From a virus, in IMG/VR virus record IMGVR_UViG_3300045988_139260: 50,790 nucleotides of DNA; one strand, written 5' to 3'. Shown here one piece after another: positions 1-50,790 of this stretch. How positions within the stretch are numbered: position 1 is the stretch's first letter; every line of letters begins with the position of its first letter. The notes beneath the pieces were generated by a model. The model did no database searches, had not been told where the DNA came from, and saw only the letters and a program-made list of their open reading frames with translations. Both the position numbers and the translations under genes were made by a program.

Positions 1-99
1 AAATCGACCCCTTCAGAGGCCCCAAGGTACTACTGTGGACGCTCAGAATGCGGGGCGGGGAAAGGCGCATTATTTAAGCGGAAATGATGCAAAAAAAAT
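1..99. repeat. Terminal overlap copy 1 (identical to 50692..50790); signature of a circularly closed contig
   Basis: Read directly: bases 1-99 (aaatcgaccccttcagagg...ggaaatgatgcaaaaaaaat) recur base for base at 50692-50790. Unique sequence is 50691 bp and features wrap across the window ends. Confidence 0.95.
47..71. other. Candidate cohesive-end (cosN-like) site; same sequence at 50738..50762 inside the overlap
   Basis: aatgcg-gggcggggaaagg-cgcatt: perfect 6-bp inverted repeat around a 13-nt G-rich core, in non-coding DNA upstream of a lambda-type (Nu1/GpA/W/B) packaging module. A-tracts follow. Confidence 0.3.
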
Positions 100-151
100 T
101 AAGCATTTCGTTACGCGAGCCCACCTGAAAAGAGAAAAATTCCAAAAAATA

Positions 152-190
152 AAAGATAGCACAAAAGAGCACACGCACCTGTGATATTAT
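152..190 (+). promoter_or_regulatory. Late-operon promoter/operator element, copy A (37/39 identical to 46046..46084)
   Basis: aaagatagcacaaaagagcacacgcacctgtgatattat. Ends in an extended -10 (TGaTATTAT, 182-190) with no TTGACA-like -35, so it looks activator dependent. Lies immediately upstream of the first late gene. Confidence 0.55.
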
Positions 191-196
191 GGTAAC

Positions 197-1585
197 GTGG
201 AAAGAAAAGAAAAAGGCGGCGCCGATGAGGCAGTCGCCTTTTTGCGTGGAGGAATTGAATTGATATTAGAGAAAAAGAAGCTAAGTGAGTTGAGACCGGC
301 GGACTACAATCCGAGAAAAGCTTTAACTCCAGAAGATGCGGAATACAAGAAAATTAAAAACAGCATTGAACGCTTCGGGTATGTAGACCCTATCATTATC
401 AATTCAGATGGAACCATTATCGGAGGTCATCAGCGTTACACCGTACTTACTGATTTGGGGTATACGGAAGCAGAGTGTGTTGTAGTTAATCTGAATAAGA
501 ATGATGAAAAGGCACTTAATATTGCGCTTAACAAAATCACTGGTGAATGGGATAACGACAAACTAAAAGACCTACTCATAGACCTTGATATATCAGAGTA
601 CGACCTGAGTCTAACAGGCTTCGATACCAATGAGCTTGAGGATCTTATCGTCCTGCCATCAGATCTTGAGAAGGAAGCTATCGAGGACGACTTTAATCCT
701 GATAACGAATCGGAATTATGTTTCGTCAACCGTGGCGAGGTATGGCAGTTAGGCAACCATAAGTTAATGTGTGGCGATAGCACCGATGGTAATGATGTTA
801 AAAAACTCATGGGTGCAGAGCAGATGGATCTGATTATCACAGACCCGCCGTACAACGTGAACTATGAGGACAAGGTTACACGACTGAACAAATATCGTAC
901 CAATGCAAACGGCAGTATGCAGATTTCCAATGATGAGCTGAAGGATGCCGATTTCTATTCTTTCCTGCTTGCGGCATTCGAGAATGCGAACAAATGTATG
1001 AGGGATGGCGCAGCAATATATGTATTTCATGCGGATTTCCACGGACGCGTTTTCAGACAAGCCCTTGAAGATGCAAATCTGAAGCTTTCACAGGTATTAA
1101 TCTGGGAGAAAAATAACTTTGTGCTCGGAAGAAGCGATTATCAGTGGAGACACGAGCCTATTCTTTATGGTTGGAAAGAGGGGGCACCTCACTATTTCAT
1201 CAAGGACAGGACTCAGGACACCGTGATACTTGAGGATGACATTGATTTCGAGTCAATGAAGAAGCCAGACCTTATTGCATTCATCAAACAGAAAATGAAG
1301 GAGTATTCCGAACAAACGAGCGTCATATATGAAAAGATGCCTCGAAGCAATAACTTGCATCCTACGATGAAACCAATAAGTCTTGTGTCCAAGTTCATGA
1401 AGAATAGTAGCAAGGAAGGCTGGAATGTAGGTGACTTATTCGGAGGGAGTGGTACTACCCTGATTACGGCTGAGCAGCTTGGCCGTAATGCATATGTCAT
1501 GGAATACGATGAACATTATGCCAGTGTGATTATAAAGCGCTGGGAAGAGTTTACAGGACAGCAGGCTGTCAGAATAGAGGTATGA
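197..1585 (+). CDS. ParB-like nuclease domain fused to DNA methyltransferase (N6-adenine/N4-cytosine type)
   Basis: N-terminal ParB/Srx-like motifs (LSELRPADYNPRK, IIGGHQR). C-terminal MTase motifs (ITDPPYNV catalytic, FGGSGTT SAM-binding). Track start is GTG 197; an in-frame TTG at 260 preceded by GGAGGA (248-253) is a plausible true start. Confidence 0.9.
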   Translation: MERKEKGGADEAVAFLRGGIELILEKKKLSELRPADYNPRKALTPEDAEYKKIKNSIERFGYVDPIIINSDGTIIGGHQRYTVLTDLGYTEAECVVVNLNKNDEKALNIALNKITGEWDNDKLKDLLIDLDISEYDLSLTGFDTNELEDLIVLPSDLEKEAIEDDFNPDNESELCFVNRGEVWQLGNHKLMCGDSTDGNDVKKLMGAEQMDLIITDPPYNVNYEDKVTRLNKYRTNANGSMQISNDELKDADFYSFLLAAFENANKCMRDGAAIYVFHADFHGRVFRQALEDANLKLSQVLIWEKNNFVLGRSDYQWRHEPILYGWKEGAPHYFIKDRTQDTVILEDDIDFESMKKPDLIAFIKQKMKEYSEQTSVIYEKMPRSNNLHPTMKPISLVSKFMKNSSKEGWNVGDLFGGSGTTLITAEQLGRNAYVMEYDEHYASVIIKRWEEFTGQQAVRIEV

Positions 1586-1589
1586 GTAC

Positions 1590-2159
1590 ATGGCAGAAAA
1601 TAAAGGAAACCAGTATTACAAAGTTGATATCATAGCTGACCTTTTCGGAGTAAGCGTAAGAAGAATACAGCAGCTCACGCAGGATGGTGTAATTTCAACC
1701 ACAGAGACCAGCGAGGGCAGGAGATACGATCTGGTTCCAACAATTCAGAAATATGTCAAATACCTATCTGATAAAGCTTATGGTAAGTCAAGGTCAGAAG
1801 CCGAGGCGAAGCTGAAGGAGCAGAAATTAAAGGCAGAGATAGCCTTGAAAGAGTCCCAAGGAGAGCTGCACAAAATTAGGACAGAAATAGCGGCCGGCAA
1901 GTATGTGTCCGTTGAGGAGGTCAAACTTGATTATAGCCGTTTTTTCATATCATTTAAAAAATTCGCATTGTCAATACCAAGCAAGCTGGCAGGGCGCTTG
2001 ACCGGATTCATTGATCCGGTTGAAGTCAGACAGTGCGAAAAAGAATTGCAGGAAGAGATACAGCGACTTCTCAGATCGTTCGTAGTCAGTGCGGTCTCAT
2101 CGGAGGACGTTGAGGAGACACCAGTTGCCAAGACCAAGAAAAAAAATAAAGGTAACTGA
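1590..2159 (+). CDS. terS: Terminase small subunit, Nu1-like
   Basis: 189 aa. N-terminal HTH (DIIADLFGVSVRRIQQLTQDGVI) then coiled coil, the same layout as lambda Nu1 as I recall it. Directly upstream of, and overlapping, the GpA-type large terminase. Confidence 0.75.
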   Translation: MAENKGNQYYKVDIIADLFGVSVRRIQQLTQDGVISTTETSEGRRYDLVPTIQKYVKYLSDKAYGKSRSEAEAKLKEQKLKAEIALKESQGELHKIRTEIAAGKYVSVEEVKLDYSRFFISFKKFALSIPSKLAGRLTGFIDPVEVRQCEKELQEEIQRLLRSFVVSAVSSEDVEETPVAKTKKKNKGN

Positions 2160-3984
2160 TTATCAGTTAGAAGCCCTGCAATACTTGGCCCCTCCGGAAG
2201 AGTTGACCGTTTCGGAATGGGCTGAAAAATATCGTATGCTTGATTCTAAGTCATCAGCGATGCCTGGTCCGTGGAGTAATGACATCACACCCTATCTTGT
2301 TGGAGTGATGGATGAATTTAACAATTACGAGACCGAAAAGATTATATTCGTCAAGCCGACACAGGTTGGAGGAACCGAGGCTCTACAGAATATGATCGGG
2401 TATATCGTGATGCAGGATCCGGCACCAACGATGATAGTATATCCGACAGAGACGCTTGCGAAGTCTGTGTCGGAAAACAGATTACAACCGGCACTCAAGG
2501 CCACGCCAAAGATAGCGGAGAAGTTCGATGAGACATCGCCTCTGCTAGAGCTTCATTTTGAAAGCATGTACATCACGCTTGCCGGTTCAAATTCGCCTGC
2601 AGGTCTGGCCAGTAAACCTATCAGATTTCTGATGATGGATGAGGTTGACAAGTACCCCGGAGCCAGCAGTAAAGAGGCGGACCCAATTAAGCTTGCAATG
2701 GAGCGAACTAAAACGTTTCATAACAAAAAAGTATATATCACAAGCACACCGACATTAAAGACTGGTCACATTTGGAGAGAGAAAGAGAGCGCTGATATCG
2801 AAAAGCATTTCTTTGTTCCTTGTCCTCACTGTGGCGAATACATTGAATTTAAGTTTCAGAACATTCGTTTCCCGGAGGATAAAGACCTAAGCAATGCAGA
2901 CCGGGCGGAGCTTGCCACATATGTATGTCAGAATTGCGGATGCATTATTACTGATAATGACAAGCACAACATGCTAAAGCTCGGAGAATGGCGAACCGTG
3001 AAGCACAACACCAAGTTCGCAAGAAACGTTGCTTTCTGGATAAATACACTTTACAGCCCATTTGTCAGATGGGCGCAGATAGTAAAGGAGTTCCTTGATG
3101 CAAAGGACGATCCTGAACAATTACAAAACTTTGTCAATTCATGGCTTGCAGAGCCGTGGGAAGATACAAGACTCAAGACAAGTGAAGATCTTGTCTTGGA
3201 GAGACAGACCGAGGTACCGCAGTATGTAGTGCCTAAATGGGCCAAGCTTCTTACAGGCGGGGTTGATGTTCAGGAGACATGCTTGTATTGGACTATCAGA
3301 GCATGGGGCAATTATCTGACAAGTCAGAACATAGCGCACGGACAGGCTCTATCATTTAATGAGGTTGACCAGGTAATGAACCTGCAATATGTAACAGAGG
3401 ATGGAGAGCCGATGATAGTTAATCTGTGTCTGGTTGATTCAGGAGACCAGACGGATGATGTATACGATTTCTGTGCAAGCCGGTCTGATTACGCATTGCC
3501 AGTCAAAGGTTCAAGCCACGCACAGCTCAGTCAGTTCAAACTTAGCAAGATTAACAAGGTTGAAAGCAGCGCTTATGGTATGACGCTCGTCCTTGTAGAT
3601 GGTGACAAATACAAGGATCTGATAGCTGGCCGAATGATGAGGAAGAACGGCCGTGGTAGTTGGATGGTATATGCAGGATGCGATCTTGAGTATGCCAAGC
3701 AGGTAACAGCAGAGCACAAAGTAAATGTCAAGACATCTAACGGCATCAAGCAGGTATGGAAGCCTAAAAGTACGCATCTAGATAACCATTATTTAGATTG
3801 TGAGGTGTATGCAGCAGCGGCTGCCGATATGCAGGGCGTCAGAACACTTCATCTGATGAATAATGAGGAGAAGCCTGTTCAAGACAAGGCTAATATACAG
3901 AATGAACCGCCTGAGACACCGGAAGAGCAGTGGATCAAGGCTAATGATAATTGGATTCAGGAAGGAGCAGGCAATGGCAGATAA
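2089..3984 (+). CDS. terL: Terminase large subunit, GpA family
   Basis: LTVSEWAEKYRML N-terminal motif, KPTQVGGTE Walker A-like, LMMDEVDKY Walker B, Cys pairs CPHCG/CQNCG. Start uncertain: ATG 2089 overlaps terS by 71 nt, and in-frame TTG codons lie at 2110 and 2125. Confidence 0.9.
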   Translation: MRSHRRTLRRHQLPRPRKKIKVTDYQLEALQYLAPPEELTVSEWAEKYRMLDSKSSAMPGPWSNDITPYLVGVMDEFNNYETEKIIFVKPTQVGGTEALQNMIGYIVMQDPAPTMIVYPTETLAKSVSENRLQPALKATPKIAEKFDETSPLLELHFESMYITLAGSNSPAGLASKPIRFLMMDEVDKYPGASSKEADPIKLAMERTKTFHNKKVYITSTPTLKTGHIWREKESADIEKHFFVPCPHCGEYIEFKFQNIRFPEDKDLSNADRAELATYVCQNCGCIITDNDKHNMLKLGEWRTVKHNTKFARNVAFWINTLYSPFVRWAQIVKEFLDAKDDPEQLQNFVNSWLAEPWEDTRLKTSEDLVLERQTEVPQYVVPKWAKLLTGGVDVQETCLYWTIRAWGNYLTSQNIAHGQALSFNEVDQVMNLQYVTEDGEPMIVNLCLVDSGDQTDDVYDFCASRSDYALPVKGSSHAQLSQFKLSKINKVESSAYGMTLVLVDGDKYKDLIAGRMMRKNGRGSWMVYAGCDLEYAKQVTAEHKVNVKTSNGIKQVWKPKSTHLDNHYLDCEVYAAAAADMQGVRTLHLMNNEEKPVQDKANIQNEPPETPEEQWIKANDNWIQEGAGNGR

Positions 3985-4210
3985 CAATGAAGTACCAGTA
4001 ACAACAGAAGGTCTGCTTAATAGCGTCAATTCAGCGATAGCAGCAATCACAGTTGGAGGACAGTCATACAAGATAGGTTCGAGAAGCTTAACAAGAGCTG
4101 ATTTGAAGCAGTTGTATACGATGCGAAATGATCTAAGAGCTGAAGTAGCGGCGCAGGGAGCAAGCTCATTGCTTGATGACTGCTATGTAGGTATTTTTTC
4201 AGGGAGGTAA
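3974..4210 (+). CDS. Head-tail joining protein, gpW-like
   Basis: 78 aa from ATG 3974 with GAAGGAG RBS (3961-3967). Sits between GpA terminase and portal as lambda W does. GGQSYKIGSRSLTRADLKQLYTMRNDL resembles the gpW pattern. The longer track ORF from 3863 overlaps terL and is unlikely. Confidence 0.65.
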   Translation: MADNNEVPVTTEGLLNSVNSAIAAITVGGQSYKIGSRSLTRADLKQLYTMRNDLRAEVAAQGASSLLDDCYVGIFSGR

Positions 4211-4212
4211 GA

Positions 4213-5733
4213 ATGGGCTGGTTAGATAATGTCATAGCAACCATATCCCCGGCAACTGCGTATAAGCGTGAGACATACAGACAGGCATATACAGCACTTA
4301 AGGGATATTATGATGCCGCAGACAAGACCGGTATCAATCAAAACTGGCGTGTGAGTAATACATCGGCTGAGTTTACTGATAGGTACAGTAGAGACGATGT
4401 GAGGGCAAGAGCCAGAGATTTGGAACGTAACAGCGATGTTATGAACTCTCTGACAGGAGCTTTCAAGAGGAATGTTGTCGGAGGAGGCTACCGTATTCAG
4501 GTTCAGACTGAGGATGCGGAGTTGAACAAAAAAATAGAAAAGGCATGGAAAAAGTGGTGCAAGGCAAAGAACTGCGACGTTACCGGAACCCAGAGCCTTA
4601 ATCAGATAATCAGGATGGCCGTCGAGCGCAAGCGAATTGACGGAGGCATATTATTCGTCAAGAGATACACTAAACAGGCTTTTGTGCCATTTCAGTTGCA
4701 GATGCTTGAGGTTGATGAGCTTGATACATCAATCATGAACGCTAAAAACAGAGGCAATAAAGTTGTTGGAGGCATTGAATACAATTCATTCAACAGACCG
4801 GTCGGTTACTACATTAGGCAGTACGACATAGATGGATATTCGCCAAGAGACCCTGTGTATATCGAAGCGAAGGACGTTATCTTTTATTTTTCAAAAAAGC
4901 GCCCATCGCAGCTTAGAGAAATCTCCGATATGACGCCCACGATACCGCGTATCAGGGATGTTAATGAATTTATGACGGCCGTGTCCGTAAAGGAGCGAGT
5001 TGAAGCCTGTCTCGCAGTATTCATTAAGAAGGCTCTCCCGATGACCGGCATCGGAAGAGGCAATAACAGTCAGAGTATGGCCGACAAGATTACTTACGAG
5101 GGAAAGACTATAAGCCCGGGCATGATTAAAGAAATGAATGTCGGAGATGAGATACAGGTTGTCAATCCTTCCGGCCAGGGCGCAGACGCGACAAGCTATA
5201 CAAAACTACAGCTCAGGCAGATAGGCGCAGGCCAAGGACTGAGCTACGAGGCCACGAGCAGGGATATGGCAGAGAGCACTTATTCATCGGCCAGACAAGG
5301 CATGATTGAAGATGATATGACGTACTGGGAAGAGAAAGAATTTCTAGTTGAAATACTTGATGAGATATATGAGACCTTCCTGATATCGGCGGTGCTTCGT
5401 GGAGTTATTGATATTAAAGATTTCTGGGAGAAAAAGGATGAATACATGGAACATAATTGGATTCAATCCCCTAAACCATGGATTGACCCTCAGAAAGAAT
5501 CAAATGCAAATATGACCGCATTAAGGACCGGTCAGAAAACATACAAACAGATTGCAGCCGAGAATGGCCGTGATTGGAGAGAACAGATTGACGATATGGC
5601 CGAGGTTATCAATTACGGTAATGAAAAAGGCGTAGATATGGGAGGTGTTCTATTTGGAACGACGAACGAAAGTCCGGACAGCGTACCTGATGAGGGAGAT
5701 GACGAAAGCGGACAGCGAAAGAAAAAAGACTGA
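4213..5733 (+). CDS. Portal protein, lambda gpB family
   Basis: 506 aa directly after the gpW-like gene (order Nu1-A-W-B). N-terminal NQNWRVSNTSAEF...RARARDLERNSD motif typical of this portal family. Confidence 0.85.
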   Translation: MGWLDNVIATISPATAYKRETYRQAYTALKGYYDAADKTGINQNWRVSNTSAEFTDRYSRDDVRARARDLERNSDVMNSLTGAFKRNVVGGGYRIQVQTEDAELNKKIEKAWKKWCKAKNCDVTGTQSLNQIIRMAVERKRIDGGILFVKRYTKQAFVPFQLQMLEVDELDTSIMNAKNRGNKVVGGIEYNSFNRPVGYYIRQYDIDGYSPRDPVYIEAKDVIFYFSKKRPSQLREISDMTPTIPRIRDVNEFMTAVSVKERVEACLAVFIKKALPMTGIGRGNNSQSMADKITYEGKTISPGMIKEMNVGDEIQVVNPSGQGADATSYTKLQLRQIGAGQGLSYEATSRDMAESTYSSARQGMIEDDMTYWEEKEFLVEILDEIYETFLISAVLRGVIDIKDFWEKKDEYMEHNWIQSPKPWIDPQKESNANMTALRTGQKTYKQIAAENGRDWREQIDDMAEVINYGNEKGVDMGGVLFGTTNESPDSVPDEGDDESGQRKKKD

Positions 5734-6331
5734 AATTAACGGCAGTTTGGAAAGATACTTAACAAACTGCAATATCACAAGAATGAATGGGGAAGGAAAT
5801 GAGCGAAAGTTCGAGCTTTCCTTCTCATCAGAGGAACCATATGAAAGATGGTTCGGCATGGAAATTTTGTCTCATGCCGAAGGCGCCCTTGACTTAACTC
5901 GACTAAATTCCATTGGCGTAGTCCTATTTAATCACGATCGGGACAAGGTCGTAGGAAGAATTAACAGAGCATGGGTTGAGGATAACAGAGGCAAGGCGGA
6001 AATCGAATTTGATTCAGACGATGCAGCCGAAGTCATTTACCAAAAAGTACTGAGCGGAACACTTAAAGGTGTGTCCGTGGGATACAGGGTTGACGTGTGG
6101 GAAGAGGTATCAGCCAACAAGCAGTCAGCCGACGGTCGATTCACAGGACCATGTGATATAGCTACACGATGGACTCCGTATGAGATATCCATTGTCAGCG
6201 TACCTGCAGATCCAACGGTAGGAGTTGGACGTTCACAGCAGGATGAAACAAAGGGAGTAAGCAGCTTTTACTACAACGAAAAGCAGCTCCAAATAAATGA
6301 AAATCTTTTAACAGGAGGTAAAGTAGTATGA
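5690..6331 (+). CDS. Prohead maturation protease, HK97 (S78) family
   Basis: FELSFSSEEPYERWFG, VVLFNHDRDKVVGRI, LKGVSVGYRV match the HK97 prohead protease pattern. Start ambiguous: GTG 5645, ATG 5690, 5699 or 5783, all overlapping or just after the portal end. Confidence 0.75.
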   Translation: MREMTKADSERKKTEINGSLERYLTNCNITRMNGEGNERKFELSFSSEEPYERWFGMEILSHAEGALDLTRLNSIGVVLFNHDRDKVVGRINRAWVEDNRGKAEIEFDSDDAAEVIYQKVLSGTLKGVSVGYRVDVWEEVSANKQSADGRFTGPCDIATRWTPYEISIVSVPADPTVGVGRSQQDETKGVSSFYYNEKQLQINENLLTGGKVV

Positions 6332-7896
6332 ATCGCAAACAACTGATTCAGAGACAGCAGGAGCTACTTAATACAGCAAAAGCTGCAAAAAGAGAGCTTA
6401 CTGCAGAAGAGCAGGCTGAGTTTGACAATATCACCCGACAGCTTCAGGCGATGGATAGTTCGCAGCCAGATGAGAGTAATCCCGGAGTTCCTAATTCCGG
6501 AGCACGTTCACATGAGGGACAGCAGGCTAATGGTCCTGACGAAGAGAATGTAAGACAGCTTGCAATCAGGGCTGAGCGTGAGAGATGCGCTACAATTACA
6601 AACCTTTGCAGATCTTTCAATATCTCAGAGGACGAGACAAATTCTTTCATCAATGACGGTGTGTCCGTAGATGGAGTGCGTACAGCAATTCTTGAGGGCC
6701 TTATAGAGAATAAGCAGCCTGTCAATTCAAGAGGCGTTGCGGATGCAACAGTGACAAAGGATGAGCAGGATAAGTTCAGAAGAGCTGCAGGGGACGCGCT
6801 TGTAATGCGTTCAGGTATCAACATTGAGAATCCTGCGGAGGGCGCAAGAGACCTTATGAACATGTCCCTCAAGGACCTTGCTATTGATTCGCTTGTATCA
6901 ACTGGAGAAACAGGGCTCAACAGACGTTCTGCAGATGAAATCTTTTCGATGGTAACAAGGCAGTATTTTTCGCCAACAGCTGCATTCCCATCAATCTTAG
7001 ACAATGCCATTAATAAGGCTTACGTCGAGGGACACAAGACTGTGGCTGTCACATTTGACCAGTGGACTAAGAAGGGCACGCTTAAGGACTTCAAGACAGT
7101 TGATAACAACTACATTGCAGGCTCAGCCGGTGAGTTCTTAGAGGTACCAGAGGGCGGAGAACTTAAGCATGACACTTATGAGGATAAGAAACGTCCAACA
7201 AGAAAGCTTAAAACATACGGACGTCAGTTCACACTGACACGTCAGGCATTCATCAACGATGACATCGAACTTATTACAAAGCTTCCGGCACGCTACGCAA
7301 AGAGTGCACGTAAGACTATCAATAAGCAGTGTTATCAGATCCTCTGCAATAATCCAGCTATTTATGATGGCAAAGTTTTATTCTCAAAGGCTCATGGAAA
7401 CCTTGTTACAACAGGTACAGGTATCACACAGGCGTCAATGCAGGCTATGATCATGGCGCTCCAGAATCAGACAGACGAGTTCGGAGAGGCTATCATCGTA
7501 AGACCGGCGGCAATCATTGTACCGGCCGGAATGGCGTTTGACATTTACACACTGTTCAATAGTCCTACCATCAACACAGAGGGTAACACACAGGCAGTTA
7601 ACCCACTGTACGCATATGCGCAGCACATTAAGGTTATTGAGGACCCTACAATTAATGTACTCTGTGGTGGTTTCGGCAACGTGATGCCATGGTGGTTACT
7701 TGGTTCTAAGGATGACACAGACTTCATCGAGGTTGACTATCTGAACGGACAGGAGATACCTACAATCAGAAGAATGGAAACTCCGGGACAGCTTGGCTTT
7801 GTATGGGATATTTATCTCGATTGGGGTATCAGCGTTATGGATTGGCGTGGCGCTATCAAGAATCCGGGTGTTGCAATTAAAAGCCCACTTGATTAA
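6328..7896 (+). CDS. Major capsid protein with N-terminal scaffold-like coiled coil
   Basis: 522 aa right after the protease. N-terminal coiled coil (QRQQELLNTAKAAKRELTAEEQAEFDNITRQLQAMD) typical of HK97-type delta domains. ATGA overlap with the protease stop. Confidence 0.8.
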   Translation: MNRKQLIQRQQELLNTAKAAKRELTAEEQAEFDNITRQLQAMDSSQPDESNPGVPNSGARSHEGQQANGPDEENVRQLAIRAERERCATITNLCRSFNISEDETNSFINDGVSVDGVRTAILEGLIENKQPVNSRGVADATVTKDEQDKFRRAAGDALVMRSGINIENPAEGARDLMNMSLKDLAIDSLVSTGETGLNRRSADEIFSMVTRQYFSPTAAFPSILDNAINKAYVEGHKTVAVTFDQWTKKGTLKDFKTVDNNYIAGSAGEFLEVPEGGELKHDTYEDKKRPTRKLKTYGRQFTLTRQAFINDDIELITKLPARYAKSARKTINKQCYQILCNNPAIYDGKVLFSKAHGNLVTTGTGITQASMQAMIMALQNQTDEFGEAIIVRPAAIIVPAGMAFDIYTLFNSPTINTEGNTQAVNPLYAYAQHIKVIEDPTINVLCGGFGNVMPWWLLGSKDDTDFIEVDYLNGQEIPTIRRMETPGQLGFVWDIYLDWGISVMDWRGAIKNPGVAIKSPLD

Positions 7897-7910
7897 GGAG
7901 GTAAAGCTAA

Positions 7911-8237
7911 ATGAAAGCAGAATACTGGCAGAGAGGCGAAAGCCTTGATTATACAAACACAGGTGCCACAACTATTGAGGCTAATAGCATTATAGATCTC
8001 AAGACAAGAATAGCTGTGGCCGGCACAGCTATTGAGCCTAAAATGACAGGTTCGATACATGTCACAGGCATATACAGGATTAAAAAGGCGGATTCGACCG
8101 CCATCGATCTTGCAGCTCCGGTATATTACTCAGCAACCGGAATTACAGCAACAGCCGATAAGAATACTCCAGTCGGATATGCAGCAGAAGCATCAGCCGC
8201 AGGAGCCGAGTATATACTTGTCAACCTGCAGGGATAG
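7911..8237 (+). CDS. Small head protein, DUF2190/decoration-like (tentative)
   Basis: 108 aa beta-rich protein immediately after the capsid gene, with GGAGG RBS. Position and size fit head decoration/cement proteins. Confidence 0.5.
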   Translation: MKAEYWQRGESLDYTNTGATTIEANSIIDLKTRIAVAGTAIEPKMTGSIHVTGIYRIKKADSTAIDLAAPVYYSATGITATADKNTPVGYAAEASAAGAEYILVNLQG

Positions 8238-8246
8238 GAGGTTGCT

Positions 8247-8759
8247 ATGGCAGCAAAAAACACCAAGGCGAAGGTTGAGGAAAAGCAGCAGGAGGCAGTA
8301 CCTGCTGCACCTGCATCCGCATTAGACGAAAGCGCAGTTGTCGCTACACCAGCCACGGATGAGATACCGACTGTGGACGAGACACCAACTACAGGTGAGA
8401 CACCAACCGTGGACGAGACACCAACTACAGGTGAGACACCAACCGTGGATGAGACGGTTAATGCAGATACACCGTCAGAGGAAGAGGATAAGGTACTTGT
8501 TGCTCAGGTGTATATCCTGTATCTGGCGCATCACTACAAACCGGGCGAAGAGATACCGGCAAGTGACCTTGATATGGTTAATGCCTGGCTTGAGGCGGGC
8601 AGTGTACAGTGGGTACCAATATCAGAGTTTGCGAGAGATAAAGCCTATCCAATGACAGCTATAGACGGTATGTATGGCACTGCGACATGTTCAGATTCCG
8701 ATGATGGTATCAACATAGTCGGAAGAGTACCTATTAATTCAGCGAGACAACGCAAATAA
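8247..8759 (+). CDS. Hypothetical virion protein with Thr/Pro/Glu-rich tandem peptide repeat
   Basis: 170 aa with RBS GGAGG. Contains DEIPTV-DETPTTGETPTV-DETPTTGETPTV-DETV encoded by a 36-bp tandem DNA repeat. Confidence 0.6.
   Translation: MAAKNTKAKVEEKQQEAVPAAPASALDESAVVATPATDEIPTVDETPTTGETPTVDETPTTGETPTVDETVNADTPSEEEDKVLVAQVYILYLAHHYKPGEEIPASDLDMVNAWLEAGSVQWVPISEFARDKAYPMTAIDGMYGTATCSDSDDGINIVGRVPINSARQRK
8383..8467 (+). repeat. 36-bp tandem repeat, about 2.3 copies
   Basis: gtggacgagacaccaactacaggtgagacaccaacc occurs at 8383-8418 and 8419-8454, then a diverged partial copy (gtggatgagacgg). Confidence 0.9.
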
Positions 8760-8775
8760 AAACCAGGGAGTAGAT

Positions 8776-9111
8776 ATGACCTTTAAAGACCAAATCGCAA
8801 AAGATAACCAAACAGTGTTTATGAATGAACTCGAGTTCTGTGAGAAGCATCTTATCAATAACAGAATGATGCCATGCATTATCGATAACAACGAGCTCAT
8901 CGACAGAGAGAAACGGTACCAGTATCGAAGAAGTCTTTATGCGGATGGAGTCTACCTCAAGGAGCTTTTAATCTATGTTAAAGAAAAAGACTTTGGTCCA
9001 TTACCTGCAGTTGGCAGGTCAGTAATGGTTGATAAGAAGTCATACATAGTATCAGATGCAATCAATGAGGATGGTATCTATTCCCTGACATTGGAGGCTA
9101 ACAAGACGTGA
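8776..9111 (+). CDS. Hypothetical head-tail connector/adaptor candidate
   Basis: 111 aa in the head-completion slot between head and tail genes. Family not recognised. Confidence 0.45.
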   Translation: MTFKDQIAKDNQTVFMNELEFCEKHLINNRMMPCIIDNNELIDREKRYQYRRSLYADGVYLKELLIYVKEKDFGPLPAVGRSVMVDKKSYIVSDAINEDGIYSLTLEANKT

Positions 9112-9725
9112 TTCATTTTTTCGTGGAGATGCAGGACCTCACCGAAATTGAGAAGGCGCTGGGAATGCAGAAAGATAAGTCCAAGATGGTGCTCCGTTCA
9201 GCTATTAACCAGACAGCCAAAGAAACAAAGAAGCTGTTAGTAGATGAGGCTAACAGAGAGTACTTCATTGCAAAGGGTAAGGTCAGTAAGACTCTGTCAA
9301 TCAAAAAGGCTACAACAGGGCATATGGAAGGCATCGTGCAGTCTGTGGGACCTGTGAATGAGCTTTATGATTTCAAGGTAAGACCTAAAGGATATAATCC
9401 AAGCGCCCGACCGAGAGCAGGTCATACTGGTAATGTCAAGCGTATCAATCCACCTAAGAGGTTGTACCTTATGCCAAGCAATTCGGATGACAAGTACAAG
9501 GCTTTCACGGTGCAATTCAAGAACGGACATAAAAGTATAGCTCAGCGTGTGCCGGGCACACACATGAGGGATAAACCATGGAAAGAGGGTATCAAGAATC
9601 TGTATTCAACATCTACACCAAGTATGCTTGGCTACGAGAAGGGTGTATTCGGTGTAGTGGAGCCCCAAATGTATGACATGCTACAGAGAAACATTCAAGA
9701 ACAGATATTACGCTATACGAGCTAG
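9108..9725 (+). CDS. Hypothetical neck/tail-completion protein (gpZ / HK97 gp10-like position)
   Basis: 205 aa. GTGA overlap with the previous stop; alternative ATG at 9129. Assignment by position only. Confidence 0.45.
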   Translation: MIHFFVEMQDLTEIEKALGMQKDKSKMVLRSAINQTAKETKKLLVDEANREYFIAKGKVSKTLSIKKATTGHMEGIVQSVGPVNELYDFKVRPKGYNPSARPRAGHTGNVKRINPPKRLYLMPSNSDDKYKAFTVQFKNGHKSIAQRVPGTHMRDKPWKEGIKNLYSTSTPSMLGYEKGVFGVVEPQMYDMLQRNIQEQILRYTS

Positions 9726-9734
9726 GAGGAGCGT

Positions 9735-10268
9735 ATGACACCATTGGAACTACAGGATGACTTAGTGAATGAGCTCAAGACAATGTTTGAGCAACACACT
9801 TTCAAGGTGCCTGATTATGACACTATTGAAGAACCTGACGAGAACAACGAAATAGAGCCAAGATTCCAAACACCTACACCGTTTAAGCGGGTACCGCTTA
9901 ATATATATGCTCAACAGTTACCGGTACAGGAAAGCGACGATGATGCGGATCCAGTACCATATATCATAGTCAGGCTTAATAGCGGTCATGATATCGGGGA
10001 TGGAGCCAGCGTTAATGCTGTGAAGCTCATAGTAATTATCGGAATATGGGATGATGACCCTACAAATCAGGGGCACCGAGATGTGATGAACATAATCCAG
10101 GATATATACGAGCGATTCAGCAAAACACCTAGTTTAAAAAATAAATATGCCTTTGCAGGCGATTTCAATTGGGCACTCCAAGAGGATGCGTATTTCCCAT
10201 ATCACTTTGGAGCCTGCAGTATGGCGTTCAATATTCCAGCAATAAGAAGGGAGGACCCATTAACATGA
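9735..10268 (+). CDS. Hypothetical tail-completion/sheath-terminator candidate
   Basis: 177 aa with GGAGGAG RBS. Lies two genes upstream of the sheath gene. Family not recognised. Confidence 0.45.
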   Translation: MTPLELQDDLVNELKTMFEQHTFKVPDYDTIEEPDENNEIEPRFQTPTPFKRVPLNIYAQQLPVQESDDDADPVPYIIVRLNSGHDIGDGASVNAVKLIVIIGIWDDDPTNQGHRDVMNIIQDIYERFSKTPSLKNKYAFAGDFNWALQEDAYFPYHFGACSMAFNIPAIRREDPLT

Positions 10269-10570
10269 GTCAGACACCAGACAAGGCGCCTGCAAAAGCT
10301 GTGTCTAAAGAGGCAAAGCAGGAGCCAAAAATCAAAAAGGCTGTAGATCTTATGTATTTAGGACCTACAATCGTGGGAGTCGCGAGACATTCAACAGTGT
10401 TCAAAGACGGAAAGCTTCCGGCTAAGGCACAGGCATGTATCAACGAGCTTCCAATGATGGCTAAGCTATTTGTTCCACTATCAGATATGCCAGAAGCAAT
10501 CAAAGAACTCAATAAGGACCAAAGTGTATTGCGTACAGTATATTCACAGGTTCTTAAGAAATTTATATAG
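10265..10570 (+). CDS. Hypothetical protein
   Basis: 101 aa from ATG 10265 (ATGA overlap with the preceding stop). The track ORF from 10169 is an upstream extension inside the previous gene. Confidence 0.5.
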   Translation: MSQTPDKAPAKAVSKEAKQEPKIKKAVDLMYLGPTIVGVARHSTVFKDGKLPAKAQACINELPMMAKLFVPLSDMPEAIKELNKDQSVLRTVYSQVLKKFI

Positions 10571-10585
10571 GGAGGATAAAAGTAA

Positions 10586-12013
10586 ATGGCAAAGTATTTA
10601 CACGGGGTTCGCATTCAGGAGAATCCTACAAGCATTCCTACACCTGTGTCCAATGAGGCAGGTGTGCCGGTTATTTTTGGTACAGCACCAGTCAATACTG
10701 TGTCTGACCCAGCCGGAGCAGTCAATAAATTATTCCTTTGCAATAGTTTTGCAGAGGCAAAGGCAGCAGTCGGATATTCAGACGACTACGAGAACTATAC
10801 GTTATGTCAGGCAATGGACGCATTCTTCAAGGCGTTCGGAGTAGGACCTATTGTTATCTGCAACGTGCTTGATCCTAAGGTACATAAAGCAGCATACACA
10901 GAGACACTTACAGTAGTAGACGGACAGGCCGTATCCACAAAGAAGGGAGTTCTTCTTGATGGACTTAAGGTTGGAGCTCTTACAGAGGGCACAGACTATA
11001 CAGCGGAGTTTAACGATGACGGATATCTTGTTATTACAGTAATCAAGGAAGCTCAGACAAGCCTTGAGGTATCAGGAAACGTAATCGACCCATCCAAGGT
11101 TACAGAGGCAACAATCATTGGAAGTCTTGATGTAGATACCGGCGTCGAAACAGGCATGGAGCTTATCAGAAAGGTATATCCTACATTCGGTCTTGTACCA
11201 AGTCTCTTACTTGCACCGGGCTGGTCGCATAAGCCTACAGTTGGAAATGCCTTGGCTTCTAAGTGCTTGAATATCAACGGTAAATTCCGTTGTGAATGTG
11301 TCGTTGATATCGATACAAACAGAGCGGCCAAATACACTGATGTTGAGCAGATAAAGAAAGAGTGTGGTTTTTCGTCAGAGCATATGGTCTGCGTATGGCC
11401 AAAGGTTAAGTACGGCGGAAAGACAATGTACTATTCAGCTATCTATGCTGCACTTGCAACATACACAGACTACAGCAATGGTAACGTGCCTAATCTTTCA
11501 CCGTCGAACAAGGCTTGCCGCATCGGAGCTACAGTCGTTGAGGATGGAACTGAAATTAATCTTGATTCAGATCAGGGAGCAGAACTTAATGCAGTCGGTG
11601 TTGTAACAGCAATTAACGAAGGAAGCTGGAAGTCCTGGGGTAATAATACTGCAGCATATCCGGGAACTACAGACCCTAAGGACCGTTGGATTTGCTGCAG
11701 ACGATTCTTCTCATGGTGGGGCAATTCGTTTATTACTACATACAGTGATAAGGTTGATGACCCAACAAACACACGACTCATTGAGTCAATCGTGGATTCA
11801 GAGAATGTAAGAGGCAATGCGCTTGTATCGCAGGGCAAGTGTGCCGGCATCAAGATGGAGTACCGACAGGACGACAATCCAAAGGCGAACCTGCTTAATG
11901 GCAAGATCGTATTTAGACAGTACCTTGCACCATATACACCAGCCGAAGATATACTCAATATCCTTGAGTATGATCCATCAATGATTGAGACAGAGTTAGG
12001 AGGTAATCAGTAA
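10586..12013 (+). CDS. Contractile tail sheath protein
   Basis: 475 aa. N-terminus MAKYLHGVRIQENPTSIPTPV...PVIFGTAPV typical of sheath proteins. Followed by the tube gene. Confidence 0.9.
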   Translation: MAKYLHGVRIQENPTSIPTPVSNEAGVPVIFGTAPVNTVSDPAGAVNKLFLCNSFAEAKAAVGYSDDYENYTLCQAMDAFFKAFGVGPIVICNVLDPKVHKAAYTETLTVVDGQAVSTKKGVLLDGLKVGALTEGTDYTAEFNDDGYLVITVIKEAQTSLEVSGNVIDPSKVTEATIIGSLDVDTGVETGMELIRKVYPTFGLVPSLLLAPGWSHKPTVGNALASKCLNINGKFRCECVVDIDTNRAAKYTDVEQIKKECGFSSEHMVCVWPKVKYGGKTMYYSAIYAALATYTDYSNGNVPNLSPSNKACRIGATVVEDGTEINLDSDQGAELNAVGVVTAINEGSWKSWGNNTAAYPGTTDPKDRWICCRRFFSWWGNSFITTYSDKVDDPTNTRLIESIVDSENVRGNALVSQGKCAGIKMEYRQDDNPKANLLNGKIVFRQYLAPYTPAEDILNILEYDPSMIETELGGNQ

Positions 12014-12540
12014 TGGGAGTTGCAGCAAACATACCTGAAATCATCAATGATTTCAACGTATATTCAGAAGGCAATAAGTTCATCGGAGTGTCCGGATCAG
12101 TGACACTCCCATCATTCGATGCTATCACAGAAGAAGTACAGGGTGCGGGAATCCTTGGTACATATGAGACATCTATTCCCGGCTTTTTCTCTTCAATGAC
12201 ACAGGAGGTTCCATTCCGTATTTTAACAGATGATCCATTTTCAATCATGGATCCAAACGCTCCGGTTGATATCACATTCAGAGCATCAGAGCAGAGCACA
12301 GTTAAGTCAAACGGCTCTCTTACATGGAACGGCATGAGAATTGTTGAGAGAGGAAGATTCAAGAGCTTCAAGCCAGGTAAACTGGAGCTCGGCAAGACAA
12401 TGGATTCGTCAATCACCCATGAAATTTTATATATCATGATTGAGATAGACGGCAAGACCGTTGTTGAGTATGACAAGCTTAATTCTGTATTCACAGTTAA
12501 TGGCAAGGACTTATTAGAGAAAGTTAAGAGGTACAACTAA
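12013..12540 (+). CDS. Tail tube protein (P2 FII-like)
   Basis: 175 aa. IINDFNVYSEGNKFIGVSGSVTLPSFDAITEEV pattern of FII-type tube proteins. ATGA-type overlap with the sheath stop. Confidence 0.9.
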   Translation: MGVAANIPEIINDFNVYSEGNKFIGVSGSVTLPSFDAITEEVQGAGILGTYETSIPGFFSSMTQEVPFRILTDDPFSIMDPNAPVDITFRASEQSTVKSNGSLTWNGMRIVERGRFKSFKPGKLELGKTMDSSITHEILYIMIEIDGKTVVEYDKLNSVFTVNGKDLLEKVKRYN

Positions 12541-12902
12541 TGAGCGATAAGGAAAAAGAAGTACTTTCAGGAGAAATCGAAAAGGATGAGCTGGCTGTTA
12601 CTGATGTCAACATGGTCATCAAGTTTAATAAACCTTATATGTTTGAGCAAAAAGAGTACACCCAAGTAGATCTTTCATGCATGGATGAGCTGACAGCTCA
12701 GGACATGATAACAGTTAATAGACTTATGGCAAGGACATCTGCGGCCGCGATCGACGTAATGCCTGAGGTATCACTTGAATATGCATGCAATATTGCAGCG
12801 AGGGCAGCTAAGCTTCCGATAGAGTTCTTCACTCACCTTCCACCTAGGGAGGCTATGAAAGTTAAAAACAGAGTGATGGTTTTTTTATTCGGCTCGGAAT
12901 AA
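12540..12902 (+). CDS. Tail assembly chaperone (gpE/gpG-like), zero-frame product
   Basis: 120 aa between tube and tape measure. Carries a slippery T_TTT_TTA five codons before its stop. Confidence 0.75.
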   Translation: MSDKEKEVLSGEIEKDELAVTDVNMVIKFNKPYMFEQKEYTQVDLSCMDELTAQDMITVNRLMARTSAAAIDVMPEVSLEYACNIAARAAKLPIEFFTHLPPREAMKVKNRVMVFLFGSE

Positions 12903-13090
12903 AGCCGAGCGACACGGCGAAGCTCAGGAAAATTATCATTGAGTTATCAATGGAGGTAAAGGCAGGAATAGACTATCTCTATTCCCTGCCTTTACTTGAA
13001 TTACTAGACTTAATCAAGGAGGTGAACGACATTGTCAGTGAGCGGAAAAGAGTACAAGCTCGCAATCAGAATAGCGGGTATTATAGATAA
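12540..13090 (+). CDS. Tail assembly chaperone -1 frameshift product (E+E'/GT-like)
   Basis: A -1 shift at 12881-12887 opens a 67-codon frame (FFIRLGIKPSDTAKLRKIIIELSMEVKAGIDYLYSLPLLELLDLIKEVNDIV...) ending at TAA 13088-13090, overlapping the tape-measure start as in P2 E+E'. Confidence 0.6.
12881..12887 (+). other. Programmed -1 ribosomal frameshift slippery heptamer T_TTT_TTA
   Basis: Zero-frame codons gtt ttt tta. A small stem gctcgg/ccgagc (12892-12910) starts 4 nt downstream. Confidence 0.6.
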
Positions 13091-16000
13091 ATCATTCAAT
13101 GCCAGCCTGTCAAGTTCAAAGGCTGCACTCGCAGGCTACAAGGCAACAGTTGATACGCTTGACAAGGACTTCACAAAACTCGACAAGGGCTTCAACAAGA
13201 TCATGGGAGCAGGTGAGAAGTCTTTCAAGGCAGTGGCAACTGCAGCGACCGTGGCAGCGGCAGCAGTTGGAGCCGCAACAGTTGCATCGGTGGCAGTTGG
13301 TTCGAGCTTTGAGTCTGCATTTGCAGGAGTCAAGAAGACAGTTGATGCGACAGATGCAGAGTACGCTAAGCTGCGTCAGAATATCCTTGATATGTCACGA
13401 GATATACCATCAAGTGACGATGAGATAGCAGGAGTTATGGAGATAGCTGGACAGCTCGGTATAGCCACAAACAGCTTATCAGATTTCACCAAAACGATGA
13501 TTAACTTAGGTGTGTCTACCAATATGGCTGCGGATGAGGCAGCAACAAATCTGGCCAGATTTGCGAATGTCACTGGCATGGCGGACTATGGCCCGGATGG
13601 CGTGAGCAACTACGAGAGACTGGGTTCAGTCATCACCGACTTAGGAAATAAATTCGCAACAACTGAGTCTGAAATCACTGAAATGGGTACAAGACTTGCA
13701 TCTACAGGTCACTTAGTTGGATTGTCACAGGCACAGATCATGGCACTTGCAACAGCGATGAGTTCAGTAGGTATCAAGGCAGAGTCCGGAGGCTCAACAA
13801 TGGCCAAGCTGTTGAAGAAGATGCAGCTTGCAGTTGAGACCAATTCAGATGCACTTGGACAGTATGCATCTGTGGCCAACATGACCGGAGAACAATTCAA
13901 GCAAACATTCAAGACGGATGCTGTGTCCGCACTTGGAGCATTTATTGGAGGGCTCAACGATACCGAAAGAAACGGCAAGTCAGCTATCGCAATACTTGAT
14001 GATATGAAGCTATCAGAAGTCAGACTTAGTAATACTATCCTTGCACTTGCAGGTTCCGGAGATCTGATGACAAGAGCTATCAATACGGCCAACACTGCTT
14101 GGAATGAGAATACAGCCCTCGCAACTGAGGCGGGAAAAAGATATGAGACCGTTAAGAGCCAAGCTAAGATGCTCGGCAATGCATTCATAGAGCTTGGTAT
14201 CACAGCTTACGATGATCTCAGAGAGCCTTTGGTAGACATTATGGGCGGTATTACAGATAAGGTTCATGACCTTAATGATTATGCAGGCAGCGCGAATGGC
14301 GTGAAAAAGTGGATATCCGGCATAAGTGAAGAACTCCCAACTCTTGAGCGAAGAGCTGACAATGCATGGAGCACAGTTGAGCCGTTATTTAGCGGTTTGA
14401 TGGGAGCAGGCAAGTGGTTCCTCAAGAATCCACAGGTTATAGCGGGAGGACTTACGACCATCGGAACGGCACTTGCAACCTACAAGACCGCATCGACAGT
14501 AACACATGTATTGGCGGCAATAAATAAATTCGCAGCCTTGTCAGGGCCGATTAAAGGAATACTCGGTGTAGGCGCAGCATTTAGTACCCTCATGGGTATA
14601 ATCGTAGCTTGTGAGGCTAAATTCGACCAAGTTGCAGAAGAGAACCTGGATGAACACTTTGGAGATATTGCACTTTCAATGAAAGAGCTGCAGAACGTTG
14701 CGAAACAGATCGTTGGAGCAAAAGACCTTGAAAAAGTGCAACAGACCTTATCCGAAATGGAAAAGGTTGAAGGATTTTCCGATTCAATGCAGGAAGCACT
14801 TGCCGATATCAAGAAACTTAACTGGAAAGTCAGCCTTGGAATGGAGCTCACAACCGATGATCAGGAATCTTATAAGCAGGCAATTAACGAGTATGTGCAG
14901 GCAGCACAGGACTATGCGGTACAGCAACAATATGCAGTAAGCCTTGAAATGGGACTAGGATTCGATTATTCAGATCCGGTACAGGCCAATATTGTTGACA
15001 AGGTCAACGCTTTTTACGCAGGAGCTTCATCGGAAATGACATCTCTTGGTCAGGATTTGAGCCAGGCAGTAAATGATGCTTTTGCTGATGGTATATTAGA
15101 TCCAAATGAAGTTGGCAACATTGCACAGATTCAAGAAAAAATAGCGAAGCTCAAAGCTGAAATAGCAACAGACCAGCTTAATGCAAATCTTGAAGCAACA
15201 ACACTTAAGTACAGTGGAGCAGAGCTTGATGCCGATAGTTTCAGGAATTTACAGAAGGAAATAGGCAGCAGTGTAGATGATTACACAGATACAAAGTTAA
15301 AAGAGTATACGGCGAGTCTGACTGCCCTTGAGAATACATATAACAACGGCGGAATGTCGACATCTGAATTTAATATAGGCAAGCAGAATCTTAAGGCTAA
15401 TTACTATCAGGATGTTGGCGATGCCGTAGGAAGAGCTGCTACATATCAGCTTAACACCATTGTCGGACAATACTCACCTGACATGGGACAGGCTTTCAAG
15501 GGTTCAGTGAAAAAAGATAATTTAGATTACTTGAAGAGACAGCTCAGCTTGAGTAAGAGCGATGTGAAGGAAATCATTAATCAATCAGGTTATGACACTA
15601 TAAGCGATGAGTTCTCAAGTATTGCAAAGAATCTCTTGAATGATTCAGATTTTTCGGTTGTAAGAAAATCGATGAGCAAACTGATCACAGAAGCTCAGCC
15701 TACAATCGAAGATATGCAGAAAATCAAGGAACAATGTGAGGCGGCAGGACAGGAAGTACCAGACTCAGTTGCTAAGGGACTTAAGAATTTTGACATGCTG
15801 CAGGGAGTTGTTAGTGGAAATATGGATAGCCTCTACGAAGCTATCGGCATGAGCTTATCCGGTACTGAATACGCGGATGTTATCCAACAGCTTGCTAAGC
15901 AGGGTAGAGATATACCGCAGGCACTTCTTGATGGCATCAACGAGGGTGCAGCAGGCGCAGGTACTGACAGTGTGGCCGGAATGCTTTACGGCATTATAGC

Positions 16001-17309
16001 AGGAGGTACAGAGAAGGGAGCTGCCAATGCAGCGGCAAACAGCATATATAATTCAGCTTATTCGGCTGTGCCTGAGGCGGTTAACTGGGCATATTCCAAT
16101 GCTAATACATTACTCGGCCAAAAGTTTGCACAAGGATTTACAGCTAAGTCAAATGTAAATGTGACACTTACTCCAACGTACAAGCTGACCGCCGGCAATG
16201 CAGGAAGTTTAACGATACCTAAGAGTTCCAAAAACGCAATATTCAGTGGCATTAAGGCAAGCGTCGGCGGAGGTACAGGTCTAAGGTCACTTGGCCTTGA
16301 GCACAACGCAAACGGCGGTATCTGGGACCATCCAATCATTACTACATTCGCTGAGGAAGGCAAAGAGGCGGCTATACCTATCAACGGAACACAGAGGGCC
16401 GTTGATTTATGGAGACAGACCGGACATCTACTCGGCATGGATGCAGAGATGTATAACACATCAGAGGCTATTGATAAGTCAGTTGTCAATAATGCAGCAA
16501 AACATGTATATACTGCTGCAAATAGCAGCATATACAATATCTCAAACAGCCACATAAGTGACATCAAGTACAACAATAGCAATACCGGATATAGCTCATC
16601 TGGAGACAATCTAAACGCTGTGTCCAACACAGCTTACAGTCTTCAGAAGATGGTAAGCGAGATTCCGGTAATTCAGACAGTATACAACTACCTGAACAAT
16701 CTACCTGAGCAGATAAAGATGAACCCTACGACTGGTACAGCATATGGTTCAGAAAACACCGTTAACAGCATTGTCAGCCCAACTGTGTCCAATACAGTCT
16801 CTAAGGTATACAGCTACTTAAGCAATATGCCTAAGAGTATTAAGCAGACAGATGTTGATATTGTTAATTCTGGATATAACGTACCTGATATCAATATCGA
16901 GAATCCGGCTAGGCAGTCAAGTCAGGCGACACTTGCAAGGAACCTCGCAGACCTTAAGGGAATGGGAGTTAAGGCTAACGCAAACGGCGGTATCTGGGAT
17001 TCACCTATTCTCACTACATTTGCAGAACACGGCCGAGAAGCAGCTATACCGATTGACGGCAGTCAGAACGCTATCAATCTCTGGGAGCAGACCGGACACC
17101 TGCTTGGCATGGATAGCAGGCTTGATGGAATATCGTTTGAAGCAGGGCATTCATCAGAACCAACTACGATTGAATATAAGCCTGTACTCAACTTCTATGG
17201 TGCAGCGCCGAATAAGGATGACCTGACGGATGCACTTGATATCAGTCAGGAGAAGTTTGAGCGGATGATGAGGCAGTATGAGAAGAACAAAGGCCGTGTG
17301 TCTTATTAA
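13032..17309 (+). CDS. Tape measure protein
   Basis: 1425 aa Ala/Gly-rich, largely helical, after the chaperone pair. TTG start with AAGGAGG RBS (13015-13021). Contains a duplicated 46-aa module NANGGIWD.P(I/L).TTFAE.G.EAAIPI.G...A..LW.QTGHLLGMD. Confidence 0.9.
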   Translation: MSVSGKEYKLAIRIAGIIDKSFNASLSSSKAALAGYKATVDTLDKDFTKLDKGFNKIMGAGEKSFKAVATAATVAAAAVGAATVASVAVGSSFESAFAGVKKTVDATDAEYAKLRQNILDMSRDIPSSDDEIAGVMEIAGQLGIATNSLSDFTKTMINLGVSTNMAADEAATNLARFANVTGMADYGPDGVSNYERLGSVITDLGNKFATTESEITEMGTRLASTGHLVGLSQAQIMALATAMSSVGIKAESGGSTMAKLLKKMQLAVETNSDALGQYASVANMTGEQFKQTFKTDAVSALGAFIGGLNDTERNGKSAIAILDDMKLSEVRLSNTILALAGSGDLMTRAINTANTAWNENTALATEAGKRYETVKSQAKMLGNAFIELGITAYDDLREPLVDIMGGITDKVHDLNDYAGSANGVKKWISGISEELPTLERRADNAWSTVEPLFSGLMGAGKWFLKNPQVIAGGLTTIGTALATYKTASTVTHVLAAINKFAALSGPIKGILGVGAAFSTLMGIIVACEAKFDQVAEENLDEHFGDIALSMKELQNVAKQIVGAKDLEKVQQTLSEMEKVEGFSDSMQEALADIKKLNWKVSLGMELTTDDQESYKQAINEYVQAAQDYAVQQQYAVSLEMGLGFDYSDPVQANIVDKVNAFYAGASSEMTSLGQDLSQAVNDAFADGILDPNEVGNIAQIQEKIAKLKAEIATDQLNANLEATTLKYSGAELDADSFRNLQKEIGSSVDDYTDTKLKEYTASLTALENTYNNGGMSTSEFNIGKQNLKANYYQDVGDAVGRAATYQLNTIVGQYSPDMGQAFKGSVKKDNLDYLKRQLSLSKSDVKEIINQSGYDTISDEFSSIAKNLLNDSDFSVVRKSMSKLITEAQPTIEDMQKIKEQCEAAGQEVPDSVAKGLKNFDMLQGVVSGNMDSLYEAIGMSLSGTEYADVIQQLAKQGRDIPQALLDGINEGAAGAGTDSVAGMLYGIIAGGTEKGAANAAANSIYNSAYSAVPEAVNWAYSNANTLLGQKFAQGFTAKSNVNVTLTPTYKLTAGNAGSLTIPKSSKNAIFSGIKASVGGGTGLRSLGLEHNANGGIWDHPIITTFAEEGKEAAIPINGTQRAVDLWRQTGHLLGMDAEMYNTSEAIDKSVVNNAAKHVYTAANSSIYNISNSHISDIKYNNSNTGYSSSGDNLNAVSNTAYSLQKMVSEIPVIQTVYNYLNNLPEQIKMNPTTGTAYGSENTVNSIVSPTVSNTVSKVYSYLSNMPKSIKQTDVDIVNSGYNVPDINIENPARQSSQATLARNLADLKGMGVKANANGGIWDSPILTTFAEHGREAAIPIDGSQNAINLWEQTGHLLGMDSRLDGISFEAGHSSEPTTIEYKPVLNFYGAAPNKDDLTDALDISQEKFERMMRQYEKNKGRVSY

Positions 17310-17321
17310 GGAGTGTGTCTA

Positions 17322-17522
17322 ATGAATAAAGTTTACAAGACAAAATCAGGCGATACATGGGACATGATAGCTAAAGAGGTGTATGGCGATGAGCTGTATA
17401 CCTCCCTTCTCATGAGCCATAATCAGAAGCTTTTAGATTATTTCATTTTTCCGGAGGGAATGATATTAAGCCTTCCGGAAATGCCTGAGGAAGATACGCT
17501 ACTTCCGGAATGGAGGACTTGA
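17322..17522 (+). CDS. Tail protein X (LysM-like)
   Basis: 66 aa. YKTKSGDTWDMIAKEVYGDE...FPEGMILSLPE resembles P2 gpX. ATG 17322 with AAGGAG RBS; the track start GTG 17313 is less likely. Confidence 0.8.
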   Translation: MNKVYKTKSGDTWDMIAKEVYGDELYTSLLMSHNQKLLDYFIFPEGMILSLPEMPEEDTLLPEWRT

Positions 17523-17523
17523 T

Positions 17524-19035
17524 ATGGCTTTTCCCAGAAACGTTAAACTGTCAGTCGATTATGATGGTACACGAAAAGAAACAGTCACCGTCACCAGCAC
17601 CACAACCGGAGGCAGTGCAAGCTATACAGTAAAAAGCGGAGATACCCTATGGGCTATCTCAAAAAAATACTTAGGCAAGGGTACGCGCTATCCGGAAATA
17701 TATAATGCAAATAAAGATCAGATAGAAGCAACTGCGAGAAAACATCGTAAGAAAAGCTCAGATAATGGTCATTGGATATGGCCGGGAGAAGTGTTCACGA
17801 TTCCCGGTCAGACTACCACGAGCACACACACGGAAGTACGTCGTGTCGGAACATCAAACCCGGGGCTAGGAAAGCTAATCGGAAAGTCAGCAACAGCATT
17901 CAGCTATACAGATGTAGCAACCGGTTCATCGGATTCGATGTCTCTTACAATCTACGATTGCGATAAGAAATGGCTTGGAGCATACCATCCACAGAAAGGC
18001 TCAAGTTTCGGTGTGTCTATAGCAATATACAACTGGAATAGTGAGGGCAACAACCAAAACTTTAAGTGCGGAGAATTTACGTTAGACGACATATCCTTTT
18101 CTGGATGGCCATTAAGTTGTGTCTTATCCGGAGTAAGTGTGCCGGTTAATAATGACTTCAAGGTTACTCAAAAGAAAAAAACATGGAAGTCAACCTCCGT
18201 CAGAAGTATCGCATCTCAGATTGCACAACAGGCGGGGGTATCACTTGTATATGACGCTTCTGATATAAGCGTGGATGAGCTCGAGCAAAGCAATCAGACA
18301 GACAGCGATTTTCTGTCATCTTTGTGCAGTAAGTACGGCTTCGGAATGAAGATATACAGCAACAAGATTGTAATAACGGATCCGGTCAAATCTGAGGAAA
18401 AGGGAACTGTTGCAACTATAAATGACAGGGAAATGGAAGATCTGAATGTTACCGAATCAATAGACGGCACTTATACCGGAGCTAATATATCTTACACGAA
18501 TCCTGATAAAAAGGACCCGATTAATGTAACAGTTGGAACCGCAGGGCGCATGTTATCAATGGATGTACAATCTAACAGCCAGTACGATGCCGAACTGCAG
18601 GCAGCGGCCAAGGTTAATGAGTCAAACCGTAAAGCTCTGACGATGACATTTACGCTTATGGGCTATCGGAACATAGTGGCCACACAATGCATACAGATAT
18701 CAGGCCTAGGCTTTTATGACGGCAAATACTACGTTGACAGCGTTAAGCATTCAGTAGGCAGTGGCTATAAAACATCGTATACCACACACAAAGTACAGCC
18801 GGCTATCAAGGTTACAGCACCGGCACCTGCTGCACCGTCAGGAAGAACATACACGGTAAAGAGCGGTGATACGTTATGGGGCATTGCCAAGAAGTATTAC
18901 GGCAAGGGCACTGAGTACGAAAAAATATACAACGCCAATAAAGACCAGATAGAAGCAACTGCGAGAAAGCACCGCAAGAAGAGTTCAGATCACGGCCACT
19001 GGATATGGCCAGGGGAAGTATTCACAATACCATAA
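17524..19035 (+). CDS. gpD/Mu gpP-like tail/baseplate hub protein flanked by two LysM-like modules
   Basis: Central region has the gpD pattern (FTLDDISFSG, SIASQIAQQAGVSLVY, SDFLSSLCSKYGFGMKIYSNKIVI). 61-aa LysM-like modules lie at both ends (17623-17805 and 18850-19032). Confidence 0.8.
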   Translation: MAFPRNVKLSVDYDGTRKETVTVTSTTTGGSASYTVKSGDTLWAISKKYLGKGTRYPEIYNANKDQIEATARKHRKKSSDNGHWIWPGEVFTIPGQTTTSTHTEVRRVGTSNPGLGKLIGKSATAFSYTDVATGSSDSMSLTIYDCDKKWLGAYHPQKGSSFGVSIAIYNWNSEGNNQNFKCGEFTLDDISFSGWPLSCVLSGVSVPVNNDFKVTQKKKTWKSTSVRSIASQIAQQAGVSLVYDASDISVDELEQSNQTDSDFLSSLCSKYGFGMKIYSNKIVITDPVKSEEKGTVATINDREMEDLNVTESIDGTYTGANISYTNPDKKDPINVTVGTAGRMLSMDVQSNSQYDAELQAAAKVNESNRKALTMTFTLMGYRNIVATQCIQISGLGFYDGKYYVDSVKHSVGSGYKTSYTTHKVQPAIKVTAPAPAAPSGRTYTVKSGDTLWGIAKKYYGKGTEYEKIYNANKDQIEATARKHRKKSSDHGHWIWPGEVFTIP

Positions 19036-19050
19036 ATGGAGGAATTGAGC

Positions 19051-19476
19051 ATGTTGAGAATAGGAAAAGTAACTAAGCTATATCCCGAAGAGGGAAAGAT
19101 ACAGGTCACTTACGAGGACAGCGCAAGTGCATCCATGCCATTGCCGATGATAAGCAACGGCGAATACAATATGCCAGCTATCGGAGAGCGTGTTGTGGTA
19201 GCTCAGATGGACGGCGAGGGAAGCAGTAAGGGATTTGTGCTTGGCACATATTTCAACACGGAAAACAGACCATTTGCAACGTCAGGCTACAGAAAAGACC
19301 TTACAGCAGGAGTATATGTCGAGTGTATCGGAGGAGCTTGCAAAGTACATGCAACAAGCATCGAACTTGACGCCGACAAGGTCACGCTGGGAGGACAGAC
19401 TGTGTCCGACATTCTAAAACGCATTGAAAATCTTGAGTCGAGAGAGGCAAGGGAGATGAGAGCTGAATGGTTGTAG
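19051..19476 (+). CDS. Baseplate spike/assembly protein V
   Basis: LRIGKVTKLYPEEGKIQVTYED...PAIGERVVVAQMDG OB-fold pattern of gpV. ATG 19051 has a GGAGGA RBS; the track start 19036 is an alternative. Confidence 0.8.
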   Translation: MLRIGKVTKLYPEEGKIQVTYEDSASASMPLPMISNGEYNMPAIGERVVVAQMDGEGSSKGFVLGTYFNTENRPFATSGYRKDLTAGVYVECIGGACKVHATSIELDADKVTLGGQTVSDILKRIENLESREAREMRAEWL

Positions 19477-19862
19477 GAAATTTAGGAAAACTAATTACCT
19501 TCGAGGTGAGCTCCAGCAAGGTATTGACATTCGATCAGATGCAGAGAAGCGTTAAAGGTCGATGGGCTACACATGATGTAATAGGAGGCAAAGTTAAATC
19601 CGAGTTTCTGGGCGCTGATGTTGCAAGCATCACACTGCCAATATATTTGTCTGCAATGCATGGAGTCAGACCAAGAAGAACAATAGAATTAATAAACGAT
19701 GCTATCGAGAGTGGCCAATATTTTACGTTCGTTGTAGGAGGGCGCGCAGTAGGCAGGTATCAGTGGCGCATTACATCATCAAGCGAGACATGGGACAAGG
19801 TCATTCTGAACGGAATACTTGTTGAGGCTAAGCTTACATTAACGCTTGAAGAATACGTATAG
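19467..19862 (+). CDS. Tail protein U-like
   Basis: 131 aa. LGKLITFEV...RWATHDVIGGKVKSEFLGADVASITLPIYL resembles the P2 gpU family pattern. Confidence 0.6.
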   Translation: MVVGNLGKLITFEVSSSKVLTFDQMQRSVKGRWATHDVIGGKVKSEFLGADVASITLPIYLSAMHGVRPRRTIELINDAIESGQYFTFVVGGRAVGRYQWRITSSSETWDKVILNGILVEAKLTLTLEEYV

Positions 19863-19876
19863 AGGAGGAAAAGCAT

Positions 19877-20188
19877 ATGGATGACTACTTTGTTTCAGGA
19901 GATGCAGATGCGTTTTCTCCTGAGGAGTTTGCAGAAATTAAGCTGTGTCTGGAAACGTTATTATCGGTGAGAGCTGGTACTCAGCCAATGGACAGAAACT
20001 TCGGGATTAATGCAGACGAAATCATTGGACGCCCTACAGAAATAGCAAAAAATATACTGTCTGTGGAAATCATCGAAAAGGTGAGAGAATACGAGCCAAG
20101 GGCAGAAGTTGACAGTATCGAATACGAGGATAGTGCAGAGGGCGGGTTAGTGCCACATATTCATTTTATTAAAGGGGAGGTGGAGTAA
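19877..20188 (+). CDS. Baseplate wedge protein W (gp25-like)
   Basis: 103 aa. IKLCLETLLSVRAGTQPMDRNFGI is the GPW/gp25 signature. Confidence 0.85.
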   Translation: MDDYFVSGDADAFSPEEFAEIKLCLETLLSVRAGTQPMDRNFGINADEIIGRPTEIAKNILSVEIIEKVREYEPRAEVDSIEYEDSAEGGLVPHIHFIKGEVE

Positions 20189-21324
20189 TGGTAACAGATA
20201 ATTTCCCGGATATATCTTTCATCGAAGATGCCACGATTGAAGAAGTTATGGCCACGATGATTCAGGATTATCAGGACAAATACAAAGAACTCACAGGACG
20301 CGAAGTATCGCTAGGACAAGCAGACCCCTACAGGCTGATTATGTATGCCTGTGCCGTACAGATATATCAGGCTATGCAGTACGCAGATTACGCAGGCAAG
20401 ATGAGCTTTCTGAAATATGCAAATGGTGAATACCTTGATAACCTGGCAGCAATCAGAGGAGTCACAAGACTTAAGGCTACACCGGCAACGACAACACTTA
20501 AGTTCACCATCGACAGCCCTTTGCAGTCCGCCGTGAGTATTCCGGCCGGAACCAGAGCAACAAATGGCAATAATGTATTTTTCGCAACAGATACATATAC
20601 GGAAATTAAAGTCGGTCAGACCACGGTATCTGTGTCCGCCACATGTACGGATGAAGGAGCTCTTGGAAATAACTTTGCCGAGGGCGAAATCAACATGTTA
20701 GTCACAACGCTTCCATACATCACTAGAGTTGAGAACACAGTTCTGACGTTCGGGGGCTCTGATACAGAGAGCGACGACGACTTAAGAGACAGGGCTTTTG
20801 AAAAACCTGAAAGTTATTCGACAGCCGGTCCATCAGGAGCATACAGATACTTTGTGAAGCAGGTTGATACATCAATATCGGATGTGATTGTAAGATCAGA
20901 CAATCCCGGAGAAGTACAGGTGCTTTTTATCACAGATAATGGAATGCCAAGTGCACCATTAATCGAAAAGGTCAAGACAGCACTTGAGGATAGGAGCGTA
21001 AGACCTCTGACGGATAAAATCGTGGTCAAAGCACCAGGCACCAAGGCGTATAACGTCGATTTGACTTATTACATTTCATCAAGCGAGAAGGCATCTGTGG
21101 CCGCAATTCAGGAAAACGTAAATGCAGCAGTTGAGATATACAACCTGTGGCAAACTGAAAAAATAGGAAGAGATATAAACCCATCATATCTGACACAGCA
21201 GATCATGGAAGCAGGTGCCAAAAGAGTATCAATTACGGCTCCGGTATTTACTGTGCTGAATAATGACGTTTTGGCCACAACAGGAACCGTGTCTGTGAAG
21301 TACGGAGGACTAGAGGATGATTAA
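20188..21324 (+). CDS. Baseplate protein J
   Basis: 378 aa following gpW. Baseplate_J-like pattern (YRLIMYACAVQIY, GGSDTESDDDLRDR). Confidence 0.9.
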   Translation: MVTDNFPDISFIEDATIEEVMATMIQDYQDKYKELTGREVSLGQADPYRLIMYACAVQIYQAMQYADYAGKMSFLKYANGEYLDNLAAIRGVTRLKATPATTTLKFTIDSPLQSAVSIPAGTRATNGNNVFFATDTYTEIKVGQTTVSVSATCTDEGALGNNFAEGEINMLVTTLPYITRVENTVLTFGGSDTESDDDLRDRAFEKPESYSTAGPSGAYRYFVKQVDTSISDVIVRSDNPGEVQVLFITDNGMPSAPLIEKVKTALEDRSVRPLTDKIVVKAPGTKAYNVDLTYYISSSEKASVAAIQENVNAAVEIYNLWQTEKIGRDINPSYLTQQIMEAGAKRVSITAPVFTVLNNDVLATTGTVSVKYGGLEDD

Positions 21325-22228
21325 GCTACAGGAAAGTAACATTACACATATCCTTCCGGTTAAGTTTAAGAATGACCCTAAAAATAAAGCTCTTGGATAT
21401 GCGCTTGCAAATGCCACCAAACGATTAATCAAATATGAGAAATCGACGAGCGTATATGCCCGCATAGATACCGCAAGTAATGAAGTACTTGATATGCTTG
21501 CGGCCGAGTTTAACACTCAGTATTACGATACATCACTTGGTATTGAGGCTAAACGACAGCTCGTTAAAAATGCACTCATATGGCACATGACATCAGGCAC
21601 ACCGGCAGCAGTCGAAGAACTGATAACCGCGGTATTTGGCGAGGGTGAAATCAAAGAATGGTTCGAGTATGGTGATGAACCTTATTACTTCAAAGTTATT
21701 ACAAATGCCCTTTTAACTGAGAACATCAACAGTCAGTTTACCAGTATACTTGAAGAAGTAAAGAATACGAGGTCACATATCCGGGCGATCGAAATACATC
21801 GAGAGGTTAATTTACCGTATACATCAGGAGCTTGTGTCCATGCCAATACAAAACCTGCAGCAATCATTGATGGCTACAACGTCAAAAGAGATGCGCGGGG
21901 CAATATCATGGCCGGAGTCGCAGGACATACTGTGGCGCATCCAGTGCCAGTCAGAGACGGCTTTAAAGTCAATGGCAATAAAATCACCACTGAAATAAAT
22001 GCAGGCGCAGGAAGTTCAAATACGACGCATCAGGCGGCGATTATAGATGGATATTCAGAGGCAGGTGCAAGAGTTACCGGGACAATCAATACCGGCGCAG
22101 CGAGCACGCTGCAGATTAAGCCATCTGAAATTAGGGAGTCAATGACATTCAAGGCTCCAAAAGTTAATCAGGCTACATCAGCCGGAATACAGGCTGATAG
22201 CAGATATAAAAATACTATCAAGGAATAG
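21317..22228 (+). CDS. Tail protein I with C-terminal extension
   Basis: N-terminal ILPVKFKNDPKNKALGYALA...VLDMLAAEFNTQYYD...IWHMTSGTPAAVEEL matches the gpI family. About 130 extra C-terminal residues. Confidence 0.8.
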   Translation: MIKLQESNITHILPVKFKNDPKNKALGYALANATKRLIKYEKSTSVYARIDTASNEVLDMLAAEFNTQYYDTSLGIEAKRQLVKNALIWHMTSGTPAAVEELITAVFGEGEIKEWFEYGDEPYYFKVITNALLTENINSQFTSILEEVKNTRSHIRAIEIHREVNLPYTSGACVHANTKPAAIIDGYNVKRDARGNIMAGVAGHTVAHPVPVRDGFKVNGNKITTEINAGAGSSNTTHQAAIIDGYSEAGARVTGTINTGAASTLQIKPSEIRESMTFKAPKVNQATSAGIQADSRYKNTIKE

Positions 22229-22240
22229 GAGGAATAATTC

Positions 22241-22843
22241 ATGCCACAGCCATTCAATAATGCAGTCATGACCAATGCCGGAGCAGCGCTCTTGACGAGA
22301 GCTCAGGCGGGACAAATCAAGATTCAGTTCACCCGCATCGCAACTGGTAACGGAAGCTACACTGCAGACGAAAAAACGCTTGCCAGATTGCAGCAGGCGA
22401 CAAAACTCAAATCACTGAAAAACAGCTATCCACTATCGGATATAGATGTATTCAGTGATCATTCAGTTAAGGTCACAGCCTTAATTACCAATCAGGATCC
22501 TGTGTCTAAAAAGACACTTGTATCTGCAGGCTATTACATCAACGAGATGGGACTGTACGCTAAGCCACAGGGCGCCGCAGACAGTCAGGAGGTACTCTAT
22601 TCGATTGTTGTTACGGCCGGCACAAACGGTGACTTCATGCCACCATACAACGGTTACAATCCGGCGCAGATAACACAGGACTACTTTGCAACTGTCAACA
22701 ACAGTGCTCAGGTAACAATCAACACAGCCGGTGCAGCTTTACTTGCAGAGGATGCCAATAAGCTGAGAGACGATAGCACCCATATGAAATGCAAGCTAGG
22801 TATCGATAATGGTCTGATATATGTACAGGCTATCAGCGAATAG
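22241..22843 (+). CDS. Tail fibre base (gpH N-terminal/tail-collar-like domain only)
   Basis: 200 aa. AVMTNAGAALLTRAQAGQIKIQFTRIATGNG...INEMGLYAKP parallels the P2 gpH N-terminus. Confidence 0.7.
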   Translation: MPQPFNNAVMTNAGAALLTRAQAGQIKIQFTRIATGNGSYTADEKTLARLQQATKLKSLKNSYPLSDIDVFSDHSVKVTALITNQDPVSKKTLVSAGYYINEMGLYAKPQGAADSQEVLYSIVVTAGTNGDFMPPYNGYNPAQITQDYFATVNNSAQVTINTAGAALLAEDANKLRDDSTHMKCKLGIDNGLIYVQAISE

Positions 22844-22864
22844 GAATAGGAGGATGAAAACGAA

Positions 22865-24139
22865 ATGGAAGTTGGAGAAAAAATCTATGTAGCCGATAAG
22901 GCCACACTTGACAAGGTATACAACATTCTTGCCGCTGACCCGGTATGGGGATTCATTGAGCACATGGATGTTAAGAGTCCATCAGCAAGAGTCACACCAA
23001 TCGGACTCAATAAGAATTATAAAAATGTAACAAGAAATGGTGGCACCGGAGTCGTGTCTCTTAACGACTGGGCAGATCACCCGGTTATCAAGGCAAATAA
23101 GCCGTACATGGTTAAGGCAGATGGTACCCCGGACTATAGATTATCTGAGACAGATTATACCAAGAAGCTTGACGGTACCGGTTCAGATGTGGCCAACACA
23201 TCATACAATGGCGGTGCTTTTGCGTGGTTCCCTAAAGTATACAAATATGAAAAGATGGAGGGCAATGATCGTACAGTCCTCTTCTCAATGACACCAAGAG
23301 AAGGATATGAGCCAAACGGCTTCATCGATCCATCGAACAATGAGCTTGAGGGAGTGTGGCTGCCAATGTTCTACGGTTCAAGACTTGGCGCAGATGGTTC
23401 AACGCCTAAGATGGTATCACTTTCGGGATTACAGCCATCGTACAATACAACAACGGCACAGGAGCGCACAGCCCTGCAGAACTTTTCAACAAGAGCCATG
23501 TTCCTCGGTGGACCTATCGTGGAGACAATCATTGACTTCTTGATTATGATCGCAGGAACCACAGACCTTCAGACAGCTTTCGGTCACGGCAACTGCAGCG
23601 GATATGACGCGTCGCAGGCGCCTACATACGGTGTGAAGCAGAACGCCGTAGTTGGCGGCGGACAGTTCTACGGAACCGACGACAATAAGAGCCTTAATAA
23701 GATATTCCATTCGATTGTGCTCGGAAGCTATCAGCAATGGATGAGAGACCCATATGAACTTGTAGTCAATGGAAGAGTCAAGGTCAGCAAAAATTACACT
23801 TACGACCTAACAGGAGCCACATATTTAGATACAGGTATCAATGTACCAAACGGTCCTGACAGATGGGAATATCCATTAAGATATCAGACAGTCCCGGGAT
23901 ATGGTTCAATCCCTGCCGTTGTATTCGATGGCGGTTCCACAGGAACCGCCTCATGTGATGGTTCGTATAGACATAAGTCACAAACTACAATAACGGCGGT
24001 GACCCTTCGGTTCGGTCTTTGCAACGATGGGTTCGTCGACGGCCCGCGTGCGCGTCTTTGGAACAATGACGCTTCTAATGCGGACTGGCACGTTTCCGCT
24101 GCCGAACTTCTCTTGCCACCTGTCGGCGTAGCCGCTTAG
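22865..24139 (+). CDS. DGR target: distal tail fibre/receptor-binding protein with C-terminal variable region
   Basis: 424 aa. The last ~48 codons contain the VR (LCNDGFVDGPRARLWNNDASNADWHV), the spacing pattern expected of C-type-lectin-fold DGR targets. Confidence 0.85.
   Translation: MEVGEKIYVADKATLDKVYNILAADPVWGFIEHMDVKSPSARVTPIGLNKNYKNVTRNGGTGVVSLNDWADHPVIKANKPYMVKADGTPDYRLSETDYTKKLDGTGSDVANTSYNGGAFAWFPKVYKYEKMEGNDRTVLFSMTPREGYEPNGFIDPSNNELEGVWLPMFYGSRLGADGSTPKMVSLSGLQPSYNTTTAQERTALQNFSTRAMFLGGPIVETIIDFLIMIAGTTDLQTAFGHGNCSGYDASQAPTYGVKQNAVVGGGQFYGTDDNKSLNKIFHSIVLGSYQQWMRDPYELVVNGRVKVSKNYTYDLTGATYLDTGINVPNGPDRWEYPLRYQTVPGYGSIPAVVFDGGSTGTASCDGSYRHKSQTTITAVTLRFGLCNDGFVDGPRARLWNNDASNADWHVSAAELLLPPVGVAA
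23995..24103 (+). repeat. DGR variable repeat (VR)
   Basis: 109 bp, identical to TR 24260-24368 except at 9 positions, all of which are A in TR. Confidence 0.95.
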
Positions 24140-24144
24140 GGGGT

Positions 24145-24179
24145 CTGGGGGTGCGCGTTTATTTGCGCAATTCCCCCAG
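24145..24179 (+). promoter_or_regulatory. GC-rich hairpin downstream of VR (DGR target-recognition hairpin and/or terminator)
   Basis: ctggggg-tgcgc-gtttattt-gcgca-att-cccccag: outer 7-bp and inner 5-bp perfect stems, starting 42 nt after the VR end. Confidence 0.6.
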
Positions 24180-24259
24180 TAGAGATTATTTTGTAACTTT
24201 ATAAACTAGGTATCTATCCTTGACTGATATAACAGGGGAGGAAGCAGGCGTCACCTCTG

Positions 24260-24368
24260 GGCGGTGACCCTTCGGTTCGGTAATTGCAACAATGGGTTCA
24301 TCGACGGCCCGCGTGCGCGTAATTGGAACAATGACGCTTCTAATGCGAACTGGAACATTTCCGCTGCC
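24260..24368 (+). repeat. DGR template repeat (TR)
   Basis: 109 bp non-coding copy of VR with 23 adenines, mostly in AAY triplets in the VR frame. Lies between target and RT. Confidence 0.95.
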
Positions 24369-24556
24369 TTTATTCTATCCATAATTGGAATATAGACATA
24401 AAGCTTGGCATCCTTCCTACACCACTGACGATTGAGACATCGTTATATCCGCAATTATTTGTTTTGGTGAGTGAAAATTAACTCGATACAGGGCACGCGG
24501 TAAAGCGGTCGCACCTGCCGCGTGTAGGGGATAGAAGAAAAAATATTCGAGGTACT

Positions 24557-25705
24557 ATGAAACAGTACAAATATCTGTATCACAAAATGCTTGATGAAAA
24601 TGTTATCAGACAAGCATACAAAAAGTTAAGGAAAGGAAAAACAAAACGTAAAGAAATAATCGCTATTGATGCGAACCTGGATGAAGAAGTCGTAACAATG
24701 AGAAGGATGATTGAAAATACTAAGCCACCCGATGTAGAGGTTGAGCATCCGGAGTTGTCGTACAGGCCATGCAAAAGAACCCCAAAGTACATCTATGAGC
24801 ATGGCAAACAAAGAAGGATATACATGCCGGAGATTCATGAGCAGTGGTTACACCACATCATAGTATTGATTCTTGAACCGATAATCACGGCTACGTCATA
24901 TCCCTATTCCTGCGGTAGCTTTCCGAAGAGAGGAGCTCATTATGGCAAGAAAAGATTACTTAAATGGATAAGAGATGGAACTAACATCAAGTATTTTGGA
25001 AAAATCGACATTAGACATTTCTATGACAATATCAGAATTGACACACTGATGAGAGAGCTTGCTATCAGAATTAGTGACACATGGTTTCTGTATGTAATTA
25101 GAATATGCATGGCCGGTTTTTCAAAAGGTATTCCACTCGGATTCTATGTATCACAGTGGCTGGCCAACTATTTGCTGGAACCGCTTGACGAGTTTATCAG
25201 GAAGCTGGGCTTTGAAAAATATATGCGTTACATGGATGACATGGTATTTTTCGGCACCGCAAAGAAAAAGATTCATGCAGCAATTACTCAGATCAGAATG
25301 TTTATAGGAAGGCGCTACCGACTTAAGCTGAAACATAACTATCAGGTCTGCAGGTTTTATTATGAATCAAAGAGGCGTGCAGTTGGAAGACCGCTCGATT
25401 TTATGGGATTTCTGTTCTATCGAAATAAAACTATCATGCGAAAAAGTATCATGCTAGAAGCGGTAAGGACAGCAAAGAAGCTTAATGCGGCCAAGAGTGC
25501 CGGGAGAGGCTTTTATATCAGACACGTTAAATCGATGCTTAGTCATATGGGATGGTTTAGTTGCACCAATACTTACGATTGTTACAACATACACATTAAG
25601 CCACTTGTGAACATCACAAAACTTAAAAAGATAGTATCAAAATTAGACAGGAGGAAAAATCATTATGAAGCAGTGGAAAGAAGAACATTGCAGTACGCAG
25701 CCTGA
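24557..25705 (+). CDS. DGR reverse transcriptase
   Basis: 382 aa. YMDDMVFF (YxDD) catalytic motif, GIPLGFYVSQWLANY (LGxxxSQ motif characteristic of DGR RTs). 188 nt downstream of TR. Confidence 0.9.
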   Translation: MKQYKYLYHKMLDENVIRQAYKKLRKGKTKRKEIIAIDANLDEEVVTMRRMIENTKPPDVEVEHPELSYRPCKRTPKYIYEHGKQRRIYMPEIHEQWLHHIIVLILEPIITATSYPYSCGSFPKRGAHYGKKRLLKWIRDGTNIKYFGKIDIRHFYDNIRIDTLMRELAIRISDTWFLYVIRICMAGFSKGIPLGFYVSQWLANYLLEPLDEFIRKLGFEKYMRYMDDMVFFGTAKKKIHAAITQIRMFIGRRYRLKLKHNYQVCRFYYESKRRAVGRPLDFMGFLFYRNKTIMRKSIMLEAVRTAKKLNAAKSAGRGFYIRHVKSMLSHMGWFSCTNTYDCYNIHIKPLVNITKLKKIVSKLDRRKNHYEAVERRTLQYAA

Positions 25706-25928
25706 GGAACTGGAACTTATCGCGCATGGCATATATATGCAGCGCAAGGACATTGAGGCCGTAGAGCATGAGGCTACAGAGGATATGGCAGCGTACACAG
25801 ACTATGTATGCCAGAGCAGAGAAATCACCGTATCGGAGTACGAAATGCTCAAGAGTATTGAGAGCATCAATACTGACAAGGCAATTGAAGAGTATACATT
25901 ACAGCTTATGCAGGAAGGAGCAATCTAA
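25665..25928 (+). CDS. Hypothetical acidic protein (XkdW-like position)
   Basis: 87 aa with strong RBS (ACAGGAGGAAAAATCATTATG). Overlaps the RT 3' end by 41 nt and precedes XkdX. Confidence 0.55.
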   Translation: MKQWKEEHCSTQPEELELIAHGIYMQRKDIEAVEHEATEDMAAYTDYVCQSREITVSEYEMLKSIESINTDKAIEEYTLQLMQEGAI

Positions 25929-25930
25929 TC

Positions 25931-26074
25931 ATGGCAAGTACATTGGCATTAGTTTTCAAGAGACTTTATAACAAAGGTGAAATCACAAAAGAGGATGTAG
26001 TCGTGAGAGTGAAGTCCGGAAAAATTACAAAGGCAGACTACAAGTATATCACCGGAGAGACATACAATGGATAA
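25931..26074 (+). CDS. xkdX: XkdX family protein
   Basis: 47 aa, below the ORF-track cutoff. MASTLALVFKRLYNKGEITKEDVVVRVKSGKITKADYKYITGETYNG matches the XkdX pattern (G.IT.E.Y..ITGE). Confidence 0.75.
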   Translation: MASTLALVFKRLYNKGEITKEDVVVRVKSGKITKADYKYITGETYNG

Positions 26075-26243
26075 TTTGGTCGAAATCGTGGAAAATCAGA
26101 GCAAGGTCATATCTATTCAGTCAGGTGTAATCAGTGATCTATTTACACTTTTGGCGCAGTATATGAGTGCAGATGAGCTCAATTCACTTCCACAGGTTGA
26201 CAGCATCAACGAGGCGGCCATTTTGGCATCTGAATGTATGTAG
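26067..26243 (+). CDS. Hypothetical small protein
   Basis: 58 aa (MDNLVEIVENQSKVISIQSG...). ATG overlaps the XkdX end. Not in the track because it is under 60 aa. Confidence 0.4.
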   Translation: MDNLVEIVENQSKVISIQSGVISDLFTLLAQYMSADELNSLPQVDSINEAAILASECM

Positions 26244-26331
26244 TCGTACAAATTAATGATTAAATAATAGAATGCGGCTATGAGGCAAATACACGGCCAC
26301 ATGGACGCATTCTAAGAGAGGAGGTATACAG

Positions 26332-26775
26332 ATGTCACTTGCAGAATTTTTCGTCGGAGGTAGCGGGATAGCGGTTGCAGCTCTGACACTGGTGCAGGTT
26401 GTCCCAGTTAAGATTAATCCCTGGTCATGCATAGCAAGATCCATTGGAAAAGCGCTCAATAAAGACATGATGGATAAGCTGGAGAGTGTTCAGGACGATG
26501 TCAAAGACCTAGGCAACAAGCACAGCAACCTCGAATACCGCATGGATAAAGACAAGGCCGATGATTGTAGGACAAGAATACTACGCTTTGGCGATGAGCT
26601 GAGACGAGGGGTAGAGCATTCCGAGGAGTTCTTTAATCAGATTCTTGATGACATTTCAGATTATAAGCATTATTGCACAGAGCATCCAGAATACAAGAAC
26701 GACAAAGCGGTAAATGCCATCGCTGAAATAGAAAAAGTTTATCAGCGATGCATGGAAAAAAATTCATTTTTATAA
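26332..26775 (+). CDS. Membrane-anchored lysis-cassette protein (holin-associated, tentative)
   Basis: 147 aa. N-terminal hydrophobic helix (FFVGGSGIAVAALTLVQVV) then a charged coiled coil. GAGGAGG RBS. Immediately upstream of the holin. Confidence 0.5.
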   Translation: MSLAEFFVGGSGIAVAALTLVQVVPVKINPWSCIARSIGKALNKDMMDKLESVQDDVKDLGNKHSNLEYRMDKDKADDCRTRILRFGDELRRGVEHSEEFFNQILDDISDYKHYCTEHPEYKNDKAVNAIAEIEKVYQRCMEKNSFL

Positions 26776-26791
26776 CAGGAGGTAAAAGAAC

Positions 26792-27013
26792 ATGAAGAAA
26801 ATTGATTGGCTAAGGAAACTTTCTAGCAGAAAATTCTGGGCGGCAGTGGCCACATTCGTATCTATGATGATTGTAGCCTGCGGTGGTACACAGGATCAGA
26901 GTACACAGGTCACAGCACTTATCATGGCCGGAGCATCAGTTATTGCCTACATAATTGCAGAAGGTTTCACAGACGCAACATACAATGATGACAGTTCAGA
27001 CAAGGAGGACTAA
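26792..27013 (+). CDS. Holin (two TM segments, phi-LC3/Holin_1-like)
   Basis: 73 aa. MKKIDWLRKLSSRKFWAAVATFVSMMIVA...ALIMAGASVIAYIIAEG with an acidic C-tail. Directly upstream of the endolysin. Confidence 0.75.
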   Translation: MKKIDWLRKLSSRKFWAAVATFVSMMIVACGGTQDQSTQVTALIMAGASVIAYIIAEGFTDATYNDDSSDKED

Positions 27014-27015
27014 TC

Positions 27016-27810
27016 ATGGGAGTAATAATCGGATCAGCAAGAATCAATGAAAAAGGTACAGTTTCCGGAGGAAAAGCTGGAGACCAGACAAGAAGAGAAG
27101 TATCAACACAAGCTTATTACATGCATTCTAAAGGTTGGTACTGCCTGAGACCTAAGTCAATCAGTGTGGCCAACGCACTTGCGGATGCAATGATCGAGGC
27201 GTGCAATAATAATTGCATTGGCTACTGTCAGACGCATCGAACAAGCGTTATCCCAAAACTTCGTGCAGCAGGTCGATTAAGCAAAATCAAGACTAACGTT
27301 GAGACAGACTGCAGTGAGCTTATCAGAGCATGTTGTATTCAGGCTGGCTTTGATCCGGGTGATTTCAACACAGCTTCAGAAGTTAAGGCACTTAATGCCA
27401 CTAATCAGTTCATGGCTAAAATCAGCGTAACATCAAGTACTACGTTGTATAATGGAGATATACTTGTGACCAAGTCTAAAGGACATACAGCAATCGTTGT
27501 ATCTGGGCATCCAAGGCGGGCAGCTTCGAGCAAGCCAAAGCCTAGCATAAATACAACAGCCGGTGATGTCGTTGCGGCTCAGCACCGTAACAAAAATTTA
27601 GCTGGTTCATACAGCGTTACAGCGTCCGTGCTTATGCTCAGGACTGATACAAGCACATCGTCGAGTGATAATATCATTGCCAGAATGAAAAGAGGAACTA
27701 TAGTTAATTGTTATGGCTACTACAACGTTGATAAAAACGGTCAGAAGTGGCTTTATGTTGATTACAGGGGAACCGTTGGCTACGCATCGGCCAAATATTT
27801 GAAGAAATAA
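27016..27810 (+). CDS. Endolysin: N-terminal cysteine peptidase/amidase-like domain plus C-terminal SH3 domain
   Basis: 264 aa. CSELIRACCIQAGF and SKGHTAIVVSG suggest an NlpC/P60- or CHAP-like fold. C-terminus YSVTASVLMLRTD...GTIVNCYGY...WLYVDYRGTVGYASAKYLKK is SH3-like. Confidence 0.75.
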   Translation: MGVIIGSARINEKGTVSGGKAGDQTRREVSTQAYYMHSKGWYCLRPKSISVANALADAMIEACNNNCIGYCQTHRTSVIPKLRAAGRLSKIKTNVETDCSELIRACCIQAGFDPGDFNTASEVKALNATNQFMAKISVTSSTTLYNGDILVTKSKGHTAIVVSGHPRRAASSKPKPSINTTAGDVVAAQHRNKNLAGSYSVTASVLMLRTDTSTSSSDNIIARMKRGTIVNCYGYYNVDKNGQKWLYVDYRGTVGYASAKYLKK

Positions 27811-27830
27811 TATTTGTGCAACATGCTGTA

Positions 27831-27860
27831 TTGACTGCGTAGGGCGGTTTGTGATATCAT
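27831..27860 (+). promoter_or_regulatory. Sigma-A/70-type promoter candidate after the endolysin
   Basis: TTGACT (27831-27836), 18-nt spacer, TGaTATCAT (27852-27860). Only about 60 nt of gene-free sequence separates it from the terminator at 27922. Confidence 0.4.
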
Positions 27861-27921
27861 GTGGCGCTGAGGGGGTCCGGGGGTGGAAATCATTTCCGGA
27901 CCCTATAATTATGCACAAAAA

Positions 27922-27958
27922 AGATGAAATGAGGATAGCCTTCATTTCATCTTTTTTT
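27922..27958. terminator. Bidirectional rho-independent terminator between convergent late and accessory genes
   Basis: agatgaaatgagg-atag-cc(t)tcatttcatct stem, flanked by aaaaa upstream and tttttt downstream. Confidence 0.8.
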
Positions 27959-28011
27959 GCTGATAACTACGAATGCAAATCATGTATTTGCAGAATCATT
28001 ATAGCATATTG

Positions 28012-28362
28012 TTATTGTCGGAGCAACTTATAGCCATATTCAAGTATGGCCAGGCTCGAGTCATCCTTATAAGGGCTTTTGTCAAGCTTATTAACACGCT
28101 CCAGCATGGGATTCAGATACACAGTCAAGTCATCAACTGTGTATTGCTCAGCTGGCGGTAATTCAGAGTTGTAATCTATTGCAACAATCCGGTACTGTGC
28201 CTGTGATTTTAGGATTGCATCAAGGTCACTTTTATAATCTTTAATCTTAGCAGTTACGCGTATCTGATGCACATTACTTTTACCTGGAGGCATCGCAACA
28301 TATATGATCCGGTTCTCCGGAAAATCGCAGGCTACAACTTTGTAGATATACATCTTAACCAT
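28012..28362 (-). CDS. Hypothetical protein
   Basis: 116 aa with GAGGAGG RBS. Last gene of a minus-strand run of overlapping small ORFs. Confidence 0.6.
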   Translation of the reverse strand: MVKMYIYKVVACDFPENRIIYVAMPPGKSNVHQIRVTAKIKDYKSDLDAILKSQAQYRIVAIDYNSELPPAEQYTVDDLTVYLNPMLERVNKLDKSPYKDDSSLAILEYGYKLLRQ

Positions 28363-28553
28363 GGATGTTTCACCTCCTCAAATAATTCACATAAGCGCTC
28401 AAGAGACAGAAACAGCGTGATATTCCCTCTGTATAAGTGAAATTCATTATAGTAAATTTCACCCTTCCATATTTGCCCCGGAACTAATCGGCAGTAGATA
28501 GCATCATGTTGTCCGCCAGCTAAAAAAATAGTTTGTTTAGGCGTAAATCTCAT
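28332..28553 (-). CDS. Hypothetical protein
   Basis: 73 aa. Start overlaps the stop of the YopX gene (ATGA). Confidence 0.5.
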   Translation of the reverse strand: MRFTPKQTIFLAGGQHDAIYCRLVPGQIWKGEIYYNEFHLYRGNITLFLSLERLCELFEEVKHPWLRCISTKL

Positions 28554-28999
28554 TTCTCCTCGCTTTCCAGTAATTCTTTATTGTCAAAAATATTGCCGAT
28601 AACTTCTGTGTTTCTATCGGAAACCCAAAAATATAAATCTTTATACCACATCAAATCATCCTCCCATTTTTTAACTTTCCATTGAGCTTCATCCCAAAGA
28701 ACAATAACTTTGCCAAGCCCACATCTGACTATATCATTCTCCCAAATTAGCTTGCCGTTCTTGTCTTTCAGACCGGTGCATTGGCAGGCGGTGAATCTTT
28801 CAATCCTTGGGGCTTTTTCTGTCATCACACAAGTTCCTGTAGAATAGTCAATTTCAGTAATTATCCTATATAGTTCGTCCTTATTGTCATATACTAAAGC
28901 CCCTTCCACCCATTCTTTATTATCAAGTCGTTTTGCCTTGAATAAATTTCTATCTTCCATTCTCATCACTTCTTTCATATTTGTCATACTAATTCCCAC
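28550..28999 (-). CDS. YopX family protein
   Basis: FKAKRLDNKEWVEG...TGLKDKNGKLIWENDIV...VIGNIFDNKELL is the YopX pattern. True start may be an internal Met (MEDRNLF). Confidence 0.75.
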   Translation of the reverse strand: MGISMTNMKEVMRMEDRNLFKAKRLDNKEWVEGALVYDNKDELYRIITEIDYSTGTCVMTEKAPRIERFTACQCTGLKDKNGKLIWENDIVRCGLGKVIVLWDEAQWKVKKWEDDLMWYKDLYFWVSDRNTEVIGNIFDNKELLESEEK

Positions 29000-29052
29000 G
29001 ATAACAATCCCAATAAAAATTATGAAAAAAATAATTTACTCATAGCATCCTC

Positions 29053-29421
29053 CTATTCCGCTTCTGATTGAAGCCATTTTAATATGCCATTTGTACAAGG
29101 TTCTTTCATGCATAAACTTTCCAGTTCGTAAGCACAATGCCCACATATATCTTTATCAATCCATTCTGCTAACTCTTTGTCTGACATATTCCTGATTCTG
29201 TCGGCATTGGTCTGTTTGTCATTTTCCACAATCTCAAAATATTCATCAATAAACTCTAATACAGTTTTTAAATCGTATGAGCTGTATCCAATGTTATAGC
29301 CATTCTCACCGACATTTCTGTATTGCACACTGTAATAAGGTTTACTATCTATCATTTCCACGATAATAGACAAGTCAGTTACTCTTTCTTCTTTTGTATT
29401 GTTCATCGTAATGCCCTCCAT
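29053..29421 (-). CDS. Hypothetical protein
   Basis: 122 aa. C-terminal Cys cluster (CGHCAYELESLCMKEPC). Confidence 0.55.
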   Translation of the reverse strand: MEGITMNNTKEERVTDLSIIVEMIDSKPYYSVQYRNVGENGYNIGYSSYDLKTVLEFIDEYFEIVENDKQTNADRIRNMSDKELAEWIDKDICGHCAYELESLCMKEPCTNGILKWLQSEAE

Positions 29422-29609
29422 ATGCTATCAAGTTCACTTATTTGCCAACTGCGCGGTTCTAGCCTCTTTAATTTGCAGTTTCCCTCGTTGTCACCCAATG
29501 GACAATCTTTACAGAGGAGATTATCCTCGCACACTGTCTTGATTATTTTCAGCGCAGTTAGAATGCTTTTTGCCTCTACTACTACTCCGTCGATTTCTTT
29601 CTTTGCCAT
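29403..29609 (-). CDS. Hypothetical protein
   Basis: 68 aa; overlapping start/stop with its neighbours. Confidence 0.5.
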   Translation of the reverse strand: MAKKEIDGVVVEAKSILTALKIIKTVCEDNLLCKDCPLGDNEGNCKLKRLEPRSWQISELDSIWRALR

Positions 29610-29857
29610 TATCTTTTACCTCTTTTCTTTTTCTTTCTCCTGATTAATTTTAGCGGGCAATCTGATATTCTTTGCTCGCCGGTTATCTCGTTGTTCCACG
29701 GCAGCGTAGTACCTGTCAGGTAACAACTGCATGGTGTCTCTTCATCATCGGGGTTCCACGGCGCCAGCCAAAAAAAGCAGTCTATACATGCGCAAGGCAT
29801 CTTGTTGGTTGAAACTTTCACTATGTGTTTAGGATTCCACGCTGTCATCTTCTCCAC
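29609..29857 (-). CDS. Hypothetical Cys-rich protein with basic tail
   Basis: 82 aa. CACIDC...CSC...DC, and a C-terminal RRKKKKRGKR. Confidence 0.5.
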   Translation of the reverse strand: MEKMTAWNPKHIVKVSTNKMPCACIDCFFWLAPWNPDDEETPCSCYLTGTTLPWNNEITGEQRISDCPLKLIRRKKKKRGKR

Positions 29858-30077
29858 CTCTCAATTCTTTCAGCTTAGCCTCGGCCGCTGACTTTGTATA
29901 AAATACTGTTTTACCAAATTCTTCTTTAAAAAATATCAATTTTGCACTAATGATTCCACCATCTTTTAAACTTCTAGTCTTTACTTCACTAATAAATCCG
30001 ATTCTCCCATCTTTTAATTTTCTAATTTCTATTATGTCATTAATGGTCGCTTCATAGATCGTTTTTTTCAATGTCAA
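29829..30077 (-). CDS. Hypothetical protein
   Basis: 82 aa, in the operon. Confidence 0.5.
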   Translation of the reverse strand: MTLKKTIYEATINDIIEIRKLKDGRIGFISEVKTRSLKDGGIISAKLIFFKEEFGKTVFYTKSAAEAKLKELRGGEDDSVES

Positions 30078-30444
30078 TACAATAGACTATATCACCTATA
30101 TTGAACGGCAATTCGGTTCCGCCTCGCTTTACAATTTCATTCATTTTATTACACCGTTCCAACGGGGGAGTTATAATACCGGTAGACCGCGCAATAAAGT
30201 CAAGTTTTTCTGAATCTGAAAGATCGTCAATGGACTGAATAGTAATTATTCTGTTCTGCAGCACTCCCTCTCTGTAATCATATCCTTCGCAATATGCATG
30301 GGAGATAAGTTTTACTAAGTCTTCACGTTCAAGAACATATCGTGGCGGATCAATATAATAAGAAAATCCGCAATTTGATTGATGTAGGATATTTAGCGCA
30401 TCATCCACGCTTAACTGATTATTAATATTTAGTTTGTTTATCAT
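30052..30444 (-). CDS. Hypothetical protein (first gene of the minus-strand small-ORF operon)
   Basis: 130 aa from ATG 30444 (GGAG RBS 6 nt upstream). The track start 30456 has no spacing to an RBS. Confidence 0.55.
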   Translation of the reverse strand: MINKLNINNQLSVDDALNILHQSNCGFSYYIDPPRYVLEREDLVKLISHAYCEGYDYREGVLQNRIITIQSIDDLSDSEKLDFIARSTGIITPPLERCNKMNEIVKRGGTELPFNIGDIVYCIDIEKNDL

Positions 30445-30527
30445 TACAAGCTCCATCCTTTCTACTTACTGCCTTTAAAATTAATTATTTGTTAAATTTT
30501 ACAGATATGCTATTCCTCCTTTCGGTA

Positions 30528-30577
30528 TCTACCCTAAACATATCAATTATCAAGATAATAGATATGTTTAGGGTAGA
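30528..30577. other. Candidate attP of the large serine integrase
   Basis: 50-bp near-perfect palindrome: tctaccctaaacatatcaattatc-AA-gataatagatatgtttagggtaga. 24-bp arms match 23/24 around a central AA (30552-30553). 140 bp from the integrase stop. Confidence 0.65.
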
Positions 30578-30740
30578 TAGAATGATTTACATTTCCTGCA
30601 AGCCTTCAAGCCTTGCGAGAGACCTGAAGCTATTGCAGGAAGGCGGCTATCACGTTGAAAAGATAGCCTGCGTTGATATGTTTCCCAACACTTACCATGT
30701 TGAGACTATCTGTGCCCTTAAGAGAATGACCAGTAGATAG
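30573..30740 (+). pseudogene. 3' fragment of a 23S rRNA (uracil-5)-methyltransferase (RlmD/RumA-type) gene
   Basis: VDRMIYISCKPSSLARDLKLLQEGGYHVEKIACVDMFPNTYHVETICALKR matches the conserved RumA/TrmA C-terminus (as recalled: ivYvSCnPatlaRD...GY...v.pvDMFPqT.HvE). No N-terminal catalytic part. Begins inside the attP right arm. Confidence 0.75.
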
Positions 30741-32190
30741 TTACATCGCGGTTGAGCACCACAATTTTATCTATCAGGGCATTGACAATTCGATGTATTT
30801 GCTGCACATCCCCGGCATCCAGTATTGCCGGGAAGCTTTCGAGCTGTTCCCAAGCCTTCAATTTTGCATCAGAATTATCAGCTTCTTTCAGCTCATCCAG
30901 GCGGCTCTGCACGCCGAGCTTTTCGTCGTTCAGAGCTTGGAGCCGGTCACTTATGTCAGCCAAATCTATGATGCCGGTCTGATATAAGTTCATGAGGCGT
31001 TTTATCTGCTTGTTTAGTTCCTCAAGCCGTTCATTATATATCTTGGCATCTTCATGAACTGTGTCCGACTTCGATGATATCCGTGAAAACTGTGCCTTAT
31101 CCAGCGCCAGTTTCTTGATTTCGTTTAGTACGATTTCGTCAAGTTGTTCTACGGTATATGGATGCTCGCGGTTGGTGCAGCAGTCAGAGCGTATCATTGA
31201 TTTGACTGTTTTGGCGACGGAGTAACACATATACCTACGTATAGGAGAGTCCTTGCATACCTTTCTCGCATACATCCTTGCGCCACAGTCGCCGCAATAT
31301 AATAGCCCGGAAAGAAGGTTGGCGCTCCGGCATCCGTTTTTAGTTCGATATGATGCAGCAGGACGCTTGTGAAGTTCCTTCTGACGCGCAAGCATACATG
31401 AGACTTCATTGAAATCTGATTCAGATATTAACGGTTCGTGCATGCCCTCATATAGCTCATTGTTAAGTCTTACTTTGCCAATATACACAGGATTGGATAA
31501 TATTCTGCGTATTGATGTAGAATGCTGCCAAGCATAACTGCCTGTGCCCGCATCAGCAAGTCGTTTAGCTATACCATTTAGACTATACCCTTCAAGATAC
31601 CACCTAAAAATATCCTGAACTATTTTTGCATTATAAGGATCTACAATCAGGTCATTCGATATTACACTTCCATCAGAAGCGGTGTTGAATGCATAGCCTA
31701 TAGGAGGTTTATTGCCACTATAATGACCTTGTTTGACTTTTGCCTGCCGTCCCATCATAGTTCGAGCCTTTATGTTTTCACGCTCCATCTGAGCAAATGC
31801 TGCCAGAATGCCAACCATGCATCTGCCGATAGGGGTTGATGTGTCAAACGATTCCATCAGGGATACAAAGTGACAGTCATGCGCCGCAAAAACATCCTCA
31901 AGTAGTATGAGTGTGTCTTTCTGAGACCTTGATAGCCTGTCAAGTTTCCACACTATGACCTTCTTGCAGTGATTGTTTTCAACATCGTGAATAATCTGCT
32001 TGAGCGCCGGGCGGTCCATTGTTGCTCCGGAGAAGCCAGGATCCACATGCACGGCATTAATCTGATAATTATATGCTTTGCAGTATGCCCTGAGCTTTTC
32101 TTCTTGAGCACCGACAGAAAAGCCTCCTTCGGCCTGCTCGGTAGTACTAACCCGCACATACAGGTCTACTACGTTATCTAATACATTCAT
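30718..32190 (-). CDS. int: Large serine recombinase (integrase)
   Basis: 490 aa. Resolvase catalytic domain (LYVRVSTTEQ, KLDRLSRS), recombinase domain, Cys-rich zinc ribbon (CGDCGARMY...C) and C-terminal coiled coil. Confidence 0.95.
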   Translation of the reverse strand: MNVLDNVVDLYVRVSTTEQAEGGFSVGAQEEKLRAYCKAYNYQINAVHVDPGFSGATMDRPALKQIIHDVENNHCKKVIVWKLDRLSRSQKDTLILLEDVFAAHDCHFVSLMESFDTSTPIGRCMVGILAAFAQMERENIKARTMMGRQAKVKQGHYSGNKPPIGYAFNTASDGSVISNDLIVDPYNAKIVQDIFRWYLEGYSLNGIAKRLADAGTGSYAWQHSTSIRRILSNPVYIGKVRLNNELYEGMHEPLISESDFNEVSCMLARQKELHKRPAASYRTKNGCRSANLLSGLLYCGDCGARMYARKVCKDSPIRRYMCYSVAKTVKSMIRSDCCTNREHPYTVEQLDEIVLNEIKKLALDKAQFSRISSKSDTVHEDAKIYNERLEELNKQIKRLMNLYQTGIIDLADISDRLQALNDEKLGVQSRLDELKEADNSDAKLKAWEQLESFPAILDAGDVQQIHRIVNALIDKIVVLNRDVTIYWSFS

Positions 32191-32273
32191 TATACTTTTC
32201 CTTTCCTACTTGTGCGTATAGCTCATGTGATGTATAATGAATATGCTTTAGTTGATTCATGTACACATACATG

Positions 32274-32292
32274 AGTAGAATACCGGCTCACT
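32274..32292. repeat. 19-bp inverted repeat, left copy (partner 33837..33855)
   Basis: agtagaataccggctcact is the exact reverse complement of agtgagccggtattctact at 33837-33855. Confidence 0.9.
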
Positions 32293-32327
32293 TCGCTACG
32301 CCAATAGCGGGGTGGGCTATTTTCATG

Positions 32328-32963
32328 TTAATTTGAATACTTGTTATATATTTCTTCCAGTTGTTCATTAAATTCTGAATCAATTTTATCAGAACGCTCA
32401 TCAGCTTCCTTCATGAAAGTATCTAAATCAAAATCCTCCGCTTTAGCCGATTTCAACTCATCCGATGGATAATAATATACATCATAGTATTTTTCAACCG
32501 ATGACGGTACCCAATATATATGACCTGTGGCAGCATCACTTATATTGGAGACATGCCATGAATCTGTGGCAACATCGTATGTTTGAACTATTTTAATAGG
32601 GTTGCCATCTTCCATGTTCGCCGTCAGAATAAGATTTATATCACCCTTCGACTCGCCCTCAGGAAACTTATAAGAAGTAAGTTTAAAAGATTCCACGTTG
32701 GTATCACCCATTTCAGCGAGAGCAGATGTAACAGAGTCCGTGTATGAAGATAAATCCATTTTAGAGTGAAGATAATTATACTGCTCAGCCTTTATCTCAG
32801 CATCAGACTTTTCAGTTTCAGTTTCGCTTTCAGCTTCAGCTGTGTCCGTCTCAGTTTCTACCGGAGCAGGTACCTTTTCAGTCGATTTATTAGAAGCCCC
32901 GGAGCATCCTGTAAGCAGGAGCCCCGCGAGCAATGTCATTACGATAACTTTCTTCATAAACAT
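32328..32963 (-). CDS. Lipoprotein (possible lysogenic-conversion/exclusion factor)
   Basis: 211 aa. Signal peptide with lipobox (LLAGLLLTGC). Co-transcribed downstream of the repressor. Confidence 0.75.
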   Translation of the reverse strand: MFMKKVIVMTLLAGLLLTGCSGASNKSTEKVPAPVETETDTAEAESETETEKSDAEIKAEQYNYLHSKMDLSSYTDSVTSALAEMGDTNVESFKLTSYKFPEGESKGDINLILTANMEDGNPIKIVQTYDVATDSWHVSNISDAATGHIYWVPSSVEKYYDVYYYPSDELKSAKAEDFDLDTFMKEADERSDKIDSEFNEQLEEIYNKYSN

Positions 32964-32972
32964 TACCTCACT

Positions 32973-33449
32973 TTATCCGACGTTTTCTGTGTCGTCTATG
33001 ATATTCGATGCAGTACGTTCCGAGTTCGGCGCAATGCCTAAGCTCTTCTCGTAAAGCGCCTCGGCATCTGATATGTTGTCAGGTATATCATCTTCCGCCA
33101 GCGCATCCGCAACCTTTTTACAATATGTAATTAGTCCTTCACGCATTTCAGGACTGAGTTCTAAGAACTTTTCTATTGCTACATATGAAGCTTTGTCTAA
33201 ATGAAACTCTGCCGCCAGCGCATCCAGCGCCGAGGTTGGAGACGGATTAAACATCTCACCGGTTCCGGTTCGTAGCCATTCCTCATTCACGTTGTATTCC
33301 TTACATATGAATGTAATAGCAGAGTCGGGCGGTTCATTTCTTCCGGATTCCCATTGTGCAACAGTGTTTCCTTTTATACCAATGCATGCACCGAACTTCT
33401 GCTGAGTCATGTCTAATTCTTTACGTAACTTTTTAATTCGTTCGTTCAA
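32973..33449 (-). CDS. CI-like repressor, XRE-family HTH
   Basis: 158 aa. IKKLRKELDMTQQKFGACIGIKGNTVAQWESGRNEP HTH. TTG start with AAAGGAGG RBS. Divergent from the early operon. Confidence 0.85.
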   Translation of the reverse strand: MNERIKKLRKELDMTQQKFGACIGIKGNTVAQWESGRNEPPDSAITFICKEYNVNEEWLRTGTGEMFNPSPTSALDALAAEFHLDKASYVAIEKFLELSPEMREGLITYCKKVADALAEDDIPDNISDAEALYEKSLGIAPNSERTASNIIDDTENVG

Positions 33450-33474
33450 TGTAATACCTCCTTTCGTTATCTAA

Positions 33475-33503
33475 AACATATATCAAAACAGTCTCTATGT
33501 CAA
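33475..33503 (-). promoter_or_regulatory. Repressor (maintenance-type) promoter candidate
   Basis: On the minus strand: TTGACA (33503-33498), 17 nt, TATGTT (33480-33475), upstream of the repressor RBS. Confidence 0.55.
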
Positions 33504-33506
33504 GCG

Positions 33507-33541
33507 AAAACTTCACAAAAACACAAAACTTCACAAAAACA
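33507..33541. repeat. Direct-repeat operator candidates in the switch region
   Basis: aaaacttcacaaaaaca at 33507-33523 and 33525-33541 (18-bp period). A related ttcacagaaacacaaaac lies at 33583-33600. Confidence 0.6.
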
Positions 33542-33552
33542 ATAAAAAACTA

Positions 33553-33584
33553 TTGACAAACATGTTTTAGTAAAGTAACATGTT
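33553..33584 (+). promoter_or_regulatory. Early rightward promoter with two AACATGTT palindromes
   Basis: TTGACA (33553-33558), 17 nt, TAACAT (33576-33581). The 8-bp palindrome aacatgtt at 33559-33566 and 33577-33584 overlaps the spacer and the -10. Confidence 0.6.
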
Positions 33585-33633
33585 CACAGAAACACAAAAC
33601 ACGTTTCAATTTTATAGGAAGGAGGCACCTAAT

Positions 33634-33825
33634 ATGGTAGCAGCAATCGAAAAAACAAACATGAGCCCTCAGGGCTACAGCAACAGACAGATGCAGGACG
33701 CACGCGAGGTGTGCACTGTGATGGCAAATGTACCGGCAGAGAAGCGAGGCATGTTTGCAACGATGCTTTCCGTATATATGGACGGCATGGCAGCAGGCGC
33801 GGCTATTGCAGGCGAACACAGATGA
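33634..33825 (+). CDS. First early gene, hypothetical (Cro position)
   Basis: 63 aa from ATG 33634 with GGAAGGAGG RBS. No obvious HTH recognised. Confidence 0.55.
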   Translation: MVAAIEKTNMSPQGYSNRQMQDAREVCTVMANVPAEKRGMFATMLSVYMDGMAAGAAIAGEHR

Positions 33826-33836
33826 TGGCGCCAGGC

Positions 33837-33855
33837 AGTGAGCCGGTATTCTACT
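33837..33855. repeat. 19-bp inverted repeat, right copy (partner 32274..32292)
   Basis: agtgagccggtattctact; see the left copy. Confidence 0.9.
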
Positions 33856-33880
33856 TATTTATGTAAAGCGAGGTAACAAT

Positions 33881-34060
33881 ATGGAAATCAAAGTAAAGCA
33901 CGTTTTGGCGGACGGGCGCAGGCTTGACAGCATTGAAGGCTTTGTTATTCCCAATACCGGACAAGCGAGTGCCGTATATCAGATAGCGGCACAGATAACA
34001 GATAGGAGGTTGAGAGGATGTCAGAGCAGTGGCACAGCAATGCGTACCTGCGCATCATGA
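33881..34060 (+). CDS. Hypothetical small protein
   Basis: 59 aa (MEIKVKHVLADGRRLDSIEGFVIPNTGQASAVYQIAAQI...) with a GAGG RBS. Overlaps the next gene by 43 nt. Below the track cutoff. Confidence 0.45.
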   Translation: MEIKVKHVLADGRRLDSIEGFVIPNTGQASAVYQIAAQITDRRLRGCQSSGTAMRTCAS

Positions 34061-34755
34061 GCGAACGACACAGAAAAGAGAAAATTAAACACATAGTAAA
34101 GAATGCAGCAATAGGCGGTGTACTTGTATTCGCTACAGCGGTGACAATCAAGAATGCATGTACACCAATGCCTGAAACGATAGTAAAGCCTGTAGAGGTA
34201 CCGCAAAATGTCACATACAACAATATCACCAATTACATATGTTCCCTTCCACCATATCACAGCGGCAGGGGCTCACAGTATGTTGATATATCAGGCTGCA
34301 GTTCCTGGAAAGAGTCTTATCTCACAGCAAAAAAGCAGATGGTTGATGACGGATATCCCGACTGGGATATAAGCATGCCACTACTTAAGATAGCAATGGC
34401 AGAGGCAGAGAGCGAGAGTACAGAGACCAAAGCGCAGGTTATGAGGACGGTGATAAACAGAGTCTGGAGCGATGAGTTCCCGGACACAATCGACGAGGTT
34501 ATCTTCGATAAAGGAGAGTTCACACCTGTGTCGAATGGCAGATACAGCAAGGTCGAGCCCGATGATGACTGCTGGCACGCGCTATACATGGTCAACATCG
34601 AGGGATGGGATAAGAGTCAGGGGGCATTGTACTTTGAGACTCCACCCAAAGACGGCAGCAGTACATGGCACTCAAGAACACTTTACAAGCTGTTCGAGTC
34701 CGGCAACCTGACGTTCTATACGGACAAGGAGGCAGACAATGAAAATGAAACTTGA
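34018..34755 (+). CDS. Membrane-anchored cell wall hydrolase, SleB-like
   Basis: N-terminal TM (IGGVLVFATAVTI). C-terminal LLKIAMAEAESESTETKAQVMRTVINRVWSDEFPDTIDEVIFDKGEFTPVSNG...GALYFE matches the SleB/Hydrolase_2 pattern. AGGAGG RBS. Confidence 0.75.
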   Translation: MSEQWHSNAYLRIMSERHRKEKIKHIVKNAAIGGVLVFATAVTIKNACTPMPETIVKPVEVPQNVTYNNITNYICSLPPYHSGRGSQYVDISGCSSWKESYLTAKKQMVDDGYPDWDISMPLLKIAMAEAESESTETKAQVMRTVINRVWSDEFPDTIDEVIFDKGEFTPVSNGRYSKVEPDDDCWHALYMVNIEGWDKSQGALYFETPPKDGSSTWHSRTLYKLFESGNLTFYTDKEADNENET

Positions 34756-35110
34756 TGATGACACACTCATCATCGCAGACTGTGACAGTACACAGTTCAA
34801 CATAATCAAGAGCTGGAACCTGATGCGTTGGAATAGGAGCAGGCAGTGGCTTGAAGGAGCCTGTACGAGAGAGCTCCTTAACAGACTATCCACGCTCGTG
34901 ATTCTTCCGGCCACGATCGAAAAAGAACGAACTAAAATGAATGAGCTGCAGGAGGCTGTGGATGAAGAGCGTATGGCGGAGGAGCCGGTACCGCTTTATG
35001 ATTATCCGGTAAAATATCCGCTATTCAAGCATCAGACACGTGGCGCCAACATGGCCCTGCTGACATTCGGACTTGTAAACCCACCAGAAAAGGAGACAAA
35101 AAATGGATAA
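34739..35110 (+). CDS. SNF2-family helicase, N-terminal fragment (ends just after the HQ/Q-motif)
   Basis: 123 aa ending ...YDYPVKYPLFKHQTRGANMALLTFGLVNPPEKETKNG*. The KHQ..G motif normally sits about 25 aa before the Walker A found in ORF 35549. Confidence 0.7.
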   Translation: MKMKLDDDTLIIADCDSTQFNIIKSWNLMRWNRSRQWLEGACTRELLNRLSTLVILPATIEKERTKMNELQEAVDEERMAEEPVPLYDYPVKYPLFKHQTRGANMALLTFGLVNPPEKETKNG

Positions 35111-35552
35111 AAATAAAATCAATTTGCATTTATTAGCCCCGGACTCATTGGCTTCGGATGGTCAAAACACTGTAAATTTGGAGTCGGATGCAATAATATT
35201 ATTTACTTTTGAGAAAATCAAAAAAGATGAAAGCGGAAATAATGCAATAGTTCACATGGTAACATGCGGCGATGACATGATATCTGACGAAAGCGTAATT
35301 GATGTTATAACGGACCTGATCCAAAGATATATACACAAAAGACATACAAAAAAGCTTCCAAACATGGAAAACGTAGTCTTAGAGAGTTTCGAGCTTGACC
35401 AGATTGGAGACGGACTTAAAGCTGCGTCCAACGCAATGATCAGCACGGTGCCACTTTCAGACAGGGAGGCGATTTTGAGAAAGAAAGCAAACATGGTATC
35501 GGAACTTCTCAAGAAGCAGCTTGATGTCGTAAAGGAGAACTTTACAAAATGA
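35103..35552 (+). CDS. Hypothetical protein inserted between the two SNF2 fragments
   Basis: 149 aa. AT-rich 5' half. ATGGATAA overlap with the upstream stop and ATGA overlap with the downstream start. No nuclease motifs seen. Confidence 0.6.
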   Translation: MDKNKINLHLLAPDSLASDGQNTVNLESDAIILFTFEKIKKDESGNNAIVHMVTCGDDMISDESVIDVITDLIQRYIHKRHTKKLPNMENVVLESFELDQIGDGLKAASNAMISTVPLSDREAILRKKANMVSELLKKQLDVVKENFTK

Positions 35553-36898
35553 ATAGAGGAAAGGGATTCGGATTCCTATTCGAGATGGGCTGCGGCAAGA
35601 CCTTAACAGCAATAGCTGTGGCCGGGGCGGCATACCAGATGGGAAAAATTGAAAAGGTGCTTATCGTAGCACCCACGTCAGTGTGCTCGGTGTGGCCAAA
35701 GGAATTTGATGATTATGCCACATTCAAATATAAAGTCAATGTCATGCTCGGAGACAAGAAACAGCGCCTCAGGGAGCTTGAAGCACTTAAAGCTTTTCCA
35801 TTCAAGGCACTTAAAGTTGCTGTAATTAATTATGAATCAACCTGGAGAGATGGTATCTTCGAGGCGCTGAAAGACTGGGAACCGGACTTAGTGATAGCTG
35901 ATGAAAGCCAGCGTATCAAGACGCACGATGCGAACCAGTCCAAGGCAATGCACAAGCTCGGCGATATCGCAAAATACAAGCTGATTCTATCGGGCACACC
36001 GGTTCAGAATAATGCGATTGACATTTTCAGTCAGTACCGTTTTTTGGATCCGACTGTGTTCGGCAACAATTTTTATGCTTTTCGGAACCGCTACGCTATT
36101 ATGGGCGGCTTTTCCAACAAGCAGATCATAGGTTACAAGGACCTTGATAAGCTTATCAAAAAGGAGCATTCGATTGCATACAGAGTCACCAAGGATGAAG
36201 CGCTTGACTTGCCAGAGCAGACATTCGAGACAAGATACATCCGCATGGATACAAAGGATAAAAGCCTTTACGAGCAGATTAAGAAAAACAGCTTTGCAGA
36301 GCTTGAGGATGGAGGTTCAGTGAGCGCCCCGACAGTGCTGACCAAGCTTTTAAGGCTGCAGCAGTTTACCGGAGGATTTATTCAGGCAGATGAGAGCTTG
36401 AAGCCGGAACTTGTATTCAAAGGCAAGCTCAATGCACTTGAAGACATCCTGGATGATTACGTTATCGATGCTGGCAAGAAACTTGTAGTATTCTGCAGGT
36501 TTAGAGCAGAAATTGACCTGATACAAAAGCTTTTAGAAAAGAAAAAAATCAAATACTGCAGTATCTACGGCGATATCAAGATTGATGATCGAGGCGATAT
36601 CGTAAAGGACTTTCAGACGAATCCTAAAACAATGGTATTCCTTGCGCAGATAGATACAGCGGGATTAGGAATCACACTCACTGCGGCAGACACATGTGTG
36701 TATTATTCAGTCAACTTTAACTATGCAGCATACTCACAGAGCTTGGCCAGAATACACAGGATCGGCCAGAAGAATGCCTGCACGTACATTCATCTTACTG
36801 TTGAAAATACGATTGATGAAAAGGTACTTAAGGCACTGGCCAGAAAAGAAGACATGGCCAAGACAGTTGTAGACGATTGGCGTGCTTACTTTGAATAG
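35549..36898 (+). CDS. SNF2-family helicase, core fragment (Walker A onward)
   Basis: Starts MNRGKGFGFLFEMGCGKTLTAI (motif I). DESQRIK (motif II), LSGTPVQN (III) and the C-terminal helicase lobe (QSLARIHRIGQ). Confidence 0.9.
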   Translation: MNRGKGFGFLFEMGCGKTLTAIAVAGAAYQMGKIEKVLIVAPTSVCSVWPKEFDDYATFKYKVNVMLGDKKQRLRELEALKAFPFKALKVAVINYESTWRDGIFEALKDWEPDLVIADESQRIKTHDANQSKAMHKLGDIAKYKLILSGTPVQNNAIDIFSQYRFLDPTVFGNNFYAFRNRYAIMGGFSNKQIIGYKDLDKLIKKEHSIAYRVTKDEALDLPEQTFETRYIRMDTKDKSLYEQIKKNSFAELEDGGSVSAPTVLTKLLRLQQFTGGFIQADESLKPELVFKGKLNALEDILDDYVIDAGKKLVVFCRFRAEIDLIQKLLEKKKIKYCSIYGDIKIDDRGDIVKDFQTNPKTMVFLAQIDTAGLGITLTAADTCVYYSVNFNYAAYSQSLARIHRIGQKNACTYIHLTVENTIDEKVLKALARKEDMAKTVVDDWRAYFE

Positions 36899-36909
36899 GA
36901 GGTAGAGAG

Positions 36910-37050
36910 ATGAAACTGAATGACGTATACACAAAGCCATTGAAAGACGTCGTAGAGGATCTGAACCTCACGGACATGAAGGTTCACACAGACGACGATG
37001 GAGAAGTGAAATCCATAGAGCTAAAAATACATACGCCTGGAGCGCGATAG
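36910..37050 (+). CDS. Hypothetical small protein
   Basis: 46 aa with strong AGGAGG RBS. Below the track cutoff. Confidence 0.45.
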   Translation: MKLNDVYTKPLKDVVEDLNLTDMKVHTDDDGEVKSIELKIHTPGAR

Positions 37051-37093
37051 AAAGACTTGTGACACATGGAACGTTGAAGACACGACATCGCTC

Positions 37094-37522
37094 ATGATCG
37101 CAGAGGCGATGGTAAAGGGAGATATCCCGATGGAAAAGGTGCGTAAGATGGTCGAGGAAAGAGCCGACGACGTGTACCATTTCGAGTTCAACGCCTACAG
37201 CGACAACGTGAAAAAGGTTCAGGAAATGTTGATAGAGTCATTCGATACACAAAACCCGCAGCCATACTCTGTGCCGGTAGATTCGCAGGAGGATATAAGA
37301 AAAGTTAAGGCATACGGAGGGAATCCAGTAGTCGTTCCAGCAGGCGTGGCGAAGCTGCTCAAGGAAGAAAAAGACAAGCGCATCAAAGAGCTTACAGAAA
37401 TCCCATGCGCCAACGCTATGACTTTGAAAGATAAATTCAATCGCTGGTACGACGTATACGCGGAAGACATCCGAGACGAGGCACGAATGGAGGTAAGAAA
37501 TCTCATTGATGAATTGGAGTAG
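37094..37522 (+). CDS. Hypothetical protein
   Basis: 142 aa in the early operon. Confidence 0.55.
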   Translation: MIAEAMVKGDIPMEKVRKMVEERADDVYHFEFNAYSDNVKKVQEMLIESFDTQNPQPYSVPVDSQEDIRKVKAYGGNPVVVPAGVAKLLKEEKDKRIKELTEIPCANAMTLKDKFNRWYDVYAEDIRDEARMEVRNLIDELE

Positions 37523-37527
37523 TTAAC

Positions 37528-37725
37528 ATGAATGACGGGATGAATAAAATTGTGATCTGCAAACAGTGTGGCCAACCAGAATACTGGGGAGAAATGAGAT
37601 GGCTGTCAGGAAAGTGTACTTGCAGAAATTGTTACAAGGCAAACTGGCAAGATGAGAATCATTGCTTATATTCATGGGATGACTTAGACGGAAAACGGCC
37701 GACTCTGGAAGAAATGTACAGATAA
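37528..37725 (+). CDS. Hypothetical zinc-ribbon protein
   Basis: 65 aa; CKQCG...CTCRNC. Confidence 0.55.
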   Translation: MNDGMNKIVICKQCGQPEYWGEMRWLSGKCTCRNCYKANWQDENHCLYSWDDLDGKRPTLEEMYR

Positions 37726-37756
37726 TGAAACTTAAAACAAGGAGGAAAATACAAAG

Positions 37757-38245
37757 ATGGAACAGACATTAGATGATAAGGTCAGGGAGTACAAGGAGCT
37801 CCTGGATGAAAAAGAAGACCTTGCTAAACAAGTAAAAGAAAATAATGCAGCTAAGGAAAAATTGGAGCAGGAAATCTGCCAGATGATGATTGACGAAGAG
37901 AAGCCAAATACTGTGGTTGATGGATTCAACTACAGCTTATCACAGAAGATTATGTATGCCAAAAAGTCAGAGGAAAAGCTTGCAGAAATCGAAGCTACTA
38001 CAAGAGTATCATTTTTCGATGCGCTGAGAGAGCAGGGGCTCGGAGATATTATCGTTGAGAAAGTTGACCCAAGAACATTGCAGAGCGCTGTGGCCAACCT
38101 TGCGGCAGAGGCAGAGGACAACGGTGAGGAGCTTCCTGAGGAACTCACAGAGTATTTGTCCATCTACGAAAAACTATCAATATTAAAAAGAAAAGCAAAC
38201 ACCAAGGCGCTCGATAGAGCAAGAGCAAATAAGGAGGAAATATAA
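37757..38245 (+). CDS. Hypothetical coiled-coil protein (Gp157/Gam-like layout, tentative)
   Basis: 162 aa with a charged N-terminal coiled coil. Family not securely recognised. Confidence 0.5.
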   Translation: MEQTLDDKVREYKELLDEKEDLAKQVKENNAAKEKLEQEICQMMIDEEKPNTVVDGFNYSLSQKIMYAKKSEEKLAEIEATTRVSFFDALREQGLGDIIVEKVDPRTLQSAVANLAAEAEDNGEELPEELTEYLSIYEKLSILKRKANTKALDRARANKEEI

Positions 38246-38740
38246 ATGGAATACGAGCAGATGGAGATGGACGTTCGCTTAGACAGCGAGCGAGACTTAA
38301 AGGAAAACATATCAACCGTAGTTAAGTTTCTGTATGATCAGAGAAATCGCGAAGTCAATGTCTCGAAGGTCAGAAACAAGCACGAGGGTTACGGCATAGC
38401 AGCGGAAGCGTTCGCAAAGATAGCAGGAAAAGAGAAGATTGTTAAGACAACAATGAACATGTATCTAGGCGGTTTACAGGTGAACGGTGAGGATTGCGTC
38501 CAGACTGTGTCCACACTTTACAACAGTGTTGTTGATATGGCATGTGATACTATCAGCATGGCAGCAGACCTGCACAGAATACTTAATGACATGTACTATG
38601 ATGTAGATTCAAGAACACCACTTGAGAAAGCAATAGACGAAGCCAAGGCAAATAATGCATCGGATGATGATGGATTCGAGGAGGCGCCAATGGAAGAGGA
38701 GCTTGAGGATGAAGAGGACGAAGAGGAGGATGAAGAATAA
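38246..38740 (+). CDS. Hypothetical protein with polyacidic C-terminal tail
   Basis: 164 aa ending EEELEDEEDEEEDEE. Confidence 0.55.
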   Translation: MEYEQMEMDVRLDSERDLKENISTVVKFLYDQRNREVNVSKVRNKHEGYGIAAEAFAKIAGKEKIVKTTMNMYLGGLQVNGEDCVQTVSTLYNSVVDMACDTISMAADLHRILNDMYYDVDSRTPLEKAIDEAKANNASDDDGFEEAPMEEELEDEEDEEEDEE

Positions 38741-38988
38741 TGGGAGTTCAGATTGAGAAGAAGGAAATTATTACAGTGAGAGACGACTGTGGCCAGGTTG
38801 TAAGCCCGGGAGACTTCCTGATGATGAGAGTCGGGAAAGAAGATGTTGTATGCCGTTTCAAGGGCATCGAGGCGGGATATTTTAAGACGCAGCATCTGTA
38901 TGACGATGAAACCGTTAAATACAGAAACGCATCTATAGAGTCAATATATCACATTGACATCACAACTATTAATACCAAGGAGGATTAG
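38740..38988 (+). CDS. Hypothetical protein
   Basis: 82 aa; ATG overlaps the previous stop. Confidence 0.5.
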   Translation: MGVQIEKKEIITVRDDCGQVVSPGDFLMMRVGKEDVVCRFKGIEAGYFKTQHLYDDETVKYRNASIESIYHIDITTINTKED

Positions 38989-38993
38989 GAGAT

Positions 38994-39794
38994 ATGGGAA
39001 AAAATGAAGTAGCAGTAACAGAAGATAAGAAATTCAACCTGGTAACTATGGCAGAGTCAGGACTCAGCGAAGCTATCGCAGAGGAAATGGACGGCCTTGG
39101 ACCCATACCGTATGACAAGGTAAAGATACCATCGGGCGGAGGTCTTGCGTTTGAGATACCAGGAGAGACAGAGGATGACCCACAGACAGCTACAGAGCTT
39201 GTCGGTGTGATCTTATTCCACCATCCACTCAACGGTTACTGGGAAGAAGAGTTTAACGGAAGCAACGATAAGCCGAACTGCAGCAGTCTTGATGGCAAGA
39301 CCGGAGTTATATCAGAGACCGGCGAGATCAGGGACTGTGCCAACTGCGAATTTAATAAATTTGGCACAGCGAAAAATGGTTCCGGAAAAGCATGTAAGAA
39401 CATGCATCGCATCTACTTTTTACAGGAGGACAACCCTGTGCCGCTCATCGTTACTCTTCCGCCGACATCAATCAAGTCACTCAGAGATTACATCAGTAAG
39501 CGCATTCTTTTGAGAGGCATGAGATGTTACAGTGCAGTAACTAAGATTACCCTGAAAAAGGACAAGAATGCGGCGGGAATAGCATACAGCAAGGCAGTGT
39601 TCACGTTCGTAAAGAAGCTTGATGCAGACCAGGTAAGCGCGGCTGAGGAAATGGCAAAAGAAATGAAGAAGATACAGACATTCGTAGACATTGACGATTC
39701 GGACTACGATGAACCTGAAGAACCAAAAACCGACAACGATGGATTCATGGCTGTGCCTGATAATGCTATTAACGAGGAATTACCATTTAATTAA
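38994..39794 (+). CDS. Hypothetical Cys-cluster (putative zinc/DNA-binding) replication-module protein
   Basis: 266 aa. PNCSSLDG...CANCEFNKFG...GKACKN. Immediately upstream of the primase-helicase. Family not recognised. Confidence 0.55.
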   Translation: MGKNEVAVTEDKKFNLVTMAESGLSEAIAEEMDGLGPIPYDKVKIPSGGGLAFEIPGETEDDPQTATELVGVILFHHPLNGYWEEEFNGSNDKPNCSSLDGKTGVISETGEIRDCANCEFNKFGTAKNGSGKACKNMHRIYFLQEDNPVPLIVTLPPTSIKSLRDYISKRILLRGMRCYSAVTKITLKKDKNAAGIAYSKAVFTFVKKLDADQVSAAEEMAKEMKKIQTFVDIDDSDYDEPEEPKTDNDGFMAVPDNAINEELPFN

Positions 39795-39848
39795 AGGGGA
39801 TCGGGGCGTAAGCCCCCCCCCGATCAGTAGCGGATTGGAGGGCGCGAT

Positions 39849-42575
39849 ATGAATGCAGAACAACTAAACATAGATGATTTCGTTGATTATGCAGCAGAAT
39901 ATAAAAGTATCATAAAAAACGCCAACATCGCAGGCGATAAGCTTACAGGCCTGTGTCCATTTCACGATGACCGCTCTAATTCATTCTCGGTAGACTTGAA
40001 AACAGGCATGTGGCACTGTTTTGCCGAGGATGAGGGCGGTAATTTTATCACATTTTACAGTAAATATTATGGGCTGAACACCAAGGATGCATACAAAGAG
40101 ATACTAAACAAATACGGCCGGCTTGACAATCAGCCACAGCCCAAGCCAGAAAAACCAAAGCTGCAGCCATTCACCCTGCAAGAGTATTCATTTGCCAAGA
40201 AACTTCCTGAGGACTTTTTGAAAGAGGTCTGCAGAGTATCAACCGGCAAGGATAGAGACGGCACCAAATGGCTTAAAATGCCATATTTCAAAGAGAACGG
40301 CGAAGCGGAGATATTCAGAAAGCGTTACGGTAACAAGGAATTTAGATGGAGCTACGGAAGCAGCGGAAAGCTGTGCCTGTATGGAGAATGGCGCCTGCCA
40401 GAAATCAGGCAGAATGGCTATTGCATTCTTGTTGAGGGCGAGAGCGATACACAAACATTGTGGTACCTGCAGTTTGCAGCGCTTGGAACACCGGGAGCCG
40501 TTAACTTCAAGGATAAGATGGTGCCACAGCTTGAAGGGCTTAAGCTATATATACACGAGGAGCCAGACAAGGGCGGTAAGACTTTTTTTGAAAAGACGTG
40601 CCGGATTTTAAGTGAAAAGGATTTTTCGGGAGAGGTTTATTCCTTCACCTGCAAGCAGTTCGGAGTCAAGGATCCGTCAGAGCTTTACATGGCGCACGGC
40701 GCAGAAATTGCCACCAAGGAAATTAAGCAGGCTCTGCAGAATGCCAAGAGGATTGACCTTGACGCCATCAATGACATTATTCCTGAGGCAGCCAAGGGAG
40801 CTCCGGTCAATCTAAGACAGCCGGAAGGCTGGATATATTCAGACAAGGGCATAAGTCACATCAATGAAAAGACAATGATACCGTCACTTGTCTGCAGAAC
40901 ACCGATTATTTTGACACAGCGACTTAAGAGCATGGAGAGTGGCGAGGAAAAAATTGAAATAGCATTCAAGAGGGACAATGAATGGCACAAAGCTATTTTC
41001 CCACGGTCAACGATATTCACGAGCCGAAGCATCACAGCGCTCGCAGATCTTGGATGCACAGTAACAAGCGAAAATGCCAAGCAAATCGTAAGATTCCTCG
41101 CAGCTCTTGAGGCCGAGAACATTGATGTAATAAGCAAAGCTGATTCAGCATCGACATTCGGCTGGCAGAGTGGAGGACGATTCCTGCCCGGTCATGGCGA
41201 CGATATTGTACTTGACATCGAACCATCACTTAGAGGATGGGCGGCGGCATATCATGCCAACGGCACATTTGAAGCATGGAAAGACACGATGAGACCTCAT
41301 CGTGAGCGTGATAAGTTCAGGTTTATTTTAGCGGCAAGTTTTGCGGCGCCGTTGCTTAGAATTTTGTCACAGCGAATATTTTTTGTATATAACTGGGGCG
41401 GTTCTAAAGGCGGAAAGACCGCAGCACTCAAGGCTGCACTGTCAGCTTGGGGAGACCCGGAACGGCTCATGGTAAATTTCAACGCCACTCAGGTGGCACT
41501 TGAGCGCATGGCAGGGTTTTACAATGACCTGCCGATGGGAATTGATGAACGACAGCTCGCAGGCCAGAAGCAGGAAAGCCTTGAGAAAATAGTATATATG
41601 ATAGCATCAGGTACAGGCAGAGCCAGAGGAAGCAAGGGTGGCGGACTGCAGACCCTTAACACATGGCGAACTGTGGCGCTTGCAACAGGCGAAGAGCCAT
41701 TATCGACAGAGACTTCACAGACCGGTGTATCTACACGAGTCTTGGAGATATACGGCGGACCATTCGACAACGAAAAAGATGCCAGCCTGATGCACCAGCA
41801 GGCACCACTTAACTGTGGATGGGCGGGCCCGGAGTTCATCAATCAGATAATGAGAACCGATGAGCGCAGTATCAAAGAAGAATATGACCGCATGGTTGAG
41901 CAGGTATATGCACTTGCAAACGGCACCAGCGGAAGCCATATAGCCGGTATAAGTGCTGTAGCACTTGCCGATGCTATGATAGATACTTGGATTTTTAGAG
42001 ACCATCCTGAACCGGAGACCGGCACGAGAGCTCCGCTTATCATCGACAAGGAATCATGGGACAGGGCTGTGGCTATGGCTCAGGCAATTATCAGGGAGCA
42101 GTTGGCAGCAGGTGTGTCAGATGTTAACGAGAATGCAACACAGTACATAGTAGACTGGGTATTATCCAACAAGCAGTATTTTGGTGAGAAGGCTATAGGA
42201 ACATGCCTCGGAACCATCAGCAACGACCAGAACAAAGTATATATTTTTCCGTCGATTCTGAATAATGCACTGTCTAAAGCCGGATATAGCCCGAGGAAAA
42301 CTCTTAAATATCTTGCAGATAACAATATAATTACAGCAAAATCTAAGACGAACGGCGGAAAAACGTATAGCGTAACTAAATGGTTTAACAACAGGACATG
42401 CAGATTCGTAGAATTTGATTTAAGCCAATTCTCGAAACCAATAGATCCGCTCGATGAAGAAGTAGCAGCACTTGCAAGGGATTCAGGAACACAATCTAAC
42501 GAGGATGGATTTGTTTCGGCAGGCAATACGCCATTCGATGAAACAGACGGTCAACTGCCATTGCCATTCACGTAA
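39849..42575 (+). CDS. Bifunctional primase-helicase (zf-CHC2 + TOPRIM + P-loop NTPase)
   Basis: CPFHDDRSNSFSVDLKTGMWHCFAEDEGGN (DnaG-type zinc finger), ILVEGESDTQTLW (TOPRIM), NWGGSKGGKTAAL (Walker A), GIDERQ (Walker B). Confidence 0.9.
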   Translation: MNAEQLNIDDFVDYAAEYKSIIKNANIAGDKLTGLCPFHDDRSNSFSVDLKTGMWHCFAEDEGGNFITFYSKYYGLNTKDAYKEILNKYGRLDNQPQPKPEKPKLQPFTLQEYSFAKKLPEDFLKEVCRVSTGKDRDGTKWLKMPYFKENGEAEIFRKRYGNKEFRWSYGSSGKLCLYGEWRLPEIRQNGYCILVEGESDTQTLWYLQFAALGTPGAVNFKDKMVPQLEGLKLYIHEEPDKGGKTFFEKTCRILSEKDFSGEVYSFTCKQFGVKDPSELYMAHGAEIATKEIKQALQNAKRIDLDAINDIIPEAAKGAPVNLRQPEGWIYSDKGISHINEKTMIPSLVCRTPIILTQRLKSMESGEEKIEIAFKRDNEWHKAIFPRSTIFTSRSITALADLGCTVTSENAKQIVRFLAALEAENIDVISKADSASTFGWQSGGRFLPGHGDDIVLDIEPSLRGWAAAYHANGTFEAWKDTMRPHRERDKFRFILAASFAAPLLRILSQRIFFVYNWGGSKGGKTAALKAALSAWGDPERLMVNFNATQVALERMAGFYNDLPMGIDERQLAGQKQESLEKIVYMIASGTGRARGSKGGGLQTLNTWRTVALATGEEPLSTETSQTGVSTRVLEIYGGPFDNEKDASLMHQQAPLNCGWAGPEFINQIMRTDERSIKEEYDRMVEQVYALANGTSGSHIAGISAVALADAMIDTWIFRDHPEPETGTRAPLIIDKESWDRAVAMAQAIIREQLAAGVSDVNENATQYIVDWVLSNKQYFGEKAIGTCLGTISNDQNKVYIFPSILNNALSKAGYSPRKTLKYLADNNIITAKSKTNGGKTYSVTKWFNNRTCRFVEFDLSQFSKPIDPLDEEVAALARDSGTQSNEDGFVSAGNTPFDETDGQLPLPFT

Positions 42576-42594
42576 TCTAGGAATATAGTACGCT

Positions 42595-42897
42595 AAATTC
42601 CTAACACCTAAAAATTAGGTGTTAGGTTAGGTGTTAGGTTAGGTGTTAGGTCTGAAAGCCTTGATTTTAGCGAGGTTGAGCGCCTTTATATATATTCCTA
42701 ACACCTCTGACACCTATTTATAGGTTATTGTATGAGCTTGCGTGCAGTACTTTTTGGTGCACACAATAAAAAAATAGGTATGTATTTAAAAATTAGGTGT
42801 TAGGTGTTAGGAATGCCGATAAACGCTTAAAAATCAAGGGATTACACCTAACACCTATAAAAAACAATTAGGTGTTAGGAATATTAGGTGTTAGGGA
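42595..42897. repeat. Iteron-type origin of replication
   Basis: At least 9 copies of TTAGGTGTTAGG / CCTAACACCTAA in both orientations, including three tandem 12-mers at 42615-42650. AT-rich tttatatatatt at 42675-42686. Directly downstream of the primase-helicase. Confidence 0.75.
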
Positions 42898-42907
42898 GTG
42901 AGCGAAC

Positions 42908-43297
42908 ATGAAAAAACCGGATGAAGCCTTAAAACAAGCGGAGTTGACGCTTGAGAAATACAGGAAAAACAAAACACAGATACCGCCGGAAGATTTGGCA
43001 GGCAAATATCGCGTAGCATTTCAGAAACTAAAAGATGAGCTCGCAAGTGACTTAAAAGAGTACGTCAAGGCATATTGTTTCATCGGAATCAAGGTCAATG
43101 ATGCATCTGATCCGATTGTGGCCAAAATTCAGAAATCTTTTGATGATAACCAGATTGGAAAGAGAATTGGTCATGCAGCATTTATTAATTTTGACATTGA
43201 AGAGGTCAAAGAAATCGCAAGGCAGCAGTACCGAGAAAATCTTAGAATATACAGGAAGGAAAAGAACGATGATTGTAAAACAGATACCGCAGGATGA
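42908..43297 (+). CDS. Hypothetical protein
   Basis: 129 aa, after the origin, with a GGGAGTGAG RBS-like sequence. Confidence 0.55.
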   Translation: MKKPDEALKQAELTLEKYRKNKTQIPPEDLAGKYRVAFQKLKDELASDLKEYVKAYCFIGIKVNDASDPIVAKIQKSFDDNQIGKRIGHAAFINFDIEEVKEIARQQYRENLRIYRKEKNDDCKTDTAG

Positions 43298-43775
43298 AGC
43301 ACTAAGGCTTTTTTTAAAGGGAACTGATATCATGATAATGACCCCGGGCATAAGGGACAGTGGATGGAGTGAGATGATTCCGGACACATTGAGCTGTCTC
43401 TTAGAGGGCGTGATGTTTTTCAGAAGGGAGCCGGCAATGGAAACCGGCTTGGATATAAAGACGGATAGAACCTTGAGCGATATACCATCATTTAATCCAA
43501 GCCAAGGTCCAGATAACACAGGGATTGATTCAGATAATGAGGCTGAGAAAGAGGCTGACAATTCTGATGATCAGGAGCCAGAAGCTTCGGAATATGATAA
43601 CGAGAAAGACGCAAAACATAAAAAGAGAGTACAGGTTGACACCGGAAAGCTCATGGCACTAAGGAAAGCCGGCTGGACTGTGCCTATGATAGCAGATGAA
43701 TTAGGCATCGGAAAAAGCACCGTTTACAATTATGTTATGAAAATGCAGAAGGGAGCTGCCAATGAGAACGATTAA
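43269..43775 (+). CDS. Hypothetical protein with C-terminal HTH
   Basis: 168 aa from ATG 43269. C-terminus ALRKAGWTVPMIADELGIGKSTVYNYV is a Hin/resolvase-type HTH. The track ORF from 43098 is an overlap artefact. Confidence 0.6.
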   Translation: MIVKQIPQDEALRLFLKGTDIMIMTPGIRDSGWSEMIPDTLSCLLEGVMFFRREPAMETGLDIKTDRTLSDIPSFNPSQGPDNTGIDSDNEAEKEADNSDDQEPEASEYDNEKDAKHKKRVQVDTGKLMALRKAGWTVPMIADELGIGKSTVYNYVMKMQKGAANEND

Positions 43776-44244
43776 ATGCAGAGGCTGGGAGCCGGAACAT
43801 AAAACATGGATATATGGATCATATTTTGAACATTGCAATTGTGCAGTATGTTTTTCAAACGATGATCGCCCAGAATATCACGAACACGTAATATTGTTTG
43901 ATCAAATGACCGACTGGAGCCTTCCGAACCGCGCATTGCTTGCAGCAGTTGAGCCCGAGTCCATTGGAGAGTACGCCGGATGCACACTTGACGGCAAGGA
44001 AGTATATGAAGGCGACATACTGTGCCTGACAGATGAAACACCATATGAAGGCATTGTAAAGTTTGGCCCATATAATGAAGGCCCCGGGATATCGTATGAC
44101 ATGGGCTTTTATGTTGACTGGCAGGGAAAAGCCAAGGGGTGCAGGAAAGACTTAGGTTTTTGGATAAATCATAAAGACATCAAAATCGCAGGTAATATTT
44201 TTGAGAGGGGGTTGAACAATGAGGACAAGAGAACCGATAAGTGA
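43762..44244 (+). CDS. YopX family protein (second paralogue)
   Basis: IKCRGWEPEHKTWIYG...GKEVYEGDILC...IKIAGNIFERG. Confidence 0.75.
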   Translation: MRTIKCRGWEPEHKTWIYGSYFEHCNCAVCFSNDDRPEYHEHVILFDQMTDWSLPNRALLAAVEPESIGEYAGCTLDGKEVYEGDILCLTDETPYEGIVKFGPYNEGPGISYDMGFYVDWQGKAKGCRKDLGFWINHKDIKIAGNIFERGLNNEDKRTDK

Positions 44245-44449
44245 TACTGAGTACGCAGAATGCCAGAAATGTGTCCGGAAATGGGCTTTCAAAAAGATGA
44301 TGAAGCTTGAAAAAAAACTAAAACGATATGCAAAAATATACTTTGGCCAGGATATGTTAATCATTTACAAGAATCCGGAAGCCTTTAAGGAAGCAATTAA
44401 GAGCGGAAAGGTGAGTGTTGAAATCAATGAAAAAGCTAGACCGCTTTGA
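44219..44449 (+). CDS. Hypothetical protein
   Basis: 76 aa. Confidence 0.5.
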   Translation: MRTREPISDTEYAECQKCVRKWAFKKMMKLEKKLKRYAKIYFGQDMLIIYKNPEAFKEAIKSGKVSVEINEKARPL

Positions 44450-44861
44450 TAGCAGAGCTGAGGCGCTTAATTACATCCGCGAAAATGTGATAGGCATAAG
44501 AACGCCGGGTGATGCAGAACGCTACCTGATAGACAACATTCCCAAGGAGAGCTATTATCAGAAGAAAATCTTAGATTACATCAAGGCTAATTATCCCAGA
44601 GCTATTGCATGGAAGGAAGCAGCAGGGTGTTACAGCAGGCAGGGCATACCAGATGTGTCCGCCTGCATCAATGGCAGATATTTTGGATTCGAGGTCAAGA
44701 GACCATATTTCGGGAAACTGTCAGCGATGCAGAAGCAGACGATTGAGCGAATCAGGAAAGCCGGTGGCGTAGCCGGGGTGTGTATATTCCCAGAGGATGC
44801 AGAAGAATTAATACAGGAGGGCTTGTATGATGAACAGAAAACAAAGAAGGGCAGAGGCTAA
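44427..44861 (+). CDS. VRR-NUC domain nuclease
   Basis: QGIPDVSACINGRYFGFEVKRP...LSAMQKQTIERIRKAGGVAGV is the VRR-NUC pattern (PD-(D/E)xK). Start at ATG 44427 or GTG 44415. Confidence 0.8.
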   Translation: MKKLDRFDSRAEALNYIRENVIGIRTPGDAERYLIDNIPKESYYQKKILDYIKANYPRAIAWKEAAGCYSRQGIPDVSACINGRYFGFEVKRPYFGKLSAMQKQTIERIRKAGGVAGVCIFPEDAEELIQEGLYDEQKTKKGRG

Positions 44862-45108
44862 AGAGCGTGGCATTGTGGCATACAGGCCACCAGCACCCAA
44901 GCCGCAGGAGGTCATAAGCGAGACAGTACCGGATTTTTCAAGGGTACCACTTGCTACCATGTGTCAGAGCATCCAGATGCTTATTAATGAATTACACCGC
45001 AGGGGCGTCAAGATTTACGATTTTGATAATAAGACCAAACATGTACAGCAAATTCAGATTATAGGCAAGCGTGTATATTTTTTGGCGGAGGAAGATCATG
45101 AAAAGTAA
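44827..45108 (+). CDS. Hypothetical protein
   Basis: 93 aa. Confidence 0.5.
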   Translation: MMNRKQRRAEAKERGIVAYRPPAPKPQEVISETVPDFSRVPLATMCQSIQMLINELHRRGVKIYDFDNKTKHVQQIQIIGKRVYFLAEEDHEK

Positions 45109-45610
45109 TAATGTCAAGAAAAGACTATCGAGTGATGCAGCTATGCTTGATAGATACCTGAGCACATATAATCGTTGCAAGAACCGCAAGAAGGCACTTG
45201 AGGACCGCAGGCAGTCACTGCTCGCAGAGTTTGAAAGCCCGCTTAAATTCAAGGGCATGAATGGGATGCCAAAGGGCGGTGGCACGAGTGTTGGGTGCGC
45301 TGCACTGTCGTATGAGCTTGATGATATCAATACCAGGATCGATGAGAAAATCAAAGAGCTTGAAAGAACATATGTCGAGATCAACAATACGATAGATTTT
45401 TTAGCAGATAATTCCACAGAGAGAGCGATCCTTGAGTACAAATACATCGACAGCATGAGCTGGAACACCATCTGCGAAAAAGAAAATCTTACAAGAACCC
45501 CGGCCACGCAGTACTGGCGCAAAGGACTTTATGAGCTTTTAGAGTATGCCAAAGTTCAACAGATTGTTAAAGATTACGCCAAAAAGATTGACTGCGAGAT
45601 GGAAGGCTAA
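45098..45610 (+). CDS. Late-gene transcriptional activator, ArpU/RinA/sigma region-4-like
   Basis: 170 aa from ATG 45098 (GGAGGAAG RBS). C-terminal ERAILEYKYIDSMSWNTICEKENLTRTPATQYWRKGL resembles sigma-70 region 4 / ArpU-RinA activators. It is the second-to-last gene before the late-promoter-like element. Confidence 0.65.
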   Translation: MKSNNVKKRLSSDAAMLDRYLSTYNRCKNRKKALEDRRQSLLAEFESPLKFKGMNGMPKGGGTSVGCAALSYELDDINTRIDEKIKELERTYVEINNTIDFLADNSTERAILEYKYIDSMSWNTICEKENLTRTPATQYWRKGLYELLEYAKVQQIVKDYAKKIDCEMEG

Positions 45611-45651
45611 TATAATTTTTTTAAACAACTAAAGCAAAGGAGACAACTATT

Positions 45652-46053
45652 ATGATGAGCGAAAATTTTATGGAGATATGCGGAGAGCACGAGCAGCAGC
45701 AACAGATGTTTCACCTGGTTCAGATGTTATCGGAGGCGGGCTACCCATTCTATTTTAATTTTTTAGAAGACCTGGCTCCGGATCCGTTCAGGCAGGACGG
45801 CGGAGACCCTGAGACTGACATCGACTGGGATGAATATAATTTTTTTGTTGAGCTTGAGAGAGGAGCCGGAGCAGAGTACCCACTTTTAAGCGTGAGCATT
45901 GATGATGATGGACTTCTTAACCTTGTTGATATGAGGGCATCGGCTGAAAATAATCTTACAGGAGACGCTGCAGAAGATGCAGCCATTTGGCATAAGGGAA
46001 TAACCTCAGAAGAGGCAATGGATTTCATAGAAAAATTTTTTAACGAAAGATAG
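45652..46053 (+). CDS. Hypothetical acidic protein
   Basis: 133 aa. Its stop lies inside the 39-bp element copy B. Confidence 0.55.
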   Translation: MMSENFMEICGEHEQQQQMFHLVQMLSEAGYPFYFNFLEDLAPDPFRQDGGDPETDIDWDEYNFFVELERGAGAEYPLLSVSIDDDGLLNLVDMRASAENNLTGDAAEDAAIWHKGITSEEAMDFIEKFFNER

Positions 46054-46084
46054 CACAAAAGAGCACACGCGCGTGTGATATTAT
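46046..46084 (+). promoter_or_regulatory. Late-promoter/operator element, copy B (37/39 identical to 152..190)
   Basis: aaagatagcacaaaagagcacacgcgcgtgtgatattat. Contains the perfect 14-bp palindrome cacacgcgcgtgtg and the extended -10 TGaTATTAT. Confidence 0.55.
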
Positions 46085-46152
46085 AATATCAACCGTTAGG
46101 CGCGGGAATCAGACATTTTTTGTACTCCTAAATTAAAATTTTTTAACAGCAA

Positions 46153-46184
46153 AAGAGGCTGTGTCGGTTTCGACATAGCCTCTT
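46153..46184. terminator. Bidirectional rho-independent terminator
   Basis: aagaggctgtgtcg-gttt-cgacatagcctctt (14-bp stem with one G-T), with A-run upstream and T-run downstream. Confidence 0.8.
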
Positions 46185-46191
46185 TTGTTAT

Positions 46192-46416
46192 TCAGTCTAA
46201 AATTTTTTCAATCGGCACATGCAGCACTTCGGCCATGCTTCGGACCTTGCCAACAGATGCATTGTTGATGTTGACTCTGCCCTGTTCGTAGTTCTCAATG
46301 GCCCGGTAGCTGACGCCGGATTTTTTTGATAGTTCTTCCCGGGATATCCCGAGTTCCTGCCGCACCTTCGTCAGCGCGGTCAGATTTTCTTTTTTTACAT
46401 ACATGATATCTATCAT
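46192..46416 (-). CDS. XRE-family HTH regulator
   Basis: 74 aa. LTKVRQELGISREELSKKSGVSYRAIENYEQGR. True start may be the internal ATG (MYVKKE). Confidence 0.8.
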   Translation of the reverse strand: MIDIMYVKKENLTALTKVRQELGISREELSKKSGVSYRAIENYEQGRVNINNASVGKVRSMAEVLHVPIEKILD

Positions 46417-46441
46417 CCTCCCTAAATAAATTTTTTAACCA

Positions 46442-46469
46442 GCGCCGGAACCGTCCCGGCGCTTTTATT
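46442..46469 (+). terminator. Plus-oriented rho-independent terminator inside the minus-strand island
   Basis: gcgccgg-aaccgtc-ccggcgc followed by ttttatt on the + strand. On the minus strand the T-run is missing. Confidence 0.55.
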
Positions 46470-46501
46470 GTACACCTGTAAGCGTATTATTGCCAGCATT
46501 T

Positions 46502-46951
46502 TTACACACGTATCGCACCTGCTGCTGCCTGCAGGATTTTTTTATCAAAGCCGAATGAATCATATCCGGAAGCTATCACGTTGTAGTAGTAATAGCTTGG
46601 CTTTGTAGGCTTGCCCTGATTCATCAGGTAAATCATGCCGGTAACGGTTGAGCCGTCATCCATCAGGACCTCGATATCTTCTTTTCGGTAGAGGTGTGGA
46701 TAGCCTTCATATCGGTCAAGATTTTTTTCGTCGGCGGCTGAGATCGTGAAGAGCCCAACCGGGACATCTGCGCTCCCGCCCGGCAGGACGGTTGCAACAC
46801 CATTGCCGCGGGCATTTCCCCAGAATGTCAGGGAATAATTTTTTAAAACACCACTGCCGAATATTTCGGCATCCGGACAGCGGAAGCGCATCTGCTCAAG
46901 ATGTAAGTTTGAGCCATAAGCGACATAAAGTTTTTTGTTAGATTTTCTCAT
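46502..46951 (-). CDS. Gamma-glutamyl cyclotransferase (GGCT/AIG2-like)
   Basis: 149 aa from ATG 46951 (AGGAGG RBS). YVAYGSNLHLEQMRFRCP ... DRYEGYPHLY are the YGSN and catalytic Glu motifs of GGCT/AIG2. Confidence 0.8.
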   Translation of the reverse strand: MRKSNKKLYVAYGSNLHLEQMRFRCPDAEIFGSGVLKNYSLTFWGNARGNGVATVLPGGSADVPVGLFTISAADEKNLDRYEGYPHLYRKEDIEVLMDDGSTVTGMIYLMNQGKPTKPSYYYYNVIASGYDSFGFDKKILQAAAGAIRV

Positions 46952-47051
46952 AATGAGTACCTCCTTAGATATAATTTTCGATGTATTTTTTAAACCTGCC
47001 ATCATCAGCGCCGGGAGGTCAGCTCCGGCGGACGCCCGAAGGCGTTTCGGC

Positions 47052-47444
47052 TTAATATTCACACTGTGTCAGCATTGGGTAAGGATCCGGATAATTTCTT
47101 GTCGCAAGTTTTACGCAGCGTTTCAAGATATAATCTGCTTCGGATTTTGAAAGCCCGATCAGGTTTCCGTCTTCATCAGATTCGGCGGCAACGATAAAGA
47201 GATTTCCGACAAGCTGTGCCTGGCCTAAATTATTTATCGCGGAAATTTTTGGAGCCGCATTAAAAAGTCCTTCATCATCACAGATAATCGTGAATTTTTT
47301 TCGACCAATCCTGCGCTGGACTATATCAATGCAAGTGCAGTTCAGGACTTCATAATACTTTTCGAGATCATCCGCAATTTCGATTGCATCCACTTTTTTA
47401 TTTTCCACGTCAACCAGTACACCGCGTAATTTTTTGTTTGCCAT
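47052..47444 (-). CDS. DUF3846-like protein
   Basis: 130 aa from ATG 47444 (AAGGGGG RBS). LRGVLVDVENKKVDAIEI...LNCTCIDIV...IICDDEGLFN...GNLFIV..SDEDGNLIGL fits my recollection of DUF3846. Confidence 0.6.
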   Translation of the reverse strand: MANKKLRGVLVDVENKKVDAIEIADDLEKYYEVLNCTCIDIVQRRIGRKKFTIICDDEGLFNAAPKISAINNLGQAQLVGNLFIVAAESDEDGNLIGLSKSEADYILKRCVKLATRNYPDPYPMLTQCEY

Positions 47445-47461
47445 AATGAGCACCCCCTTAT

Positions 47462-47836
47462 TTAATTTTGAGCCATAATGTTGTTAAACTGATAAGAACA
47501 GCCGGCATATTTGGCATCTATCACCGCATCGTCCAACACGTTTTCAGGCGTTCCGCCGTCGTCCATTGTTACGGCCATAATATCACCGACCGTGATATCA
47601 TCAGAATCTGCATAAAATTCATAGAGCAGACCTGAAGCGGTGGAAATTGTAACAAGGTCATTCGCCGGATCAATGGCGGTTACTACACCGGCCCAAGGGT
47701 AGGTGCTGTGCCTTGCTTCATCAGCCTGAGCCTCGGCAGCTTCCGGAACTTCGGCAGCTTTGGCAGCGGCGCCGCATCCAATCGCTGAGCTGATAACAAC
47801 TGTGGCCATCATGGCCAATAACATTCTTTTCTTCAT
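47462..47836 (-). CDS. Lipoprotein, hypothetical
   Basis: 124 aa. Signal peptide with lipobox (VISSAIGC). GGAGG RBS. Confidence 0.7.
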   Translation of the reverse strand: MKKRMLLAMMATVVISSAIGCGAAAKAAEVPEAAEAQADEARHSTYPWAGVVTAIDPANDLVTISTASGLLYEFYADSDDITVGDIMAVTMDDGGTPENVLDDAVIDAKYAGCSYQFNNIMAQN

Positions 47837-47880
47837 AGTGATTACCTCCGCATGTTTTATATTCCGGATGTTTCCGGGAA

Positions 47881-47921
47881 TCCCGGCCGGGGGAATCGAA
47901 CCCCCGGCGCAACCGTTCCGG
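47881..47921 (-). other. tRNA T-arm-like minihelix (not a full tRNA)
   Basis: Minus strand: cccgg-aacggttgcg-ccgggGGTTCGATTCCcccgg-ccggg. A 7-bp stem with a canonical T-loop is enclosed by a 5-bp outer stem that abuts it like an acceptor stem. Lies between two genes. Confidence 0.45.
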
Positions 47922-47924
47922 GCT

Positions 47925-48488
47925 TTAATACCAAGATGACTGGAACTCAGGCTCGCCGTTCCATGCAGTCAATGAGATGCAGGAGCTTATTTTTACGTGC
48001 CAGCCGCCGGTGCGCTTCTCGTAAGAATCCTGAGCAACCATCTTTACAACCGGCTCGCCAATCCGATTATCGTAATCCGGAACGACGTAGCCACTCATCG
48101 AGCTATTTGTTTCAGTTTGGATATGGCCAAGTTCCACGATCTCAATTTTGCAAGAGCTGATAATTTTAGTAACCAGATAGAACTCGACATTAGTCTGCTC
48201 ATATCCCCAGGAATCAGTGAGCACGTCGCCAGCCTTGATTCCATATTTAGATTTTTTCTCAGATGCAGCAGCGACTGCGGTGCTTGCAACCTGTGCCGGG
48301 CTTGCATCCCCGGAGAGCTTCTCGGCCAATGCCAGGCGCTCGGTAGTACGTTTTGCATACCATAATTTTTTGACGCTGTGCCAGCGGAAGCCGGCGGCCT
48401 TCATTTCATTTCTTACATCCTGAGCTGGCTTGCTTTCAAAGCTAAGCTCGATTCCATTAAATTCTTTGTTGATTGCCATTGTACACAT
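47925..48488 (-). CDS. Hypothetical protein with N-terminal module seen in conjugative-element polyvalent proteins (tentative)
   Basis: 187 aa with GGAGG RBS. FNGIELSFESKPAQDVRNEMKAAGFRWHSVKKLWYAKRT resembles a short domain I recall from ICE/plasmid proteins. C-terminal half unrecognised. Confidence 0.6.
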   Translation of the reverse strand: MCTMAINKEFNGIELSFESKPAQDVRNEMKAAGFRWHSVKKLWYAKRTTERLALAEKLSGDASPAQVASTAVAAASEKKSKYGIKAGDVLTDSWGYEQTNVEFYLVTKIISSCKIEIVELGHIQTETNSSMSGYVVPDYDNRIGEPVVKMVAQDSYEKRTGGWHVKISSCISLTAWNGEPEFQSSWY

Positions 48489-48572
48489 ACTTTATACCTC
48501 CGTTTTATGCTACGCTTAAAAGCGTTTCTTGTTTGTTGAGCTCATATTAGCTCTGCCGAAAAAACTTGTCAA
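48489..48572 (-). promoter_or_regulatory. Promoter plus conserved leader, module 2 (paralogue of 49718..49812)
   Basis: Minus strand: aaaaagtgcTTGACA-17 nt-TAATAT, then gagctcaacaaacaagaaacgcttttaagcgt (hairpin acgctt/aagcgt), then GGAGG. Confidence 0.65.
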
Positions 48573-48608
48573 GCACTTTTTTCAAAATTTTTGATTTTGT
48601 TTTTCCAA

Positions 48609-48663
48609 GCCGCCCTGCTGGGGATCGAACCCGGATATTATGCGGCGCCAGCCGCCGGGGCGG
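48609..48663 (-). other. tRNA-like element with GGGTTCGATCCC T-loop motif (not a full tRNA)
   Basis: Minus strand: ccgccc-cg-gcggc tggc gccgc-ataatatcc-GGGTTCGATCCC-cagca-gggcgg. The outer 6-bp stem encloses two hairpins. Confidence 0.35.
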
Positions 48664-48670
48664 TACCCGG

Positions 48671-49717
48671 TTAATTATTAACCGGATCTAAGAAATATTT
48701 ATCCTTATTCTGACCATGACGCCAAGCGGCGTCGCCGGTCAGATTCTTAATCATATGCGCATGAGGATTTTTGAAGGCGTCGCCAATCCAGCCCATACCA
48801 ATAAGCCATGTGCGCATAGCAAATTTTTCATTGCCAGCCTGCATTATCGGATTTTTGGTTGTGGCTATGCGGGAGCTAAATAAAGCCTTGGCGTTCATGC
48901 TCAGGACTAAGAGCACAAAACTGCGGATCTTGCCGGCATGCAATGTTGCATCAAAGGCACGGATCTCGATCGTGTTGCAACCCTGGCCACGAGTAGAAAA
49001 GTAGCGGTGCAGGTTCAGCAGATGATATCTGCTGCCGTCGTAATGATTAAGTCGGCAGCTTTCAGGACGGCCGTCGCTGAGCTCCTCATACCACACACGC
49101 TCGATGTCCTCTATCGTCTTGCACTTTTGCACGCGGTTAATGAACTGTGTCGGGGTTCCGTGATCGTAGCCGGTACGGCGGTTATTGATCGGGACACACC
49201 ATGCACAGACACGGCTGTCGGCCACACCTAAGGCCTTGTATAACATCTCTTCTTGAGCGTATACAAGGTTTATGAAGTTCTTTAGTGTCTGAGCTGTATG
49301 CTCACGACTTCCTACATGTACATGTATACCGCAGCCATAGCGGGCACCGGTACGAGCCCCGCCCTGCTTTAGAAGCCTAACCAGTTGCTGCAGTGTGTCC
49401 ATGTCTTCAAGGGTTAAAGGCGGGGTGTTGAGCTCGCATGAGTAGTCGCCACGGCTTGCTGCTGTACGGCCGTTGGAGTCAACCGCATTGATCGAGCAAT
49501 CAGAAACGAACTGCCATACACGGCCGCCGACAAATTCAGTAACGGTGTACTTGTGATAAGCCCCGCCGACGTATTGAACAGAGCCGCCAACTAGGCTGGC
49601 GCAGAGGGCTGCTGCCTTTTCCCTTGTGATTCCGGTCATCTCAATCTCGACGCCGTAAGTCATGTTATTGATCATTCCGCGAAGATGCTCGCGCTTTTCA
49701 GTATTTGTCATTGCCAT
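48671..49717 (-). CDS. Amidoligase-family enzyme (GS-like COOH-NH2 ligase, Amidoligase_2-type)
   Basis: 348 aa with AGGAGG RBS. YGVEIEMTGITREKAA, ELNTPPL, GIHVHVG, NTIEIRAFDATLH fit the amidoligase pattern as I recall it. Confidence 0.75.
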   Translation of the reverse strand: MAMTNTEKREHLRGMINNMTYGVEIEMTGITREKAAALCASLVGGSVQYVGGAYHKYTVTEFVGGRVWQFVSDCSINAVDSNGRTAASRGDYSCELNTPPLTLEDMDTLQQLVRLLKQGGARTGARYGCGIHVHVGSREHTAQTLKNFINLVYAQEEMLYKALGVADSRVCAWCVPINNRRTGYDHGTPTQFINRVQKCKTIEDIERVWYEELSDGRPESCRLNHYDGSRYHLLNLHRYFSTRGQGCNTIEIRAFDATLHAGKIRSFVLLVLSMNAKALFSSRIATTKNPIMQAGNEKFAMRTWLIGMGWIGDAFKNPHAHMIKNLTGDAAWRHGQNKDKYFLDPVNN

Positions 49718-49812
49718 TTTGTGTTCCTCCTATGTTTCAATGTTTGTTGATACGTTTACAAACGTTTCTTGCTTGCAAGCTAACGATAGCTCTGCAAGTT
49801 GGGCTGTGTCAA
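49718..49812 (-). promoter_or_regulatory. Promoter plus conserved leader, module 1 (paralogue of 48489..48572)
   Basis: Minus strand: aaaaagtgcTTGACA-18 nt-TATCGT, then tagcttgcaagcaagaaacgtttgtaaacgt (hairpin acgttt/aaacgt), then AGGAGG. Confidence 0.6.
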
Positions 49813-49830
49813 GCACTTTTTGCAAAAAAC

Positions 49831-50691
49831 TTTTCCCGCTGTGTCCGGAAGCTTGATTTTACAAGGGTTTCAGGCTTTAAAAAATTTGTCTTAAACGTTT
49901 TGAATGCCTGAGCTATCAGAGCCGCCGCGGCCGTGATCCACGCCGCGCACGCGCCCGGAGGGCTATATATACGCGCGCCTGTCTGCCTGATGGAAGATAT
50001 ACGACAGAACTACAAGGCAGGCTATAGCCGCAGTCCTTAGATGCGCACCCGCGCGCCTGTGGCTTACACATGCACAGGACCAGGAGAAGAGAAACACACG
50101 GACACGCGCACGCGCACCAATGGAAGAGACGCTGTAGCAGGGCGGCAGGGTATATACAGGAGCGTGGGTGTGTACAATATGCGCCCGCGAATATATAAAG
50201 GCGCTTTAGGGGCTTTAATCTGCGCCTATCACGTGTTCGCGCATGCGCGCCAGATGGAAGATATACACTAAGGCAGCAGGACAGCCGGACTATAGAGCCA
50301 CAGTCAGCAGGGTGGCAGGGCACGCCGGGGCTACGTAGCGGCATAGCGGGGCGGCAGGCTATAGAGCCATAAGGCAGCAGGGCACCTGTGTCCGGCGCAT
50401 ATCAAGGCTATCGGATCCGGCTTGGATGCAGTCGGCTATATACAGCAGGGCAGCAGGGCACCTGTGTCCGACACTAAGAGAGAGCCAGCAAGGCGGCTGT
50501 GTCCGGCACTAAGACAAGCAGCAGAGCAGGCAGGGCGGAGCGGCAGACCTGTGTCCGGTATACTAAGAGGCATTAAAGCAGGGCGGGACACCTGCGTCCG
50601 ATACATGGTGGCAGGTAGCAAGGCGCATAGTCCATAGAAGCAAGAGGCACGGTTTGAGTGATCGCTGTGTCCATAGAAGAAACAGGGGTCA
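49831..50691. repeat. G+C-rich non-coding region with dispersed direct repeats (CTGTGTCCGR boxes and others)
   Basis: No credible ORF. Boxes at 49839, 50386, 50462, 50497, 50549, 50592 and 50665, all in the same orientation. gatggaagatatac occurs twice, ggctatag(a)gcc three times. Many alternating CG tracts. Confidence 0.85.
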
Positions 50692-50790
50692 AAATCGACC
50701 CCTTCAGAGGCCCCAAGGTACTACTGTGGACGCTCAGAATGCGGGGCGGGGAAAGGCGCATTATTTAAGCGGAAATGATGCAAAAAAAAT
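50692..50790. repeat. Terminal overlap copy 2 (identical to 1..99)
   Basis: See copy 1. Confidence 0.95.

Follow-up and report, generated by a model that had tools for sequence, protein, structure and literature searches.

The question that this locus raises is whether a tail-fibre gene, two near-identical repeats and a reverse transcriptase (RT) together form a complete diversity-generating retroelement (DGR), and how such an element would work if it has no Avd. Avd is typical of BPP-1-type DGRs, though it is not universal. The window, by which we mean the whole stretch of DNA that was analysed, comprises 50,790 nucleotides of the IMG/VR virus record IMGVR_UViG_3300045988_139260. A sequence-only reading had proposed that it holds a complete DGR aimed at a separate distal tail-fibre gene and has no recognisable Avd. 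On testing, the target with its variable repeat (VR), the template repeat (TR), an RT apparently of DGR type and a hairpin 3' of VR were all present. We consider it very probable that a temperate myovirus of Lachnospiraceae/Oscillospiraceae carries here a functional FP_Epona-type DGR (target-TR-RT, with no accessory gene). The genes and repeats are as follows.

22241..22843, + strand: tail-fibre base ORF, 200 aa, with an N-terminal collar-type domain (phrog_7037 tail fiber, E 2.5e-43)
22865..24139, + strand: DGR target gene, 424 aa (phrog_5302 tail protein, E 5.5e-86)
23995..24103, + strand: VR, codons 378-413 of the 424-codon target, 9 mismatches to TR
24260..24368, + strand: TR, non-coding, 23 A, nine AAY codons in the VR frame
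24557..25705, + strand: predicted DGR RT, 382 aa, pI 10.0 (RVT_1, E 2e-13; phrog_1423, E 3e-86)
25665..25928, + strand: conserved 87-aa acidic ORF, pI 4.4 (phrog_20201, unknown function), overlapping the RT 3' end by 41 nt
25931..26074, + strand: XkdX-family small protein at the tail/lysis module boundary (PF09693, E 5e-10)

Aligned without gaps, TR and VR are 109 nt each and mismatch only where TR has an A (9/9), with the same substitutions that had been listed by the earlier reading. With 23 A among 109 positions, nine randomly placed mismatches would all hit an A with a probability of C(23,9)/C(109,9) = 1.9e-7. As had also been noted, most of the TR adenines (18 of 23) lie within the AAY codons. 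All 23 occupy codon position 1 or 2 of ORF 22865..24139. Both strands of the whole window were searched for an additional VR, and none was found.

The variable module is an ORF of its own downstream of the fibre-base ORF, and the view that the DGR is aimed at a separate distal tail-fibre module held on testing. The fibre base matches PF12571 weakly (E 9e-4, under the cut-off) and shares 49% identity with the tail fibre of Roseburia phage Shimadzu over residues 4-162 of that single-chain protein. The target is 62% identical to the FP_Epona protein labelled "BPP-1-like major tropism determinant." By sequence alone, Pfam, a PDB profile search and a PDB peptide search returned nothing on the target fold, and hhalign of the target against Mtd gave E 0.28. 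An AF2 model whose input included relatives gathered at 25-30% identity reached a pLDDT of 93.3; an earlier model from a shallow alignment (at least 70% identity) had reached 49.5 and was discarded. The only significant Foldseek matches of the model in the PDB are TaqVP (5vf4, E 5.6e-8) and Mtd (1yu0-1yu4, E ~3e-3), with modest global TM-scores of 0.43 and 0.27, respectively. A C-type lectin fold had been expected, and the model resembles these two DGR variable proteins. As modelled, the target has an Mtd/TaqVP-like fold and serves the tail fibre as its variable receptor-binding module.

The non-coding parts of the cassette hold a hairpin, an RNA motif and two pairs of complementary strands.

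24145..24179, no strand: GC-rich hairpin/cruciform, just past the target stop codon and 41 nt beyond the VR end
24234..24250, + strand: 5' strand of a long-range TR-bracketing RNA duplex, AGGGGAGGAAGCAGGCG, pairing with 24403-24419
24369..24380, + strand: TR 3' flank, TTTATTCTATCC, putative template strand of a cis-priming duplex, 11/12 complementary to 24529-24540
24403..24419, + strand: 3' strand of the TR-bracketing duplex, GCTTGGCATCCTTCCTA, abutting the RT-4 motif
24418..24536, + strand: RT-4 RNA motif, Rfam RF03025, 116.3 bits against a gathering score of 73.5, full length (1-118)
24529..24540, + strand: RT-4 tail, GGAUAGAAGAAA, putative primer strand, complementary to the TR 3' flank

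The hairpin folds as DNA at -13.3 kcal/mol (z = -4.9). It had been described as perfect, which does not hold: its 12-13 pairs are accompanied by a 3-nt ATT bulge. A comparison of 42 distinct related loci shows a conserved outer stem, CTGGGGG/CCCCCAG, and an inner stem whose changes are compensatory. The gap between TR and RT had been given correctly as 188 nt, but it is not a featureless untranslated spacer, as it contains the full-length RT-4 match. RT-4 RNA was found in 16/16 family loci scanned, including FP_Epona, and also in relative L115. A structured TR-RT spacer is the norm and not an oddity; in BPP-1, for example, the spacer RNA is Rfam RT-10 (PMC5737381).

The duplex that brackets TR is well supported and strongly covarying. 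In 33 distinct loci, an average of 13.0 out of 15 positions pair in cis compared with 9.9 in trans, and none of 2000 permutations scored as high. The inner columns show two to five Watson-Crick pair types each, and the window's own duplex is paired at 12 of 15 positions in an ungapped register. The pairing of the TR 3' flank with the RT-4 tail is suggestive of a primer duplex. In the Rfam consensus, the tail sequence GAUAGAA is conserved and stays unpaired, and the TCTATC core of the flank is invariant family-wide. There is therefore little covariation: one flanking pair covaries, as C:G (7) or U:A (5), and the covariation score was reached by 9 of 500 shuffles. Two other candidates were dropped, namely a second TCTATCC copy upstream of TR (24213), because only 4/45 relatives have one, and a local hairpin TCTATCC...ATAGA after TR, which on reading the sequences occurs only in the closest relatives and was given up for the RT-4 tail. 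By analogy, the bracketing duplex and the flank/tail complement recall the stop and primer duplexes of BPP-1.

How would such a cassette do without Avd? From the target stop to the RT start, no ORF reaches 60 aa (the largest are 43-52 aa), and no window ORF matched bAvd, phrog_3206, BPP-1 Avd or Shimadzu Avd by HMM and phmmer, in searches whose positive controls succeeded. Both results agree with the sequence-only reading. Some relatives have ORFs of 95-120 aa between target and RT, which we rejected as Avd because all of them read through TR or are antisense, and none is conserved. The reading had also taken the absence of Avd to be unusual, and here it has to be corrected. Of 372 curated DGRs, 75 are TR-RT cassettes with no accessory gene, and one entire RT lineage is without avd (Wu et al. 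2018, PMC5758913); the FP_Epona DGR, whose target is Mtd/FGE-like, was likewise reported in 2018 to lack an Avd homologue (Cornuault et al. 2018, PMC5883640). In published surveys, accessory-less DGRs amount to ~20-29% of all DGRs. It is conceivable, although we hold it only tentatively, that this lineage makes adenine-mutagenic cDNA with RT and RNA alone, and that the task of positioning, which in BPP-1 falls to the Avd pentamer, is taken over by RT-4 together with the bracketing and flank/tail duplexes. If true, RT plus RNA alone would be a natural two-component DGR.

It is unlikely that an Avd-like factor acts in trans, either as a divergent phage protein encoded elsewhere or as one supplied by the host or another prophage. 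Conservation among Avd proteins is poor and their families are very divergent; Pfam misses even the Shimadzu Avd, which only phrog_3206 detected, and no family was assigned to five small basic ORFs of the window. Against this stand the failure of all four Avd queries to match any window ORF, the similarly compact cassettes in >60 relatives from different hosts, and a published profile search in which avd-less genomes yielded no avd at other places (Wu et al. 2018, PMC5758913).

Nor do we give much weight to the idea that the 87-aa protein is a DGR accessory factor, that is, a non-homologous Avd replacement translationally coupled to RT. The position of its ORF fits this idea, as it follows RT in 76/77 IMG/VR loci with room and 34/34 family genome loci, overlapping or abutting the RT stop, and it also comes after RT in a second RT lineage (~32% identical). 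Moreover, an acidic accessory gene, CH1, is known solely from avd-less DGRs; however, CH1 proteins are 160-169 aa long and come from Bacteroides (Wu et al. 2018, PMC5758913). The 87-aa protein is acidic, unlike the RNA-binding Avd, and XkdX is always next downstream. In L136, the 87-aa family is fused to the XkdX domain, and L125 has a tail assembly chaperone in the same slot. L186 and L187 keep the ORF intact though nearly all of RT is lost, and phage Shimadzu, which does have an Avd, likewise carries a small acidic ORF downstream of RT. Pfam, NCBIfam and PDB searches found no relative of the 87-aa protein, and XkdW gave no match. Altogether, the 87-aa ORF is probably a gene of the tail-fibre/XkdX module rather than part of the DGR.

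Comparison with a 96.5%-identical genome, L084 (CAMBEF010000001), indicates whether VR is changing. The window and L084 differ at 11 VR positions, 11/11 of them TR-A positions, while 24104 to 24800 is free of differences, so that the two genomes agree exactly in TR, in the spacer and at the RT 5' end; this alignment is unbiased and sets genome against genome, not reads. The DGR is thus apparently active, with VR turning over while TR stays constant, and current activity was inferred from the genome comparison. The target-TR-RT layout is common to 63 related loci with 771 A-site mismatches in total, as counted by a repeat finder that accepts only A-site mismatches. The same layout occurs in >300 virome relatives and >30 genome relatives. 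A comparison of VRs sharing one TR was set aside as circular because of this restriction of the repeat finder. That the cassette is a fossil, in which TR and VR persist but retrohoming has ceased in this genome, is very unlikely: although L186 and L187 show that RT can be deleted, here the RT ORF is intact including its catalytic motifs, the RNA elements are all intact, and VR has diverged from L084 around an identical TR.

The RT itself has bRT, the BPP-1 DGR RT (8ub7, E 5.6e-16), as its best PDB relative. The two motifs pointed out by the earlier reading both align to it, YMDD and GIPLGFYVSQ, the latter opposite GIPIGSLTSQ of bRT (LGxxxSQ). That reading had named a group II intron or retron class as an outcome that would refute it. 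The best NCBIfam match is indeed the group II intron RT/maturase TIGR04416 (E 8e-27), and some phage records label RT homologues "retron-type." Yet a group II intron or retron RT beside coincidental repeats is refuted, to the point that we grant it almost no probability, by a TIGR04416 score of 94 bits against a cut-off of 300, among NCBIfam matches that included no DGR-RT family, retron scores under their NCBIfam cut-offs, LGxxxSQ in place of the group II motif, the likeness to bRT, an Rfam search that finds RT-4 only in the region and no intron or retron RNA, A-only repeats with a chance of ~2e-7, and the VR turnover relative to L084. The protein comparisons support an RT of DGR type.

For the cassette as a functional DGR, we propose the following course. 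The late tail operon would be transcribed through the target gene, TR and spacer; a promoter/terminator scan found no consensus within the cassette. In the DGR RNA, the ~15-bp duplex (24234-24250 with 24403-24419) would close TR into a loop and, by analogy, may function as the stop, with the RT-4 domain after it. The RT would bind this RNA and probably prime in cis from the RT-4 tail paired with the TR 3' flank, then copy TR backwards from C24368 while misincorporating opposite adenines. The cDNA would replace VR in the fibre-tip gene, where the GC hairpin past the stop codon may help target recognition. About 14 codons on the ligand-binding face of the Mtd-like C-type-lectin domain would be randomised, and we propose that host-receptor specificity would therefore be randomised as well.

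Tail-fibre-targeting DGRs are common in gut phages, and the one here is ordinary in that respect; the Avd-less design was already published in 2018. As an example of the Avd-less class the locus is clean, compact and abundant, and RT-4, the TR-bracketing duplex and the flank/tail complement provide concrete constructs for studying how a DGR RT works without Avd. To our knowledge, current DGR-based directed evolution tools all use bRT with Avd, and a two-part system of RT and RNA would suit such tools.

Compared with BPP-1 (mtd-avd-TR-brt), the window cassette shares adenine-specific TR-to-VR transfer, a predicted C-terminal lectin-fold domain in a tail-fibre tip protein, and a GC hairpin 3' of VR, and bRT is the closest solved relative of its RT. 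The TR-encoded peptides of the two align ungapped and in register (18/34 identical, counted by eye), and both have a structured spacer RNA with a duplex joining sequence upstream and downstream of TR. Unlike BPP-1, the window has neither Avd nor room for it, and carries RT-4 where BPP-1 has RT-10. Its putative primer strand comes after the stop strand and RT-4, whereas that of BPP-1 comes before the stop strand. It also has no extended IMH/IMH* pair, because TR/VR homology stops at the putative initiation site.

The TR-RT core with an adjacent upstream target and no accessory gene resembles architecture A1 and the avd-less Lineage 3, for which Avd-independent homing has been proposed; Lineage 3a, however, is found only in Bacteroides and carries CH1, which the window lacks (Wu et al. 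2018, PMC5758913). Roseburia phage Shimadzu (LR596903) shares the baseplate synteny, the homologous fibre N-terminal domain and the DGR slot. It differs in having an Avd (phrog_3206) between the fibre gene and TR, an RT-2 RNA, an RT too divergent for tblastn, and its fibre base and variable domain fused in one ORF.

The nearest cultured relative of this phage is FP_Epona, a Faecalibacterium phage (Eponavirus). The two are apart at the nucleotide level, as 7 kb around the locus gave no match in a search of the phage collection, and the window's closest relatives are from Lachnospiraceae and not Faecalibacterium; RT and target are each 62% identical between them and the 87-aa ORF 55%. The gene order is nevertheless the same, with baseplate J, Tail_P2_I, fibre base, Mtd-like target, TR, RT, the 87-aa ORF overlapping the RT end, XkdX and lysis genes, and both phages encode a large serine recombinase. 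Judged by gene order, RNA family (RT-4 in both cassettes) and homologous proteins, the window cassette appears to be of the FP_Epona type. It thus adds to an already-known design, since the same Avd-less layout was described earlier from FP_Epona.

The repeats, the reverse transcriptase (RT), the target model and the searches for the accessory variability determinant (Avd) support the sequence-only reading of this locus as a complete, Avd-less diversity-generating retroelement (DGR) that targets a tail fibre. The window is essentially an entire temperate myovirus, with the following features:

Packaging and head: gpA-type terminase, lambda-type portal, capsid
Tail: tube, gpU, baseplate W/J/I
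Lysis: holin and lysis module
Integration and replication: large serine recombinase, DUF927 primase-helicase, SNF2 helicase
22241..22843, 200-aa fibre-base ORF
22865..24139, 424-aa target ORF
23995-24103, variable repeat (VR)
24145-24179, hairpin
24260-24368, template repeat (TR)
24418-24536, Rfam RT-4 RNA
24557..25705, RT ORF
25665..25928, 87-aa ORF
25931..26074, XkdX gene
46990-47052 (-), type II hammerhead ribozyme match
48671-49717 (-), Amidoligase_2 protein

The two repeats lie where they had been placed, and they differ only at template adenines as claimed: alignment of the 109-mers is ungapped, with nine mismatches, all nine at an A in TR (probability 1.9e-7 under random placement). All 23 TR adenines fall at codon position 1 or 2 of the target ORF, and 18 of them lie within nine AAY codons. 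A search of the whole window found no further VR-like copy on either strand. Evidence of activity comes from a genome-to-genome comparison, the nearest available stand-in for a read pile-up. Across the DGR region, the window shares 96.5% identity with L084, a 46.5-kb contig from a GTDB genome bin. The two agree at every position of 24104-24800, which covers the hairpin, TR, the spacer and the 5' end of the RT, and differ at 11 inside the 109-nt VR, all 11 at TR-A positions; this pattern is what mutagenic homing would predict. Across 63 related virome loci with the same cassette, 771 VR/TR mismatches lie at TR-A sites, and the few non-A mismatches in this count stem from the end-extension rule of the repeat finder.

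The RT ORF carries RVT_1 and is assigned to PHROG 1423 (E 3e-86). Among solved structures it is closest to bRT, the DGR enzyme of BPP-1 (8ub7, E 5.6e-16), in which GIPIGSLTSQ and RYMDDI align with GIPLGFYVSQ and RYMDDM here. No DGR-RT family is among the NCBIfam results for the RT. A group II intron RT was rejected (94 bits vs a cut-off of 300), and the NCBIfam models for retron and DRT enzymes likewise score far under their cut-offs.

The target belongs to PHROG 5302, “tail protein” (E 5.5e-86), and matched no Pfam family. An AlphaFold model from a shallow alignment was poor (pLDDT 49.5). Once related loci had supplied homologues at 25-30% identity to deepen the alignment, a second run gave a confident model (pLDDT 93.3, pTM 0.91) whose predicted fold resembles DGR variable proteins: these were the only significant Foldseek matches in the PDB, namely Thermus TaqVP (5vf4, E 5.6e-8, probability 1.0) and, at E about 3e-3, five variants of BPP-1 Mtd. 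The TR-encoded peptide TLRFGNCNNGFIDGPRARNWNNDASNANWNISAA aligns without gaps to that of BPP-1, ALFGGNWNNTSNSGSRAANWNNGPSNSNANIGAR, with 18 of 34 residues identical (counted by eye). The target had also been called a separate distal module; this wording is right because the distinct 200-aa ORF upstream is the fibre base (phrog_7037, E 2.5e-43); Roseburia phage Shimadzu has a homologous domain (49% identity) at the N-terminus of its single-chain fibre.

In the interval from 24139, where the target stops, to the RT start at 24557, no ORF of at least 60 aa had been seen, and the longest are 43-52 aa. There is no room for Avd in the cassette: in 63 relatives, TR and an RNA motif take up the stop-to-start distance, whose median is 438 nt. 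Longer gap ORFs in some relatives were rejected as Avd; they read through TR or are antisense, and none is conserved. Avd families were absent at E < 4e-4 among 55 small window ORFs. Among ten basic, Avd-sized window ORFs, bAvd gave no match even at E <= 1, and the nine of them compared with phrog_3206 (“Avd protein of DGR”) gave none at E <= 0.01. With the Avds of BPP-1 and Shimadzu as phmmer queries, no match was better than E about 0.7. With these searches empty and both controls detected (BPP-1 Avd strongly by PF22296; Shimadzu Avd by PHROGs only), “no recognisable Avd” is an accurate description. Pfam missed the Shimadzu Avd, so a highly divergent Avd acting in trans is, strictly, still conceivable. 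The lack of Avd is not unusual, contrary to the initial impression, as accessory-less DGRs are already described, in Faecalibacterium phage FP_Epona and by Wu et al. 2018 (PMC5758913). The latter found 75 of 372 curated DGRs without an accessory gene, with avd not present elsewhere in their genomes, and proposed Avd-independent homing for an entire RT lineage.

The 87-aa ORF overlaps the last 41 nt of the RT, and its conserved coupling to the RT gives it the look of an accessory gene: it overlaps or abuts the RT in 76 of the 77 virome loci that have room for it, in every one of the family's 34 genome loci, and again in a second RT lineage of only about 32% identity. However, we consider it quite unlikely that the product is a DGR accessory protein. 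It is acidic (pI 4.4), XkdX always follows it, and its family reaches most of the Clostridia-phage DGR loci examined. In L136 (6062-6436), a family member carries a fused C-terminal XkdX domain (PF09693, E 8e-8), a Rosetta-stone link of the orphan family phrog_20201 to XkdX. In L125, a tail assembly chaperone (PF16778) takes the slot, and in L186 and L187, the ORF is intact although only about 70 codons are left of the RT, at its 3' end. Read more simply, TR and RT lie between a fibre gene and the fibre/XkdX-module genes that follow it.

Relatives of the locus number 312 in IMG/VR and 67 in GTDB genomes, the latter mostly Lachnospiraceae; homologues of the 87-aa protein carry the annotations Roseburia faecis and Dialister. 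Shimadzu (L083, LR596903, 4992-8505) has the same baseplate synteny, and the N-terminal domain of its fibre is homologous, but its equivalent slot holds a different DGR, with Avd, an RT-2 RNA and an RT so divergent that tblastn misses it, which suggests that entire cassettes are exchanged at this slot. L186 and L187 (about 3635-4035) have also lost TR, with target, 87-aa-like ORF and XkdX intact, and are thus natural DGR-deletion derivatives. L108 has two target-like ORFs (1424-2707 and 3339-4649) upstream of one RT; the second has a frame-disrupted C-terminus, and the pair may reflect duplication or decay of the target. A related prophage (L115) has a skipping-rope RNA (RF02924, 63 bits) at 10071-10149 (-), ~4 kb downstream of its DGR. 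In the window itself, the hammerhead match (39.8 bits vs gathering score 37) has its CUGAUGA and GAAA core and GUC cleavage triplet intact and sits at the junction of minus-strand ORFs 46502..47062 and 47052..47453. The Amidoligase_2 protein (E 2.5e-47) and a GGACT/AIG2-like, gamma-glutamyl cyclotransferase-like ORF, seen elsewhere in a scan of small ORFs, may form a peptide-modification accessory module in the early/accessory region.

The hairpin, first read as perfect, contains a 3-nt bulge; its DNA fold is -13.3 kcal/mol (z = -4.9, no shuffle equally good). It is kept after the target stop codon in 42 distinct loci, with an unchanging outer stem (YTGGGGG/CCCCCAR) and an inner stem that shows compensatory changes (TGCGC/GCGCA, TACGC/GCGTA, TTGC/GCAA, CTGC/GCAG) or is missing. 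The 188-nt spacer is more than an untranslated stretch: it holds a structured RNA, a full-length RT-4 match (116 bits vs gathering score 73.5) found at the equivalent site in 16 of 16 family loci scanned, FP_Epona included. The corresponding motif is RT-2 in Avd-containing Shimadzu and RT-18 in a more distant, second Avd-less Clostridia-phage DGR lineage (L118-L137; directly upstream of the RT, e.g. L127 4908-4989). Weinberg et al. 2017 (PMC5737381) listed RT-4 among their RT-associated motifs, showed that the spacer of BPP-1 is RT-10, and guessed at a comparable role for other RT motifs in other DGRs. Given the placement of RT-18, several unexplained Rfam RT-n motifs look like lineage-specific DGR spacer RNAs.

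Two 17-mers, one starting ~25 nt before TR (24234-24250) and one ending at the RT-4 boundary (24403-24419), form a duplex missing from the Rfam model because TR separates its strands. Over 33 distinct loci, cis pairing averages 13.0 of 15 positions vs 9.9 with strands swapped between loci; at least 13 pair in 26 of 33 cis but only 9% of trans combinations, and 0 of 2000 permutations reached the observed mean. Inner columns show 2-5 Watson-Crick pair types apiece. The topological equivalent in BPP-1 is the avd:Sp “cPRT Stop” duplex, which is essential and beside which cDNA synthesis stops; the conservation survey in that study covered Avd-containing DGRs only (Handa et al. 2024). In addition, the RT-4 tail GGATAGAAGAAA is complementary, at 11 of 12 positions, to the 12 nt directly 3' of TR (TTTATTCTATCC). 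The family shows no variation in the 6-bp core, a single pair beside it is C:G (7 sequences) or U:A (5), and 73% of cells pair in the correct register vs 44-56% when slid. As a template-primer duplex, this would set the priming adenosine beside C24368, the last TR/VR-homologous base. By analogy, the pairing is suggestive, but only suggestive, of a priming duplex like TR:Sp of BPP-1, whose strand order differs from that here.

The modest additions made here are the link between Rfam RT-4 and this DGR lineage, a duplex with covariation that brackets TR in a DGR lacking Avd, and evidence placing the RT-overlapping small ORF in the fibre/XkdX module. The nearest cultured relative is FP_Epona (RT 62%, target 62%, 87-aa ORF 55%), with identical gene order. 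Cornuault et al. 2018 (PMC5883640) reported its DGR, placed its target in the FGE/Mtd superfamily and found Avd homologues only in other Faecalibacterium phages. The traits flagged as unusual are thus properties already described for a common gut-phage DGR type, and the locus therefore adds a member to that type.

Follow-up and report, generated by a model that had tools for sequence, protein, structure and literature searches.

An amidoligase-cyclotransferase gene pair with inserted cargo genes and intergenic RNA elements in a temperate phage of gut Lachnospiraceae

RESULTS

Gene content of the locus

The window, a stretch of viral DNA of 50,790 nt analyzed over its whole length, has ends that share a 98-nt terminal direct repeat (1-98 = 50693-50790) and is thus a circularly closed assembly whose "end" is arbitrary. 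Its source is a temperate phage of gut Lachnospiraceae that encodes a serine integrase; this large enzyme, encoded 15 kb from the island, is the sole recombinase, and IntI is absent. Six ORFs running in the same direction on the minus strand, as the preliminary description had them, are all present within 46192-49812. The island operon is divergent from the late and packaging genes and sits downstream of a DUF1492-type regulator; a prophage of Clostridiaceae and contigs of 50 kb repeat its architecture and position. Its features, all on the minus strand, are listed here from the promoter end.

49783-49812, minus strand: P1, putative sigma-70-type promoter (TTGACA-18-TATCGT; 10/12 in a consensus scan), preceded by an A/T tract
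48671-49717, minus strand: Amidoligase_2, a carboxylate-amine ligase of the GS/GCL fold, 348 aa; first core gene
48610-48663, minus strand: TLE-A, probable tRNA-like element and the weaker member, after the amidoligase gene
48544-48572, minus strand: P2, internal promoter-like site (TTGACA-17-TAATAT; 10/12 in the same scan), a duplicate of the P1 module
47925-48488, minus strand: gene for a 187-aa protein of a narrow family; cargo
47877-47926, minus strand: TLE-B, tRNA-like minihelix (CM R2, 69.5 bits, E 2.4e-13)
47862-47880, minus strand: small hairpin (UUCCCGG-AAACAU-CCGGAA) directly 3' of TLE-B
47462-47836, minus strand: lipoprotein gene, 124 aa; variable cargo
47052-47453, minus strand: ORF of a DUF3846 protein (PF12957, E 2.3e-13), likely true ATG at 47444; variable cargo
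46990-47052, minus strand: type II hammerhead ribozyme (Rfam RF02276, 39.8 bits with a GA of 37, E 1e-5)
46502-46951, minus strand: gamma-glutamyl cyclotransferase of the GGCT/AIG2 fold, 149 aa; second core gene
46441-46463, minus strand: GC-rich hairpin in the GGCT-XRE gap; an A-rich run and an SD come after it
46192-46416, minus strand: XRE-family HTH protein (HTH_3, E 1.1e-10), likely start at 46404; closes the operon
46151-46185, minus strand: intrinsic-terminator-like hairpin and U run after XRE (AAAGAGGCU...AGCCUCUUUU), found by direct reading and not among the simple-scan output

The ligase-GGCT pair

Pfam and PHROGs uphold the earlier calls of amidoligase, GGCT/AIG2, DUF3846, and XRE families, and HMM searches with the 348-aa and 149-aa proteins return Amidoligase_2 and GGACT rather than unrelated families. 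The ligase matches PF12224 (E 2.5e-47) and phrog_2443 (1.7e-66), has 1462 homologues, shows invariant residues (E24, E26, H132, H134, E251, and R253), and gives an AF2 model (pLDDT 87) for which glutamine synthetases and GshA are the best PDB folds. GGCT, whose ATG start is preceded by AAGGAGG, matches GGACT PF06094 (3e-12) and phrog_2520 (7e-38), a family that PHROGs places in the category moron/AMG/host takeover. It also matches human GGCT (2pn7, E 6e-9), in an alignment that covers YGSN as well as the catalytic Glu in DRYEG, the equivalent of E98. The motifs quoted in the preliminary description for the ligase (GVEIEM, GIHVHVG, TIEIRAF) and for GGCT (YGSN, DRYEGYP) occur in the translations and are invariant columns.

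Linkage of the two genes is far above chance, as had been proposed. GGCT lay downstream of the ligase in 77 of 81 loci of a first set, and on the same strand and downstream in 178 of 184 informative loci, 140 of them directly adjacent (<=300 nt), so ligase and GGCT form a two-gene core, a conserved module with hundreds of phage and prophage carriers. The pair adjoins methyltransferase/terminase genes, in the same orientation, in Heliusvirales-type and Terrisporobacter phages, and it also occurs in MAGs labeled Tenericutes/Mycoplasma (labels as deposited). Plasmids, named together with phages as carriers in the preliminary description, are nearly free of this subfamily (1 of 72,556 records). 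Its statement that no phage member has been characterized biochemically agrees with the literature searched, where we found none.

Cargo genes and the XRE regulator

Island maps were drawn for 20 clade loci, and the cargo was clustered across the clade. Two to nine variable small genes between ligase and GGCT, together with a terminal XRE gene, are found only in the Lachnospiraceae-phage clade, where XRE stands at the island end in 16 of the 20 loci. In the window, the genes inserted between the enzymes encode the 187-aa protein, the lipoprotein, and DUF3846, and XRE is added at the end. What had been described as a six-gene island is instead a core of two genes to which this clade has added genes of its own; >85% of loci carrying the pair lack the four cargo/regulator genes, which are therefore not partners of the enzymes.

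The 187-aa family, with about 206 proteins each of about 185 aa, has no Pfam domain. Its layout is a small N-terminal alpha/beta module, an A/P-rich linker, and a beta-rich C-terminal domain; Cys2 is invariant, and a search of the PDB gave no structural neighbor. The FNGIELSF...GFRWH...WYAK module reported earlier is real as sequence; its sole family match, DUF5710, is under the cut-off (17.6 versus 26.5 bits). The lipoprotein call stands because a signal peptide and lipobox are present; the protein carries MKKRMLLAMMATVVISSAIGC, and homologues in 11 clade loci have canonical LAGC/AAGC lipoboxes. No family was found for it in Pfam or PHROGs. Locus L001, otherwise 95-96% identical to the window, holds a 50%-identical DUF3846 allele instead, and this swap is bounded within the coding starts of DUF3846 and GGCT rather than at a TLE. 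The "anti-restriction-type neighbors" of the preliminary description do not appear among the window proteins, none of which matched a named anti-restriction family in Pfam or PHROGs; the phrase holds in part for sister islands, which encode LPD11, DUF1419, and an ArdC-N-like protein just under the cut-off (22.3 versus 22.6 bits).

Promoters

Both TTGACA-type sites of the preliminary description were recovered at the coordinates given there. The consensus scan gave 13 matches versus 6.4 +/- 2.2 expected, and a match alone is not significant; for P1, the pattern (A/T tract, TTGAC(A/T), 17 or 18 nt ending CAGAG(C/T), TAnnGT) recurs in most clade loci at a distance of about 80-110 nt before the amidoligase start. 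P2 is a P1 copy present in just five examined clade loci (window, L001, L003, L082, and L083), and window positions 48502-48587, which contain it, share 76% identity with the L001 P1 region.

Intergenic RNA elements

The gaps had been regarded as promoter and spacer DNA; they contain structured RNA elements, overlooked in the preliminary description, that start at, or a few bases past, the upstream stop codon. In the clade, the inserted genes are separated by tRNA-like elements (TLEs) and a type II hammerhead, which alter the reading of the gaps and of island expression.

The first nucleotide of the window's hammerhead is the final A of the TAA that ends DUF3846, and in every mapped case the ribozyme begins on the upstream stop codon. 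Cleavage is predicted after C47031 (GUC, 47033-47031), and ACCU in loop I base-pairs with the 3' tail (AGGU). Homologous hammerheads (34.6-55 bits) occupy the equivalent slot in 7 further clade loci; the core is invariant, stem III and the pseudoknot covary, and a hammerhead descriptor matched 8 of 25 clade loci versus 0 of 222 non-clade loci. A short stem II and a loop I/3'-tail pseudoknot are typical of type II hammerheads, and prophage genes flanked by hammerheads have been described, including in Clostridium scindens (Perreault et al. 2011, PMC3088659).

The TLE plan is an acceptor-like stem and a T-arm with a GG linker between them, stacked over 11-13 bp and built from many differing stem sequences. 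It resembles the half of a tRNA that enzymes measure (12-bp stack, T-loop, elbow GG) and differs from a tRNA in the absence of the anticodon arm. TLE-B begins on the 187-aa gene's stop codon and has acceptor CCCGG/CCGGG, linker AACGGUUGCG, a 7-bp T stem, and loop UUCGAUU. Its MFE fold is the modeled structure, covariation is seen in alignments A6 and A9, and tRNA gene calling gives no tRNA. TLE-A, with T-loop GGTTCGATCC, a 6-bp acceptor-like stem, an extra hairpin in the linker, and a C.A mismatch in the T stem, shows a weak mascRNA-like match (E 0.02); the MFE fold agrees with the element's structure. Under the CM, its T arm alone was detected (11.9 bits), and orthologues follow the amidoligase stop in clade loci.

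All 49 clade matches of CM R2 at E<=1 were on the operon strand, and all 40 at E<=0.013 fell in the interval from the amidoligase stop to the start of GGCT; two-gene loci (1.69 Mb) gave 0-1 matches. In the clade alignment, 95.1% of cells were paired versus 65.2% in shuffles, and 11 of 13 pairs changed on both sides, values to be read knowing that CM-derived alignments are biased towards the modeled structure. Independent TLEs from unrelated viral contigs gave 95.2% versus 57.0%, with 12 of 13 pairs and covariation of 0.703 versus 0.125; unrelated phages carry similar arrays, and a full ArdC-like gene lies in one of them. By folding energy, the window elements were no better than shuffles (z -0.15 to -1.2). 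The hairpins after TLEs were stabler than shuffles (-6.4 versus -1.6 kcal/mol, n=31); in the window, the one at 47862-47880 is followed by an A-rich run and the lipoprotein-gene SD. The distance from TLE to SD is about 30-40 nt, and a promoter therefore has no room in most gaps. TLEs and hammerheads fill equivalent slots, and many neighboring cargo genes have no element between them.

DISCUSSION

We regard the region, with somewhat better than even confidence, as a single accessory operon running from P1 (49812) to the terminator near 46150, the whole explanation comprising core and cargo, RNA processing, and the ligase/GGCT steps. Host RNase P/Z and hammerhead self-cleavage would split its long transcript into separate messages. 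The hammerhead would cut itself after C47031. The stem III hairpin, carrying a 2',3'-cyclic phosphate, would then end the DUF3846 message, and the GGCT-XRE message would open on the stem I hairpin, its first nucleotide bearing a 5'-OH. Because TLEs appear to mimic the tRNA elbow together with the acceptor/T-arm half, host RNase Z would be expected to cut on the 3' side (CCA is not encoded), RNase P on the 5' side, or both. RNase P usually prefers U(-1), a preference that was sought at the TLEs and not seen. At the start of the downstream message would then stand a small hairpin, followed by an A-rich tract and a strong SD, an arrangement that fits 5'-end formation, and the interchangeability of TLE and hammerhead slots likewise points to cleavage as a probable common function. 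Cutting would uncouple the stability and dosage of the cassettes, much as tRNA punctuation is used in mitochondria. With P2 inside a gap, not every gene must be processed to be expressed.

As for the enzymes, the two families suggest that the ATP-dependent ligase would join a gamma-glutamyl-type amide onto an amine and that GGCT would then cyclize it, releasing 5-oxoproline and the free amine, so that the two would constitute a transient tag or a two-step pathway. Host takeover, anti-defense, and lysogenic conversion are candidate roles of the operon. The preliminary description proposed a six-gene writer/eraser system for anti-defense or takeover, with anti-restriction-type partners and its own promoters; on that model the gaps would have no further function. 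The enzyme families, their tight pairing, the conserved P1 and the presence of P2, the polyvalent-protein-type and anti-restriction-like genes of sister islands, and the ArdC-like gene inside an unrelated TLE array all agree with it, but the cargo and regulator are missing from most pair loci, the window matches no named anti-restriction family, and most gaps have no space for a promoter and hold covarying RNA structures. Strict adjacency and co-transcription also suit consecutive steps better than an antagonistic writer and eraser, and we consider that model unlikely. Equally unlikely in our estimate is a moron expressed from the prophage for lysogenic conversion or superinfection exclusion, with sigma-70-driven transcription in the lysogen, a lipoprotein that blocks incoming phages, an autoregulating XRE, a pair that alters how the host metabolizes glutamate/5-oxoproline or gamma-glutamyl compounds (net Glu + ATP -> 5-oxoproline), and the RNA elements kept as processing sites. 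It is consistent with an operon that opposes the flanking lytic genes under its own consensus promoter and terminator, with a lipoprotein among the cargo, with the PHROGs category of the GGCT family, and with a temperate, integrase-encoding phage; the MAGs labeled Tenericutes/Mycoplasma would point to a cytoplasmic rather than a cell-wall target. The co-oriented pair of Heliusvirales-type and Terrisporobacter phages, however, resembles part of a lytic transcription unit.

Other readings concern the TLEs themselves. They might be RNA decoys or handles, serving as sponge or bait for tRNA-targeting defense toxins, modification enzymes, the CCA-adding enzyme, or EF-Tu, or 3' caps like the tRNA-like structures of plant viruses, which protect a message or boost its translation. 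They copy exactly the tRNA half that many enzymes measure, they lie within accessory-gene arrays (one with an anti-restriction gene), and a post-stop element cut on its 3' side only would be a 3' cap for the upstream message. Yet anticodon nucleases could not be baited by an element lacking the anticodon arm, the slot is shared with a self-cleaving ribozyme, and the conserved hairpin and SD just downstream suit 5'-end formation, all of which makes either version improbable. We give still less credence to DNA recombination sites for cassette gain and loss, whether integron attC-like or 3' tRNA fragments left by tRNA-targeted integration. In co-oriented arrays, many small ORFs without promoters are each followed by an element, as with attC sites, the cargo between elements is highly variable, and a cassette has been swapped between near-identical phages. 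The edges of that L001 swap lie away from TLEs, however, many adjacent cargo genes have no intervening element, and the only recombinase is the distant serine integrase. Moreover, what is conserved is a T-loop, non-palindromic and set in a hairpin loop, unlike the R/L boxes of attC, and tRNA fragments would not explain a 5' acceptor strand with compensatory changes; such a role is very improbable.

Two further points, one on the chemistry and one on the RNA, count against the operon explanation favored here. A ligase and a cyclotransferase acting on one shared bond would make a futile cycle. A cut by RNase P 0-10 nt past a stop codon would expose the end of the upstream message.

A conserved ligase-cyclotransferase pair

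The six co-oriented minus-strand genes that the preliminary description placed in the island (46192-49812) are present, and profile searches against Pfam and PHROGs upheld its assignments to Amidoligase_2, GGCT/AIG2, DUF3846, and XRE. The 348-aa protein matches Amidoligase_2 over profile positions 2-243 of 245 (PF12224, 162.3 bits against a cut-off of 22, E 2.5e-47) and phrog_2443 (E 1.7e-66). Residues E24, E26, H132, H134, E251, and R253 are invariant among 16 sequences with identities down to 51%; these ExE, HxH, and ExR residues would be the metal- and ATP-binding positions that glutamine synthetase (GS)-like enzymes carry on beta strands. When the AF2 model (pLDDT 87) was compared with the PDB by Foldseek, the top matches were all glutamine synthetases or GshA and all weak (E 1e-3 to 1e-2, TM 0.28-0.43), and the ligase profile found no meaningful relative among PDB sequences. 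The 149-aa protein is a GGCT/AIG2 member (PF06094, 47.6 bits against 22.8, E 3e-12; PF13772, 35.9 bits against a cut-off of 27, E 1e-8; phrog_2520, E 7e-38), and its alignment to human GGCT 2pn7 (E 6e-9) places YGSNL on YGSNL and the Glu of DRYEG on the catalytic E98. Judged by these residues, both enzymes look catalytically competent.

To survey the neighborhood, 241 loci with a relative of the ligase were collected from viral, genome, and metagenome collections, and the 184 in which 3 kb or more follows the ligase gene were treated as informative. A GGCT gene lies downstream on the same strand in 178 of the 184 (77/81 in a first locus set), and in 140/184 it is directly adjacent, at most 300 nt away, bearing out the linkage that had been read from the window. 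The window keeps the ligase-first order and the shared strand, with the two genes spaced 1.7 kb apart. Annotated gut phages assigned to the proposed order Heliusvirales have the pair, as does Terrisporobacter phage TPDSL_ph1, and in these it is co-oriented with adjoining methyltransferase and small-terminase genes; it is also found in metagenome-assembled genomes (MAGs) labelled Spirochaetes and Tenericutes. Since co-occurrence is strong for two genes and not for six, the pair is the conserved unit, and the six-gene unit proposed earlier reduces to these two genes plus clade-specific cargo. A link to plasmids, also proposed, was not borne out: the ligase subfamily is nearly absent from them, and the single match among 72,556 plasmid records argues against an ICE or plasmid connection for this amidoligase subfamily.

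Two amidoligase-annotated genes (~240 aa and ~315 aa) stand upstream of one GGCT gene in TPDSL_ph1 (L243, 4923-7531), and the C. clostridioforme LM41 prophages phi13alpha/epsilon likewise have two before one GGCT gene. The doubling suggests that the module has a variant with two ligases.

The strict adjacency is read most economically as two consecutive steps that the enzymes would take on one bond. The ligase would form a gamma-glutamyl-type amide at the expense of ATP, and the cyclotransferase would then free 5-oxoproline and the amine. Such chemistry may serve as a reversible tag, as a transient protecting group, or as a deliberate drain on glutamate and ATP, and its role may lie in takeover, counter-defence, or lysogenic conversion. 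In the gamma-glutamyl cycle and in protecting-group chemistry, GshA- or GS-type ligases are combined with GGCT enzymes, as are BtrJ and BtrG in butirosin biosynthesis. The predicted likeness lies in the pairing of an ATP-dependent carboxylate-amine ligase with a 5-oxoproline-releasing cyclotransferase. The window ligase differs from GS and GshA in being only remotely GS-like, and BtrJ is an ATP-grasp enzyme, not a GS-like one.

Phage amidoligase-GGCT pairs were reportedly predicted by comparative genomics in 2009 by Iyer, Abhiman, Burroughs, and Aravind in Mol Biosyst. Prophage tables list the pair in C. clostridioforme LM41 phi13alpha/epsilon (PMC11318856), and the literature searched gave no biochemical characterisation of any pair member and nothing relevant on amidoligases with ribozymes or in Heliusvirales. 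The window resembles the known Amidoligase_2-GGCT pairs in its families, gene order, strand, and catalytic residues, and in its occurrence in phages and prophages of Clostridia and other anaerobes. It differs in having three cargo genes and RNA elements between enzymes 1.7 kb apart, in an operon whose orientation is opposite to that of its neighbours and whose last gene is the XRE gene. The pair is among the most consistently linked uncharacterised enzyme pairs in phages of anaerobes, and taking it, rather than the six-gene island, as the unit of study provides a minimal two-gene system for biochemistry. The protein core is thus an ordinary new member of a predicted, PHROGs-annotated, biochemically uncharacterised module; what is added is an RNA layer, in which a hammerhead and a covarying, widespread class of tRNA-like elements (TLEs) occupy equivalent slots.

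Variable gene content between the enzymes

Genes between the two enzymes, together with a terminal XRE gene, occur only where the ligase exceeds about 48% identity to that of the window. This clade comprises the window and about 25 loci of Lachnospiraceae phages. Its 20 mapped islands share a fixed frame (ligase ... GGCT-XRE), in most of which the gene for a 187-aa protein holds the second position. The frame is filled by 2 to 9 small open reading frames (ORFs) whose set varies from phage to phage, and clustering placed the cargo in 46 groups, mostly found in one or two loci. DUF3846, LPD11, and DUF1419 are among the recognisable cargo across the clade. The features of the window island discussed below are as follows.

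46990-47052, minus (operon) strand: type II hammerhead (Rfam RF02276)
47877-47926, minus strand: TLE-B, the tRNA-like element after the 187-aa gene, a strong member of its class (covariance model [CM], 69.5 bits)
47925-48488, minus strand: 187-aa protein, family of ~206 proteins of constant length, no Pfam domain
48502-48587, minus strand: P2 module (promoter-like site P2 with a 5' hairpin, AACGCTT..AAGCGT), compared with 6891-6976 of the related contig L001
48610-48663, minus strand: TLE-A, the element after the amidoligase gene, divergent, with an extra hairpin, one C.A mismatch, and a weak CM score

The DUF3846 protein (130-133 aa) is well above threshold (PF12957, 50.6 bits against 27.5, E 2.3e-13), and the last operon gene encodes an XRE/HTH_3 protein. 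The lipoprotein call also stands, as the 124-aa protein combines a signal peptide with a lipobox, and its homologues carry canonical LAGC/AAGC lipoboxes. For the 187-aa protein the best domain match, DUF5710, is below the cut-off (17.6 against 26.5 bits), and a Foldseek search with its model gave no significant structural neighbour. Its gene always lies just downstream of a GS/GCL-like ligase gene, and all 20 aligned members of the family begin with an invariant Met-Cys-Thr (Cys2); it is conceivable that an exposed N-terminal Cys serves as a substrate of the ligase.

The anti-restriction partners suggested earlier were not found in the window, where none of the six proteins matched a named anti-restriction family (ArdA/ArdC type) in Pfam or PHROGs; a cargo protein of a sister island resembles ArdC-N at 22.3 bits, against a cut-off of 22.6. 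Accessory and anti-defence arrays of mobile elements comprise those with polyvalent-protein domains (LPD families, DUF3846) and the anti-defence islands in leading regions of conjugative plasmids. The islands are like such arrays in their co-oriented, small, fast-turnover genes, some of them LPD11, DUF3846, DUF1419, or ArdC-like. They are unlike them in having free-standing genes, located within an enzyme operon of a phage, the ligase of which belongs to a subfamily all but missing from plasmids.

Such exchange is illustrated by L001, a contig 95-96% identical to the window on both flanks of a cassette swap in which window positions 46937-47405 are replaced by L001 positions 9312-9669. The swapped segment of the window holds the body of the DUF3846 gene, the hammerhead, and the GGCT ribosome-binding site. 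With the swap the hammerhead is lost from L001, so that the ribozyme is polymorphic among close relatives.

The island forms a single operon, headed by a conserved consensus promoter and closed, past the XRE gene, by a terminator-like hairpin. Both TTGACA-type promoter sites noted earlier were located, P1 at 49783-49812, upstream of the amidoligase gene, and P2 at 48544-48572. The P2 module duplicates the P1 module with 76% identity; of the clade loci examined, five (the window, L001, L003, L082, and L083) have an extra 70 nt, including P2, in the ligase/187-aa gap.

A type II hammerhead ribozyme in the operon

The gaps between the island genes hold more than spacer DNA: the hammerhead and the TLEs lie in them. 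The window hammerhead scores 39.8 bits, a small margin over the gathering threshold of 37 (E 1e-5 in a 5-kb region). Hammerheads of the same type occur in the islands of comparison loci L005/L162, L009, L086, L167, L244/L245, and L247 at 34.6 to 55 bits, with two copies in L247, and a weak one (28.3 bits) occurs in L006. The core sequences CUGAUGA, GAAA, and GUC are identical in five of six aligned copies, the weak L006 copy reading CCGAUGA. Stem I and stem III are both closed and stem II is open. Stem III covaries (GCC/GGC, GCUCC/GGAGC, GGCCC/GGGCC), as does a pseudoknot between loop I and the 3' tail, which is ACCU/AGGU in the window and L005 and GCCU/AGGC in L009, L086, and L167. A simple hammerhead descriptor, applied to 25 clade loci, matched 8 of them, in each case on the operon strand; among 222 two-gene loci, in which the pair has no insertions, it matched none. 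Wherever it was mapped, the ribozyme has the final base of the upstream stop codon as its first base, and its flanking genes vary between loci. On this sequence evidence the window element is a bona fide type II hammerhead, predicted to cleave itself after C47031, ~65 nt upstream of the GGCT ribosome-binding site.

Perreault et al. (2011, PMC3088659) described a loop I/3'-tail pseudoknot and a stem II of only 2-3 bp as hallmarks of type II hammerheads, found clustered type II hammerheads flanking prophage genes, a Lachnospiraceae species among the hosts, and proposed that they cut long phage transcripts into gene-length mRNAs. The island hammerheads share with these the type II topology, the short stem II, the pseudoknot, and a position between small genes of a Lachnospiraceae-type prophage, where the flanking genes are not constant. 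Unlike the clusters of that study, they occur once per island (twice in L247), are mixed with TLEs in equivalent slots, and each begin exactly on the upstream stop codon.

tRNA-like elements in the clade

In the gaps after the amidoligase and 187-aa genes, the operon strand carries the tRNA T-loop sequence GGTTCGATYC, a type of site that every clade locus has one to four times in its island. Around the T-loop, ~30 distinct copies share an architecture of a 4-7 bp acceptor-like stem, a linker of 8-23 nt with a conserved GG and often (A)ACGGUU, a T arm with a 5-7 bp stem and the loop UUCGAUU, and a 3' acceptor strand. The stems of these elements total 11-13 bp, and the acceptor/T stack of tRNA is 12 bp. 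The T-loop conforms to the tRNA consensus (G53 UUCRANY C61), and the linker supplies a GG that could form the elbow. Elements start 0-15 nt past the upstream stop codon and are followed within ~30-40 nt by a small hairpin, an A-rich run, and a strong Shine-Dalgarno (SD) site; the distance to the SD site is so short that a promoter does not fit in most gaps, the ligase/187-aa gap being the exception.

A covariance model was built from eight seed copies and rebuilt once. Searched on both strands, 279 kb of clade DNA yielded 49 hits at E<=1, every one on the operon strand; the 40 with E<=0.013 are confined to the interval from the ligase stop to the GGCT start. Two batches of two-gene loci (1.69 Mb) gave 0 and 1 weak hits. 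In the clade alignment 95.1% of cells are paired, compared with 65.2% in shuffles and 33-58% when the partners are slid, and 11 of 13 pairs vary on both sides; the two that never vary are the equivalents of G52-C62 and G53-C61. TLE-A is kept as a probable member, because the model finds only a local T-arm match in it. Folding-energy z-scores of the window RNA elements were no better than those of shuffles, so the case for TLEs and hammerhead rests on covariation and position. The internal gene borders of the operon carry either a self-cleaving-type ribozyme or a mimic of the tRNA acceptor/T arm.

The T-loop would fit a true tRNA, yet the elements are 40-55 nt long and have no anticodon arm, ARAGORN found no tRNA in the window, and the Rfam tRNA model matched nothing in the window or clade loci; we rejected this reading. 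No Rfam 15 family was above threshold on any TLE, the nearest being a weak match of TLE-A to the mascRNA model and of one TLE to the tRNA-like domain of tmRNA. Hairpins between exchangeable small genes could also be attC sites, for which an IntI integrase and conserved inverted core sites (R''/L''-L'/R' boxes) would be expected. There is no IntI, the sole recombinase found is of the large serine type, and the conserved sequence is the T-loop and not the core sites, so that attC was rejected as well. Attachment sites derived from tRNA fragments were rejected on the covariation, the recombinase content, and the comparison of the L001 swap. Structured acceptor/T-arm minihelices are the reading retained here.

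Distribution of TLEs beyond the island

A scan of the viral collection with the pattern ACGGTT-N6-11-GGTTCGAWTCC matched at least 120 loci. Among the matches listed, 117 of 143 elements lie outside tRNAs called by ARAGORN, the clade-built model recovers at least 92 at E<=0.05, and 74/127 start between -6 and 15 nt from a same-strand stop codon. The non-clade elements share this architecture; in phages of 34-59% GC they stand between small ORFs in one-strand arrays that reach 9 copies. Again among the matches listed, they comprise 84 distinct sequences, none of which was used in building the model. For these, still within the matches listed, 95.2% of cells are paired against 57.0% in shuffles, 12 of 13 pairs vary on both sides, and covariation is 0.703 against 0.125, values to be read with the caveats that the retrieval pattern already contains the T-loop and that CM alignments favour the modelled pairs.

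Arrays of 3-9 TLEs are present in viral contigs of unrelated phages, namely L351, L272, L310, L331, L282, L309, L336, L362, L252, and L328. Their genes are mostly without known function; the L272 array includes a full-length ArdC-like anti-restriction gene (phrog_7245, E 1e-72). Contig L345, a candidate for the largest array, proved to be a genuine tRNA cluster and was excluded. That contig, with its tRNA and tRNA-like cluster, also carries a HEARO RNA (7959-8172, minus strand, 135 bits).

A proposed model for operon processing

RNase P, RNase Z, and the CCA-adding enzyme recognise the acceptor/T-arm half of tRNA. In the model we propose, hammerheads and TLEs would both be cleavage sites dividing a polycistronic RNA into separate messages. 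The main argument is their interchangeable placement, which points to cleavage as the shared function. A hammerhead cut would leave the upstream product with a 3' hairpin and cyclic phosphate and the downstream product with the stem I hairpin behind a 5'-OH. At a TLE, RNase Z would cut after the discriminator base, RNase P would cut before the first base, or both would act. CCA is not encoded at TLEs, which favours the RNase Z cut after the discriminator base. Among the weak points of the model are the folding energies, the U(-1) preference of RNase P, which was not seen at TLEs, and the fact that an RNase P cut so near the stop codon would leave the upstream message exposed. The message following a TLE cut would have a hairpin, an A-rich tract, and a strong SD site at its start, features that stabilise mRNAs in Firmicutes.

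With more doubt than confidence, we suggest that TLEs are a widespread, uncatalogued class of phage RNA that recruits RNase P and RNase Z, and possibly the CCA-adding enzyme, to split operon transcripts into individual end-protected mRNAs, that is interchangeable with hammerheads, and that marks fast-evolving accessory and counter-defence arrays. If so, TLEs would be the bacteriophage counterpart of mitochondrial tRNA punctuation, and the model would account for the clustering of self-cleaving ribozymes in prophages, a question that dates from 2011. Should TLEs be processing sites, phages would be using host tRNA-maturation enzymes to punctuate mRNA. TLEs are easily found by covariance model and seem to mark exchangeable small-gene arrays, and they may therefore offer a search handle for counter-defence and host-takeover genes.

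Post-transcriptional processing of operons is well known in organelles and has been copied in synthetic biology, as tRNA-gRNA arrays and ribozyme insulators. Related tRNA-like signals include mitochondrial tRNA punctuation, the mascRNA of MALAT1, and the TMERs of MHV68, which are tRNA-like plus hairpin units. Plant mitochondrial t-elements are tRNA-like processing signals (Forner et al., 2007, PMC1920247). Like t-elements and mascRNA, TLEs are acceptor/T-arm mimics between or at the ends of coding regions, where RNase P and RNase Z would be expected to act, and like TMERs they have a hairpin directly 3' of the element. Unlike all three, they are set in bacteriophage operons, in arrays of up to 9 per locus, and consist of a minimal 40-55 nt minihelix in which an (A)ACGGUU-type linker replaces the D and anticodon arms. 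In literature that covered few subscription journals, we found no account of phage operons punctuated by tRNA-like minihelices, whether by themselves or alongside ribozymes, and an earlier one is possible.

The phage and the setting of the island

By its encoded gene set the window is a complete temperate phage, with a ParB-methyltransferase, a lambda GpA-type terminase, a lambda-family portal, a reverse transcriptase, an endolysin, a large serine integrase, a DUF927 primase, and a DUF1492-type regulator. The features of the contig outside the island are as follows.

1-98 and 50693-50790, contig ends: terminal direct repeat, 98 nt
49900-50690: GC-rich non-coding stretch, ~0.8 kb, between the island promoter and the ParB-methyltransferase/terminase genes
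24418-24536, plus strand: RT-4 RNA (Rfam RF03025, 116 bits), directly upstream of the reverse transcriptase
24557-25705, plus strand: reverse transcriptase, 382 aa (RVT_1), by profile match

With its 98-nt repeat the contig is a circularly closed assembly or carries a short direct terminal repeat (DTR). The preliminary description had suggested that, if its cos call is right, the island lies at the end of the virion DNA that is injected first. Closure by the repeat means that the window ends are no evidence for cos ends, and since no end can be read from a circularly closed contig we set this reading aside, although the terminase is of the lambda GpA type and the repeat-rich stretch at 49900-50690 adjoins the island. 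Direct repeats crowd that stretch (ACCTGTGTCCGG five to six times, GCAGGGC... four times, GGCAGGCTATAG three times), which may contain terminase-binding (cos) sites or replication/partition sites.

The closest amidoligases in genomes are from Hominiventricola (68% identity), Blautia, and Lachnospiraceae MAGs. A megablast search of 50,697 phage records gave no match to the island. A Clostridiaceae prophage and several 50-kb contigs have an island in the same place and the same divergent orientation, between the DUF1492 regulator and the ParB-methyltransferase/terminase genes. Between that regulator and the island end, the window has an acidic 133-aa ORF (45652-46053, plus strand) with no Pfam or PHROG match. 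Elsewhere in the phage, the RT-4 RNA and the reverse transcriptase probably form a diversity-generating retroelement beside the tail-fibre region.

What the first reader, a model, noticed from the sequence alone, without database searches (positions are those of the whole stretch)
49831..50691. 0.86-kb G+C-rich, ORF-free repeat landscape with seven co-oriented CTGTGTCCGR boxes next to the packaging genes
Seen: there is no ORF with an RBS or plausible composition between the amidoligase promoter and the window end. The 142-aa minus ORF 49916..50344 is Cys/Arg-rich nonsense. Hand counts of two 60-nt lines (50101 and 50341) give 62-65% G+C, against roughly 30-50% in lines counted elsewhere. The left half (49921-50280) is full of alternating CG tracts (cacgccgcgcacgcgc, cacacggacacgcgcacgcgcac, gcgcatgcgcgc). 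It also carries the repeats gatggaagatatac (49989 and 50253) and ggctatag(a)gcc (three times). The right half (50340-50690) is purine-rich on the + strand. It carries CTGTGTCCGR in one orientation at 50386, 50462, 50497, 50549, 50592 (ctgCgtccga) and 50665 (ctgtgtccAT). The box is usually preceded by gcagggcac and followed by yactaaga. A seventh copy is at 49839. Spacings are 35-76 bp, so this is neither a tandem array nor a CRISPR. The half-motifs cacacgc and cacctgtg also form the core of the 39-bp late-promoter element (152-190 and 46046-46084). Inference, three options: (a) a multi-site terminase recognition region for the Nu1-like TerS; (b) a loading or titration array for the ParB-domain protein or the late activator; (c) a large structured or protein-sponging non-coding RNA. 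Sequence alone cannot decide between them.
Basis: partly seen in the sequence, partly recalled or inferred. Interest (0 to 1): 0.75.

Follow-up and report, generated by a model that had tools for sequence, protein, structure and literature searches.

The report
Polar word array beside phage cos
This 0.86-kb stretch is the non-coding right end of a gut-bacterium phage chromosome, next to its cohesive-end (cos) cutting site; it concentrates a short DNA word that sits on one strand only and that the phage, but not its host, also scatters through all its genes, which points to an unidentified direction-reading DNA enzyme, not to an RNA or a terminase-binding array.

Summary
Window 49831-50691 is ORF-free and is the most G+C-rich (57% vs 44.5%) and most T-poor 860 nt of a circularly assembled 50,691-bp temperate phage of Agathobacter rectalis ([Eubacterium] rectale).

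New findings:
1. The region abuts a lambda-like cos site. Two independent contig ends define a 12-nt cohesive end, GGGCGGGGAAAG (window 53-64 = 50744-50755).
2. The box is one case of a genome-wide word, CTGTGBC(C). CTGTGTCC occurs 16 times on the + strand and 0 on the - strand. It is the most over-represented 8-mer against synonymous-codon shuffles (10 vs 0.3 outside the array) and occurs in genes of both orientations.
3. The word is rare in 64 kb of host DNA (4:18).
4. 13 relatives keep a 0.45-0.97-kb T-poor array with unrelated repeat units, but 73 forward boxes against 1 reverse.
5. Sister phages with 77%-identical TerS/TerL and the same cos lack the boxes, as do ten relatives that carry the ParB-MTase gene.
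6. The true replication origin is at 42576-42907.
7. There is no Rfam hit and no excess RNA folding.

Best reading (about 0.35): recognition sites for a phage-encoded, strand-specific DNA-processing protein, by analogy with the nick-associated motifs of phages tf and T5, concentrated at the last-packaged end. The reader protein is unknown.

The parts
49783..49812 (-). Leftward promoter of the amidoligase operon (TTGACA-18-TATCGT). The box core CTGTGTC (49804-49810, + strand) overlaps its -35.
   Evidence: Consensus scan, 10 of 12 matches. A box lies in the -35 or spacer of the equivalent promoter in L013, L098 and L100.
49834..49850 (-). Hairpin followed by a T-run on the minus strand.
49858..49885 (+). 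Weak rightward promoter-like site (TTTACA-16-AAAAAT). It is conserved in some relatives only.
   Evidence: The equivalent is visible in L007, L013, L021 and L029, but not clearly in L053 or L056.
49916..50340 (+). Left half of the array. It holds alternating CG/CA tracts, TATA islands, ATGGAAGA motifs (49990, 50120, 50254) and one CTGTGGC box (50057).
   Evidence: ATGGAAGAAAC-type motifs recur in the arrays of all family members.
50373..50448 (+). 76-nt repeat unit, including box 50386. It is deleted in a near-identical phage (L178).
50386..50672 (+). Six co-oriented boxes: CTGTGTCC at 50386, 50462, 50497, 50549 and 50665, and CTGCGTCC at 50592. They are embedded in purine-rich, T-poor filler.
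   Evidence: All core copies are unchanged in the 94%-identical relative L007.
50665..50683 (+). CTGTGTCCATAGAAGAAAC, the last box plus a conserved tail. The 19-mer is identical in L007, L013, L021 and L029, and its CCATAGAAGAAA core recurs in L046, L053, L054, L060 and L099. On the minus strand the tail is the T-tract of the next hairpin.
50684..50703 (-). Hairpin GGGGTC...GACCCC with a T-rich tail on the minus strand (terminator-like). Relatives have a hairpin of different sequence at the same place.
50716..50724 (+). AGGTACTAC (= window 25-33). Its GGTACTAC core is invariant in the family and in all six out-group phages aligned. It lies 19-27 nt left of the top-strand cos cut and is a candidate cosQ-like or left cosN flank.
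50744..50755 (+). cosN: the 12-nt cohesive-end sequence GGGCGGGGAAAG (= window 53-64).
   Evidence: Contig L050 (98%-identical phage) starts at window position 53. Contig L098 (51.6 kb, another family member) ends at the position equivalent to 64. TerL belongs to the lambda gpA family.
104..116 (+). CATTTCGTTACGC, conserved on the TerS side of cosN in all relatives. Candidate cosB (TerS site).
152..247 (+). Late-promoter element (152-190), followed within about 50-100 nt by a hairpin plus T-run (about 213-247). A second copy lies at 46046-46084 with its hairpin at about 46150-46188.
201..49800 (+). Genome-wide copies of the same word outside the array: 10 CTGTGTCC and 53 CTGTGBC on +, against 0 and 19 on -.

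Best explanation
Shown. The region is the non-coding right-end arm of a lambda-like cos chromosome, the last 70-850 bp before the 12-nt cohesive end. It lies between the cos end and the first leftward promoter. It is a fast-evolving, slippage-prone, T-poor repeat landscape. Its family-wide conserved content is chiefly a cluster of co-oriented copies of an asymmetric DNA word, (G)CTGTGBC(C)NR, together with an ATRGAAGAAAC-type motif. The same word is spread over the whole genome at about one per kb, on the + strand only. It is maintained at synonymous sites in genes of either orientation, and it is not a host word.

Inferred. The boxes are DNA-level recognition sites read by a phage-encoded protein that tells the two strands apart and so acts in a fixed direction relative to cos. 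The closest precedent is the site- and strand-specific nick motifs of T5, phiKMV-like and tf/LUZ24-like phages (tf: TACT/RTGMC). I therefore commit to this reading: a phage-encoded strand-specific nicking or processing enzyme marks the + strand at CTGTGBC sites. The array gives the highest site density at the end that is packaged last. By the lambda precedent (my recollection) that end is ejected first, ahead of the leftward amidoligase gene block. The enzyme is not identified. It may be encoded in the amidoligase block, which always accompanies the word.
For: Position at cos:
- Contig ends place cos at window 53 and 64.
- TerL is of the gpA type.

A real, single-strand, over-represented word:
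- CTGTGTCC is 16:0 against 1.44 expected on both strands together.
- Outside the array, codon-shuffle nulls give 10 observed vs 0.30 for CTGTGTCC, 38 vs 7.6 for CTGTGYC, and reverse complements at expectation.
- It is the top 8-mer in an unbiased scan, Poisson 3e-12.
- It is enriched 2.4- to 15-fold in six of seven genome segments, including both minus-strand blocks.

Phage-specific:
- 64.5 kb of A. rectalis and related chromosome gives 4 forward to 18 reverse, against 61:20 in the 50.7-kb phage.

Conserved as a kind of element:
- 13 arrays hold 73 forward boxes and 1 reverse, against about 0.1 expected per array, although the repeat units are unalignable.
- Relatives show the same genome-wide polarity, for example L053 TGTGCC 26:0 and L098 18:0.

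Precedent:
- tf has 14 nicks, all in the top strand, in TACT/RTGMC (PMC3517423).
- WACTRTGAC is enriched on one strand in 61 Pseudomonas phages, unevenly along their genomes, with function unknown (PMC11780129).
- The core CTGTG-N-C is shared. The cos-proximal copy GGTACTACTGTGCC in L013, L056, L060, L099 and L100 contains tf's exact variant TACTGTGCC.
- tf also encodes Amidoligase_2 and an AIG2/GGACT-like protein. These are the families of the block that accompanies the word: 9 of 9 loci with the block are polar and 0 of 18 without it are.
Against: - No physical evidence of nicks can be obtained with these tools, and no nuclease was recognised among the family-specific proteins.
- The variable position differs from tf (B here, M in tf). 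CTGTGAC is 1:5 in the window.
- 61 sites per genome is far more than the 4-14 nicks of the known cases.
- No terminal array has been described in nicked phages.
- The link to amidoligase does not generalise. phiEco32, with a similar gene cluster, has no polar CTGTG word. IMG/VR phages whose amidoligase is less than 45% identical lack the word.
- A box inside the leftward promoter fits a regulator as well as a nickase.
- The T-poverty of every array is not explained.
Confidence: 0.35

Rival explanations
1. Operator, titration or looping array for a DNA-binding protein encoded in the adjacent leftward block (the 74-aa HTH protein, the 187-aa protein or the DUF3846 protein). The protein would control the amidoligase promoter; the genome-wide copies would be secondary sites.
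For: A box overlaps the -35 or spacer of the leftward promoter in the window, L013, L098 and L100. The boxes co-occur strictly with the block. Box copy number is tolerant to change.
Against: A regulator does not explain about 53 extra copies selected at synonymous sites inside genes. It also does not explain why all of them share one orientation whatever the gene direction.
Confidence: 0.2
2. Packaging signal read by the translocating terminase: a multi-copy cosQ-like approach or termination signal, or the first reader's multi-site TerS region.
For: The array lies directly upstream of cosN, oriented as a motor arriving from the left would meet it. Box density rises toward the right end. In most family members a box sits 8-12 nt from the cos G-run.
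Against: L052, L057, L058 and L059 have TerS and TerL 73-77% identical (L059 TerS 66%); L052, the one whose cos region was read, has the same cos core, and none has the boxes or the polarity. L054 (polar) and the window itself lack an intact box at the cos-proximal position. The TerS-side conserved element lies on the other side of cosN.
Confidence: 0.13
3. Polar replication signals. Either fork-barrier (Ter-like) sites that enforce one replication direction relative to cos, or preferred priming sites for the CHC2-zinc-ribbon/DUF927 primase-helicase on the lagging-strand template.
For: Polarity is uniform, with no switch at the mapped origin at 42.6-42.9 kb. About one site per kb is close to Okazaki-fragment spacing (my recollection). 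The word contains GTGTC, which I recall as a T7 primase site. All box-bearing relatives examined keep this primase.
Against: L065 and L066 carry a 62%-identical full-length primase-helicase and have no polar word at all. A terminal cluster, and a copy inside a promoter, are not expected for priming sites.
Confidence: 0.08
4. Chi-like end protection. The boxes would attenuate the host AddAB/RecBCD-type nuclease entering at the right cos end.
For: As I recall the lambda Chi-cos rule, the orientation is the one that would work: the word is on the strand that ends 3' at the right end, and the cluster is the first thing met from that end.
Against: The word is not over-represented in host DNA. There are 0 forward copies in about 34 kb sampled from A. 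rectalis contigs (L092, L080b, L085) and 4:18 in 64.5 kb of A. rectalis and relatives. Host over-representation is the statistical hallmark of every known Chi.
Confidence: 0.06
5. Non-coding RNA: a U-poor sponge or a structured RNA transcribed rightward from the weak promoter at 49858 or from the second late promoter at 46046.
For: There is a promoter-like site. A second late promoter points toward the region. No + strand terminator lies inside the array, whereas several lie on the - strand.
Against: No Rfam family matches. Folding is no better than for shuffles. The sequence is not conserved between relatives, and the rightward promoter-like site is not seen in all of them. The box also sits in the antisense of minus-strand genes, which argues for a DNA-level role.
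Confidence: 0.07
6. Functionless spacer. Slippage-generated filler between cos and the first promoter, with the boxes merely being copies of a word that is selected elsewhere in the genome.
For: The arrays consist of lineage-specific cryptic tandem units and show indel polymorphism.
Against: 73:1 box orientation in 13 otherwise unalignable arrays. All seven 8-nt box cores (CTGYGTCC) are unchanged in the relative L007, whose array differs at 6.3% of positions overall; I estimate P about 0.03. Every array shares the same T-poor composition.
Confidence: 0.06

Closest known systems
Nick-associated, strand-specific motifs of phage genomes: T5/BF23, phiKMV-like phages, and tf/LUZ24-like phages (TACT/RTGMC, WACTRTGAC)
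   Same: The word is confined to one strand whatever the gene orientation. It is many-fold over-represented in one phage family, conserved across relatives with little nucleotide identity, and unevenly spread along the genome. The core CTGTG-N-C is shared with tf. tf also carries Amidoligase_2 and AIG2-like genes.
   Different: - Nicks are not shown here.
- There are 61 (7-mer) or 16 (8-mer) sites here, against 4-14 in the known cases.
- The variable base is B here and M in tf.
- This phage is temperate, uses cos, and infects a gut Firmicute; T5, tf and the phiKMV-like phages infect Gram-negative hosts and have terminal direct repeats.
- No terminal array is reported for any of the known cases.
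Lambda cos region (cosQ-cosN-cosB) with gpA/Nu1 terminase
   Same: TerL is of the gpA family. The cohesive end is 12 nt, G-rich and begins GGGCGG (lambda: GGGCGGCGACCT, from memory). cos lies upstream of the terminase genes. A conserved element lies on the TerS side and an invariant short element (AGGTACTAC) lies about 20 nt on the other side.
   Different: A 0.5-0.9-kb repeat array occupies the cosQ side. A ParB-MTase gene and a late promoter lie between cos and TerS. The boxes are dispensable in sister phages with nearly the same terminase.
Chi and KOPS/SRS: polar, over-represented chromosomal words
   Same: Over-representation, strand polarity, independence from gene orientation, and rising density toward a processing site.
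   Different: Those are host words that temperate phages imitate. This word is absent from the host sample and specific to one phage family.
Short-repeat arrays next to genome ends: T7 SRL/SRR beside the terminal repeat, and adenovirus packaging A-repeats (both from memory)
   Same: Co-oriented, redundant short repeats with irregular spacing, placed between a genome end and the first promoters.
   Different: No sequence similarity, different packaging systems, and those repeats are not genome-wide words.
Iteron origins and type Ib/II centromere arrays (SaPI ori, R1 parC)
   Same: Co-oriented short repeats, one of which overlaps a promoter.
   Different: The phage's iteron origin is elsewhere (42576-42907, TTAGGTGTTAGG, next to the initiator-helicase gene). 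Spacing here is irregular, and the word also occurs genome-wide.

Membership tests
Lambda-type cos site | gpA-family large terminase encoded next to the site | tested here: met
   PF05876 and PF20454, E 1e-79 and 1e-73.
Lambda-type cos site | Defined cohesive-end sequence at the physical chromosome ends | tested here: met
   Contig L050 starts at window 53. Contig L098 ends at the equivalent of 64. The 12-nt overlap is GGGCGGGGAAAG, conserved with 1-2 changes in most relatives and more diverged in a few. This is inferred from assemblies, not from virion end sequencing.
Lambda-type cos site | The box array is itself a terminase recognition element (cosB- or cosQ-like) | tested here: not met
   L052, L057, L058 and L059 have TerS/TerL 66-77% identical (L052 also the same cos core) and no boxes.
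Nick-associated strand-specific phage motif (tf/T5 type) | Motif present on one strand only | tested here: met
   CTGTGTCC 16:0, ACTGTGBC 18:2, CTGTGBC 61:20 with the reverse count at null expectation.
Nick-associated strand-specific phage motif (tf/T5 type) | Enrichment over chance, shared by a family of related phages | tested here: met
   10 vs 0.3 in the codon-shuffle test. It is the top 8-mer. More than 13 relatives show it.
Nick-associated strand-specific phage motif (tf/T5 type) | Sequence identity with a known nick consensus (TACTRTGMC) | tested here: inconclusive
   The core CTGTG-N-C is shared. Only 2 full matches exist in the window. The variable base is B, not M; CTGTGAC is 1:5.
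Nick-associated strand-specific phage motif (tf/T5 type) | Ligatable single-strand breaks at the motif in virion DNA | not testable with these tools
   Needs virion DNA: native nanopore sequencing, or alkaline gels with and without ligase.
Chi site | Over-represented and strand-skewed in the host chromosome | tested here: not met
   4 forward to 18 reverse in 64.5 kb of A. rectalis and related chromosome; CTGTGTCC 0:2.
Large structured phage ncRNA (ROOL, GOLLD and similar) | Match to an Rfam covariance model, or excess folding stability | tested here: not met
   No hit at gathering threshold or at E <= 10. z = +0.2 and +1.1. Covariation could not be tested because the arrays do not align.
ParB-parS loading array | ParB with an HTH DNA-binding domain, palindromic parS sites, and co-occurrence of sites and protein | tested here: not met
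   The protein has only ParB_N plus N6_N4_Mtase. The boxes are asymmetric. Ten ParB-MTase-bearing relatives lack them.
Iteron replication origin | Iterons with an AT-rich core next to the initiator gene | tested here: not met
   These features are found at 42576-42907 with a different iteron. The array lies 7 kb from the initiator gene.
CRISPR or tandem-repeat array | Regular repeat-spacer periodicity | tested here: not met
   Box spacings are 35, 43, 52, 73 and 76 nt. TRF finds only 15-19-nt micro-arrays.

The most novel reading that the evidence does not exclude
A temperate gut phage family carries its own genome-wide orientation code. The code is a phage-specific, one-strand word absent from the host and written into synonymous sites of every gene block. 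It culminates in a terminal array at the cos end and is read by a so-far unrecognised phage enzyme, possibly encoded with the amidoligase/GGACT block. That gene pair also accompanies the similar CTGTG-type nick motif of Pseudomonas phage tf. If so, the enigmatic localized nicks of T5- and tf-like phages would belong to a much wider, mechanistically linked system that reaches cos phages of Firmicutes.
Probability: 0.3. Interest if true: 0.85.

Novelty: new variant of a known kind. Interest (0 to 1): 0.68.

Why it matters
One-strand-only, over-represented words in phage genomes are known from a few lytic phages of Gram-negative bacteria. There they mark site-specific nicks whose function has stayed unknown since the 1960s.

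This work finds the same statistical signature in an abundant temperate cos phage of Agathobacter rectalis. It adds a terminal array of the word beside a mapped cos site and strict co-occurrence with one gene block. That gives the old question a new and tractable system with clear predictions: strand-specific coverage drops at 61 named sites, and a short list of candidate genes.

It also supplies practical annotation for this phage family: the cos sequence, the replication origin, the attachment site and the host.

Tried and rejected
- BLASTN of the region against INPHARED found nothing.
- A literature search for the word itself returned only primer sequences.
- The single metagenome pattern scan returned only 2 loci.
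- Rfam, at gathering and at permissive thresholds, returned nothing relevant.
- Coding was rejected: no Pfam hit, population indels, and gene calls that differ between copies.
- Replication origin was rejected: the real origin is at 42.6-42.9 kb.
- Host Chi or KOPS was my first idea after seeing the polarity. It was rejected after fetching host DNA through integrase and PcrA look-ups.
- ACGCAG looked like a polar word in the L062-64 clade, but it is mostly a codon effect: 31 observed vs 16 expected.
- The link between amidoligase and the CTGTG word does not generalise: phiEco32 and distant amidoligase-bearing phages are negative.
- Positional conservation of body sites was not informative. The one site shared by all relatives also occurs in out-groups, so it probably reflects a TerL amino-acid motif; the other sites turn over.
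- PHROGs, NCBIfam and PDB sequence searches of the block proteins gave no nuclease or DNA-binding assignment beyond the 74-aa HTH protein.
- GATC clusters, reminiscent of P1 pac, are strong in some arrays but absent in the window.
Full report
WHAT THE WINDOW IS. The window is a circular assembly: its last 99 nt repeat its first 99 nt, giving a unique length of 50,691 bp. It is a temperate tailed phage.
- The large terminase belongs to the lambda gpA family, and a small terminase (phrog_57) precedes it.
- It has a large serine integrase.
- It has a CHC2-zinc-ribbon/DUF927 primase-helicase.
- A ParB_N domain fused to an adenine methyltransferase is encoded directly upstream of TerS.
- A leftward gene block lies at 46.2-49.7 kb: amidoligase, a 187-aa protein, a 124-aa protein, DUF3846, GGACT and an HTH protein.

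The finding is the intergenic DNA between that block and the ParB-MTase gene. Because the assembly is circular, it runs from 49718 across the junction to 196.

OBSERVATION CHECK. Two more copies of the core were missed: CTGTGTC at 49804 and CTGTGGC at 50057.
- The two hand-counted lines have 61.7% and 65.0% G+C. The region has 57% against 44.5% for the genome.
- It is the highest-GC and lowest-T 860-nt window of the genome.
- It is not a tandem array.
- The 142-aa minus-strand ORF has no family match.
- Ten phage copies that are 99.8-100% identical were fetched. One lacks a 76-nt unit (50373-50448, one box lost) and another has a 24-nt duplication. Gene callers predict different ORFs in different copies. 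The DNA is non-coding and prone to slippage.

THE REGION ABUTS COS.
- A contig of a 98%-identical phage (L050) begins exactly at window position 53 (GGGCGGGGAAAGG...).
- A 51.6-kb contig of a more distant family member (L098) ends exactly at ...ATGCGGGGCGAGGAAAG, the equivalent of position 64.
- The 12-nt overlap, GGGCGGGGAAAG, is what fill-in of a 12-nt cohesive end would produce. It resembles lambda's GGGCGGCGACCT (my recollection).
- GGTACTAC, 20-27 nt to the left, is invariant (as AGGTACTAC in nearly all) even in the six out-group phages aligned. CATTTCGTTACGC, about 40 nt to the right on the TerS side, is also conserved.

The array is therefore the last 70-850 bp of the mature chromosome's right end. 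By the lambda precedent (established knowledge, recalled) this end is packaged last and ejected first. It is followed inward by a good sigma-A-type promoter (TTGACA-18-TATCGT) that drives the leftward block.

THE ARRAY IS A CONSERVED KIND OF ELEMENT, NOT A CONSERVED SEQUENCE. Relatives came from IMG/VR, GTDB genomes and metagenomes.
- All 13 family members examined have 0.45-0.97 kb of non-coding DNA between the amidoligase gene and cos (length includes the leftward promoter).
- The + strand is always T-poor (11-19% T).
- The repeat units are lineage-specific: GCAGCAGGGCAC in the window, GGCGGCAGGGTAGAC in L021, GGAGCAGAGCAGGAGACAAGC in L013, GGAAAGCAG in L098, GAACGACC in L056.
- They hold 73 CTGTGBC boxes in the forward orientation and 1 in reverse, with about 0.1 expected per array.
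- In the 94%-identical relative L007 all seven 8-nt box cores (CTGYGTCC) are unchanged while their flanks differ.
- ATRGAAGAAAC motifs recur. In some lineages GGATCRG words are strongly enriched, but not in the window.

THE BOX IS A GENOME-WIDE, ONE-STRAND WORD.
- CTGTGTCC occurs 16 times on + and never on -. Shuffles give 1.4 for both strands together.
- Ten copies lie outside the array in unrelated contexts, two of them inside minus-strand genes.
- I permuted synonymous codons within 63 ORF-called genes. Outside the array, CTGTGTCC is 10 observed vs 0.30 expected (maximum 3 in 500 shuffles). CTGTGYC is 38 vs 7.6 (sd 2.1). The reverse complements sit at expectation: 0 vs 0.6 and 14 vs 15.
- An unbiased scan of all words puts CTGTGTCC first among 8-mers (Poisson 3e-12). 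CTGTGGC, CTGTGTC and CTGTGCC are first among 7-mers, so the word is CTGTGBC.
- The ninth base is a purine in 52 of 61 sites.
- Enrichment is 2.4- to 15-fold in six of seven genome segments, including both minus-strand blocks. Only the 3.6-kb RT/lysis segment has none.
- Density is highest at the right end: 16 of 61 sites lie in the last 5.7 kb.
- Relatives show the same polarity: L053 TGTGCC 26:0, L054 23:4, L098 CTGTGBC 18:0, L100 22:3.

This is selection at the DNA level for a signal that distinguishes the two strands.

IT IS NOT A HOST WORD. My first idea was a Chi- or KOPS-like host word, because the orientation relative to cos is the one that works for Chi in lambda.
- The phage carries a 77-aa fragment of a rumA-like gene next to its integrase.
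- Integrated copies were found in that gene, next to pcrA.
- The PcrA there is 94-99% identical to proteins of the very abundant species [Eubacterium] rectale / Agathobacter rectalis.
- In 64.5 kb of chromosomal DNA from this species and relatives, oriented like the prophage, CTGTGBC is 4 forward to 18 reverse and CTGTGTCC is 0:2. The 50.7-kb phage has 61:20 and 16:0.

This rules out the classical Chi/KOPS reading, within the limits of a 64-kb sample.

WHO READS IT? Comparative genomics excludes the obvious candidates.
- Terminase. L052 has a 77%-identical TerS, an identical VSVRRIQQLTQ stretch that I take to be the DNA-recognition helix, a 77%-identical TerL, the same cos core and the same late promoter. 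It has a shorter T-poor array without boxes and no polar word. L057-L059 behave alike.
- ParB-MTase. Ten relatives with a ParB-MTase (56-64% identical) lack the word.
- Primase-helicase. L065 and L066 have a full-length primase-helicase that is 62% identical and no polar word.
- Amidoligase block. The word co-occurs only with this block: 9 of 9 loci with it and 0 of 18 without it. Three more divergent members whose amidoligase is 50-53% identical also have the word.
- Limits of that link. Phages whose amidoligase is less than 45% identical do not have the word. None of the block proteins is recognisable as a nuclease or, apart from a 74-aa HTH protein, as a DNA binder.
- Promoter overlap. One box overlaps the -35 or spacer of the leftward promoter in four lineages.

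WHAT IT IS NOT.
- Not an origin. Ten TTAGGTGTTAGG iterons around an AT-rich core sit at 42576-42907, right after the initiator-helicase gene. Box polarity does not switch there.
- Not a recognisable RNA. There is no Rfam hit, folding is no better than for shuffles on either strand, and the arrays cannot be aligned for covariation.
- A rightward transcript is not excluded. There is a weak promoter at 49858. A second late promoter at 46046 points this way. Five of the six predicted hairpin-plus-T-run signals in the scanned 1.2 kb, including all those in or bordering the array, are on the minus strand.

PRECEDENT.
- Phage tf has 14 ligatable nicks, all in the top strand, within TACT/RTGMC (PMC3517423).
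- Phage Rembedalsseter has 13 nicks in WACTRTGAC. That motif is enriched on one strand in 61 Pseudomonas phages (9.0 vs 0.7) and is unevenly distributed. Its function is unknown (PMC11780129).
- My k-mer scan recovers the tf motif as its top word.
- The statistical signature is the same as here, and the core CTGTG-N-C is shared. The cos-proximal copy GGTACTACTGTGCC in five relatives (L013, L056, L060, L099, L100) contains tf's exact variant TACTGTGCC.
- tf also encodes Amidoligase_2 and an AIG2/GGACT-like protein.
- Against a general link: the two amidoligases do not match in a BLAST comparison; phiEco32, with a similar cluster, has no polar CTGTG word; and the variable base differs between the two motifs.

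MECHANISM.
- Shown: position at cos, DNA-level selection, strand specificity, phage specificity, conservation across the family, and the exclusions above.
- Inferred, confidence about 0.35: the boxes are sites of a phage-encoded strand-specific nicking or processing enzyme, concentrated at the last-packaged end.
- Rivals: a regulator array for the leftward operon (0.2), a terminase approach signal (0.13), polar replication signals (0.08), an RNA (0.07), Chi-like protection (0.06), and functionless filler (0.06).
- Unexplained under every reading: why every array is T-poor on the + strand.

LIMITS. No complete host genome or complete relative genomes could be read. Gene calls for the shuffles are ORF-based. 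The cos ends are inferred from assembly termini. Statements about lambda, P2, T7 and adenovirus are from memory.

Noticed in passing
window 42576-42907: A textbook iteron origin. About ten copies of TTAGGTGTTAGG, in direct and inverted orientation, surround an AT-rich core immediately downstream of the CHC2/DUF927/Cch-HTH primase-helicase gene (39849-42575).
   Followed up: partly
window 24418-24536 (+) and 24557-25705 (+): An Rfam RT-4 RNA (116 bits, E 1e-20) lies directly upstream of a reverse-transcriptase gene in the tail-fibre/lysis region. It may be a retroelement such as a DGR. This 3.6-kb segment is the only one without the polar word.
   Followed up: no
window 46990-47052 (-): A type II hammerhead ribozyme (39.8 bits, above the gathering score) lies at the junction of the DUF3846 and GGACT genes inside the leftward operon. 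It would cut the polycistronic mRNA.
   Followed up: no
window 152-247 and 46046-46188: There are two copies of the late-promoter element, each followed within about 50-100 nt by a strong hairpin plus T-run. This looks like antitermination-controlled units. The second copy points into the antisense of the leftward block and toward the array.
   Followed up: partly
window 30507-32190; loci L080, L081, L084, L092: attP lies inside a 77-aa fragment of a rumA-like U5-methyltransferase gene next to the serine integrase. Integrated copies sit next to pcrA. The host is identified as [Eubacterium] rectale / Agathobacter rectalis.
   Followed up: yes
window 8014, 13870, 21095, 35616, 38088, 38787, 47800: The G variant of the word often extends to CTGTGGCC(AAC): 7:0, with TGGCCAAC 6:0. 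This may be a sub-class of site or a second word.
   Followed up: no
L178 and L183 vs window 50373-50448 and 49931: The array varies in length within one phage population: a 76-nt deletion between direct repeats and a 24-nt duplication, in copies that are otherwise 99.8% identical.
   Followed up: yes
L184 (phage tf, HE611333) 7593-13587: The nicked-genome phage tf encodes two COOH-NH2 ligases (one of them Amidoligase_2), GAT-II, an ATP-grasp enzyme and an AIG2-like protein. In the paper library searched, only the tf genome paper itself contains the words amidoligase, nicks and phage together.
   Followed up: partly
L051, L053, L099 arrays: GATC-containing words (GGATCRG, GATCAGATCAG) are 4- to 7-fold enriched in some relatives' arrays (14, 9 and 12 copies vs 2-3 expected). 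This is reminiscent of the methylation-sensitive P1 pac site. It is not seen in the window (3 vs 3.5).
   Followed up: partly
ERZ2119212 NODE_82 (locus L078/L176): A 101,460-nt public contig is almost exactly two phage genome lengths (2 x 50,691 = 101,382). It is probably an assembled dimer or concatemer, not a prophage with host flanks.
   Followed up: no
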